A stretch of 63,893 nucleotides of DNA, the filler included, from Phoronis australis (lineage: Eukaryota > Animalia > Phoronida): the NCBI GenBank assembly GCA_002633005.1. It is 7 parts of 7 records of this genome, joined end to end, with 100 filler letters (N's around TTAATTAATTAA, not from the genome) between each part and the next. Parts side by side here need not be neighbours in the genome. Positions count along the whole stretch, not along the records: positions 1 to 25,699 come from NMRA01001145.1; 6 more parts are not named here. One strand, given 5' to 3'. The notes below the pieces were generated by a model. That model had not been told where the DNA came from. It worked only from the letters and a program-made list of their open reading frames with translations, and searched no databases. This document shows positions 1 through 63,893 of this stretch, piece by piece. A program made the position numbers and the translations under genes. Every line of letters begins with the position of its first letter. Within the stretch, counting starts at the first letter, position 1.

Positions 1-751
1 CCCGGGCTGTGTGAAATTTCTGGGTCTAACGGAGACACTGACGCAGTGGTCAGCCAGCTCGCTGTATCAAGACTATAGTCAAAATCCAAATTCGTTTTAT
101 CGTGTCCCTGTCAATAATAATGGCATGCTAAAGCCTTCTTAATTTTCGTACTTCAGGAACATAACAATCACCTGTTTTGTACACATACGCGCACGCCGCA
201 GATCACATCTCGGAAATTGCCGATTTGACGGATGACAATGAATGAACACAATGAAATTAACAACGTCGTTTTACAGCTTGTAAGATTCATAATAAATAAA
301 CGTATTTTGAATATTGCAATGCATGTGTTCCAAAATCTAAATAACTTGGGTCCTATATTTTTGTATTAGTGCGCGCCGAATGAAAGTAATCGTGAGTGTT
401 GCTGTGTTGCAAAATCTCTTATCCTGGGCCGATTTGAAAAAGTTGTACTCATATTTGCTTTCGCTTCTCTTTTCAAATATTACAGTTAAATTTACGTAAA
501 ACTCTCTCCATAAAAAGTACAGTCTGCTAGCTAGATTGTAATCAGCTGATCATATCCGCATGAGTGAAGCCAATTATCCTCGCTCGTGACTCGATGACTA
601 GAGCAGCTTGGCGGCATCCCTTTGATCGTGAGCCGATTGCGACTCAGCCAAGGTGGATAAATACGGTCTACTTCAATTTTCCATACCCCACCGTTTACCT
701 TAACCACTGGGGTTAGGACCAATCTTATTTAGTGGGAATGTTGATAGCATG
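1..751 (-). mobile_element. Family A non-autonomous DNA transposon, copy A1 (cut by the window edge, inserted into copy A2)
   Basis: Reverse complement of the left part of the full copy at 3271-5013. Ends in the terminus ...GGGAATGTTGATAGCATG at 751 and is followed directly by internal family A sequence in the opposite orientation. Confidence 0.85.
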
Positions 752-1356
752 GTAAAACATGAGGAAGATTTCAGGTAATTTGTTGAGTCGAAACTATATT
801 TTTATTCAAGAGTACAAGTTTTCCTATTGACGATCGCGATTTAGCGACGTATCAGTCGGCAAGTTTTCGCCATGGGATTTCAGCAAAATTTTTTGAAAAA
901 TGATCGTAATTTAACAATGGAGTTTGATAGCAATACACCACGACTTTGCAGAAAGACTGTTATAGGCTACATATACGTCACAGAGCGTAAATTTGATGAA
1001 TCCTAGCTTTCGATTTTACTCGTTTTGGAGACCGGGTTTCAACTGCCTTAGGCTACATTAAGCGCCCCCATTCCCGTGAAATGAATTTTTCTAAGCATTC
1101 ATTAGAGCCAATACAGTATACAGCTTTCCACCAATGCTAGGTGATGCTACAGCATTATTCTTTGTTGCATTAGTTAACTGGTCTTGGCTAATTATCATTT
1201 TATGGCCTGGTCATCCATGCAGCCAAAAGTAGTTCCATAGGTGGCTTATTAGCCAATTATTCACGCATGATGACTCACAATAGAAGCCTGATAAGAGTGA
1301 AGGTGGATAAATGGGGTGTTCCTACAGTCTCTTGTGGTAGATGTGTTCACGACAAG
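752..1356 (+). mobile_element. Family A, copy A2 (right half; inserted into copy A3)
   Basis: Matches ~4404-5013. Ends GATGTGTTCACGACAAG (a variant of ...CACGACATG) and is followed by internal reverse-orientation A sequence. Confidence 0.8.
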
Positions 1357-3037
1357 GAGTGTTGCTGTGTTGCGAAATCTCTTATCCTGGGCCCATTTGA
1401 AAAATTCAAAGTTGTACTCATACCGTATTCGCCGTAATCACCGCCCAGAGGGGGCTTAGAAAAGTTTGGTTCAGGGGGGGCGCTTATTATAACCCAAGGC
1501 GGTTGAAACCCGGTCGCCGAAACGGGTGAAATCGGAAGCTAAGATTCAGCAAATTTACGTTCTGTGACGTATCTGTAATCTATGAAAGACTTCCAACAAA
1601 ACTGTGGTGCATTGCTATCAAACTTTGCTGCTAAATTACGATCATTTTTCAGAAACTTGTGCTGAAATCCCAGGGCGAAAACTCGCCGACTGACGGCATG
1701 CCTCAAAATCACCATCTTCGATATGGCGACTTCAATGCTTGAATAAAAACAGTTTCGACTCAAGCAAATTACCTGAAATCCTCATTAAGTTTTCTAAGTA
1801 GCGCCCCTAAGACTTTTTTTAGGTTCCCGTGGAGTCTGGATTTACGGCAGTTTTAAGTACAAATCTGCGCAACACCGGCAACACGGCGAGAAAAATGTCT
1901 GGACGAACACACATGTTGTCACGTGACGTTTGTTTTGAAGTTCGTCTGCGAGTAAGCGAGCGCGTGCGTGTAACCAGAGTTCATTTGCCAAAGCAGAGAC
2001 CGTCTTTTGGCCAGAGCCACGCAATCTAACGAGCTCGATGTGCATTGCTTTTAAAGAAATTTGCACAAGCACTAGGCCTACACCAGAGCTGGATGTGTAC
2101 GTAACTATGTGACAGTTATTTTTCGGTGTAAGGGTGTGTAAGCATTCCCTGTCAGTTGTCATTTTGTCGGATATTCGGCTTAAAAACACCAATGGTTAAT
2201 CAAACAATCCATCTAAAAAATAACGCAAACATGTTTTATAGTATTAGAAATTGTCGGAAATTAGGGCCAATATTCATTTCTTACAGATGCTATGTTACCC
2301 GTCTCACGAATGGATAGTTCCCCACTAATGTCTTTGATGACAGCTAGGTTCATATATGTAGCGCGTGCTTTCTGGCCACGTGCGTTCAACACCGAGTTAT
2401 TTTTATTCAGGATGTGTCTGTATTGAAAGGTCAGACCATAGTGGGACACGGTCCTCGCGAAAGTAGCAACGCTGCTGCGTTCTTTTTGAAGCGCTGTGTT
2501 ACTTTGAAGTGTATAGTCACGGCTAAATACAAACGTAGCAGTGCCGCTGGTGGTCTAGAAGACCCGAGCAAAACTTTTTTGATAAATTGAAGACGTTACT
2601 GTAGCCGAGTTTTAGGACTGAAGGTACGTCATTGTTCGCATGTACAAGTTCATGGACTGGGCGCTTATTTCAGCAAAGTCTGAAAACGCGTGGGGGGGCG
2701 CTTATAGGGGCATGGGCGGTTATTACGGCGAATACGGTATTTGTTTTCGCTCCTCTTTTCAAATATTACAGTAAAAACTACGTAAAACTCTCTCCATAAA
2801 AAGTACAGTCTGCTGCGCTAGACTGTTATCAGCTGATCATATCCGCATGAGCAAAGCCAATTATCCTTGCTCGTGACTCAATGAATAGAGCAGCTTGTGG
2901 CATCCCTTTGATTGTGAGCCGAGCGCAACTCAGCCAAAGTGGATAAATACGGTCTAGTTCAATCTGCCAAACCCCACCGTTTACCCTGATAGGCGGGGTT
3001 TGGGCCAATCTGATTTAATGGGAATGTTTATAGCATG
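1357..3037 (-). mobile_element. Family A, copy A3 (partial), split by family B element B1
   Basis: 1357-1422 and 2740-3037 join into contiguous A sequence (cf. GTACTCATATTTGTTTTCGC at ~13181). Terminus ...TATAGCATG at 3037. Confidence 0.8.
1423..2737. mobile_element. Family B non-autonomous Tc1/mariner-superfamily element (Tc2-like CCGTA termini), copy B1
   Basis: TIRs CCGTATTCGCCGTAATCACCGCCC / GGGCGGTTATTACGGCGAATACGG. TA duplication at 1421-1422 and 2738-2739; the empty site is visible in other A copies. No transposase ORF. Confidence 0.85.
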
Positions 3038-3270
3038 TTTGCCACAAAAGTTTCAACAACTTTCTATACCGCTTCACCTGATTTTGATAATTTTTGGAAT
3101 TTTGTGTGGGACATGGACACAGTTGCATTGGGTGCTGTACTCCCATTAAAAAACCTCTTGGCTCTGTGATTAGACTGCATTAACACGCCTTAGGCCCAGA
3201 TGAGACCATATAAGACAAGCATAACCAACTGGCTGTACCAAAGCATCAAACAATGTAGAGAATAACTTGA

Positions 3271-5013
3271 CATGCTATGAACATTCCCACTAAATGAGAT
3301 TGGTTCTAACCCCAGTGGTTAAGGTAAACGGTGGGGTATGGAAAATTGAACTAGACTGTATTTATCCACCTTGGCTGAGTCGCGCTCGGCTCACGATCAA
3401 AGGGATGCCGCCAAGCTGCTCTAATCATCGAGTCACGAGCGAGGATAATTGGCTTCGCTCATGCGGATATGATCAGCTGATTACAATCTAGCTAGCAGAC
3501 TGTACTTTTTATGAAGAGAGTTTTACGTAGTTTTTACTGTAATATTTGAAAAGAGGAGCGAAAACAAATATGAGTACAACTTTGAATTTTTCAAATCGGC
3601 CCAGGATAAGAGATTTTGCAACACAGCAACACTCACGATTACTTTCATTCGGCGCGCACTAATACAAAAATATAGGACCCAAGTTATTTAGATTTTGGAA
3701 CACATGCATTGCAATATTCAAAATACTTTTATTATGAATCTTACAAGCTGTAAAACGACGTTGTTAATTTCATTGTGTTCATTCATTGTCATCCGTCAAA
3801 TCGGCAATTTCCGAGATGTGATCTGCGGCGTGCGCGTATGTGTACAAAACACGTGATTGTTATGTTCCTGAAGTACGAAAATTAAGAAGGCTTTAACATG
3901 CCGTTATTATTGACAGGGACACGATAAAACGAATTTGGATTTTGACTATAGTCTTGATACAGCGATCTGACTGACCACTGCGTCAGTGTCTCCGTTAGAC
4001 CCAGAAATTTCACACAGCCCGGGTAGTTCATTTCGTCCCCAACATGTAGATCGAACCTTGGACTATTAATACTCCACGGCAGAGCTAACGACAGTCGGCC
4101 TGTGCACACAAAATCTGTGAGCTAACCAGCACTCACCTTGCACGTTACAGCCGTTGAAGTGAAAAACAATCAAGTAAACGCCATTTTCTTGTATAATCCT
4201 CCGCCTTTTGTAAAAAAAAAGTCTATCGTCGATGACCCGCACACGCACGCTCACTCACTCTCATACGCAGATGACCTTCAAAACAAACGTCACGTGACAA
4301 CATGTGTGTTCATCCAGAGATTTTTCTCGTGTTGTGGAGTACGATGTAGCGCACATTTGGACTTAATCGCAATTAATCTAGACTCCACATGAACTTTAAA
4401 AATTGTAAAACATCAGGAAGATTTCAGGTAATTTGTTGAGTCGCAACTATATTTTTATTCAAGACTACAAGTTTTCCTATTGACGATCGCGATTCAGTGA
4501 CGCATCAGTCGGCAAGTTTTCGCATTGTGATGAGCACAATTTTTTGAAAAATTGTCGTAATTTAACAACGGAAGTTGATAGCAATGCACCACAATTTTGT
4601 AGAAAGGCTGTCATAGGCTACAAATATGTGACAGAGCGTAAATTTGATGAATCCTAGCTTCCGATTTTACCCGTTTGGGAAACCGGGTTTCAACTGCCGT
4701 AGGCTCACTACAATATGCGTCCCCTCCCCGTGAAATGAATTTTTCTAAGCTTTTGTTTCAGCCAATACAGTATAGAGCTTTCCACCAAGGCTAGGTGGTG
4801 CAACACATTATTCTTTGTTGCATTATAGTAGCTGGTCTTGGCTAATTATCATTTTATGGCCTGGTCATCCATTCAGCCAAAAGTAGTTCCAGAGGTGGCT
4901 TATCAGCCAATTATTCACGCATGCTGACTCACAATAGAAGCCTGATAAGAGTGAAGGTGGATAAATGTGGTGTTCCTACAGTTTCTTGTTTTAGTGGATG
5001 TGTTCACGACATG
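3271..5013 (+). mobile_element. Family A, full-length copy A4 (~1.74 kb, imperfect TIRs, CATG termini)
   Basis: Left end CATGCTATGAACATTCCCACTAA; right end TTAGTGGATGTGTTCACGACATG. Colinear with 14425-16158. Flanks GA/TA. No recognisable transposase. Confidence 0.85.
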
Positions 5014-6163
5014 TATGGCATACCAAAATAAATTTTATACTTGGCAATTATTTGGCCTAAGCTCTATTGGCTGACTGAGCAAAAGCCTTAGACATTTGGA
5101 TCTAAGTGTTCACCTGACAGAGGTCACTCATTGTCAGTCAAAATAAGTTGTATGCATGCTATACAAATATTAGTGTACAGTATAAGACCCATTCACTGAG
5201 GTGCCGGCACCAGGCAGCATTTTTAAAATTGATATGCAAAAAAGTAATATACCACTGACACTTGGTTAAAATAAAAGCAATTCTATCAATCTCTGCTGGT
5301 GATGCTAATTACAATTGTATTTGACAAGGGTATAGAATAGTTGATGAAAATGCAATGGGCTTCTTTGTGACCTACATCACATGGCAGAAGGATATTCACA
5401 AGAGAATTACTTAAGAAAAAAAGGTGAGATTTTGACATTATTAAAGAAGCGTATAAATCTGATCATGAAACCAATGTACTTATTAAAACCTTAAGCACAT
5501 ACTGGCAGCCTTAAAAACTCATGTCTGTGTTTAAAATGACAAATTATTCAGAATCTACTTTCACAGTTGCATTTGTGAATCTCATAGGTTGAGCTGTATA
5601 TAGCCATTATGATACACTTGGAAAACCTTTTTGTTAGCTAAAGATCAATCGGGACAGGGAGGCACAAGCCAACTGACTTGTGTGCTGAAAACAGAATCAG
5701 GCTCCATTTGTTATATCTTACTGTGAGGTTATTAACTATTTGTTGAAAATGAGTCTGACTGGCCTGAGGGAAATTCTAGGAAATAAGTGTTTATTTAGTC
5801 ACCAGGCAGTGTGAGCAGATTAAACACAGAAATACTGTTCCTTTCTTAAGTTTCTTCTGGTTCCTAAATTGTTGATCAAATGATTTAATACCACTGTGCC
5901 TTTCACCACAAACCTGCATGAGGGTCAGCCCTCTCAGCCAGTGACCACTTCCCTATCCCAGTTGCCAGCTGTCCCTCATGACAAAGCCGTCCTAACAATA
6001 GCCCTATAGTGAGCCAGCCAACCACACAAATCGCTTGTGCAGTATTACGTAAGCATTAACTAGGCCTTGGGCAGACACCAGAATAGAAGTTTCAGATATA
6101 ACTATTTATGCATGTGTTAAAAATTTTTGTGCTATATTGAAAATTATTGATCAAAATCGATTA

Positions 6164-7560
6164 CCGTATTTGCCGTATTAACCGCCCATGCCCCTATAAG
6201 TGCCCCCTCACGCGTTTTCAGACTTCGCTGAAATAAGCACCCAGTCCATGAACGTGTACACGGGAACAATGACGTACCTACAGTCCTAAAACTCGGCTAC
6301 AGTAACGTCTTCAATTTATCAAAAAAGTTTTGCACGGGTCTTCTAGACCACCAGCGGCACTGCTACGTTTGTATTTAGCCATGACTTTACACTTCAAAGT
6401 AACGCAGCGCTTCAAAAAGAACGCAACAGCGTTGCTACTCTCTCGCGGCGACCGTGTCCCACTCTATGGTCTGACCTTTCGGTAGACACATCGACTGTCT
6501 CAAGAATAAAAATAACTCGGTGTTATACGCACGTGGCCAGGAAGCGCGCGCGCTACATACATGAACCTGTCATCAAAGACATTAGTCAGGAATTTTCCAT
6601 TCATGAAACGGGTAGCATAGCATCGATAAGAAATGAATATTGGCACTAATTTCCGACAATTTCTAATACTATAAAACATGTTTGCGTTATTTTTGAGATG
6701 TATTGTTTGATTAACCATAATTGGTGTTTTTAAGCCGAACATCCGATAAAGTGACAACTGACAGTGAATGCTTACACACCCTTACACCGAAAAATAACTG
6801 TCAGATAGTTACGTACACATCCAGCTACACGGCGACTAATATGGGCCTTACCAAGACAAATGTCGAAAGTTTTTAGCCCGAGACCGGCAAATGCTGAATG
6901 AAACACGCTCTGGTTTAGGCCTACTGCCTGTCCAAATTTCTTTTTAGACACATCTAGCTAGTTAGATTGCGTGCCTCTTGCCAAAAGACGGTCTCTGCTT
7001 TGGCAAATGAACTCTGGTGACACCCACGCGATCGCTTATTCGCAGACGAACTCCAAAACAAACGTCACGTGTTCGTCCAGACATTTTTCTCGCCGTGTTG
7101 CCGATCATACATGTAGATGCACAGATTTGTACTTAAACCTGCCGTTAATCCAGACTCCACGGGAACTTAAAAAATCTTAGAGATGCTACTTATAAAACTT
7201 AATGAGGATTTCAGGTAATTTGCTTGAGTCAAAACCATTTTTATTCAAGCATCGAAATCGCCATATCGAAGACGGCGATTTCGAGGCAGTCAGTCGGCGA
7301 ATTTTTGCCCTGGAATTTCAGCACAATATTCTGTAAAATGGTCATAATTTAGCTGCAAAGTTTGATAGCAATGCACCACAGTTCTGTTGAAAGTCTTTCA
7401 TAGATTACATATACGTCACAGAGCGTAAATTTTATGAATCTTAGCTTCCGATTTCACCCATTTCGGAGACCGGGTTTCAACCGTCTGGTGGGTTATAATA
7501 AGCGCCCCCCCTGAACCGAACTTTTCTAAGCGCCCTGGGCGGTTATTACGTTGAATACGG
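6164..7560. mobile_element. Family B Tc2-like element, copy B2 (opposite orientation to B1)
   Basis: TA|CCGTATTTGCCGTATTAACCGCCC ... GGGCGGTTATTACGTTGAATACGG|TA. Reverse complement of B1, with an extra ~80-bp insert near 6830-6908. Confidence 0.85.
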
Positions 7561-8116
7561 TACATACAGTCGTTGAACGGCGAAAATTGATGCCCAACTT
7601 GCCGAGGAAACATACCTTGTCGTCACTCAGAGAAACGAAAAGTCCCGGCGAGAAAAGGAGACAGAAGTCCACTAAAAAAGATGCATACGCACAGTTCTGA
7701 TAGGTGGTACCCCGTTTTTTTAAAACTCTCGATTTTTTTGTCCACATGGACTGAAATTCGAGCCCCCCCATTTTCAAGGCTGGGCGCGCGCATGCTCGCG
7801 ATTAATTAGTCTTCTAATGGGATCAGACAATTGTACTATCTCAGTGCACAAATGTCCTACGTATTTTAAATCAAGAGTAGCGTGAATTTGACACCAGTTA
7901 CTTATTTCTCGGGAGTTTTGAGACTGGTCAGACGATGCATCATGTGGCGTACGAACTTGGAATTCAAAAACACTATCAGAATAGGTGAATTTTGAATAGT
8001 AAAAAACTTATGACTTTAAAAATACTGTTCTGTTTTGGCAATAGCTATGATTATGGTATTCGTGAAACATCCTTTTACAACGAACATTTCAAATGTTTAA
8101 ACTTCCAACAGCCATC

Positions 8117-8825
8117 ATCATAGGCGCAACAAAAACAAAACTGCCACTAGGAGGTGCCGCAGAAGTCGAAATCGTCGGAAAATCATCATCAACCGTCCTC
8201 TTTATAGTAAGCACATACATGCCAATTTTCACAATCATCCTTTGAGCGGTTTGGTTGATAGAGGGGTGGACGCAAAAAAACTCAAAAACAGTAAAAATGG
8301 CCACTAGGTGGTGCAAACTATGTCGAATCCATCCGAAAACGGGAGGATAGCGTCATCTCACTAATAGGTGCCTACATATTAAATTTCATGAAAATCCGAT
8401 AAGGACTTTTGAAGATACAAAGGTAAACGTAAAAAAAATAAAATTGCCACTAGGGGGCACACTGGTAGTCGGAACTGTCCAAAAGTCGTCGTCCTCCGTT
8501 GTTAACATCACATAAATATACTTACCAAATTTTGTAAAGATCCTGCGAACGGTTTAGGAGATACAGTCATAGGCGCAAAAAAACTGCCACTAGGAGGCGC
8601 CACAGCAGTCGAAATGTCGGAAAATCATCGTCAACCATCCTCTTCGTAGTAAGCACATACATGCCAATTTTCACAATCATCCTTTGAGCGGTTTGGTTGA
8701 TAGAGGGGTGGACACAAAAAACAGACTCATAAACAGTAAAAATGGCCACTAGGTTGCGCAAACTACGTCGAATCTATCCGAAAACAGGAGGATTGCGTCA
8801 TCTCACTAATAGGTGCCTACATACC
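8117..8825. repeat. Tandem array of ~140-158-bp monomers with a ~450-bp higher-order period
   Basis: GCCACTAGG recurs near 8143, 8300, 8446, 8586 and 8744. 8117-8377 is nearly repeated at 8567-8825. Ends at an N. Confidence 0.75.
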
Positions 8826-8826
8826 N

Positions 8827-11800
8827 ATCTAATTAATTGAAGAATGTTCTTGTGTAATCCCTGTTCCTATGGAGGAGAGCACCGCTTATATTGATTTTCA
8901 ATTGGATACAGTTCTGCGGCACCCCTAATGCCAATTTTGTTTGTTGCCTGTGCCTCGAGATTCACATAATTCTTGATGGATGTTCATGAGATTTTGTGCA
9001 TGTTCCTACAGAGTGGAGCATGGTTGTCATTGTTTTTAGTCCAGTCTGTTTTACTATGACACCTATGACAAACATGCGACTCATTTACCAAAACACCACT
9101 GTCTACATAGTGGGAAGGCAGGACGTAGCTGCTAAAAAGTTAATCTGTATGTCAGAATTTTTAGTCGACACTGACATCACTGGTATTTTTTAGCAAAATG
9201 TTTCCGCATACTGTTTTAAACACAACTGTATAGACTTCTATTTAAAGTCATTGAATAAAGAAATGGTTTATGCTCTGCCAATGAAACTTTCATTTTTAAC
9301 TGTACTATGCTATTAGATGGTATAGACATACCTACCACGTGGCACAGCAGTCAAATTTTTGGGAAATTTGTACTCCCAGTTTTAAAATCGTGTATAAGCC
9401 CTTCTTTGTGTGTAACCCAGCTACCAAATAATGTTCCTTGTAGTGTTATTTTATTTATAGACAAAACGCTGATTATAGTGATTGAAACAATTTTCGCAAC
9501 ACGTCTAGTGTGCTGTCCTGCTAAGTCATGCTCTTCCGATTTTATGGTAATACCGTAAATACCATAATGAGTATCTGTCAGCTTTAATTTAATCTGTGAA
9601 CTGTTAAAACTAGGTACACAATAATGCAAGTAGGCTGCGTTCTGAGTCAATTACCCACAAAAGTGCAGAATGACTAACCTTCTGCATACTTCACACTAGC
9701 TTGCCTTCAATTTGGACGATGATTTTCAGTTAAATTTAGCAAAAAGTAAAAAATGTTTTGCAAGGGTACACTTAAAAAACAGCATAACTAAGATGGCCAG
9801 TTTTATTTTCATTTCAAAACATACCAAGAAACGATTAGCACTCAAGCGGCAAGCCTTAATTGTTTCAGGGAGGTTTTTGCTCTCAAAAAAATACAGCCGA
9901 AATTTTGTGGGAATACTTTTGTCTTGTACTGTACTTTTAAGTGCTTATAATGTACGATTATGAGCCACTATTGGTACTTTCAGGATACTTATTTTGAATA
10001 ACCACACGTTAAGACAGCGTTAGTTTATTAAATTTGGGTGTTGTGATTCCGGTTAAAAGTTTTCAGAAGATTTTCATGCATCACTTTGATAAATGATCAA
10101 CCTCTCTTAAGATAGTGTATTTTTTGTTTCAGATTTAAAAAAGAAAAATACTGTTTTGGAACTAAAAAAGAAAACTACAAGTGGCTATGGGTCTCAGGAG
10201 GAGATTCCAATTAAAGGTTTGTATTAAAACTTTTACCAGAACGGTAATACGGATCTTGCATGGGAGGAATATAGACAATTCTGTTCATATGGGTGCCTGC
10301 ACTTGTCATCACTAGACATTACCAACAATGTTACAAGCTGTGCTGAAAAATTGTTGTAATTCATCAGGAAAAGGTAGAAATTTCAACTTTGGCTCGATAT
10401 CACATTGTTTTAATGAAAGCAATCCCACTTCCTAATGACATAATTACAGAACAATGGATATCGAGTACGTTTTCAAAAAACAAAGAGGTTTCCACTAGAG
10501 AACTGCTTTTCCTTCACCATATGACATTTAGCTTCATAACAGTTATTCTTAATAGAAATGATAAAAAACAAAGATTGTTTTATTTCAGCTTAGCAAACAG
10601 TCACACTCCTGAATGTTACAATAATTACAATAAAAACTTTCAATTCTGACAAAAGTTCTTGCTAATATTTATACTTTTATGCGCCCACATACGAACACTA
10701 TGAGAGTGCACAAACTTACAATCACCTCGGTCTATGGACATAAGGCAAGTGCAGCCAGCTCGCCTAAACCCTCGCAAGAACTTCATGGAATTTAGTGGAT
10801 GTGTTCCTACCAAGCTAATGACGGAGTATGACAACAATAACACGACCCGACTATTGCTCTTCCTCTAGTACCAATTTCATTTTCGTGTTTGTCCCAGTGT
10901 GTAACGACATTCCCTGATAGCTTTGAAAGAAATCTGAAACAAAGATGACACCTTCCCAGTTTTGCATGTATTCAACAGATTCCGCATCTTCTACACGGGA
11001 TTTTTTATTATTTCAATTCGTTTTTTGCGTCCAGCTCTTCACCTGCCAAACTGATCAAATCCTTGATATAAAATAAGGCAGATGTCCTGTTCAATATTTA
11101 GGCTTAGTCAGCAACTGTCCAACTTAACACAGCCTAACATAGGGTTTACTGTCCTGGCTGAGAATTGTTTTATGAGTTTGGATTAGATAAATAAGCTCAG
11201 AATGTTGGACACTGAGCACAGCTTACATTTACTTTGAGATGGGTCTGCCTACCATTGCCCCCTTGCTGAACTTTTGTTTCATGTTTCTACCAGGATATCT
11301 ATAAATTTAATTAATTGATGAATGTTCTTGTGTAATCCTTGTTCCTATGGAGGAGAGCACCGCTTATATTGATTTTCAATTGGATACAGTTCTGCAGCAC
11401 CCCCTAATGCCAATTTTGTTTGTTGCCTGTACCTCAAGATTCACATAATTCTTGATGGATGTTCATGAGATTTGGTGCATGTTCCTACAGAGTGGAGCAT
11501 GGTTGTCATTGTTTTTAGTCCAGTCTGTTTTTACTACTATGACACCTATGACAAACATGTGACTCATTTACCAAAACACCACTGTCTACATAGTGGGAAG
11601 GCAGGACGTAGCTGCTAAAAAGTTAATCTGTATGTCAGAATTTTTAGTCAACACTGACATCACTGGTATTTTTTAGCAAAATGTTTCCACATACTGTTTT
11701 AAACACAAAGGTATAGACTTCCATTTAAAGTGATTGAATAAAGAAATGGTTTATGCTCCGCCAACGAAACTTTCATTTTTAACTGTACTATGCTATTAGA

Positions 11801-12191
11801 TGGGTAGACATACCTACCACGTGGCACAGCAGTACCAGTAGANAGTCGACACTGACATCACTGGTATTTTTTAGCAAAATGTTTCCGCATACTGTTTTAA
11901 ACACAACTGTATAGACTTCCATTTAAAGTCATTGAATAAAGAAATGGTTTATGCTCTGCCAATGAAACTTTCATTTTTAACTGTACTATGCTATTAGATG
12001 GTATAGACATACCTACCACGTGGCACAGCAGTACCAGTAGACTACTAGTGCCTGGCAAGAGCAAGGTGTGTTCTGTCAAATTTTTGGGAAATTTGTACTC
12101 CCAGTTTTAAAATCGTGTATAAGCCCTTCTTTGTGTGTAACCCAGCTAGCAAATAAAGTTCCTTGTAAAGTGTTATTTTATTTATAGACAA
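8827..12191. repeat. Tandemly duplicated ~2.48-kb unit X (full copy 8827-~11304; partial copies ~11305-11842 and 11844-12191)
   Basis: 8827-9350 recurs at ~11305-11830, and 9163-9462 recurs at 11844-12191. A further copy lies at 13488-14329 plus 22147-22864. Confidence 0.8.
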
Positions 12192-13487
12192 TACGGTAAT
12201 TTTTCAAAAAATTGTGCTCTTCACAAGGCGAAAACTTGCCGACTGATGCGTCGCTGAATCGCCATTGTCAATAGGAAAACTTGAACTCTTGAATAAAAAT
12301 ATAGTTTCGACTCAACAAATTACCTGAAATCTTCCTTATGTTCTACAATTTTTAAAGTTCATGTGGAGACCAGATTAATTGCGATTAAGTCCAAATCTGC
12401 GCTACATCGTACCTCACAACACGAGAAAAATCTCTGGATGAACGTACATGTTGTTGTCACGTGAAGTTTGTTTTGAAGTTCGTCTGCGTATGAGAGTGAG
12501 TGAGCGTGAGTGTGCGGGTCATCGACGACAGACTTTTTTGTTACAAAAGGCGGAGGATTATGCAAGAAAATGGCGTTTACTAGATTGTTTTTCACTTAAA
12601 CGGCTGCAACATGCAAGGTGAGTGCTGGTTAGCTCCCAGATTTTGTGTGCACAGGCCGACTGTCGTTAGCTCTGGCGTGGAGTATTAATAGTCCAAGGCT
12701 CTATCTACATGTTGGGGACGAGGTGAACTACCCGGGCTGTGTGAAATTTCTGGGTATAACGGAGACACTGACGCAGTGGTCAGCCAGTTCGCTGTATCAA
12801 GACTATAGTCAAAATCCAAATTCGTTTTATCGTGTTCATGTCAATAATAACGGCATGCTAAAGCTTTCTTAATTTTCGTACTTCAGGAACATAACAATCA
12901 TGTGTTTTGTACACATACGTGCACGCCGCAGATCACATCTCGGAAATTGCCGATTTGACGGATGACAATGAATGAGCACAATGAAATTAACAACGTCGTT
13001 TTACAGCTTGTAAGATTCATAACAAACGTACGTATTTTGAATATTGCAATGCATGTGTTCCAAAATCTAAATAACTTGGGTCCTATATTTTTGTATTAGT
13101 GCGCGCCGAATGAAAGTAATCGTGAGTGTTGCTGTGTTGCAAAATCTCTTATCCTGGGCCGATTTGAAAAATTCAAAGTTGTACTCATATTTGTTTTCGC
13201 TCCTCTTTTCAAATATTACAGTAAAAACTACGTAAAACTTTAGCCATAAAAAGTACAGTCTGCTAGCTAGATTGTAATCAGCTGATCATATCCGCATGAG
13301 CGAAGCCAATTATCCTCGCTCGTGACTCGATGACTGGAGCAGCTTTCCGGCATCCCTCTGATCGTGAGCCGAGTGCGACTCAGCCAAGGTGGATAAATAC
13401 GGTCGAGTTCAATTTTCCATACCCCACCGTTTACCTTAACCACTGAGGTTAGGACCAATCTTATTTAGTGGGAATGTTCATAGCATG
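12192..13487 (-). mobile_element. Family A, copy A5 (truncated at one end)
   Basis: Reverse complement of ~3271-4560. Intact ...GTTCATAGCATG terminus at 13487. The other end is fused to unit X, consistent with a deletion between tandem units. Confidence 0.85.
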
Positions 13488-14329
13488 AAAGAAATGGTTT
13501 ATGCTCTGCCAATGAAACTTTCATTTTTAACTGTACTATGCTATTAGATGGGTAGACATACCTACCACGTGGCACAGCAGTACCAGTAGACTACTAGTGC
13601 CTGGCAAGAGCAAGGTGTGTTCTGTCAAATTTTTGGGAAATTTGTACTCCCAGTTTTAAAATCGTGTATAAGCCCTTCTTTGTGTGTAACCCAGCTAGCA
13701 AATATTGTTCCTTGTAAAGTGTTATTTTATTTATAGACAATATGCTGATTATAGTGATTGACACAATTTTCGCAACACGTCTAGTCTGCTGTCCTGCTAA
13801 GTCATGCTCTTCCGATTTTATGGTAATACCGTAAATACCATAATGAGTATCTGTCAGCTTTAATTTAATCTGTGAACTGTTAAAACTAGGTAAACAATAA
13901 TGCAAGTAGGCTGCGTTCTGAGTCAATTACCCACAAAAGTGCAGAATGACTAACCTTCTGCATACTTCACACTAGCCTGCCTTCAATTTGGACGATGATT
14001 TTCAGTTAAATTTAGCAAAAAGTAAAAAATGTTTTGCAAGGGTACACTTAAAAAACAGCATTACTAAGATGGCCAGTTTTATTTTCATTTGAAAATATAC
14101 CAAGAAACGATTAGCACTCAAGCGGCAAGCCTTAATTGTTTCAGGGAGGTTTTGCTCACAACAAAATACAGCCGAAATTTTGTGGGAATACTTTTGTCTT
14201 GTACTGTACTTTTAAGTGCTTATAATGTACGATTATGAGCCACTATTGGTACTTTCATGATTCTTATTTTGAATAACCACACGTTAAGACAGCGTTACAA
14301 ATAATTTAAACCCACAGCACTAAGGCCAA

Positions 14330-16523
14330 TATTGCTGCTCAAACGTTGATGCAATAGAGAAAGTGGCGTCTACAACTCGATATACTTTATTACGTTCATC
14401 GTTTATCGTTGATACATCGTATTGCATGCTATGAACAGTCCCACTAAATAAGATTGGTCCTAACCCCGGTCGTCAAGGTAAACGGTGGGGTATGGAAAAA
14501 TGAACTAGATCGTATTTATCCACCTTGGCTGAGTCGCGCTCGGCTCACGATCAAAGGGATGCCGCCAAGCTGCTTTATTCATCGAGTCACGAGCAAGGAT
14601 AATTGGCTTCGCTCATGCACATATGATCAGCTGATTACAATCTATCTAGCAGACTGTACTTTTTATGGAGAGAGTTACAAGTAGTTTTTTTGTAATATTT
14701 GAAAAGAGGAGCGAAAACAAATATGAGTACAACTTTGAATTTTTCAAATCGGCCCAGGATAAGGGATTTTGCAACACAGCAACACTCACGATTACTTTCA
14801 TTCGGCGCGCACGAATACAAAAATATAGGAACTCAAGTTATTTAGATTTTGGAACACATGCATTGCAATATTCAAAATACGTTTATTATGAATCTTACAA
14901 GCTGTAAAACGACGTTGTTTAATTTCATTGTGCTCATTCATGGTCATCCGTCAAGTCGGCAATTTCCGAGATGTGATCTGCAGCGTTCGCGTATGTGTAC
15001 AAAACACGTGATTGTTATGTTCCTGAAGTACGAAAATTAAGAAACTTTAGCATGCCGTTATTATTGACAGGGACACGATAAAACGAATTTGGATTTTGAC
15101 TATAGTCTTGATACAGGGAGCTTGCTGACTACTGCGTCAGTGTCTCTGTTAGACCCAGAAATTTCACACAGCCCGGGTAGTCATGTAGATCGAGTCTTCG
15201 ACTATTAATACTCCATGGTAGAGCTAACGACCGTCGGCCTGTGCACACAAAATCTGTGAGTTAACCAGCACTCACCTTGCACGTTGCAGCCGTTTAAATG
15301 AAAAAACAATCCAGTAAACGCCATTTTCCTGCACAATCCTCCGCCTTTTGTAACAAAAAAGTCTATCGTCGATGACCCACACACGCACGCTCCGGCACTC
15401 ACTCTCATACGCAGAAAAACTTCAAAACAAAGGTCACGTGACAACAACATGTGTGTTCATCCAGAGATTTTTCTCGTGTTGTGGGGTATGATGTAGCGCA
15501 GATTTGCACGTAATCGCAATTAATCTGGACTCCACATGAACTTTAAAAATTGTAGAACATAAGGAAGATTTCAGGTAATTTGTTGAGTCGAAACTATATT
15601 TTTATTCAAGAGTTCAAGTTTTCCTATTGACGATGGCGATTCAGCGGCGACGCATCATTCGGCAAGTTTTCGCCCTGTGATGAGCAGAATTTTTTGAAAA
15701 ATTATCGTAATTTAACAACGGATGTTCATAGCAATGTACAACAATTTTGTAGAAAGACTGTCACAGGTTAAGAATACGTCACAGAGCGTAAATTTTATGA
15801 ATCCTAGCTTTCGATTTTACCCGTTTGGGAAACCGGCTTTCAACTGCCGTAGGCTACAGTAAGAATCCCCTCCCCGTGAAATGAATTTTTCTAAGCGTTT
15901 ATTAGAGCCAATACAGTATACAGCTTTCCACCAAGGCTAGGTGATGCTACGATATTATTCTTTGTTGCATTAGTAACTGGTCTTGGCTAATTATCATTTT
16001 ATGGCCTGGTCATCCATTCAGCCAAAAGTAGTTCTAGAGGTGGCTTATCAGCCAATTATTCACGCATGCTGACTCACAATAGAAGCCTGATAAGAGTGAA
16101 GGTGGATAAATGGGGTGTTCCTACAATTTCTTGTGTTAGTGGATGTGTTCACCACATGTGCATCGGTGTTCATATCGGTTATCTGACGTTGAACGATAAC
16201 CAAATGTATACTTTCAGCGTTTGCCTCAAACACAGTCTGGTAATCAACACACGACACATATGACAATCCACGAGAGAAAGGCAACTGGTGCTTGTTTGGA
16301 CATTTAAATACTCCGCGAAAACCTCAAAAGCTGATTGGCCCAGACAGTATCTCAACTTACACAACCAATGGAAATAATACCTCCGAAAGGGGGGTTGCTT
16401 AAATCATGTCTTAACCTTGAGACAACGTCCTAAAAATATAACTGAGGCACTAGGTGATTGAGAATGCCATCTCTAGGAAAATTAGGAAACTATATATATA
16501 TATATGTATTGCCTGCATTAACA
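14330..16523 (-). repeat. 3' LTR of the BEL element (14330-14424 plus 16161-16523), split by family A copy A6
   Basis: The two parts join to match 21689-22146. Begins TGTTAATGC on the minus strand next to the PPT. Confidence 0.9.
14425..16158 (+). mobile_element. Family A, full-length copy A6 with 2-bp TSD (TG)
   Basis: ATTG|CATGCTATGAAC...GTTCACCACATG|TGCATCGG, against the uninterrupted ATTGCATCGG in the other LTR (~21780). Confidence 0.9.
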
Positions 16524-16533
16524 CTCCCCCCGG

Positions 16534-19500
16534 AAGCAGAAATGCTTAACTCCACCAACTGAGAACCACAAAGTCTACATGAAAGAACTGGTATAAAGAC
16601 AGTTCGTAGACTCTAGATGAAGCGCCCTGCACGACATATCTGTAAAATAACACCGTATCGCTTAAGGGTTTTTCTACCGTCTTTCACTGTGAACAGTCCA
16701 AAATAGTCGATACCTACGTACTTGAAAGGTCAAGCTCTATGGTAGTTCTGACTTCAGGGAAATAGGCCATCTTCTGTTGCAAAGTTGGACTGTGAAGGTG
16801 TCGACATCTCACACATCTGCCAATGACGGAACGTACAGTTGCATTTCCGGCAATTACCCAGTACTTCTGGCGAACAGCCGACATGACATGAATGCGTTCA
16901 GCGTGTTGTATCAGTTCATGATAACTTCGGATGATAAGCGTAGTGATGCGACTCTTGTGAGGCAGCAAAATAGGGTGTCTCTCGTTGAACGCAGTTCTTG
17001 CCTTTCTCAGACGCCCACCAACCCTGATAAGGTCGTCACCAACTAGAAACGTATCCAAGCTGAAAATCGAGCTCTTGCGCGATACACCAGACTTCACTGT
17101 TGACTGAGTGGAGTCTCGTTGCTTCCTTAGTACCTCAACTTCCGGACCAAAATGCTTGCGCTGTACGTGACGGATAACTTCAACTTTGGCAGCTTGAATT
17201 TCTGCTAATGTTATCAAGCTGCGTAGACTCTTTTTTCTGGCTCGTTTTCGCAGGAATGACTTCAGTCGGAGAAGGTAAACAGCTCTGCATAGGCGATACC
17301 AACTAGAATAATGGGAGATAAGGGCGTTTAGCGGATCCATGTCGTCACCTGTATCTTCACCATCAGCGGAGACTGCTGCGACAGTAGCTGTAAAATCAGA
17401 ATCATGAGAAAAATCATGCAAAATAGTTGATTTAACTGGCCAATCGCTCTCGGCTTTCCACAGAAACTCTGGACCGTCTAGCCATAGCATCTGGTTGAAG
17501 AAACTCTGAGTAGTAACACCTCTTGAACCATCGTCGGCTGTATTGCAACTGGTGTCGGCGTACCTCCACTGGTCAGGCTCCGTTAGAAGTCACGAATCTG
17601 TTGCACCCGGTTTGCTATAAAGATAGGAAATCGTTTGGTCTCATTACGTATAAAATTCAACACAGCTGTGGAATCTGTGTGGTATGTAACAGTATCAGGT
17701 ATCTGTAGCTCTCTTAGCACAATGCGACTAAGACGAATGGAGACAGTGGCCGCCGTAAGCTCCAGTCGGGGAACAGTCCCAGTCCTTTTCTGAGGTGCAA
17801 CCCTTGCCTTGCCCATGAGGAACTTGCAGTGAATCTGGCCCTCGCTGTTGCACAAACGCAGATAAGCGGCCGATGCATAACCAACGGTGCTGGCATCAGA
17901 GAAGAGATGAAGCTGACATGGTGAGACTTTACCAAACAAGACAGGCTTCAAACAACGTCTAACAGTCACATTCTGGAGTGCAGATATATCATAGAGCCAT
18001 TTTTGCCAGAGAATACTTTACTCACCTGGAACCTTGTCGTCCCAGTCTACAGAAATGGACTTGCATAAATCTTGTAGCAGTTTCTTCGCCGGCAGGATAA
18101 GGGGAGCAAAAAATCCAAGGGGGTCAAAAATAGACGAAATTGTAGACAAAATGCCTCTGCGTGTTGCTGGTTTGGAAGTCAAAGTGACAGAAAACTGGAA
18201 ATCGTCCGACGTGATGTTCCACTGGATTCCCAAAGCTCGTTCAATGTGGATGTTGTCGTCATCAAAAGTAATTGCCTGCCCAACAGTCGATCTATCTTCT
18301 GGAGGTACTGAACGTATAACCGCAGCACAGTTACTGAGAAACTTAGTCAATCAGAATCCATCCAAAGAGCACGCATGTCGTAGCTCCTGAACCAATTCTA
18401 TGGCATCTTCTTCCTTCTCTACAGACGTCAGACAGTCGGCAATGTAGAAATTGTGCTGGATGGTCTCGTTGACACGTTGCGACACAGTGTTGTCTTGGGG
18501 AATCCATTTCAGAACATAATTACAAACACTGGGCGAAGAAAAATCCCCAAAGATGTGCACTGTCATCTGATATTCCCTCAGATCGCCGTTTAAATCCCCA
18601 TTAGGCCACCACATGAAGCGCAGAAAGTCACACTGTTCTTCTGGTATCCTAACTTGGTGGAACATTACTTCTACGTCACCTACGATCACCACAGGTTCCT
18701 CACGAAATCTTAGCAGCACACCGACAAGAGAGTTGACAAAATCCGGTCCTTGCAGTAGACTATCATTCAAAGAGACACCTTCATATCTAGCGCTGCAGTC
18801 AAAAACTACTCTTATCTTTTCTGGCTTTCTAGGGTGGTATATCCCATGATGAGGCAGATACCAAACACGTCCTGGCACAGCAGATAACTTGTGACCAGGG
18901 ACTTCTTTGGCGTGACCTTTGTCAAACAGGGAAAGCATTAACTTGACGTAGTCTTGATGATACCGGTCGGATCGCAACATCTTCATTCGCTGCCACAGTG
19001 CTCTCCGCATGGCCTGTACCCTGTTATTTGGCATGGTGGGGTTGCGCTCACGAAAGGCCAGTGGAACCACATAATGACCATCTTGCTTGTGAATTCCCTC
19101 CCCTACTATGTCCGTAAACCGTTTGTCCTCCATTGACAGGCCGTATTCGTCGGAATGAAGTCCTTTAGAATCATTGAAATCTCGCTCAAGCTACTGGAGA
19201 ATCTTGTCGTAATCGTGTTTGCCTGTTTTATCACTGGTGACGCCCAAATCCTTGACTGCAACCTGATTGCACAAAACTGGATCGTTGCTCTCAACTGAAG
19301 CTTTGGTCGGTCCGTTCACGGTGCATCCATGATGTAATCGAACACCAAATGGTCCCTGGTCGCTCGCTGGAAAGACATCAAGTGGTTCCAAAGCTCTTGG
19401 ACAATCACTGCCAATTAACATACCAATGTCAAGGTCCGGTAGAAACTCGGGAATACGATTAGCCAAATTCACTAGACTCACCGATTTTCGTAAACTCTCA

Positions 19501-21673
19501 GGTCTCGGGACGTGGCGGTGACTTACTGGTATTTCATGACGTGAGTATGCCTTGAGTAACAGGACAGCGTTTTGACCTTCCCAGTCCATCACAGTAAGAC
19601 CACTGACAATCTGTGACTCAACATAGGAGGTTCCATGCATGGTGTTGAGACGAAGCTTTGTAGGTATAGATTAGGAGCACTTAGTTGTTCCAGCAGTCGA
19701 TCAGACACAAAGCAGGCAGTACTCCCTTGGTCGTAGAACGCGTAAGTATCCACAGTCACACTGGAAGATTCGTGGCGAACTCTTACTGGAAGAATAGCTT
19801 GAAGAACTTTGTTTATTTCAGTTGACATACAACAATGACCCTTACCATTGATCTCACCTACACTGGAGTTCTTCACATCAGTCTGCTGACTCTCGCTACC
19901 GCTGTATTTCGATACAAACTGATCGTCGTGCAGACAGGTGGGGTGACGTCTTGAACACTTGCTGCATACTCTCTTCTTCAAGCACCCCTTAGAAGTATGG
20001 TTTCTTACCAAACAGCCTTAACACAAATGCTTGTCTTTAATAAAGGCTTTGCGTTCACTTACGGGCTTACCTAGAAAAAACTAACATTTGTCAATATCAT
20101 GTTGTTGTTTACAAAACAAACACAAAGGTCTAGAATCACTCTTGTCCTGGAATTACCTGATGTCGGTAGAGAAGTTCTGTATACGTCGATTAGTCGTGGA
20201 ATTCGCCCTCAGATAGGGGGTTTCTCTGCCACTGCTTCTATTCCAAACACTGGATCACTGGCAGCTTGCTGAGCCCGATGAACGAAGTCGACCATGTCCG
20301 GAAACGTTGTGACAATGGATACAGACTTCAGTTGAACAACCTTGTCTCTCCACTTATTTTGCAGATATGCTGGCAACTTGCGCATCACAGTCTGTAGGTT
20401 GGAAGGGTGATTAAGCACCTCCAAAGACGAAATACCAAACATAGCGTGGACACTTCTGAAGAAAATGAGTTAGTTGTCGGAAACCCACGACGTCATCACC
20501 TTTGACTGCAGGCCATTGTCTCAGCTTGTTCATGTAGGCGTTGGAAATCTTATACTGATCACCATATTCTGTGTCTAAAAGCTTCCTAGCCGTAATGTAA
20601 CCCTGGTCTGGTGGCATGTACACGCACCCGACGATAAGGTCCTTGGGCTCACCTACAAGATGTTGGTCCAGATTGTACAGAAGGTCGGAGCTTCCTGCAA
20701 CTCTCGACGCCACCCGTGCGTCAAAGGCCATGGTGAACGCGGTATAGCTAAGTATGTCCCCACTGAATTTTGGTACCTCAATCATTGGTAATGACACTTA
20801 GCTTGCAAACCGTTGATAAGCGTCCAGCACGCAGTTGGCACCTGCAGAAGCTGGCATGAAGACATGAGCGTGACAGTTCAATGGACTTCCATGTATGCTT
20901 CCTTCTGGAACAACACAGTTGGCTGGGATGGCTGACTTGCTGGTCTTAATGCCTGGTTCAGATGTAGGGGTGGAAACAGGTGGCAGCCGAATCTTCTATT
21001 GGCACAGCATTTTTCAAATCAGGTGCATGTAACTTCTCAACACCCAAATTCTTGGCAATGACACCGACCGCAGTACCTGAGACAGAAACAGGAGGTAAAA
21101 CGTCGCATTCAGAAGAAAGCTCACACTTTGAAATCGGTATAGAATGTGACTTTGGTAGCATTTGGCTTCAAAGGGGTATGAACTACCAATGACAGCATGG
21201 GTAACATAGCCTTCATGACATTACTGGAATCATGTTCATCACACAAAGATTCGTGAGCCTCAGCAATTGACAGTTCTGTTTTTAGTTTAAGCTCTTGCTC
21301 ACGTACCTCTAACAGAAGCTGTTCTTCCTCAGTCTCTTGATCCAACCAACGCTTTTCATTCTCAAGTCTCTGTGTCAAATGAAGCTTTTTCTGTTTCAGA
21401 GCAAGTTCTTCTTTAAGTGCCTTTTGTCGCGCCAGGATTTTAGCTTTTTTCAATTTCCATTTCGTAGATTTCGTCGATGACCCACCACTGCTCACACTAG
21501 ACCAGTGCTGGCACAGCACTGGACGCGCCGTCGTCGTTTACGCCGTTGATGTCACCCTCTGTTGGCTGACTCTCCTCTTTACTAACGCCCTCTGGAGGAT
21601 GACTCTCACTGTGGAATTGTCAAGTTGGTTTTTCGTCGATAACTAGAGCTATGGTAGTCTCTGTCGATTCCAT
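16534..21673 (-). pseudogene. BEL/Pao gag-pol polyprotein remnant (stops, frameshifts, integrase core deleted)
   Basis: Gag LPMIEVPKFSGDILSYTAF and Cys/His knuckles (CSKCSRRHPTCLH); protease YAFYDQGS; RT YLPHHGIYHPRKPEKIRVVFDCSA and LLQGPDFVNSLVGVLLRFR; RNase H LHLFSDASTVGY and VPRLELTAA; integrase Zn finger H...H...CVRC. Confidence 0.93.
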
Positions 21674-21688
21674 GGCACTCTATAACAA

Positions 21689-22146
21689 TATTGCTGCTCA
21701 AACGTTGATGCAATAGAGAAAGAGGCGTCTACAACTCGATATACTTTATTACGTTCATCGTTTATCGTTGATACATCGTATTGCATCGGTGTTCATATCA
21801 GTTATCTGACGTTGAACGATAACCAAATGCATACTTACAGCGTTTGCCTCAAAAACAGTCTGGTAATAATCAACACACGATACATATGACAATCCACGAG
21901 AGAAAGGCAACTGGTGCTTTTTCGGACGTTTAAATACTCCGCGAAAACCTAAAAAGCTGATTGGCCCAGACAGTATCTCAACTTACACAACCAATGGAAA
22001 TAATACCTCCGAAAGGGGGGGGGTTGCTTAAATCATGACTTAACCCCAAGACAACGCCCTAAAAATATAACTGAGGCACTAGGGGATTGAGAACACCATC
22101 TCTAGGAAAATTGGGAAACTATATATATGCACTGCCTGCATTAACA
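21689..22146 (-). repeat. 5' LTR of the BEL element (458 bp)
   Basis: Direct repeat of the reassembled 3' LTR; ends ...GCCTGCATTAACA on the plus strand. Confidence 0.9.
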
Positions 22147-22864
22147 GACAATTTTCTTTTCAGAAGATTTTCATGCATCACTTTGATAAATGACCGACCT
22201 CTCTTAAGATAGTGTATTTTTTGTTTCAGGCCTAAAAAAGAAAAATGCTGTAGACCTAAAAAAGAAAAATACAAGTGGCTATGGGTCTCAGGAGGAGATT
22301 CCAATTGGAGGTTTGTATTAAAACTAATACCAGAACGGTACTACGGATCTTGCATGGGAGGAATATAGACAATTCTGTTCATATGGGTGCATGCACTTGT
22401 CATCACTAGATATTACCAACAATGTTACAAGCTGTGCTGAAAAATTGTTGTAATTCATCAGGAAAAGGTAGAAATTTCAACTTTGGCTCTATATCACATT
22501 GTTTTAATGAAAGCAATCCCACTTCCTAATGACATAATTACAGAACAATGGATATCGAGCACGTTTTCAAAAAACAAAGAGGTTTTCACTAGAGAACTGC
22601 TTTTCCTTCACCACATGATATTTAGCTTCATGACAGTTATTCTTAATAGAAATGATAAAAACCAAAGATTGTTTTATTTCAGCTTAGCAAACAGTCACAC
22701 TTCTGAATGTTACAATAATTACAATAAAAACTTTCAACTCTGACAAAAGTGTTCGCTAATATTTATACTTTTATGCCCCCACATACGAACACTATGAGAG
22801 TGCACAAACTTACAATCACCTCGGTCTATGGACATAAGGCAAGTGCAGCCAGCTCGCCTAAACC

Positions 22865-24090
22865 TTGGGACCAGTGTTAGCTAATATTTTCATGTGCAAT
22901 CTCGAGACTGAGGCTCTGGCTTAAGTTGTCCACCGGATTGTAAACCACAATTTTATCTAAGGTATGTGGATGATACATTTGTTGTGTTTTCATCCAAGAG
23001 CTCAGTCAACACCTTTTTTAATCACATGAACAATATGCTTCAGTACATCAACTTCACCATTGAATCTGAGCGCGAGTCGTGTTTACCTTTTCTAGATGTC
23101 TTGGTTAAACATGATAATAGCACCGTTGTTACATCTGTGTATTGCAAGCCCAGTTTTTCTGGGCTTTATCTTAAATTTGATAGTTTTGTGTCTATACAGT
23201 ACAAGAGAGGTCTAGTCAATTGCTTGTTTCACGGTGCCTGGAGAATCTGCTCCACCAATTTAAATTTTGATAGTGACGTAGCTACGATTTTCCAGTTATT
23301 GCGTTCTAATGGTTACCCTCTGAATTTTCTGAATAGCTGTAAATGGCACTTTCTTTCAAAAACGAATGAGGCAGATAAGATAGCAGTTATTGGACCCGAG
23401 AAAAAGAAAGTTTTCTTTTCTTTTGGTTACACCGGGCCAAGTAGTATAAAATTGAAACGCCAATTATCTCGCCTTATTCATTGCATAGACCCAGCAGTTG
23501 AACTGATAGTTGTTTCCAAACCCCTTCGGAAACTTTCCAATATGCTGTGTAAACTGAAGTCACTCATCCCTTTATTGAACAAGAGCAATGTTGTGTATGA
23601 GGTTGAATGTGACAAATGTAAGGAATTCTATATAGGACTCACACAGAGACGCCTCTGTGGCAGGTTGAAAGAACATCACACCTCAGAGAAAAGTAACATA
23701 TATAGGCATTGTATTAGCTACAATCACCAAGCCAACTCTGTTAGTATTATCTGCAGAGAACCTATTAAGGAGTTACTGTACATTAAAGAGTCATTGGCCA
23801 TTCAGAACCAGCATGCCACTGATTCTCTGAATAACATGCAGAGCTCTGTGACCCTGCAGCTATGGTGATGACCAGCTACAGACCATATTCTATGTATCTC
23901 TCACTTCACTCTATGGATGTTACCTGAGCTGTATGTTGGCACTTGCTGTCCTAAAATATTGTAAATATGATCCTGATGATGCCTAATGAAAAGACGAAAT
24001 ATTGAATTGAACATGAACTTTTTTATTTGTGCGGCGATCGTCCGGTTTTTGATCTTATTGTGGCCAAAAACTGATTTAATTCTCAATATC
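22865..24090 (+). mobile_element. Penelope-like retroelement, 5'-truncated (RT C-terminal half plus GIY-YIG endonuclease; frameshifted)
   Basis: LGPVLANIFM then, after a frameshift, FYLRYVDDTF; LPFLDVLV; TSVYCKP; NGYP; VVYEVECDKCKEFYIGLTQRRL..RLKEH. ORF stop at 23868. Interrupts unit X at 22864. The 3' boundary is approximate. Confidence 0.9.
23970..24006 (+). ncRNA. Minimal type I hammerhead ribozyme-like motif in the Penelope 3' region (degenerate)
   Basis: CTGATGA-T-GCCT..AGAC-GAAA-TATT: both core boxes are present, stem II has one mismatch, and stem III is palindromic. Confidence 0.6.
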
Positions 24091-24597
24091 TACAATTAGG
24101 GTACTGCAGTTATCATAAGATGTAATTTCATGAGATTTGGGATACGTGCACCTATTGAGGAAACCACACTTCGTGTAGATTTTTAACAGATCTCATTATT
24201 GTGGCGCACCCTAGTGACGAACTGCTTTTAAACAGACCTTCGTGAAATTTGACCAATGCATTCCAAATGAGAGCATGTGATGTTGATTTTAAATGGATCC
24301 CAAAGAATTGAAAAAATGAACACCTTTTTAGCTCTATATTACGCGATGCACAAGGTGGATGCAGATCAACGATTTTCTACATTGCTCTACTTTTTCATAG
24401 GCTTATAGCTCAAACGCTCAAAATTTTGTTTTGGTGGCATGTAGATTGTGCAACCAATGTTAAGAACAAAGTAAAGCTTCCTAGGAAGTCATTTTCTTCG
24501 AGGCATTGATAAAATGTAATTTCAATTGTCTGTTACATTACCTAAATATATATTGCATACATTGTACAATGCTCACTAATCGTTGTATCTATTTCAG

Positions 24598-24693
24598 ATA
24601 CTTTGGTAAATCCAGCTGGTTTCCACCAGGGACCCAATCCTTTAACAACAGGGGGCCAAGTGCCACTTGGTTATGCAACCAACAACGCTGCAG
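24598..24693 (+). CDS. Putative 96-bp phase 1-1 internal exon, unknown protein (DTLVNPAGFHQGPNPLTTGGQVPLGYATNNAA)
   Basis: TTTCAG acceptor, CAG|GTAATT donor, open frame, higher GC than the flanks. Confidence 0.45.
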
Positions 24694-25355
24694 GTAATTA
24701 TGGGTTGCATTGCTTAAAAATGACAAAGGACAGGACCTCTTTGTCACAAGGTAAAAAAATGCAAGAATCTAAGTGTTATTCAGCACCTGTTGAAAGACAG
24801 TTTCACTGACAACAGAAATTGCTAGAGTGGGTCTACGTAATTTCTTTTTAAAGCCACCACTTTGCAAACTACTAGCTAACTACGCATTGAACGTCAAAAG
24901 TCATAACATTCTAACCCAAGAATAAAGGATACTTAAAAATATTAATAACATCATACCCTGGCCACCAGATACAGAAAATTTTGTACCAAGAGAGGTCGCA
25001 AATGGTGAGAATGGAACTCAACAACGGAAGCAAATGGATAACATCAGCTGCGCAAAAGAACCTCATAGTAATGGTATCAAGACCACAACTATGATTCAAC
25101 CCATTTGACATGTGTTTGTTCAACATAACTCAAAACCAAATTACAAATTTTAACCTTTCACTAGTCATTCAAATCTTCACACCAAACTTCCAGTGGCTTG
25201 TTTACTGAAGAATTTGTGAAGCATCCTAAAAATATCCTCATAATCATGGAGATGAGTCACTATCCAAAAACTTAGACACTGTAACTTGGTGGATGTATGA
25301 CTGACCATAACAGGTGTTGTACTTGTTTAACATGCACAGGTTTTGTGTATTTTAG

Positions 25356-25415
25356 ATAACATCATACCCTGGCCACCAGACCTCTCTGATCTTGAACCAA
25401 GAGACATCGCAAATG
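25356..25415 (+). CDS. Putative 60-bp phase 1-1 exon (NIIPWPPDLSDLEPRDIAN), with a paralogous copy at 24945-25004
   Basis: TTTTAG acceptor and G|GTGAGG donor; lies in a ~411-bp-period direct duplication. Confidence 0.4.
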
Positions 25416-25699
25416 GTGAGGATGGAACTCAGCAATGGAGGCAAATGGATAACATCAGCTGTGCACAAGAGCCTCATATTAATGGTATAAAGACCACAAC
25501 TATGATTCAAGAACATTAATGACATGTGTTTGTTTTATACATTTCAGCACCAAAATATGAAATCTTAACTCATAACTGATCCCTCACAATAGTTTCACAA
25601 AAAACTGTTCCAGCTGCTTGTTAACTTAAGAATTTGTGAAGCATTCTAAAAATGTCCGCACAATCATGAAGTTGAGAACATCTAGATTAGTAAATAAAC

Positions 25700-25799
25700 N
25701 NNNNNNNNNNNNNNNNNNNNNNNNNNNNNNNNNNNNNNNNNNNTTAATTAATTAANNNNNNNNNNNNNNNNNNNNNNNNNNNNNNNNNNNNNNNNNNNN
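25700..25799. other. Artificial 100-nt contig spacer N44-TTAATTAATTAA-N44 (also 43565-43664, 46738-46837, 50878-50977, 57346-57445, 60614-60713)
   Basis: Identical length and six-frame-stop core at six positions. Confidence 0.95.
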
Positions 25800-26295
25800 C
25801 CCCCTGAACCCCCCCGTAGATCCGCCACTGAAGTTGAGCCAGGTTTCCAACGGTATGTACTGTGATGATGATATTCTAATAGCGTGCACGGTGATGTCAT
25901 AATGAGTCTAGCCCCACGCTCCTGTCATAAATGGTTTCTTTCCAAACCCTTTCCCCCTCAAGTGATGGCGTGTGTAATACCGCCTGGCAAGTACGCGAAT
26001 ACAGAGCCTCCGATACAGCGCCACCTTCATGGAAATGCGGTCCCGTAAAATGACGATGAACGACACACGAAACCCCGTGGCGTTGGCTTTGTTACTCATG
26101 TCTTGGTTGGACGTTTGCTTTATGACACGAGAGTATGCCGAAAAACTATAAATTCAGTGCATGGTTTTGTTGTTTTGTTTGTACCGTTATACATGTATCT
26201 TGCGTGAGTGGAGTGCATCGATTTTATCTGTTCTTGGGGTTATAGCATTTCTCAACAGACGGAGCAGCATACTAACGCATTTCTCAAACCAGTGA

Positions 26296-27900
26296 CCTAC
26301 CCAAAATTCAACACCTACTTTACCCAAATCGGCCTATCCCTTTCTGAATCAATAACTATGATAAAAAACAAAAATTTCAAAGACTATCTTCCCACGCCAA
26401 ACAAATTTAAGTTCTCTTTCAAACTAATTAATAATAAACATGTGCTAGATATTATAAGAGACATGAACGCAAAAAATAGTTCTGGTCATGACAATTTATC
26501 ATCTAAAATTATCAAAATAAGCAGTCCTTTTATAATTGAACCTCTCACGACCATCATCAACCAGTGCTTGCTCACTGGTATATTTCCAGACTTGGTCACT
26601 GGTATATTTCCAGATTCTCTAAAGATTGTTAAGGTGATCCCAGTTTTTAAACAACATGGTTTGGACCCAGATCACCCGGGCAATTATAGACCCATTTCTG
26701 TTCTTCCAACAATCTCAAAAATTATAGAAAAAATTATCCATACTCAACTTTCATCTTTCCTAAATTAAAATGATATTCTTAATAAACATCAATATGGTTT
26801 CAGGAAATGTCACTCTACAGAACTTGCTTCGCTTGAACTTTTAGACCGCATTTGTTGCCAACTTGATAATGACATGAATCCCCTGGTCATCTTTCTAGAT
26901 CTCTCTAAAGCTTTCGACACAATAGACCACCAAATACTCTTGCAAAAGATAAATCACCATGGTATTACTGGAGTTGAATATACACTATTTAAAAGTTATC
27001 TCTAAAACCGCACCCAATATGTTTCACTAAGTGATACAACTTCCAGTTGGTTACCAATATCTACCGGAGTTCCACAAGGCTTTGTCCTTGGCCCACTTCT
27101 CTTCCTAGTTTACATAAATGATCTTTCGTTTTCTTCTCCCATGGACACTTCTTTATGCTGACGACTCTTGCCTCGTCACACCTTACAAACTGACTGAATC
27201 TTCCCAACACACTTTACAGCAATCAACCACCATCAACAACAACCTTAAATCTATTTCAGACTAGTTTTCTGTGAACAAACTTTCAATTAACACATCAAAA
27301 AGTAAATTAATGATCTTCCACTACCCCCAAAAGAAAATTAAAAAATGTATTATTCCCACCATTTATATAAATAGCAAAACAATATTTCATGTGAACAGTT
27401 TTCCTTTCCTTGGTATTACTGTTGACAAAAACCTCTCATGGTCCCCCCACATTAACCTCATCTCAAACAAACTCAACAATCTCGGTGGACTCTTATACAA
27501 ATTGAAATCTTATCTTCCTCTGCCAGCTCTCAACTTGATATATAATTCACTTGTCCTTCCACATTTAAACTATAGCCTTGCAACTTGGGGTTTTGGCAAC
27601 ACTAAGAAATTTCACACAGCCCAGAAAAGAATCCTTAGGACTATATCAAATTCCAGTTAAAATGCTCACTCTCTGCCCATATGTAAGGAATTTCGCCTCC
27701 CTCTAGTTCAAGACATCTTTAAAATCTCAACTGCAAAATTTTACTACGAATTCCTCAATAATCAGCTTCCTAAGTATTTTTACACTAACAACTTCTTTAG
27801 TTAATCCATCCAATATAAGACAACCAGACATTTTAAAACCCCTACATACCTGAATCAATACTTAGCTGCTATACCGACAATAAAAATTTTAATTCCTCTG
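26296..27900 (+). mobile_element. CR1/L2-group (Jockey-group) non-LTR retrotransposon ORF2 RT remnant, 5'-truncated
   Basis: FNTYFTQIG, NYRPISVLPTISKIIEK, QYGFRK, FLDLSKAFDTIDH, GVPQG.VLGPLLFLVYINDL, LYADD and LSWSPHI. Several stops, a frameshift and a 24-bp internal duplication (TGIFPD twice). Confidence 0.9.
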
Positions 27901-28470
27901 TCCAACAAATTGTCATGAAAAGCCTGTATTAGATTTCAGATTCCTCGACTTATAAACAACAACGAAATACCAGTCTTTGCTCTAAATATAATAAAAACGC
28001 ATTCTTTGCAAGCAAAGGTCAGCCCATCGCCACCACTGCCGCTCCGTTCTCCGAATGTCGCCATATTTGTACCGAACCACCCACGTCTAACATACATGTA
28101 GGTGGAGGTGACAATACCGAGGATGCAGCCATCAGGATTTGAGTAACCGTGAATCAACAAAGTTTCACAGTGTGAGCCTTGGGCCAGCGGTGGGAACTGC
28201 CTCAAGTAAATATAGCTGAGATCTATCAGTGTGAAAATACGAAATACGACTGACTAGGCTAGTTGCTGGTCAGCGCAGCTACATGTATGATTCTCTTAAG
28301 ATAGGCAGCTGAGCTCGTACCTATCCGTCTGCTCTTGCTCTACGATCAAGATTCGTTTCATTGTGATCCAGTGTCGGGTAAAGTTCATTTTATTCTGCTC
28401 ATAGTGCCTTAGAAGCTATCTCGAAATCCCTCATTGAAACACGGCCAGTTTCTGGAGGCTGGAGAAAATG

Positions 28471-28760
28471 ATACAAAGTGTGTCTCAAAGTACAGACTTC
28501 AACGCCTGGAATTCAAATTTAGGTCCGGCGCGTGGACCACTGAGATTCTCCGCAGGCATACTGCTGGCTACACTTTATTTAACGAGGGTGTGTCAGTCAT
28601 GACGTGCTCCGTCTGTTTAGAAAACATGGGAATGACAAGCAAACGTTTTAGTTTTGGAGAACAAGCAGTTATTGCGCAATACTACTGGAAACTACATTGT
28701 AAAAACACCAAAGAAGCGCAAAGACATTCTTTCCAAGTTAATGGGAAATGCATTTAATTT
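28471..28760 (+). mobile_element. Possible 5' remnant of a Tc1/mariner element
   Basis: TACAAAGTGTGTCTCAAA resembles mariner-type termini. Downstream MTSKRFSFGEQAVIAQYYWKLHCKNTKEAQR resembles the N-terminal HTH of such transposases (from recall only). Confidence 0.3.
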
Positions 28761-31711
28761 GATTTATTTAAAGACTCAAGTTCCTTTTTCGATCTACGGT
28801 TTGTGAATTTAAACCACTAATGTACTTCCTAAGTCAAGAAACAATATATGGGTAGCGCACCAAAGGGGCTGCGGGCTATAGCCCCACTGTTTTCAGTGCT
28901 CAGCTGCCCCGTAATATATTGTCATTTGAATTGTGTTTCGAAACATTTTGGGGCAATTTGTAGAACTGTCCGACAGGCATCAATATCCGTCAGACTAAAT
29001 GTATTTCATTCGTTATTTGGGGATCTGGTGATACATGAAGATCAAATTTCCTAATGTCAGCCTGCAACTAAGTTTAGTCAGGCATCGTTATTTCTCACAA
29101 GATTAGCTTCTAATTGTAAATAATCATCTCTTAACTCGGTCGATTTTCCTACATGCAGATACCGTACATAGATTCAGTAAATCAGAAACCAGAGCAATCA
29201 ATTCTACGAGCAATGCGTTTTACCTTGATTTTATGACATAATTCCTGTTTGTTCACCTGTTTTTGAGATTAAAGTACAAATCTTATATATAAGTAAAACG
29301 CAATGCATTTATTGTCACTTGAATTCGGGGGATATATGTATCTTTGGGAACTGTCGGAATTTCAGCTATGTCTGATAGTTATTTTAGATAGGCAAAAATC
29401 GTTTAAGTCCACTACACTACTAGGGGATAGGATTATTGAACTTTTCCAACTTAAGTCTGCAACTGAATTCGTTGAAACATCACCGATTCTTGCATGATTA
29501 TCTTCTAATTGTCAAAAAATCATCCACGAACCTGCCGATTTTCTTAGATACACAAACAAGTAAATAAGAAACCAGCGAATATTTTTATCAAAACGGAATG
29601 CAGGCATGCAGCCACGCGGATTTTTGCGGTTAAAAGAGGGAACATGGGAGATAGGACTCTGATATTAAGGTATATTTTTGCTGAATTCAGTGGTACCTAT
29701 AACGGTGCACGAATAAAATTTAAACTCCAAAATAAGTTGAAATCTGTTTATTTTTTTCGAGTACCTTAAGTATCCCCGTTTGACATGTACACGGTTGTCA
29801 GAAATTGCAACCTCGACAGCTTTTCGACATGGGCAAATTCCTTACAAGAACCTCCTAAATACTATTTTTGTGATACTACGGAAAAAAGATAAAATTATTT
29901 TATAGTTGACCACCGGAAATAGTCGTTTTGTGTAATTCACAAATGGTGGTCTTCAAGTACCCTCTTAGTCAGTATGAAAACCTGTAATACGATTTCACAA
30001 AAACAGGAAAACAGAGGTAAATTCCAACAGTGGGCTCTCTCTTTGTAAGTGCCCATTTAAGAATTTGTCTTTAAACACACGAAAAGTGTGTGCACTTGAA
30101 TATCATCTATGATCCCCTTTAAAAGCTGGGCCCTCAAATGTAAAAAGATCTATGATTTCAAAAATCAGGAATTGTGCATCAATCGATTCCAGCTGTCGGG
30201 TCAACAATTTTTCTCATGTGATAATAATATCGAGAGAAAAACTGAACAGTCGTTAGGTCGTCTGAAAAAAATCATGTTGGATCAAAATTGTCTTATTGAC
30301 TTTAAAAATCCAGTGAATTCATGTTGCCCGTAAAAGGTTCGCAATACAATTTTTCGCGATTTTTCGAAATACATGTATAAATGATTAAGTGCACGTTTTG
30401 AAATACATTTAGACGCCTGCAGTGTTAATGTATGCTGCAAAACGGAGACCTTGTCAATTTCCTGACAAGGGCCCTCAAAGGGTAAATCATGTACTGATAC
30501 TGAGTTGTAGAAAGTTCTCTTAATTTTATCTCATCTCCGTACTTCGCAGTCTTTGTCTTCTCGGGTTTTCGGCGACACTCCTATGTCGGTTGGCACGATT
30601 TAACCCTGACACTTGCCAGTTTTTTGGTTGGATGCCGCTTCCCACGGGCCTGAACATGAGCCGTCACGAATTTTGAATGTGATTTCGTATTGAATTCCCT
30701 TGGGTTGAACTAACTCCAAAAATGACAGGGAAGAAACACATTCTCTTGATTAAACCATGATTCTTTAGTCCCAGTCCAAACGTTATATACATTTATAGTT
30801 AGATGGGACGCTGGCTGGATGGCAACAGCGTCATTGACTTCTTGGGTATGAAGCTGGCTTACAACAGGTTACACGTTGTTCCAGGTTGTCTTTATGCTGT
30901 CCCGTCGGGACAGTTTGACTCACATGAAGCCGGCTTAAAGGCAACAGCAGTCATGCTTGTCCTTTGTTGTCTTTATATACTGCCCCGTCGAGACAGTTAT
31001 CAGTAGAGCAGGGCCCGAACCTCTGGACCTGCATGTTTGACTTCTACATGTAAATATATAGACTGAAACCAGAAAGCAATTCGTCATCATGCGGCGCTGA
31101 TCATTGCCTGTGGTGCTATTTCACTACCTGAATGCATTCATTCATTCAGGGCTACGTTCACAAGAATAAGTTTGCACGTGCTCCGTATTGTCGTCATGCA
31201 GATTATCCAGACTAATTTATAAATCTTGCGCAAAAATGTGGTGTTGAGAATTAAGTCCAGATAGCACTGTTGTTGCATCATTGTCCAATTAATAAAGCTA
31301 AAGTAATGCTCTACAAAGTGCACTGTACATGTAGGTGGTGCTTAACGTTGTCTACCAAACGCTTGATGTCCTAGCGAAAATGTTGTTTCCTTATATCAAA
31401 CAATGGTGTTTAATTCCTTTTTGTTTAGGTCAGTCGGAAAACACTACAACTGTCGTGGTCACCACGTCTGGACTTTGAAGAAGACAATGACTGATTCATC
31501 GTTGTTAGCTGTCTCAATTATTATTTTCGTGGTCGTGAAAGGTGGGAGGCAGCTTGTGTTAATAATTCCTGTTCAACCAAATCTTTAATTCTTTAATAAC
31601 ACCTTCAAAATAACTTTAAAACACAGAATGTAAGTCGTGGCCTACATTATGATGTGTACATGTAAAGGGGTATGTTTCATACATGTATCCATGTACATGT
31701 ATATATGTACG

Positions 31712-31792
31712 TTTGTGTGTGTGTGCATGTTCGTGCGTGCGCTTTCGTGTACGTTAGTGCGTGCGTGCGTGCGTGTATGTGTACGTATGTGC
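31712..31792. repeat. Degenerate (GT)n/(GTGC)n microsatellite
   Basis: Directly visible. Confidence 0.8.
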
Positions 31793-32991
31793 AATTTTAT
31801 CCTATACGCGTGATAGTCATGCATTTTGGGTCGTATTAAGAGGTTTGATATTGAAGAACTACTTTTCCGTAGTCAACGTGCGTTGAATATGGATTTTCCG
31901 TATTCAACGAGCGTTGAATACGGATGCCGTCTTTCTCGCCAAAAGTCACTCCTGAGCACACAATACAGTACAATTGACAGAAACATGATTTTATACATGC
32001 ATAAACCATCACTCTGAGTTCAGCTCCGTGCGCAATATTTTCACATGCCAATATAACTATGATAGGAGTTCTGAAAACTAAACAAAAAGTGAACTAAAAA
32101 TATCGTTGACAATGTTTCTTGATATATCCAGAAATTTTGCAACTGAGTAGAACACTTACATAGAAATCACAAAAAGTCTCGAATTTTCCACGACATATTT
32201 GAATTTAGGAAAGCAATATGCATTACAAATGCATGCCTCCATTTGGTCACCTATTGCAGTAAACCAGTTGAGGTCCTTTACGGTCAAATATGAGTAAATT
32301 TTTAAATTTGTTCTCAAAACAATCTAATGCGTCGAGCCCAAAAGCAAAAATGCAACTTCTGTAAACACTGTATTTTTGTCACCTTTACGATAAATTTCGG
32401 AATACTTTCCACCTAAAAATGACAAGAACCGCGCGTAAGGAGCATTTTTAAGAAGCGTCTGAACGTGCATCATCCAAAACTTCTGGTTGTCCTGCACAGA
32501 TATTACTCAACGAAGTCAAAAAAATCGTCCGAAATGTGAGGAAACTTTAACTTAGAAATAGATTTAGCTCCAACCCTGACGAAAATAACGAGAATAGCAG
32601 ATATGCACACCAAGCCTGTAGCTGCTGTAAAATACAACTTGACTGCCGTGTCATGCCGGCTGCACAAAATTCATTCCTAAGAATTTTGCTTGCACGTACA
32701 GTTGTATACGTGTTACGCGATCTGCGATCATCATTGATAAAAGATGACAAACTACACCAAAGCAAGCGGAGCAATCTGAGTAAACCCGCTTCTTTAAAGA
32801 ATCCTCAGTGGGGCGCATAGGGTAGGCCTAAATAGGTTATACAACGTACGTGTTTGTAGCAGTGAGTTATTATATCTCGATTCGTGATATGCAACATATC
32901 AAATACTTTTGCATTTCACGAAACTACATATAATAACCACTGGTACAATCACGTACATTGTACGTTGTATAACCTGTATGTATACATGTAT

Positions 32992-34173
32992 ATACAGATT
33001 ATTACATGGCGAAGTCGTTATCCCCCGTTATCTAGAGCCCGAGTGAATTTTGGAAAATTGTCGCCCGAGGGGCGTTATCCCCGAGGGTGATAATTCTACA
33101 AAATCCACGAGGGCTCTAGATAACGGGGATAACGACTGAGAACATGTAATAATCTATTTATACCACATACTGAACGAGAAACATTGCAATGAATCGATCT
33201 ACCTTTCTCGACTCGCCTCGGCTTTGTAACTACTTTCTATGTCAGAGGCCCGGGGTCGGAGGTTGTGACCTTTTAAGAAAAGCCGAGATATTTTTGTAAA
33301 ATAATGCTCTTACTCAAAAGCAATTGAAAAATAAAACAAAGTAGAAATAAAGTGAATCTATAAATTAAGGTTTAGCAACTGTTATAGCTTACTACACATT
33401 TTATCACGCTAAGCTTCGACCGGGAATATATCGCCTGCTAAAGTAGGTTACCACTAGTAGCTGATTATAATGCTCAAGTTAAAGGATCCCGACCACACGA
33501 AACCTGCATTCAAATTGGAGATCGGTGATTTACAAGTGAGAGAACACGAGAGAAAAATTTCACTGAATTACAATATCGTTTTCATGGAAATTATGCGTCT
33601 TATTTTTCATAGCGTATACATGTAATTGTCGGTGCAATGAACTTTGTTGAACATGCGATTGTTGCGCGTGCTCATTTAAAGTCCTTCTTGCAAACTGCCC
33701 ATGTGGTTCCAGTATCCGAAAATACTTACTACATAAATTCTTATTTTCGACACCCTTTCTTTACATTCTTTTCGCCTTTCTTGCCAAAAGCGATTTTTAA
33801 CAGTATTTGACCCTTTTCTCTGAGCGTATGATTACCGGTTGTCATCGGTTATTTCCGTACCCACATTTCCGGCTCATCAGTTCAGGAACTTGTCCTGAAC
33901 GCCGCCATTTTTTCCTTGTAACTGAATGTGCTATGACTTGCTCGAAAAGTCTTCATTATTTTGTTTTATTAGTAATATATCGTGATTCGTTTGCANATTT
34001 TCACGTTCAATGACGTCAGACGCTGAGTGGTGTAGTGGCAAAGTCGGCGACTCGCAATTGTTGAGGCCCGGGTTCGAAACCGGCCTCGGTTTCCCGCCAA
34101 AATGTTATCTCACTAGTGAGATAACTTTATGGGTTATTATCTGCCATCCGAGGCTAATATTGTGGTATAAATA
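32992..34173. mobile_element. Non-autonomous Crypton-like element with a ~160-bp terminal palindrome
   Basis: Arms AGATTATTACATG..GTCGTTATCCCC.GTTATCTAGAGCCC / GGGCTCTAGATAACGGGGATAACGAC..CATGTAATAATCT (32996-33155). ATTTATACCACA (33156-33167) is inverted to TGTGGTATAAAT (34161-34172). Perfect 22-bp palindrome at 34104-34125. Family assignment is from recalled architecture. Confidence 0.6.
34022..34091 (+). pseudogene. tRNA-derived sequence (anticodon loop CTCGCAA, Ala-CGC-like) inside the Crypton-like element
   Basis: A box TGGTGTAGTGG, B box GGTTCGAAACC, acceptor-like GCTGAG/CTCGGT, anticodon stem GGCGA/TTGTT. D and T stems are imperfect. Confidence 0.6.
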
Positions 34174-34399
34174 TACATGACTGACGTTCCAAAACCTGCC
34201 CCTCATATTTTACATCGGATGTCTCTTGTATTAAATTACCCATAACCAAATAAATTAGGAAATCAAGTACGGTACACAACTAGACGGCGTGACAATAATG
34301 GAGTCTGCGCGTGCGTATTACTGGAATTGTTAAGGGACGTTACTGACAGCACTCCATTTACCAATATGAAAAGGAATTCTTTGAAATTGTAGGAGAAAC

Positions 34400-37300
34400 T
34401 TCATGTTAATATTTTGATGACTTTTCCACTAACTGACCCCTTCCGGTGCATTATGAGCCCCGATGAGGGAATAATTGTAAACTCGATTAAAAGTGTGGTT
34501 AATGCTAAGAATCACACATGTTTTACTGTAAGCACTTCAGAATACAAGATGAATGAATTGGTCAACATTTCAGAAAAAAATGCACCTAATGATCCCATGG
34601 GTGCAATAAAGGGCCTGAAAATTTAGAAATCAAGCACAATCGCATTTACTAAACAGATGTGTAATTTTGAAGTCTCTAGTTCAAAATTTTAGTTTGCACT
34701 CAATGACCTTTGACCTATTTTTTCTGATTGGTTAGGCCTATTGCGTAGTAAAATAGGGTGTTCAATAGGCATGTTGACTTATACATGTACCAGCGTGCTG
34801 AAATTGAAAAGACTTCTTTGAATATGTAGGAGATATAAAATTTTGAACATTAGATGACCTTTGCACTAGTTGACCCCATCCGGTTTATTATTAGCCTCTT
34901 TAGGAGAATTATTGCAAAGCCCGTGAAAAGTGTGTTTAATGCTAAGAATCACAGTTGTCTAACGGTTGACACATCAGAATAATTGATGAATGAAAAGGAA
35001 AATTTTCTGAAGAAAAATACACCTAATGACCCCATGATTGCACTAAATGACCTGAAACTTTGTATTTCGAATTGAATTTGACATCCCTTTAAGACTTGCG
35101 AATTTGAAGTGTCTAGCTTAAAATTTGAGTTTTGCACCTAATTACCTTTGACTTGTTTAATCTGATTTGAGGATTCGATTACTTAGAAAAGTAATTTTTT
35201 AAATTATCTTGTTGACTTATACATGAGCACCGAAAAACATAGCTTTAAAACTGAAGAAGGATTGGGATTTTGAAAGTTTTATGACCTTTGCACCAAACGA
35301 CAACTTTTGGTGCAATATGGAATAAGACTATACAACGAATCAAAATTTATGTACTGTCAAAAATCGTATGCTGAATTTAAAGAACGTACCTGCCCCAATT
35401 TGGAGCTATTAAGTGTCAAAGTTGGTCGAAAGAAGAATAAGAATAACAATAATAAGAAGAATAAAATTGAAGAAAACCCACGAACAACAGTAATCTGCGC
35501 TTGCACGCGTAGAATAATAAGAAGATAAAATACGTAGAACAGCGAAACTCTGCACTTGAACGCGCAGAGTAATATGAAGATAAAATACGTAGAACAGTAA
35601 AACTCTGCGCTAGCACGCGCAGAGTAATAATGATAAGATAAAATACGTAGAACAGTAAAACTCTGCGCTGCACTCTCAGAGTAATAGCTAAAGCACAATT
35701 GCGTATGCGCACTTACAACTCGGCGCGTGGTGCACGCACGTGCAGAGTAAAGTATGGGTGAATTACATTGCATAGAAGTTGCATCATTTGGATGAAAGAT
35801 AGAGAGGGCCCTTTTAACTATGAAAGGGCAAGAGTGCAAAGTTAGAATATCAACAGAAAACTGCACTTAATGACCCCACAGTTGCACCTAATGATCCCAA
35901 AATTTGTGACTGAATTTCCTGCACGAATGAAAATAATGTACGTGATTATGTAAGGTCTAGGTCAAAAATCAATTTTGCAGTTTCTGACCTTTCACCCAGA
36001 TTTGCGGTTAAGTTGATCAGATCGAAATTCCTTGTAAGTTGTGCGTGCTCTTATGTGGCACCAAGCTGTTTGCAAAATTTGAAGAGGCAATCTTAAAAAT
36101 CGCAAAAGGAGAAGCACTTCAACTAAATGTACTGGTTGACCCCTGTTGGGGTCCTATGGTGTATTTTGGATCATACTCGTATTATCAATAGTGTTTGATT
36201 CGCAACTGGTTAAACCACCATGAATATGAATGCTCTCTGTAAGACAACATCTAGGTACGAGCTGATTGGAAAAGTCTGAAATTTAAGCGATAAAAGCACT
36301 TAGTGACCCCAAGGTTGCATCTAATGACTCCAAAGTTTGTGGCTGAAGTTCGTTTGTGAATGGATATAATATGCATGATTATGAAAGGTCTAGCTCAAAA
36401 ATTACTTTTGCACTGAATGACCTTTGACCCGGAAATTCGGTTCCCTTGATCCGATTTAAATTCCAAGTAAATGTCGGGTGCACTTCTCTATTGCCTGCTT
36501 GTTATCAAAATTCGGAGAGTTTAATCTAAAAACCTGTAAAAGAAAAAGCAATTTGACTGAATGCACCTCTTAACACGTTTTGGGTCAATCCAGTGTATTT
36601 TGAATCAAATCCATGTGATCAAAAAATTTGCTCGGCAATTGGATGAACCACCATGAATATGAACGCTCTCTCTAATACAATTTGTATGCACCAGCTCATT
36701 GAAAAGTCAGAAATTTAACAAAAAGCTGCACCTAGTGACACCAAAGATTGTGTTTGTACTTTCTTTGTGAATTGAAATAATATTCGTGATTACGAAACGT
36801 CTAGCTCAAAAAATCTCTTTTGCACTTAATGACCTTTGACCCGGAAACTCGGTTCCTCGATCCAATTCGAATTCCAAATAAATTTTGGAAGGAGTTCTCT
36901 AGTGCCTACTTGATATAAAATTTTGGAGAGTCTATCTAAAAGCCTGTATAAGAGAAGCATTTTGATGAAATGCACTCCTTTACCTGTTTCGGGTCATTCC
37001 GGTGCATTTTGGGTCAAAATAATATAATCTTTAACAACCCAATGTTTATCCTATGAACCATAATGAATACGAAAGTTGTAAGCGAAGCGATGTAAAAGTA
37101 CTAATAATCTGAAAAGGAAGGAATATTAATGGTAATAATAATAATAAGAAGAAGAAGAAGAAGAAGAAGAAGAACAAGAAAAAGAACGCAAATGTGTATG
37201 CGCATTTGCAACTCTGCGCGTTTTGTATGCACATAAATAGTGAAGTATAGGCGCATTACATTGCATAAAGTTGCATCCTTTGTGTGAAAGATAGCGATGA

Positions 37301-39815
37301 CCCCTGTAACTGTGAAAGAGCAAGAGTGAAAAGTAAAAATATCAAAGAAAAATAATTGTACCAAATGAACCCAAAGTTGCACCTAATGACCCCAAAATTG
37401 GTGTAAGAATTTCCTTTACGAATGAAAAGTATATACGCAATTATGTAAGCTCTAGCTCTAAACTCACTAGCACTTAATGACTCGGTTCCCTTTATTCGAT
37501 TTAAATATCAAGTGCATTTCAGGTGCACTTCTCTAGTATCTTCTTGTTATCAAAATTCGGAGAGTCTATTTAAGAAAATGTAGAAGAAGAAGCAATTTGA
37601 CAGAATGCATTCTTTGACCCGTTTCGGGTCATTCTTGTGCATTTTGAGTCAAAATCCAAGTGATCAATAGAATTAGATTGCCAACTGCTTGACCCACCAT
37701 GAATATGACCCCTCTCGATAATGAATAACATAAGAAACAGCAGATTGAAACTTGAAAGAAAAGTGCACTTGATGACCCCAAAGTTGCACCTAATGACCCC
37801 AAAGTTTGTGATTGAACTTCCTTTGTGACTGGAAGCCACATGTATAAATATGAAAGACCTAGCTCAAAAACCACTTTTGCACTTAATGACCTTTGACCCG
37901 GAAACTCAGTTCCCTTGGTCAGATTGGAAACACTTGTAAATTTCTGATGCACATCTTTAGTCCCTACTTGTTAACAAAGTTCAAAGAGTCTATATAAAAA
38001 CCTGTAGAAGAAGAAGCATTTTGATGGAATGCACTCCTTGACCTGTTTCATGTCATTCCGGTGCGGTTTGATTAAAAAATATAATCAATAAAACTCCCTT
38101 GATCATCGTATCAAACACAGTGAATAAGGTTGTTGCACATGTAAGTGAATCAGTGTAAGAGTAATTACAATATGAAAAGGAAGGAAGAAGAAGAATAAGA
38201 ACTAGAATGCAATTGCGTATGCGCACTTACAACTCTGCGCGGGGTGTATGCACATGTATAGTGAAGTATAGGTGCATTACATTGCATAAAAATTGCATCC
38301 TTTGTGTGTTAGAGAGCAATGTCCCTGGTAACTAGGAAAGATCAAAACTGAAAATAAGAATATCAACGGAAAACTGCCCAAAATGACCCCACAATTGCAC
38401 CTATTGACCCTAAAGGTTGTGACTGAATTTTCTTTACGAATGAAAGGTATATAGTTGATTATGGAAGCTCCAGTTCAAAAATCACTTTTGCACTCAATGT
38501 CTTTTGACCCGGAAACTCGGTTCCCTTTATCCGATTTAAATTTCAAGTAAATTTTGGGTGCGATTCTCTAGTACATGTATCTACTTGTTTTCAAAATTCG
38601 GAGAGTCTATCTAAAAACCGGTGGAGAAAAAGCAATTTGACAGAATGCACTATATGACCCGTTTCTTGTCATTTCGGTGAATTTTGAGTCAAATCCAAAT
38701 GATAAGTAGAATTAGATTGCAAAATGGTTGAACCACCATGAATATGAACCCTCTCGATAATGAATAATGTAAGAACGAGCAGAATGAAAAAATCTGAAAT
38801 TTAAGAGAAAAGGGCACTTAATGACCATAAAAGTGCACCCAATGACCCCAAAGTTTTGTGACAGATCTTCTTTTGTGAATGGTAATCATATGCATGATTA
38901 TGAAAGGTCTAGCTCAACAATCACTTTTGCACTTAATGACCTTTGACCCAGAAACTCGGTTCCCTTTATCCGATTTAAATTTCACGTAAATTTTGGGTGC
39001 AATTATCTAGTATTTGCTTGGTTTCAAAATTCGGAGAATCTATCTAAAAACCTGTAGAAGAATAAGCAATTTGACAGAATACACTGTTTAAACCGAATCG
39101 AGTCATTCCGATCAATTTTGAGTCAAATTCAAGTGATAAGCAGAATTAGATTGTCAATTGGTTGAACCACCATGAATACGAACCCTCACGATAATGAAAA
39201 ATGTAAGAACGACCAGATTGAAAAGGTCTGAAATTTAAGAGAAAAGTGCACCTAATGACGCCAAATTGGAAGAGTCTATCTAAAAACCTGTAGAAGAAGA
39301 AGCATTCTGTAAAAATGCACTACTTAACCCGTTTCGGGTCAATCCGATGCATTTTGGGTCAAACCATTATAATCAGAATAAACAATGATGAACCTATGAA
39401 CCACAAAGAATATGAATGTTGTTAGCGAATCGAAGTAAAAGTACTAACAATCTGAAAAGGGATGAACAATAATAATAATAAGAGGAAGAAGAATAATAAG
39501 AAGATAAAATACGTAGAACAGTAGAACTCTGCGCTGCATGCGCAGGGTAATAATAAGAATAAGAATAAGAATAAGAATAAGAATAAGAAGTTAAATTACG
39601 TAGAGCAGTAAAACTCTGCTCTTGAACGCGCAGAGTAATAAGAAGATAGAATACGTAGAACAGTAAAACTCTGCGCTTGTACGCGTAGCTTAATAAGAAG
39701 ATAAAATACGTAGAACAGTAAAACTCTGCGCTGCACGCGCAGAGTAGTAAGAATAAAAATATGAAGATAAGATACGTAGAACAGCAAAACTCTACGCTTG
39801 CACGCCTAGAGTAAT
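34400..39815. repeat. Complex array of Helentron/HINE-like units: ~410-440-bp internal tandem repeats, (AAG/AAT)n tracts and tandem 55-60-bp hairpin units
   Basis: AATGACCTTTGACCCGGAAA and TGCACCTAATGACCCC recur. Unit heads GCAATTGCGTATGCGCACTTACAACTC lie near 35695, 37190 and 38208. Hairpin ACTCTGCGC-TGCAC-GCGCAGAGT is repeated at 35490-35690 and 39500-39815. Confidence 0.7.
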
Positions 39816-40544
39816 AATCCAGTTCCTTTGAGAGACATGAAATGTTGCTGAAACCCATTCTCAATATTTAAAACAGCCGCAATACTTAAGCAATCAACTT
39901 TCAAATGTGGAGTCATAAACTCACTATATATAATTGATTTGTGATAATTCATGGCACTAGCTTGTTTGAGCGGCAAAATAAAAAAAAACTGCAGAAACTA
40001 CTACTTTCAGATTTTTGTAATGAAGAGATCAGGTGGAAAACAAGTATATTCCTTGCTACTGTCTAGTAATTCAAAAACGTATTAAGATTTCAAGATATCA
40101 CCCCACTGTACCATTCAACGCGTCATGAGAATATCAGGAAATCTTTACCTTCTCTGATGAAACAAACATGTACATTGTATTGGTGATATTAGGAATTAAC
40201 AGTGTCGAGGAATGTTGTCCCAATGTCACCAGTAAACAGTCACGAGAAATTAAATTTGTCTCTGGCTGATGTGTTTCTTGTACAGGTGTAGATCAGGGTA
40301 GAGATCAGTAACGCAAGAAACTCGTTAAGACTTCGCTAAAGAGCAAGACTTAGCGAGTATACGCGAGGCTTTGCCGTGCGTTTTATAGAAAGCCCGCGAT
40401 TTTGACTAGATTTTCTAGCAGTGAAACAACCACTGAGCTCTAAGAGGTTATTAATACGAATCATTGAATGTTAATACGATGAAATGGTTGCTAAGACATC
40501 ATCAGCGTTTGCTGTGGCCGAGTTTATTATTTTTGTTTTATCAG

Positions 40545-41633
40545 GGGTCAACAACCAAATCAACAATGATGAGTGTGAAGACGGACCTTGCCTACACGGT
40601 GCCACCTGCAGGAATCTGGTGAATGGCTATGTCTGTACGTGCGCCGCGGGCTGGAGAGGGAGGAACTGTAGTGAGAATGTTAATGAGTGCAAGGAGAATT
40701 TTCCATGTCAGAATGGTGCAACGTGCACTGATCAGATGGGGGGCTATCAATGTGCGTGTTTAACCAGCGTCGACTCACAAGGTAAAGTTTTTGCTGGGAG
40801 AAACTGCAGCGTCGAGCTGACAGGTTGCTATGGCACTAGCAATCGGTGTGAGAACAATGCCACCTGCCAACCATTCCTCAAGACCGATGGTGTGACTCAG
40901 GCAGGCTTTTGCAAGTGTCTACCAGGGTATACGGGGGATACCTGCAGCGACGGCACCACGGTGTCCATGAACGGTTACTCTCATATTATGCTGAATCCTG
41001 TTGCCTCGTTCTGGCGCATGACTTCGGTTGAACTGAGTTTCAAGACAACAGTGGACAATGGAGTCTTGTTCCACCATGACATTGATTTTTACCTGATTGA
41101 GATATTCCAGTCGAAACTTATAGTTGCCTACATGAGAAGCGACTTAGGCAAGAATTTGACTTTTGACCGCGCGGTGAATGACGGGCAGTGGCATACAGTA
41201 TCCTTATCGTTCATACGGCAATATCATTTCGACGTTTTGCGTGCGAGTTTGGACGGCGAAGGCAGCGAAAGTATAACACAGAACTGGTATACGGATTATC
41301 GCCGGTCCATGTTAACCTGGAAGCATAGGTTCTCTTACACTATGATCGGAGCAGTGAGTGACTGGTGCAGAAGCTGTTCACAGTCGCAGCGCAATTTCAC
41401 TGGCTGTCTACGAGATTTCACAATTACGTTCAACATGTTTCCTTCCTTGGATTTAAAACGCACAATGCAATTAAAATCCACTCACAACCACACAGTGAAC
41501 GTGACGGAAGGCTGCCCTAGGGTCATGCAGTGCACTCCCGACTCCTGCAGTGGGCAAGGTTTGTGCCATGATGTTTGGATTGATTACCATTGTGCCTGTC
41601 AACTCCCGTATTATGGGAAATCATGCCAGTATG
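40545..41633 (+). CDS. 1089-bp exon encoding 3 EGF-like repeats, laminin G and EGF; Crumbs-like
   Basis: TTTTATCAG acceptor, G|GTGAGT donor, phase 1-1, fully open. Ca-binding EGFs (NDEC, NVNEC); GRNCSVELTGC...CENNATCQP...CLPGYTG..C..TTVS as before Crumbs LamG1; LSFKTTVDNGVLF, VNDGQWHTV and FTGCLRD. Confidence 0.9.
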
Positions 41634-41699
41634 GTGAGTGTGAAGCACTCATTTGCCTGACATTTAGTAACTGAAACTTGAGATTGATATATTAAGAGC

Positions 41700-41790
41700 A
41701 TATTCAATTGTTTCCCATGGAAATCCGTGTGAACTGACGGGGCAACCCTGATTGTAAATAGTACATTAATAAATAAATAAATAAATAAAC
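41700..41790 (+). repeat. Probable SINE/LINE 3' tail ending in (TAAA)n
   Basis: ...GGGGCAACCCTGATTGTAAATAG followed by (AATA)5. Confidence 0.4.
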
Positions 41791-42399
41791 AGTCTACCAA
41801 CGCTGTTGCCATTAAGCCGGCGTCACGTCAGCCACAGTCTTGAATACTAGTTGTTGCAATCCAGTCGGTTTCATGGTGACCTTGCCACGTCCACAACAAA
41901 TACGAGGACATGAGGCGAGATCGTCCCATTTTGCCAAACTGTCCGGGGCTTCGCCTCCACCTACAGTACATGTACATGTACTCATCACTTACCCTCTCTT
42001 CTATGAGATCGGTAGGTGGGTTTGTAAAATATTTTAACCCTCTCGTTTTCATTGTTGTGAGACAAATTTAAATCTCCGTAGCTCTCATGGTGTGTTCGTT
42101 GATTTTAAAAAATCTATTACCGAGTTTTTGTCTCATTTCATCTGGCTTCGTCGTAAAAGCTTACCATTACAATAGTCCCCGTCTTCATACCAACGATACT
42201 TTTCGATAGACACAGATGTATGGTACAAAAACCTTTGGTTAAAATAATTTCATCTTTTTGTAACATTTCAAAGGGGTTTTACCTCTTCAATGAACACCCT
42301 CCTTTACAAAATGGTCCTCACACCGCGGTGTTCCATTGGTAAAGTGCAAATGTTTGTCTTAATTGCAACTTATTTTCTTCTGTATTGCATTGTTTACAG

Positions 42400-42450
42400 G
42401 GAAACCAAGGGTTCGACCCTCATATGTGGAAGCAACTCCAGATGAAGATA
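42400..42450 (+). CDS. Putative 51-bp next exon of the Crumbs-like gene (GKPRVRPSYVEATPDED)
   Basis: Polypyrimidine tract plus TTTACAG acceptor, GTAAGC donor; phase 1 joins in frame to the exon ending at 41633. Confidence 0.5.
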
Positions 42451-43341
42451 GTAAGCTCAAGATAAATTTATCTCATAGCACTTTTGTATCAACATTTTAA
42501 GCGTACGTGTCTATGTGTGCTGTAGTTATTCAGAAGTGACATTCAAATTTTGAGACACCTCTCTTTATTTGGTGATGTCATCAGTGTTATTGTGTCCATT
42601 GAGTTCAAAGGACAATTGGAGGTCATTGTCAACTAACCTAGACCTAAGTATAAGTATTTGACTGTGCGTTTTATTGGCTTTTTGGATGTCTTTGAAAGTA
42701 TTTTTCAAGACAAAAAAGCAGGGCAGTGTTTTGTAAATCGAGAACACGAAATTTCACACGAATGAATTGCAAATCTTTTGCGAGTGTGCTTGAGACCTTA
42801 CTGGCGTAACGTAGCAGAAAAAGCGACCGCTGGAGTGATTGGTTGAAAACGTTAATTTATGGCACTGACCTGGGATAGAATTCAATGCTTCCGGCACTCA
42901 TGCAAATATTTCTCGCTGCAAGTTTCGAGAAAATGTTTTGGAACTACATAAGTTAGCGTTGGGTTGTGTTCACAATGTAAAGGCTGCAGACCTGTACAAT
43001 TATTTAACACGAAGTTTTTTTGAATCCCAGGCGATCGGCAATGGCGCTGCGCAACACGACTCCGTCTCCGTCGACTGCTCCACTGTGCAATGAAGAAAAT
43101 TACTCATTATTCTTTCTTTGTCAAACCTTAAACTTGAGACTATTTCCAAAGCAATCACGTCGTTAATGTCCACACAAAAACCGGATTTTGGTCTTTTGGG
43201 CAATTAAGACTATTTTAAATACAACAAATTTTGTTACGAACCGATTGCACAAAATATAAAACGTGTAACAAGCATTACAAATGAAGTAGGTTTCGCACGC
43301 AAACGCTGCGGACCATAACTCAAGTAGGTTTATTACTAACA

Positions 43342-43426
43342 AGTTATGAGTGGTGGTGCAGTGGTAAAGCACGCGCGCTCTGTCAGCCAGGTCGTGAGTA
43401 CGAGTCCGTAGTAACTGCACTTTTTC
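43342..43426 (+). pseudogene. Degenerate tRNA-like / SINE-head sequence
   Basis: A-box-like TGGTGCAGTGGTAAAGCAC, B-box-like GAGTACGAGTCC, followed by a T run. No proper cloverleaf. Confidence 0.35.
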
Positions 43427-46400
43427 CAGTTTGACACGTTCTCCGTGTTTTTTTTTTCTTTGTCTTCTTTTTTCTTGGATAATACTTTAGGAATCAAGGA
43501 AAGGCTTGTTTTTAGAGGAAAAAACAAAATACTTTCCTGGCCGGGAGGGAGAGAAACCCCCTTCNNNNNNNNNNNNNNNNNNNNNNNNNNNNNNNNNNNN
43601 NNNNNNNNTTAATTAATTAANNNNNNNNNNNNNNNNNNNNNNNNNNNNNNNNNNNNNNNNNNNNAAGCCAATTGATCCATCAAAAGACAATTTATCAGCA
43701 TTCAAATGTCGTTACAAAGCTAGCGTTGATCAACTGCCTAAATTTACAAATTGAGCACAAAATTCACAAATATGGCATTGGATATCCCAGTAAAAAGGTT
43801 AATAGGGATTTGATAGTCATATGCTAGCCCACTGTTTGTCAATAAACACGAAACTGGATCAAGCATTTGTCATTGGAAATGATGGACTGTGTAATCCTAT
43901 AAGCCTGTATTTTATTCTTTAATTACGGAATGACCTACGTCAAGTGAGTAACTGAACACAGCCTGAGCTGAAACAATTTTTACACCGAGCCTAACCTAAA
44001 AAGCTCGGCTGACAATTAAGTAACTTTATACAAGAAGTAGTTAAAACATGTAGTTAACCAGGCTTCAATTTAGAAAAAAGATTTACAATTATTCATCTAT
44101 AAGCTTCCCTTGCAACTTCAATTATAAACTGCAAAATAGTATAGATAAACATCCGCAAGAGTTAGCATTAACTTTTTGTCTTGTTAAATGATGTTTAGTT
44201 CTTTATTGTTTTCTTTCTTCATTTTGTATCAATGTGAAAGAACAGCTTCAAAATGCTTTGACTGCCATGCATCTAAAGTGCATTTACAGGACACTTTCGT
44301 TGACAACTCAGGCACAGAACCAGTTGACACAGCACAACCGACATAAAACCTTAAAGGAGTCTTGCCATTATGGAAACATGTCTTACACGATTTACAGCAC
44401 CATCTAGTTTTAAACTGGGTCAGTGCTCAAAACATCAACTACAGTTATTCAGGTGGGACGTAAGAAAATCATTATTGATAGGATTCCCGTTCATAAATCC
44501 GGAGCGTGTATTTGGCAGATGGTATTTTTAGACCATTTAAGGTCGAACACAAAAAATTATACATCCTAGTGTACATTTCACACTGCCGAACATATTGGCC
44601 ATGCACGCTTTTCAAATACACCATATTGGTGAATCAGACGCCTGTTTTTGGAAAATCCTGTTTTAGTAAAACACATTTTCCTCAACTTTGAAATGAAGGT
44701 ACATATAAAAAATCTGACAATTAACAGCGCAGGCAGACCATGAGAGACGCCCATTTATGGTAAAACTGCTTTGCAAGGTGACTGGCACTAAAGCACCCAG
44801 AGAACAAAAAATATCTTTCCAAATAAGTCTAACTGGTTTTTCGGACTAAAAACAGATATTTAACAAAATTAAAATTTCTCGATTCTCAGCCTCACATTCT
44901 TTCCAGTAACCATTGACCTACACAAAAATACATATAAACCAAAGGTCTACGGTGCGTTTCATTGAACTGAGTAGTGTGGACTAGAAAAACTAGCAAAAAG
45001 GTTAACGGTTTTTGAGAAGAAACTGTTTCCATTCCTGATTAATCCAGGCAGTGGAAAAGAATTAGACCATCACTGTTACTTGTTAATTATTTCAACACTT
45101 CTGTGAATGCCAATTTAGATTAATTTCAAAGGCTTTTGCCATGGGTCTACCCATTGCTCACTTTTGCCAGTAAAAGACCTCAAAGGACCCAACATATGGT
45201 AAAACCAGATAGGGATCTGATCCACAAAATGCACAGTGCAGCAGTCTGCAATAATTGTTCAGCATGACACATCTAGGAGTTGTTAACCCATAGTGCAAGT
45301 ATGTGAGTAAACAAATCAGTTGATAGGAAACAAGGTCTTGACTAAATGGTGTCAACTCAGAGTCACCAGTTTCTGAGGTAGGTTCCATAAATTATGTTTG
45401 ATAATCTCATTCCATTTCAACATGTCTTGCTGTAAAACACAAAACTGCCAAGGCAGATCCTCTCAATAGGAAACATTCTAAATACAACTCTTTAGCACTG
45501 CGAGAGCACAAAAGCATCGACGCGTCAATGTTTTGGGGAGCTTCGGTCAGTATGAACTGTTACTTTGGTCCTGGATCGAAGTTAAAAGCGTTTGTTAACT
45601 TTGCAATGAACATGTGGATTTAACAGTGAAGCGTCGACGCTGCAGTGCAGTATGAACAGTCAACTTCGGTCCCATCGAAGTTATCACCAGGGGGCACTTT
45701 TATCGTCAAATAAAGGGCAGTGTTGTAGCTAATGGTTGCTTATACTTTGTTCGAATAATCACCAACCGAATCACAAATAAGTTTTATGTCAAATAGCACA
45801 TGGAAATGTTCCCAAATTATCGCATTAAAAAATCTTAGCATGCATGCAAAGCTTCGACGCTACCTTGCAATTACTTTTATGACATCAGCGTCACCTATTG
45901 TTTATCTCTATGTCGGTTAACTGCGGGAGCCGGTATGAGCGGTTCAGTTAACTTCGCAGTTTACGTAGACGCTCCGCTCAGATCGGAGTTAAGTCAAAGG
46001 GCCTGTTGACTTGACCCTGACAGTTAACAGGGATGAAACACAATTTCTTTCATTCATGGACATTTTGAGACATTGAATATTTTGTGTGAATTATTTGAAT
46101 ACCATACAATATTGACAATTTGATGATGATGAATTCAAATAATTTATAAAAAAAAAAATGCTGGGAAATATCCCACTACATTGAAGCCATACAAGAATGC
46201 AGAATGTTGCCCACCAACTGACCTACTGCCATCTAGCGACAAGACACATTTCATAATTTTGCCAATATACCGAAAAAGGGCTTACTTGCACTTGCGTATA
46301 CACATAGCTAGACAGCTGACCCGGAAAGGCATGACAGCCAATAAATTTGGCCTATTTCCTAAACATGACAAACCTGTTCATGGAAAAAATAGTAAATTCA

Positions 46401-46861
46401 TCTCATCCAATATACTTTCGGCAAAGTCCATGTCATGTCACGAGCTCACTTCCATGTGTAATGGCAGAAATGGGTCCAGAAATTTGCTGGAGACTCATGG
46501 AATGATGGATGCACGCAATAATTATCCTCATTCACTTGTGTGCAAACAGTGTGAGTGTACAAGTTACCTAATGTTCTTTCGTTAAATTCTGTGAAGGTTA
46601 ATGCAACTGGTTACCGTCATACTGCTTACGTCACACCCCAAGCAAATTGTAATATTTGCTTGGGGTGTGACGTTTTGAACTAGGAAAATACTAGAAAAAA
46701 CATTCAATTGCAGGTGGTCTTTATCTTTTCTTAAACGNNNNNNNNNNNNNNNNNNNNNNNNNNNNNNNNNNNNNNNNNNNNTTAATTAATTAANNNNNNN
46801 NNNNNNNNNNNNNNNNNNNNNNNNNNNNNNNNNNNNNTGGGATATCCTAGATCCGCCACTG

Positions 46862-46960
46862 GGTCCAGTGCTGGAGTGATGTGTGGTGGCACAGACTATA
46901 GTGGTCCAGTGTTGGAGTGATGTGTGGTAGCAGAGACTATAGTGGTCCAGTGTTGGAGTG
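46862..46960. repeat. 41-bp minisatellite, ~2.4 copies
   Basis: GGTCCAGTG starts at 46862, 46903 and 46944. Confidence 0.85.
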
Positions 46961-47075
46961 AATGGGAAAAATGGATTCGGGTTCACGCAAGGATCGAGCC
47001 CTTCAACATCAATAAGTTAAGACTTTACAATCTTGTAAAGCTAGGCGGCACTAGTAATATCCCGTCAGGTCGCAA

Positions 47076-47494
47076 TGGTGTGCTTGAACTTGGAATCTTG
47101 CTTAATCTCAAAGATCGCGTACAGTATGCGTGAACTTGGAATACACACAGAAACTTGACAAGTTCAATCAAATAATCACGTTCACATCTATAAAAATTTG
47201 CACTGCACTAAATCAAATTACATGCTAATAAAATAACGTAAAATTTAACCAATCTTTTTTCAGCTATTGGCAATCTCATTTAGCAAACAATAATTGATTT
47301 AAACATATTCCTTGGACTCTTTGACACAAGTTACTACAGTAGTACGGTAAAGGAGAAATGGGTGATCGTGAGGCCAATCAAAAATTCTTGACATTGAACA
47401 AAAATTTCGCCTGATTGCCCAAACGAATATTCAATTCCAAGTTCACGCATACGCGATCTTGAGGTTAAAGAGGGTTCCAGGTTCACGCACAGCA
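47076..47494. mobile_element. MITE-like element with ~60-bp imperfect terminal inverted repeats
   Basis: TGCTTGAACTTGGAATC...AGATCGCGTA..TGCGTGAACTTGGAAT against ATTCCAAGTTCACGCATACGCGATCTTGAG...TTCCAGGTTCACGCA. AT-rich core; TSD not resolved. Confidence 0.65.
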
Positions 47495-48806
47495 GCAATA
47501 CAACATGTCTCCAACACTAGATGTCACCACCCATAGTCATATGCCGCTCCGCCCGACCCCGATCAGACTCGGACGGAGCATCGTCGAACGAAAAGATGCC
47601 CAGCATTATAATTTTGAAAGCATACCGGCAACAATGGCCCATGACATCAATCCAGGAGCTCTAGAAAGATGGAGTCTATTGTCTGTGTGCTCTAAAACTC
47701 GGACATAACCCATTATTTCCTAACTCACAACAGTACAGTTCCCAATTCAAGTCAAGACAACAATCACCAATGGTAGACAGTAAACAAATTTCACGAAGTT
47801 GAAAAAGAAGACTCTTTTTACCAATACCTGGCTGTCAAAACCTGTTTTATCATACTTATAAGAAATTAAAATCATTAGAGTGTTTAAAATGCAGACATGT
47901 TACATTACGTCATGCAACACAACAAACAGTAACAAAATCTATTTTTCGTTGTTCATGGATACAGGGTGGTTCATAGTTTCCAGGTTTTGTGAGCTCATGT
48001 TAAGATTACGATTTTTTTCACGACCCCGTAAGAGATTTTCAAGAAATTTGACAAGCCCCCACCTTACGAAAGAAGGTTGAATCTTCAGCTAATTGATGCA
48101 TAAAGTGTCCATGGACCAAGAAGGTCGGCGCTTGACTGGACCTTTTGGTAGCTAAATGGACATCACACCCGCATGCCGTCATGTGACGTCCACTCATACA
48201 CAAATACGCCAATTAACGTACGGCTCGATCGCTAATTATGGTCGCCGGATCGGTTTGGAGACTGAGCTTCCATGAAAAAATCCTTTCACAGGTTTCTGTA
48301 ATAGAAACGCTCCCCGACTTTGAGGTTCATTCCATGCATAGATACTCGTTAACCTAAACCCGTTGCCATGCATGAGTCAGTCCCATGGGAGGCCATGGGT
48401 CGACCTCGAGCCTCGATCGTCTCACTGAGTAGTCGCTTTGGCCCGCTCTACCTGCCGCTCGTATACGTCCAAATTAACTAATTTCGGCGGCGGGATCAAT
48501 TCTTCTCTCATGTTCGAATTTAAAACTTATACGATCGCGTTTCCAGTGGTCTCTCACGGAGACTCCCTTAGCCTAGCTTATCATACACGATATACCTATA
48601 CAGTGTTAGCCACAGAACTCTAAAGGACAGAAGTTGTTCGGTGTGGTACAGCTTTTGCTGGCTGACAAGCCCTATAGCTCTAGTCAAATTGGTATCCGTA
48701 GATACTTTAACTCACTGAGAATTAATTTAGTTTAGAGTTGAATCAGCGTCTGAGTAGACCCGCCTGCCGAGTATCGGCAGCCGCGAGCCCTTGGAATTCG
48801 CGCAAA

Positions 48807-49106
48807 NNNNNNNNNNNNNNNNNNNNNNNNNNNNNNNNNNNNNNNNNNNNNNNNNNNNNNNNNNNNNNNNNNNNNNNNNNNNNNNNNNNNNNNNNNNNNN
48901 NNNNNNNNNNNNNNNNNNNNNNNNNNNNNNNNNNNNNNNNNNNNNNNNNNNNNNNNNNNNNNNNNNNNNNNNNNNNNNNNNNNNNNNNNNNNNNNNNNNN
49001 NNNNNNNNNNNNNNNNNNNNNNNNNNNNNNNNNNNNNNNNNNNNNNNNNNNNNNNNNNNNNNNNNNNNNNNNNNNNNNNNNNNNNNNNNNNNNNNNNNNN
49101 NNNNNN
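48807..49106. other. 300-N gap without the spacer motif
   Basis: Directly visible. Confidence 0.95.
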
Positions 49107-52100
49107 ACTCTTCATTTTTAGCAGCACAGCCCAGCCACAGCTATAGCAGGCTACATATACGACATCTGGTCGGAGATTAGAGCAATCGAGAGCCGGCCTT
49201 CCAACCATAGATGCCAGAATGGAGTTAACCAGTCGTGTAAGATATTGACAGGGGTGATCTTCCCAACTTGTTGCTGGGCTATATAGAATCGAACAATGAA
49301 GTTGGGAGCAACGGGAAAACCCCGATGATACCAATTCTGCGCGGTCACCTCGTCGGTGCTTCGGTTCGATCCGAAGCCAGAGACGTCTGATCTTTACACG
49401 ATCTCGGCCTACTTCACCCGTCCCAAATCTCTCAGTAATCTGCCTCGTCGAGAACGACAGCTCAGTGGCTGCTGGTATTGCATTGCTCGTGCCGCCGTCG
49501 GGATCAAGGCGACCCGGATTGCGTCTTTTTGAACTCTCGTTGGTGTTCCAGCCCGACTCTGGATCTGTTATTCGGGTACTGAACTGTAACTATACAGGGA
49601 AAACTGCGTTCCGCCGCGCTTTGACTAATTTTGGTGGTAAGTACAGGATATTCCAGGCTACCACTGGAAGTCGCTCCTGACGAACATTTTTGCTCTTTTA
49701 ACAAACCTTTCCCGTGGACCGTGAGCAAAAAGATTGCTGTACGGAGCCAGGAAAATCATAGCTCGGCCAACGCGTAACCAAAATATATATGTTCGCCAAC
49801 GAAGTTGCCAACTGCGTGTCCTGTTAGTTCCACCTAAGATCAGTGAAGCTTATCAATTCACGAAAAAAGGATTTTGTTCGCGAGGAAAGAACTGCACATT
49901 AACTCAGTACTCACTTGAGGTCGAGGCTTGGAAAATTTGGCCTCCAGTCATTGGCTCAACCGAGCGCAACATAGGTTACGAGTTTTATAACGTTTTTAAA
50001 GTCAGTAAAATCCTGGGGTGTAATAATTTGAACTAATCCGCGGAAAACGTCCCCGATCATCAACCAGCTTTATGGTATGGTCTTTTTTCAAAGTACCTGT
50101 TTGGTCTTTAACACAAAACGCTTCCGTTACCTATTTAATAAGTGAACCCGTCCAAGAAAGCTCCGCCCACTCAGTTCGTCCTTATGTCAATCTGTCGCAA
50201 AAACATCCCATAAGGGGAGTCCATATGGGACAAAAAAAATCTTTTTCGCGCTGTTCACTTACGATTAAAGTTAGTGTTGTCAGAGAAGTGAATATTAGCC
50301 GAAATGTTACAACCAAAAATCTGTTATTTCGTTTCGTAACAGAGCCTGCTACCATCATGGAACAGTTGACGTTCTGGTACCGTGAGATAACTAAACTGGA
50401 GTCGCGATAATGAACTCAAAATGAGAATCTTTAAGATCAGTCGTGTCTCAAATCTGTTTTCCGACTATTGACAATGCTGCTTTTCGGTACGTTGACTCAA
50501 TTTAGGCCGCAAATCCACAAACACCATGTGGTGGTTGGACTATATAGGGACCGTATCCGAACCTAAAATGCTGAAAGACACTGAGGTTAACCTTCTCAGA
50601 GTTTCCAAAAAAATGAGTTAGCTACTTTAGTTTCAAGAGACTCAAAAATCATTAAATGCAAAGTGCGTGATGTGTAGAGTTGTAGTACAGCTGAAGAGTC
50701 GAAGTCATCTCGTGGGTAGGCCGTAAACCACCAAAGAAATTAGACGTCCATAATTGCACCAAGACTCAAAGCCATAACTTAGTGGCTCGTTGGTGGAATG
50801 ATTTTTTTAGAAAATCGAGGGGTTTCATTTGTTTAAAGAGATCTTACTAGAACGTCTGGAGCAAATATTTAACATGTNNNNNNNNNNNNNNNNNNNNNNN
50901 NNNNNNNNNNNNNNNNNNNNNTTAATTAATTAANNNNNNNNNNNNNNNNNNNNNNNNNNNNNNNNNNNNNNNNNNNNACAATGGTACATTTCTCGCGTGT
51001 GCATTCGACGTAAAATGTAACAACTACATGTTCGTAGAGACTTAGCAACGTAAAATGTAACATTGACGTAAAATGTTGTTACATTTTACGGCGTATCAAA
51101 GCTCATTTCAAATGACAAGGTGTTTGATATACTGTACATACTTATCACCGTAGACAGAAGGAAACTCCCGGTTCCCCGAACTTGGCCCCATCAGTCGAAA
51201 ACGCCTGGCTACGCCAGTGCTCATCTATAATATCTCTTTAAAGCTTATCTTTTTAATGTTTTTTATGTTTGTTATGAAATATTCAGTACAATAAATATAC
51301 AGACCCTGAAAGCGCCAAGAGGCATTGTATCTGGGTTAAACAAATAATAATCTATACATAAACACATAAATTAATAAACTGATGTTATGATTACAATGAT
51401 ATAAGATTACAAATATAAATAAATTGTTTTCAGTCAGTCATTTTATTTTCATCAGTTATCTTACATGTATACAATTTTATCGACTCACACAAACAAATTT
51501 AATATATTATTATGCTCCCCGCTTACATCACAGGCATGAAAACATGAGCATTAGTCCTACAGCATGCACCGCTATGAGCCCACCTGCATCATAAGTTGCA
51601 ATACAATGATGTGTTAGGCGCATTGGATACCTTTTGTCTACGAGACCGGGAGAATCCCCTGAGAATAACACCCGTACGCTATTTTGCTCTATTCAATATA
51701 ACTCTTATCGGTCTTTTCTTGTTTGAGCTGGTATGGCACGAAAAGGCATCTTCATCTATCATTTGACGGACTACATTAGAGAGATAGTAAACTTGCATTT
51801 TTACATTTTGCCACTACCTGGTTAGCCCAATACATCTATAATATTAAAGTTCCGTTGAAGTTAGGCTTTAAGAACGGCCACAACCCGTAGCACATGGCAC
51901 AGACCAGTATTACTTTGACCGCATTGGTGCTTACGCAAGATACGTCACTGACCAGACATCCAACGAAATGTCATCTTAGCATAAAAGACTGCGTTCAACA
52001 GCCGGTTCATCAAGTGATTAAAATTGTTTAGCTGTGTGCTTTCGCCATTTTAATTGATTTCGTGTACATTTAAAATAATACTCTGTCCTACAAACGTGAA

Positions 52101-53088
52101 GTTCTAGTACAGGTGGTATAAATTCGCCTTGTATGAATACCATTCATGCAACTACTGCTTCGCTTAATACCTGGTGATTGCTACAAGATGTACGGTAAGA
52201 ATTCCTGTTTTTGACAAGAGAAGGTTTGTAACTTGTTTCAGTGCTCTGTGCACTCGTCACGTCCACGGTGATCATGCCCATGTTCCGGTAACATAACTCT
52301 CTTCTCACTCAGCTTATGGTCCTGTCACACGAAACTCAATCTCAGAACGTCTTAGCGCGTCTTAACATCTGGAAGGGCTGAGAATGAGCGAATACTGTAA
52401 CTACCAAAAGCATCCTTCGGATACACCACCGTTAAGGAGGTCTTACGCAGATCGTACAACGCTTAGTCCACTCTCCTTTGATTTTATCCAATGTTCGATC
52501 TCGTATGTCTACTTAGAACAACCTTGGTGATACCTTTACTTCAAGTTGCTCTATGTCAAAGACAGGAAAATTAACAAGCTCGGGTAAACGGACAGGACTT
52601 TCAAATTCCATAGCACCGGAAAAGCTAGAAAATTGGGGGAAATGGGAATTGGGATAATACTTAATGATCAAATATTCACACGAGAACACCATATGACGAG
52701 GTGAATGAAAGAGAGAAGTGCACTGCTAAGACGTTACCTAAAAGCCAGGTGTAAAATATCGCCCGGTACGCGGGTAGGAGCAAAATACAGGCATACACGG
52801 GTTTGAACGGAGTTTGAGTCTGTTCTCATGTTCTATCAAATTTTCAAGAACGTAGAACCACTTTGTTTGTTGTGCTGTTTTCGTAGCTAATGGACACCCA
52901 AGCCAAACAAAATCCACTGTGATAAGGCTACAATCGAAGGTAGCCGTCGTGCCGTAGCTTTCAAGCATCGGCTACACGCGAATCCTTCTCGTCTAGCAGT
53001 AGTACTCACACAACCCGGAGATTCACACAAATTATTTTACGACAGACTTGATTTGTAGCTTACTGAGACTTTCATTTACCTGTTTCAG

Positions 53089-53806
53089 GTTCTGGCGGGG
53101 GATACATTTTCTGTTTCCCGGAATAAGAAGGTGTGGTGTTTGTTGATTACCGTTGCCTGTCTATGTGGTGTTTACATATTTTGTTACGTCTCATTAAAAC
53201 CACATACATTCCCAAAGACCTTGCGCAACGTGAATAACACTATCAGGGAACACGCGCCTACGACGGCTCCTCTTTATGAAGCCTTTATCCATCTCGACTT
53301 GAAAGGAGGTCCGCCAAAATTGAGTTATTTCAAGGAAGTGTTCCCGTTATTCAGACAATGGGGTGCCACAGGATTACTCGTCGAGTATGAAGATATGTTC
53401 CCGTACTTTGAAAATCTGAGTGTTCTTCCGCGAAATTATTCATATACGAAGCAGGAAATTCAAGTTATTCAGGCCCTTGCCAAAACCAATCAATTAGACA
53501 TTATCCCGCTTGTACAGACATTCGGTCACATGGAATTCGTTCTAAAACACGACAAGTTTGCTCATCTACGAGAGGTTCGGGAAAGTGCCTTTTGCATTTC
53601 TGCGGGACCATGTGTTGCAGAATCGTACACTATTATAAAGGAAATGATAACTCAACTGATGGCCGCTCATCCGAAAGTGGCGCAATTGCACATCGGATGT
53701 GACGAAGTTTCGCAACTTGGTAAAGGGAAAGCTTGTATCGACTTAATGCGCAAGACAGGAACTACACGTGAACAGCTGTTTCTTCAACATGTTACTCACA
53801 TTGCAG
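53089..53806 (+). CDS. HEXD: Hexosaminidase D-like (GH20) coding exon, N-terminal half with a hydrophobic anchor
   Basis: HLDLKGGPPK, GATGLLVEYEDMFPY, IPLVQTFGHMEFVLKH and catalytic HIGCDEV. TTTCAG acceptor (phase 0) and CAG|GTAAGC donor. Other exons not found in this piece. Confidence 0.9.
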
Positions 53807-53830
53807 GTAAGCCGAAGCGACAACAGTTAA

Positions 53831-56644
53831 CGGTTATTCCACGAGAGCACGAGAGTCACCGACTCAGATCTTGAAAAAAATTGTGTGTACATACATCCTG
53901 GTGGGATATGTTGATAATGCTTATTTGAAATTTTTTGGTTCATTATTTTTACGTTAGAGCAAAAAGCTCATTTTTGTTTCAAAAAGGTTCAGTTAGTGAA
54001 GATGTTTAAAACGTCTTAAAAGAACGGGAAAGAAACAAAATTTGTACTGTTCATGTAGACATTGAACCTCTCTGTTAACCTTCAATGTAATGCCAAAATT
54101 CGGTAAATTTTGCCTAATGTTGTGTCTTTGGTTTTAAGCCATTTTGAAGTGCTCTTGGGAGCCAGTTTTCGCTGTGCTGGTGATTTCCTATGATATTTTT
54201 CATCAGTTTTCTGTCTGACTAAGAAAATATGGACTTTTTGTTTATTTGTTTTCAAGCAGCAGTCCATAGAAAAAACATACCATCGCGTATGTTACGGTGC
54301 CTGACTACGGGCAGCATTTCGCTGTATCTCATGAAGCTCATAAAAGAGTTTCATTAATTTTTGAAAATATGTTTCTATGATGATCAAATCAGTCGACATC
54401 AATTTTTAGGTACTTTGACTATTGCTAGCCCCCTAGTGGCAGTTTGTATAACCAGATTTGTTTGGAGAAATTTCATGAAATTTGGTCAAAACATTTCCAT
54501 CGAGGAAATGATGACACATGCATGTTTGGCAACGACGTAACGATATTTTGTTTTCTGTTTACTAATGTACCTGAGGATGACTTTTGGTTAATATCGAAAC
54601 GTCGTTTACATGCTGTACTCTAGTGTCATTTTTGTTTTCCACGTCTTAATTCAGGTAATTATTTACATTATGTTTTCGAATGAGTCTAACCTGTGCTGCT
54701 ACACTTGTGACAGTTATAGCACTTTGTAAAACGTAAATGCGTCTAACCTGTGCCCCCTCCCATAAGCTGCTAACTGGTGCCCTGGTAACGTCCACCTCAT
54801 TACCTGATAGTCATTACAAAAAATATATAAAGTCACTTTAATCTGAGTTTTATCATTTTTACAGGATGCTAATTTTTAACCGATTCCACCAAAACCTGAT
54901 TTTGTCACTTGTTGTCACACTGAAATAAGTTAATTTTGAAAGTTGACTATACATATTTGTTACCATGACGACTGAGTATCATAAACGTTTTCGTCTTTAA
55001 ATTAGAAATAAACTAGCAGGATAATAAAGGATTCGAAGCTATGACGCAAAACGATTCGAATAAGCTTCACACTTCATAATCCAAATGTAGCCCATTTCTG
55101 TAAATCAAGTAGGATTTTCACATCTTGAAGTAGAAAGTAACTGGTTACAAAATACGAATCAAAATCGTATTTTACGCATGAAATTTAGAAAAATATGTGT
55201 ACTGTTGTGTCTTTGAACAGAAGTTGACTTTCAAACAAAAAAGCTATTTCAGAACAATTTCAACAAAATTTAGAAGAAAGGTCATCCGAAATGGGCACTT
55301 CACATTGACTGGAATAGAATATTCATAATATTTTTGGCACGAGCACCGAAAACTGTACAAAACTACTTTTTGTAGCAGTGTTTCTGCAAATGTACATGTA
55401 TATAGTTGAATCTTCACCGATGACAATGTAGCCGGTTGAACATGCCTTTCAGATCAGAAAAGTCGCCATGTTGTCGAATGTGAATTTTGAGCACTTTAAC
55501 CATTCATTTCAATAACTAGTTACTTCTGCGTGATTAAAGTCTGGTGTAAACTCTTGGCTTATACAGAATGGTAGGTAAAGATATGTCTTACTAAATTCTA
55601 CTGCGTGAATATCGTGAGCATGAAGTTTAATCACAATCGCAAGATGGCCGACCCGACCGAAATAAAGTCAAATTTTAAATACCGATAACTTTTGAATGCA
55701 CGATGCGATTTTGATAATTTATTCATTTTTTGTATTTCAGACATTGGTGCCTTTCCTGTGATATAGGCTTTTGTCTTCAAAGTGAACAAATAATTTTCGG
55801 TTTGACCGCTTCATACAGTCGTGAACCCTTAATTCAAAAGAATTTTTGAAAATCAATATAACTAAATTGCCTTGAAATATTGCACAAATCAGAACATTTC
55901 ATTAAAAATCTTATGAATTATTCATGTCAGCCTAAAAATTGTCTCTAAGGTCGCCAACCGTTTTGGGTATTGGCATCAGGCAATTACAGTACATGTATGT
56001 CATCACTTGTGCCAGTGTAATCTCTGACCCACGGTCACTTATGAACGCTGCATACCGGGTGAAATGGTAATATGGATATGTCAAACAGCATTATGGTCCC
56101 TAAAATGTTAATTCACATTAATTATCTTTCTTGACACCATTTTAAATGTAACGAAGTTACAAAAACATTCGTTTAAAATGTAGAATATGCAATATTGTGT
56201 CATTTTTAGAGCAAAAAAGGAAAAAGCCCATTAGAGAGATTTTACAAATGTGTTCAAATATAGTCAAGATTTATCCAATAACATAATTTTCAACGCCCAA
56301 AGCGCTGCAAACTGGCTTGCAGAATCCCTCGAGTGATACCCTCTTTCAGCACTACAAAAACTGCTTACGGATTTACCTATATTGGAAAATTGGTGTTATG
56401 CAAAAACGTGTCGTTTTCTTCGTAAACCATTGGCGCTTTGTGGGCAATGTATATTCATTGTACTAAAGATTTCATAATAAACATTAAATAATAGGTTAAA
56501 ACACTGAGAGATCAATAAGTGCAAATTTGATGATTTTTGTATCAGAGCCACACCATGACCACATTCACAAAATTTAAGTTGAATCTGGAAGATGACCTCT
56601 AGAGTGATTTTTTGATTTCTTTTGATTTTCTCGTGGAATGGCTT
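53831..56644. mobile_element. Kolobok-like non-autonomous DNA element (probably with nested inserts) in the HEXD intron
   Basis: TTAA|CGGTTATTCCACGAGA ... TCTCGTGGAATGGCTT|TTAA. A related end GTGCTCTCGTGGACTAGTAC|TTAA lies at ~57663-57685. Confidence 0.55.
54565..54611 (+). ncRNA. Degenerate minimal hammerhead ribozyme-like motif
   Basis: ATGTAC-CTGAGGA-T-GA...TC-GAAAC-GTC-GTT-TACAT. Stem I ATGTA/TACAT is offset by one base and stem II is weak. Confidence 0.5.
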
Positions 56645-56951
56645 TTAACCTTGTAAACACGATAAAAGATTATCAACGATTCCCATTTTTAATAAATATT
56701 TTCGGTGAAAGTTGATAATTTCTCCCATTCATTTACATAACTTCAAGGGTGGTCCCATTTTAAGATTTCCAAACAAAGGTCTGGAGACTACGCTATGTGG
56801 TTGCATCATCGAAACACTTACTGCATCGTTGATGTTGATAACGACGCTGGATTTAAAGCGGCTTGACATGTTTCCCCGTTTATTAAAACTCACTGTGTCC
56901 AGTGTGTATCATTACTTGTCGTCGGGCCTAACAAGGTGGCCACTGCTTATT

Positions 56952-56995
56952 TCTTCTGAGGAAGGTGTTCTAATATTCGCCGAAACTTGTCAAGA
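56952..56995 (+). ncRNA. Minimal type I hammerhead ribozyme (Penelope-type), apparently intact core
   Basis: TCTT-CTGAGGA-A-GGTG(loop)CGCC-GAAAC-TT-GTC^AAGA: stem I TCTT/AAGA, 4-bp stem II, 2-bp stem III, GUC cleavage triplet. Confidence 0.72.
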
Positions 56996-57256
56996 CGGTT
57001 TATATCCATCGTTGTTTTTAACATACATGTATGCTACTACTTGTCATGATGTAGAATTTATTGTTTACGTTTCATAAGTTCAGCAATTATTTGATCTTCC
57101 GGGTTATGTTCCGTGGCATGTGATGCGAAGTAAAAACATAAAATGGGCATTGTAGTTATTTATTACCAGTATGAAAGATACTCCATCTTTTTCTTTTCGC
57201 CAGCTCGAAACATAGAAAGAGTCTTGAGAGAGTCATCACTGATACACAAACATTTC

Positions 57257-57288
<32 letters not shown>

Positions 57289-57345
57289 GCGTGTGCGTGT
57301 GCGTGTGTGTGTCTGTGTCTGTGTGTGTGTGCGCGCGTGCGTGTG
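57257..57345. repeat. (GT)n/(GTGTGC)n microsatellite at a contig end
   Basis: Directly visible. Confidence 0.9.
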
Positions 57346-57943
57346 NNNNNNNNNNNNNNNNNNNNNNNNNNNNNNNNNNNNNNNNNNNNTTAATTAATTA
57401 ANNNNNNNNNNNNNNNNNNNNNNNNNNNNNNNNNNNNNNNNNNNNAGCTTTCATTCAAGGAAAAATCTGAACAGTTAAAACTGGACAGTTTTTATACCGT
57501 GAAAACATGGCTGCGAAGCCGTAAAATGTGTTTGAGCCTATAACTTTAGAAAAACGCAATATTTTCAAGAAATATTTTACCGCTGTTTATAGATCCCATA
57601 CGACTACCTATGTGCCAAATTTGGTGAAAATCGGTTGACCCCCACCTTGCCGCTCATGGCTGGTGCTCTCGTGGACTAGTACTTAAAAGTTGCTTTTGAC
57701 AGCAGGCGGGTTCATAGCATCAAGATGTCTTTTGAAAAAGAGAAATCACACGTATTTTTATCAACAGATTCTGATGCACTAGTTTTAGTTTTGCTAGATT
57801 TAATTCGTTCACAACTTGAAAGTTTCACAGCAAGGGATTTTTCAAGTAACCATCCTCTGCTAGCATCTGTCTTCAAAGTAGCATAGCCTTACTTATATTA
57901 TTTACGACGATTCTCTGCTAGAACACACCTTTCTGTTTTGCAG

Positions 57944-58089
57944 CTGAGATGTACAAATGCCCTCTACTGGGACCAGATTGTGGGATATGTCACAACCTGA
58001 CGCTGTCGTATAGCTGCGCCTGGAATGCCAGGTGTGTTTATATGCCATCTGGTGTGAAAAAGCCATGCCCTTTCATCACTATAAACACG
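57944..58089 (+). CDS. 146-bp exon encoding a plexin-type PSI domain
   Basis: TTTTGCAG acceptor and ACG|GTAAGA donor. EMYKCPLLGPDCGICHNLTLSYSCAWNARCVYMPSGVKKPCPFITINT fits YKC-x6-CxxC-x8-CxW...C...CPxxxI, as precedes plexin IPT domains. Confidence 0.72.
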
Positions 58090-61000
58090 GTAAGATAATC
58101 GTTGCGGCATCGTAAAATAACAAGAAATGTAATTTTTTAGCATTATTCATGCATTTATAAGTATGAATGTACAACGATTGTAGAAGATTGCAGTAAATGT
58201 TCTCTAATAGAATGAGCGCACCCAGCCTTCAATATGGGGGGCTCGAATTCCTGGCGATGTGGACCGTTTACTAACAAAATAGTCAGTCGACTAAAAAAAA
58301 AACAGTACCCGGACTGGAGATGTACGTGCTGTGAATTTGAATTCTGCGTTTGCGCCTTTTAGTGAACTTTTTATCTCGTTTCTCGGACTTTTTGTTTCTT
58401 TGAGGCAGACATATTTGCCCACTTCACCAAATGGGGGGGGGGNNNNNNNTCGTTTGAGCCCCCCCTGGGTGCGCGCATGAATACACTGAAGTACAACTGG
58501 AGACAACACTGACATCCACTCCAATAATATCCACTCCAATAATATACATGTAGGAACACACGCCCTTTTTGTGACGTACACTGTAATATCTGAACAGTAT
58601 TCATTGTTCAGTAAAGTAACACATAAGTTACATGGATTTTTGATGAGAGCACATCTATATGAATTCACAGATTATGTTAGACGTTGCATTGTTCTGATTA
58701 TGGCGGATGTGCCCGATCAAAGGTCCAGGAATGGGGAATATTATGGTTACATCATTATCGCTGTAACCATTGGTCAATTATGGTAACGTGTGTCAGCAGT
58801 GGATGCGGGTTCCTAAATTATTGATAAAGGGACCTTAGAAAGAGAGAACTGGCAGAGGCCAGTGTCGTCTTAAACCGTACTTGTAAAGGATACGAGCATG
58901 ATGAAGCATGTGTTTGCAAAAGAAATGACAGTCCGTTAATTGTGTAGAACATGCTTGGTGCAAGAGCCAATTCATAGCCGTTTAAGTATGAGTTCTTTCT
59001 CTTACTCATATTAGAACTCCAAAGGGATATCTCCTTCTTACTTAGACGTGTTGCTTAAACGTGAAAATATTGAAGCACGCTGATCTATGCAAACGAGAAG
59101 GCCTTAACTATGTTTTACAATGATCATTTGTCATTGTTTTTAATCAAAGCAACTTGGGCAACTCTTTTGTAATTGGTCATATTTTTTTTGTTTTACATGC
59201 CAATATCGGAAATGGTAAAAATCACGAATAGAAAACTTTGAGACGTATGTGTTCTGTAGTTGAGAATGAAGAAAAACAAACTTTTTAACTACATCTTAAA
59301 AGTAACTGGAATCTCATTGGAACACAGTGAGGTTCTTGCATTCTTTTTGTATCGGTTTTGTTGTTGAAAACCACGCGGTTTAGATGGTTATATTTCTTAT
59401 TTTGACCATAGAGCTCTAGCCCTGGAATGCCAACTTCGATCTCGCGCTGCAGATAGGTTGCGCCGCGCTTGCGTAGAATTTGCTTTCGTTTGTCACTGTG
59501 TTGGTTCTTGCTATGGAATTTACTGTCATTTAAAAAAACAACTTTTGGCAACTCCCCAGTTGTTCAACCGAATTGCAGAGGAGTCGTGTCATTAGAAAGC
59601 TTGTCGTCAGTGGTAACCGTTGATTTTGTGTAATTATAACACAAGCAAAAGCTTAATAATTCAATTTATAAATAATTATAATTTCGCATACCTGACAGGA
59701 TTAGAATTTTTTTTTTAATTCTAAAAAGGAAGAGTGTTACGAAAATGCGAAAAATAATAGGGTGTATATTAACATATGAATGGAAATGAACGGTGGAGGT
59801 TATGAAAAATGACTACTTAATCCAGCAGAGAAATAATTTCAATGGTTCAAAAGATTTCTTGTCTATCAATACTAAGAATTTGCAATAAGAATCCCTTAAA
59901 GTTGCTGTAAAGAATTTATACAAGCATTCATTCAAAATTATAATTCTTATCTATTAACTGGATCTTTGGTCCCGTTTGTTTCTGTTCATCAATAAAATGC
60001 AGGATGTAATGGCAATGTAAACATAGTTATTCCAACTACCTATCCGAAATTTGCAGACAAGTACTTTCTGGTAGAAAAAATAAGCAAACATCTATCGTTT
60101 AGCTAGGAAATGTACTATGTAAGACTTTCCTTAGTAGTTAATAAATAAGCTCATTTCTTCAGAAATTAAAAAAATGTGATCCTGATCCATGCAATGTGTG
60201 TTACCGTAAAGAAGAGACATTGGAACTCATTTTTACAATTGTTATGTTACTAAAGAAATAATTGTACTATAGGAAATAAAAATATTCGCGACAACTGCTG
60301 CATAGGTGCCACCATTCGAGAATGAAAAAACGGGACATCTAGATTGAAAATTAGAATGCAGGGTCCTCCGGATAAAAAGTAGGACATCTGGGTCTATGCC
60401 AAAGCACACAAAACATCCTAACATTTTTTTTTCGCACAGGATACTTGACACCCGAAAACGCACGACGGCGTTTTTGTTTTCAAGTCTAAAACACCCACAC
60501 GCACACACACACACACACACACAGCACGTGCAAGAGTTGTCATTCCAGAGCTAGAGTTCTGTTTTGAGAAGCGTCACCTTTCTATACTGCATGAGGTCGT
60601 GTTTGTCCGTCTTNNNNNNNNNNNNNNNNNNNNNNNNNNNNNNNNNNNNNNNNNNNNTTAATTAATTAANNNNNNNNNNNNNNNNNNNNNNNNNNNNNNN
60701 NNNNNNNNNNNNNCACTGATATATACATACATACATACAAACGTATGTATGTATATGTATAAATCCTAAGTTGAAGACGTTTAACCTTCAACCCATTCTT
60801 ATAAGTTGTATTCCAGCAATGCTACTACAAGCATGTCTTGATCATTATCTTTATGAATCAATTTATAATTTAGAAGCACAGAAACACATTGCCATGACAG
60901 TACAGGAAAGTTAGAGATGCACGTATCATGGATTTTACAGCCCGCGGTTGTTTTTTGTGTTACTTGTACACCCTATAAACAATCATTTTGGCAGTACCTC

Positions 61001-62714
61001 TTCTTTGCACCCCAACAAAGTGAAATTCATGAGATGACTCCTAAGGTCAAAATCTTATCCTAAACGCGTAACCGTTTAACGAACTTAGGTCCAAGAAGTG
61101 ACCATTTTCTGCGAATTATTGCTGAAGCACAGGTGTCCAAGTCTCTGGTGCCTGTCACGGCGATTACCCGCATGACGGTGGCAAGGGGTGATGCGAAATT
61201 GGTGACGACAGCCGGGGACTCAGGGATCATTTTTGAAAAACCGGGGTGTGGGTGCATTGATCCACACGGTTTCAAGCCAGTATGGAGGACGTATGGGTCA
61301 TATTTTTGTCCTTTTCGTTCCAATTCCTTAGGACGAAACTGGGTGGTGGCGGAGGCAAAACTGGAATCGCGCAAGGGGGTAGCCGCTAGTATTTGTCTTG
61401 CCAACTCCCCCCCCCACTTGCCAAGTCGCACACTGAAACTAACCTTCCTGCACGTATGACAATTAAGCAACAACAACAGTAACATCGGCAGCAGCAACGT
61501 TAGCAGCAAGGTTAAGAAAGGGGGATCTGTGGTCACCACCAGAATGTTACCGATCAAACGGTTGCAGGCTCATCCGCAACATTCAAAACCGCGTCCTAGG
61601 TTCTAATCTCTGTACTCGAATATTGACCAGTTGCACGGCACCCTTCGAGTAAATTTACAATCTTGTTCTCCAATCATGCAGCGTGAATGGTAAATTTCGA
61701 GCGAATTCAGAGTTAGGAGATCTTGTCCCGGTCCCTAGGGTCTGTTTCATGAAAAGTGACTAATACATGCACAGCGTTCTCATGCCGTTCGGCAGAAGGC
61801 AGATTGGACGTCTGTTGCGCCCTCTAAAACAGATGCCTGCTCTGTCTTCTTATCGTCTGCTCGAAATGAGGCGCCACCCTGAACACACTTGATTGGCCAG
61901 AATATTAACACTTTGCACATTTTTGTTACAATAATTACTAGCAAGGTGGCATATAGAATCCATTTGCGAACACACGTTTTAAGCGGGTGATTTGCTTTCA
62001 GATCAAACCTCCTACCTGCCTTCTCATAAACATTCCACTTCTGAACGCGCTGAAAGATTGAAGTCGGAAATTTCGTCTCACTCTGTACACAACTATTTCC
62101 GAAAAAAGTAACTTAATCTCGCTTCATCGAAGCGCAATGTCTCTGAGAATATACTCACACATACTTAAGTTATCAAATAATTTGAATCAAGTGTTATTAA
62201 ACTGTGTTTTGCTAACGATCACGTGACAAAAGCGTGATTTGATAATTGCCAAAAGTGAGAAAGTAAGAAAAATTTCTGACTGAACGGGGTTCGACAGTTA
62301 GCCAAAAACGGTAGGGCGGTCATTGTTTTACGGCATTGACTAATTTCTTTTTTGTTTTTTATGTTTTAAATAAGAGATTGTTTGATTTAAAATGGGTTTG
62401 GGTTGAGTTTTGGATATTTTTGATTAAGTAATAGCGTACGGCATCAAAGTTCAAAAGGATGTCAATTTGGTAATTTAATTGAAACGGTAAATTTGAATTC
62501 ATGGAGAAAAATATTATTTTCTTAGATAATTCACATCAAATAAACTCATGTTGAAATCACCATCTGGTGAAATGCAGAAGGAGAATCATGATTGTGAAAT
62601 TGGCGCTTTTTGAGCAATCTTAATAACAGCGTTTGAGCCACAACGCCGCACAAACTAATTTGGCGAACCTTATTTGTTATTTTATAGGAAACACGATATG
62701 CACCCAAACTATAA

Positions 62715-63460
62715 TTTTTTTTTTTTGTCAAAAAGTTTTATTGTTATCGTAATGCAAATACAATAAAGCCAAACAGTATAAACATTCACGCACACAGTCA
62801 CGCTCACATTCATACACAGGGGGGCCATTGGTTGTATGTAGTGTAAATTAAAATAAAGGTGCTAGAGGGGCCCATCGTTCCTCGAAGTCGAGATACCTGC
62901 ACTGGTTATAGTACATAACCTTTTCTACTTTGTAGTAATCAAAAACAGAATGTTTAAAAAGTGCAAAACATGGTTCTACATTCTGAAGTCTTTGCTTGTG
63001 TATGTGGTACTTGCCTAAACATAAAAGTAGATTTATGATTTTTGGTCCATTAAAGGAGCCAAAAATTACGTAAAAATGATCAAGTTTCATATCAATTCCG
63101 CAGAGGTTTTTTATCCAGTTTTCAACTGTTTTCCAAAAACTTTGGACACGTAAACAAGACCAATACAAGTGAAAAAGGTCTTCAGAATGAGAATTACAAA
63201 AAGTACAACTATCTGAATTTCTAACACCAATCTTACTCAAAAACTTATTGGTTCCGAGTAGTCTGTGAGTTAAACGTATTTGAAACCATTTAAGCTGGAT
63301 ATCACAAGAAAAGTTAATAGAATAAGAATAAGCTTTTCTCCACCACTCACGGGGAATTACGGTATTCAACTGTTTTTCCCAATTTTCCTCAAATTTGGGT
63401 TTTTTATATAGTTTTTGTATTAAGTGGGTATAAATTTGTTTATTGACTATAAAATTGGTA
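62715..63460 (-). mobile_element. Tx1/L1-clade non-LTR retrotransposon 3' end (zf-RVT), 5'-truncated
   Basis: FQIRLTHRLLGTNKFL..IG....CTFC....EDLFHLYWSC..VQSFW; stop at 62848; minus-strand AATAAA at 62737-62742 and poly(A) at 62715-62726. Confidence 0.88.
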
Positions 63461-63893
63461 CTTAAAATTCAGAAGTCTACTGACACCGGTATAAGAAAAC
63501 CAATGAACCGCGAAATATAATCAAAGGCGTAAAGGTTACGTGGCCAAATATCTACAAATTACAGAGTTTAACTCAGAGAACGTGTATATTTTCAGAAAAG
63601 TGTATAATTTGATTTATACCAATCTGCCACTGAGTGGGACACATGACCAATTTAGCAAAAACGAAAGGTACCTTGGTAGCAAACCAAGGCCATCAATAAC
63701 GTGACCTTTAAAATGTTCAAGAAGAAATCTCAAAAACAATGTAGTTTTTCAAATTATCATTTCGTTTTCGTTTCCTGAAAATTTTGAGTTGTTTCAAGAC
63801 AATCAAAAATCTATTTCTTGAGAGCCTTATACAAGAGTGGAACATTTTGGAAACAATTGCTAACAGCATTTTGTAACTTGAACCATAGTATCG

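What the first reader, a model, noticed from the sequence alone, without database searches (positions are those of the whole stretch)
10023..10059. 37-nt segment is the base-by-base COMPLEMENT (not reverse complement) of its paralogous copy
Seen in sequence: between shared flanks (..AAGACAGCGTTA | TTTTCAGAAGA..), copy X1 reads GTTTATTAAATTTGGGTGTTGTGATTCCGGTTAAAAG. The paralog reads CAAATAATTTAAACCCACAGCACTAAGGCCAA (14298-14329) plus TTTTC (22152-22156) once the BEL element and one TSD are removed. Read in the same direction, 36 of 37 positions are complementary. A true inversion would give GAAAATTGGCC..., which is not what is present. The paralog carries the BEL TSD, so that version existed in vivo. 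Established: antiparallel templated synthesis cannot complement without reversing. Inference: most likely a software error (complement without reverse in gap filling, or colour-space decoding). If real, it would be an unknown mutational mechanism.
Basis: partly seen in the sequence, partly recalled or inferred. Interest (0 to 1): 0.85.

Follow-up and report, generated by a model that had tools for sequence, protein, structure and literature searches.

The report
Complement-only block is an assembly error
A 37-base stretch of this animal genome assembly is the letter-by-letter complement of the DNA that public sequencing runs of the same organism read at that place, so it is most likely a software slip in assembly (a patch reversed but not complemented) and not a new kind of mutation.

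Summary
Window 10023-10059 is the complement, not the reverse complement, of 14298-14329 plus 22152-22156 (36 of 37 bases; chance about 3e-20). Reads decide between the two readings. All 5 runs found (4 samples, 2 studies) carry only the ordinary version. X1-X4 each have one contig across the site. In X5, 12-13 raw reads run straight through 14298-14329, and 11 continue into the shared right flank. The commonest real allele has A at 14317, which makes the window block its exact complement, 37 of 37. No laid record carries the window's block. It is therefore an assembly artefact, about 98% likely. The likeliest route (inferred) is a gap patch at the BEL insertion site that was reversed but not complemented when a scaffold was flipped, for example lower-case letters missed by a case-sensitive routine. 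Colour-space decoding is a minor rival. The two 'paralogs' are probably two haplotypes of one locus. Caveat: no run is shown to come from the assembled individual.

The parts
10023..10059 (+). 37-base block written as the complement of the real sequence (equivalently, the real minus strand written backwards); assembly artefact
9475..10022 (+). left flank of copy X1, 98% identical to 13750-14297
10060..10770 (+). right flank of copy X1, 96% identical to 22157-22864
14298..14329 (+). first 32 bases of the correctly written version in the second copy, ending in the BEL target site GCCAA (14325-14329); read by all runs laid here; 14317 is polymorphic (A in 8 of 12 X5 reads and in the X1, X3 and X4 contigs)
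14330..22146 (-). decayed BEL/Pao LTR retrotransposon inserted inside the 37-base site (LTRs 14330-16523, with a nested 1.7-kb repeat, and 21689-22146; Peptidase_A17 above cut-off; RVT_1, Integrase_H2C2 and DUF1759 below cut-off); described only
22147..22156 (+). second target-site copy (GACAA, 22147-22151) and the last 5 bases of the correctly written version (22152-22156)
8826..8826 (.). single-N scaffold join at the left end of the piece that holds the block
11843..11843 (.). single-N scaffold join; the sequence after it is 99.4% identical to 9163 onward, against 95.5% to 11646 onward, as expected if it starts the second haplotype of the same locus

Best explanation
The block is the exact complement of the DNA that every sequencing run laid here reads at this site, and it is most likely an assembly-software error in which a short patch was reversed without being complemented (or complemented without being reversed) when its scaffold was flipped. 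Shown: the real empty-site sequence, its exact complementarity to the block, the sharp edges, and the absence of the block from all laid records. Inferred: the assembled animal carried a BEL insertion at this site on one haplotype only, which branches the assembly graph and leaves a small gap. A gap filler closed it with the 37-base empty allele, probably in lower case. A later scaffolding step then flipped the piece with a routine that complements only capitals. Reversing the true minus strand without complementing it gives precisely the complement of the true plus strand between correct flanks. An artefact of any kind is about 0.98 likely; this strand-handling class about 0.88; the lower-case sub-route about 0.6.
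For:: the X1, X2 and X3 contigs (one each; depth 23.6, 27.7, 12.7) cross 10023-10059, and all of their depth shows the other letters. X5 depth falls from about 6 to 2 over the block, and both remaining reads differ (the cleaner has 27 other differences); the listed differences rebuild the complement of the block at 37 of 37., the direct test: X5 depth is 12-13 through 14292-14326; 11 reads leave at 14330 into the shared right flank with agreement 1.0; X1, X3 and X4 each give one contig with 2 differences over 14215-14330 and the same continuation; 14317 reads A in 8 of 12 reads and in all three contigs. A perfect complement of the present-day allele carries no accumulated mutation; a toy random string flipped with a capitals-only table gives correct flanks and a complemented middle. 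The block contains the BEL target site, a natural break in the assembly graph; the window is a heavily re-scaffolded draft (3 single-N joins and 6 artificial 100-base gaps carrying a 12-base linker), so pieces were joined, and presumably oriented, by scripts.
Against: No run is shown to be the assembled individual. X1-X4 hold only about half of the sampled words, and their alleles differ from both window copies. Logan contigs drop rare variants, and only about 4% of X5 was read. Letter case is lost in the window, so the lower-case step cannot be seen. No second complement-only block was found among in-window repeats, so the route rests on one case. I found no paper documenting this exact bug; that some gap fillers write lower case is seen only in passages on MaSuRCA's chromosome_scaffolder (PMC9668749) and is otherwise recalled.
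Confidence: 0.88

Rival explanations
1. Colour-space (SOLiD) decoding artefact: two colour errors of the same class switch the decoded letters to their complements and back again.
For:: in colour space the window and the true sequence differ at exactly 2 colours (at 10022 and 10059), both by the complementing operation. PMC3268249 (passages read) states that one colour mismatch corrupts every downstream base.
Against: Every complement-only block has this two-colour property, so it is not specific. The route needs two matched errors to reach a consensus. It predicts the two sister exchanges equally often; none of 7 or more bases was found (weak, one event only). Nothing shows that SOLiD data were used.
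Confidence: 0.06
2. Some other processing slip: hand editing, or a polishing or haplotype-merging step that applied a minus-strand variant record with the wrong orientation.
For: It gives the same letters. The two copies look like unmerged haplotypes, and the linker gaps show custom scripting.
Against: It cannot be told apart from the best explanation with these data and needs extra steps.
Confidence: 0.045
3. A real, private mutation in the assembled animal, made by parallel-strand copying or by systematic A<->T + C<->G exchange ('swinger' polymerisation) over 37 bases at a site of repair.
For: Not excluded directly, because the assembled individual's reads were not identified. The claims exist in print. 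PMC4942731 (passages) calls the 16S gene of the Kamimuria wangi mitogenome a swinger A<->T + C<->G segment embedded in regular DNA. PMC4304224 (first half of the text) claims that Taq extends a parallel-annealed primer in vitro.
Against: 0 of 5 runs carry the block. The block is a perfect complement of today's common allele, with sharp edges, no microhomology, no indel and no length change. The window holds no inverted or mirror template for it (best matches 20 of 32 and 22 of 37). Established polymerase chemistry copies antiparallel. The Kamimuria genome was built from cloned Sanger fragments with desktop software (PMC3900512, passages), where the same slip is easy to make (my inference).
Confidence: 0.015

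Closest known systems
'Swinger' A<->T + C<->G segments embedded in regular DNA (Seligmann; e.g. 16S rDNA of the Kamimuria wangi mitogenome; PMC4942731 and PMC7027195, passages read)
   Same: The same transformation, with abrupt switches to and from regular sequence inside a deposited genome sequence.
   Different: Those papers read it as polymerase behaviour. Here raw reads and contigs of the same organism were laid on the site and show only the regular sequence. The block is 37 bases, nuclear and not coding.
Strand-handling errors in scaffolding and gap filling (lower-case patches; reverse without complement)
   Same: They give correct flanks around a complemented patch (toy test). Lower-case gap fill is described for MaSuRCA's chromosome_scaffolder (PMC9668749, passages).
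   Different: The tool and the step are not identified here. I found no paper on this exact bug.
Short inversions and template-switch events (established knowledge)
   Same: A short replaced segment between intact flanks.
   Different: They give the reverse complement or a direct copy. Here the reverse complement matches only 15 of 37.
SOLiD colour-space decoding shifts (PMC3268249, passages)
   Same: Two colour changes produce a complemented block.
   Different: No sign of SOLiD data, and no sister exchanges were found.

Membership tests
Assembly artefact (sequence not in the organism's DNA) | Independent reads or contigs across the site lack the assembled letters | tested here: met
   0 of 5 runs carry the block; all carry its complement
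Assembly artefact (sequence not in the organism's DNA) | Reads of the assembled individual itself lack the block | not testable with these tools
   no run is shown to be that individual; both read-laying runs used
Reverse-without-complement scaffolding error | Block equals the exact complement of the true sequence, same length, sharp edges, correct flanks | tested here: met
Reverse-without-complement scaffolding error | Block was a lower-case or gap-filled patch in an earlier assembly stage | not testable with these tools
Reverse-without-complement scaffolding error | Other blocks of the same kind, and only of this kind, in flipped scaffolds | tested here: inconclusive
   none further among in-window repeats; composition test has no power at 37 bases
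True inversion | Segment is the reverse complement of the homologue | tested here: not met
   15 of 37
Colour-space decoding error | Differs from truth by two colours of one class | tested here: met
   (true of any complement-only block)
Colour-space decoding error | SOLiD data in the assembly; sister exchanges equally common | tested here: inconclusive
   no sister exchange of 7 or more bases; assembly method unknown
Biological 'swinger' or parallel-synthesis DNA | Transformed sequence present in raw DNA reads | tested here: not met
Paralogous duplication (the two window copies) | Two distinct copies in each individual | tested here: inconclusive
   one contig per sample in X1-X4; X5 reads split 8:4 at 14317; alleles mix the SNPs of both copies, which favours one locus with two haplotypes; single-copy depth was not measured

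The most novel reading that the evidence does not exclude
The assembled animal really carried a private 37-base segment copied in parallel orientation (complemented but not reversed) at an empty retrotransposon target site. That would be the first read-testable case of non-antiparallel templated DNA synthesis in a genome.
Probability: 0.015. Interest if true: 0.95.

Novelty: not a real feature. Interest (0 to 1): 0.08.

Why it matters
Biologically it is very likely nothing. Technically it is a clean example of a silent assembly error: same length and same G+C as the truth, no N and no frame change, so ordinary contiguity and composition checks would miss it. It gives a simple diagnostic: look for complement-only blocks between homologous flanks. 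It is also a read-checked case of the pattern published as 'swinger' A<->T + C<->G DNA, and it shows that this pattern in a deposited sequence can be absent from the organism's reads. If the block were real, it would overturn the rule that templated synthesis is antiparallel.

Tried and rejected
No whole genome is held, so no genome-wide scan for more blocks was possible. A metagenome scan for the shared left flank found 0 matches. A second candidate, a 10-base complement match at 37510-37519 vs 38981-38990, lies 3 bases off the true register of the tandem repeat, where the copies align normally; rejected as chance. A Markov test (orders 1-4) of as-written against complemented sequence has no power at 37 bases: the block falls at the 21st-58th percentile, so it could not be used to find other blocks. 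A search for an inverted or mirror template in the window found none. Paper searches: the gap linker with scaffold and gap gave 21 papers, by their listing mostly bacterial genomics, none opened. 'Reversed but not complemented' gave 10 holders, 4 listed, on designed control sequences by their abstracts. 'Complemented but not reversed' gave 0. The lower-case and bug searches gave 4 papers each; two were checked by passage and describe no such bug. The colour-space plus swinger search gave nothing linking the two (listing only). Five look-ups in earlier scan findings gave nothing relevant. Supplements were not consulted.

Full report
Observation. The window's 10023-10059 was compared with 14298-14329 plus 22152-22156, the two sides of a BEL insertion with one target-site copy left out. 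It is complementary base by base in the same direction at 36 of 37 positions; direct identity is 0/37 and reverse-complement identity 15/37. The 20-21 flanking bases on each side are identical. The wider flanks align at 98% and 96%. Chance is about 3e-20. A complement-only BLAST of the whole window returns this pair as the best hit outside simple repeats. An anchored scan finds no other credible block under this exchange or the two sister exchanges.

Setting. The window looks animal (inferred from BEL/Pao domains, a weak GIY-YIG hit and an EGF-laminin G exon). It comes from a fragmented, re-scaffolded draft: three single-N joins, six 100-base gaps made of 44 N, a 12-base linker and 44 N, and two other gaps. 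The block lies in a 3-kb piece between single-N joins at 8826 and 11843. The sequence after 11843 is 99.4% identical to 9163 onward but only 95.5% to the 197 bases just before the join. No whole genome was available.

Read test. Five runs of the same organism were offered: X1-X4 as contigs from three samples of one study, and X5 as raw Hi-C reads from another study, found by species label. Laid on 9813-10262 (X5, X1, X2, X3), X1, X2 and X3 each have one contig across the block (depth 23.6, 27.7, 12.7), and the whole depth shows other letters at 10023-10059. X5 depth falls from about 6 to 2 over the block, and both remaining reads differ from it. The differences listed for the block (23 substitutions, 2 deletions and 1 two-base insertion, among 40 of 81 rows shown) rebuild the complement of the window block at 37 of 37. 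The direct test laid X5, X4, X1 and X3 on the second copy, 14215-14424. X5 depth is 12-13 straight through 14292-14326, and 11 reads leave at 14330 into the shared right flank with agreement 1.0. X1, X3 and X4 each give one contig that does the same. Position 14317 reads A in 8 of 12 X5 reads and in all three contigs, which removes the single mismatch. So 5 of 5 runs (4 samples, 2 studies) carry the ordinary sequence at an empty BEL site, none carries the window's block, and the block is the exact complement of the common allele. Limits: none of the runs is shown to be the assembled individual, contigs drop rare variants, and about 4% of X5 was read.

Paralogs or haplotypes. Each contig set has one contig at the site, and the alleles mix the two window copies. 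X1, X3 and X4 have the X1-type base at 14262 and 14317 but the other copy's base at 9983. X5 has the second copy's base at 14262, and both bases at 14317. No laid contig crosses into the BEL element at this site, and at most 1 of 12 X5 reads could. The simplest reading (inferred) is one locus, with the assembled animal's two haplotypes, one empty and one BEL-filled, laid end to end. Single-copy depth was not measured, so true tandem paralogy is not excluded.

Mechanism. The complement of the true plus strand is the true minus strand written backwards. A scaffold that held the patch in lower case, flipped by a routine that complements capitals only, gives correct flanks and a complemented middle (toy test). 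The block contains the BEL target site, where a heterozygous 7.8-kb insertion would branch an assembly graph and leave a small gap for a filler to close. That explains why the error sits here (inference). The exact complementarity and sharp edges are shown; the gap fill, the lower case and the flip are inferred. Lower-case gap fill is described for one scaffolder (PMC9668749, passages) and recalled for others. Colour-space decoding would need two matched colour errors (PMC3268249, passages) and SOLiD data, for which there is no sign. A biological origin would need parallel templated synthesis, which is claimed in vitro in PMC4304224 (first half read) and as 'swinger' polymerisation in PMC4942731 and PMC7027195 (passages). 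It would also have to be private to one animal, error-free and scarless, while all reads show the ordinary sequence.

Comparison and novelty. The pattern is the one published as an A<->T + C<->G 'swinger' insert, for example the 16S gene of the Kamimuria wangi mitogenome, a genome assembled from cloned Sanger fragments (PMC3900512, passages). It fails the test that would make it a biological member of that class: presence in reads. It is not an inversion. I found no paper on the exact software bug, but these searches match exact words only and cover open-licence papers only. Earlier scan findings held nothing relevant.

Verdict. Not a real feature: artefact about 0.98, interest 0.08. Its value is as a quality-control signature and as a caution for 'swinger DNA' claims that rest on deposited sequences. 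The novel reading, a real parallel-copied segment in the assembled animal, keeps a probability of about 0.015.

Noticed in passing
window 25700-25799, 43565-43664, 46738-46837, 50878-50977, 57346-57445, 60614-60713: Six identical artificial 100-base gaps (44 N, a 12-base A/T linker with stop codons in all frames, 44 N). The linker is software-made and should not be read as a genomic repeat; the tool that writes it was not identified.
   Followed up: partly
window 8826, 11843 (also 33996): Single-N joins with near-duplicate sequence on either side (11646-11842 vs 11844-12041; 8118-8378 vs 8567-8823). Probably false tandem duplication of two haplotypes.
   Followed up: partly
window 14330-22146: Decayed BEL/Pao element on the minus strand. 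It has a 5-base target duplication with one mismatch and a purine tract inside the left LTR. One end reads ...CAATA on the minus strand rather than the usual ...CA (recalled norm), and reads from other insertion sites also start at 14330. There is no TGG-type primer site next to the right LTR and no match of 8 or more bases to the LTR itself. The insertion at this site is not seen in X1, X3 or X4, nor in 11 of 12 X5 reads.
   Followed up: partly
window 14425-16159, 3271-5014, 12192-13490, 1-1354: A roughly 1.7-kb repeat with no long ORF, present in several copies in both orientations at about 89-96% identity; one copy is nested in the BEL LTR. Likely a non-autonomous DNA transposon.
   Followed up: no
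window 9902-9937: A 35-base stretch with about 40-80 times the local depth in contigs and about 10 times in raw reads, with unrelated flanks in those records: a short, very high-copy genomic motif.
   Followed up: no
window 10140-10216: Contigs of X1 and X3 show a joint from 10216 back to 10140, and depth there reaches 200-440: a tandem unit of about 80 bases that is amplified in other individuals or elsewhere in the genome but single in the window.
   Followed up: no
window 22912-23868: 318-codon open frame with a weak GIY-YIG hit (E 3e-4, just under the cut-off) starting right where the two copies diverge (22864); possibly a Penelope-like insertion in the second haplotype.
   Followed up: no
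window 40475-41674, 53059-53874, 62848-63468: Open frames with EGF plus laminin G, glycosyl hydrolase family 20, and zf-RVT domains.
   Followed up: no
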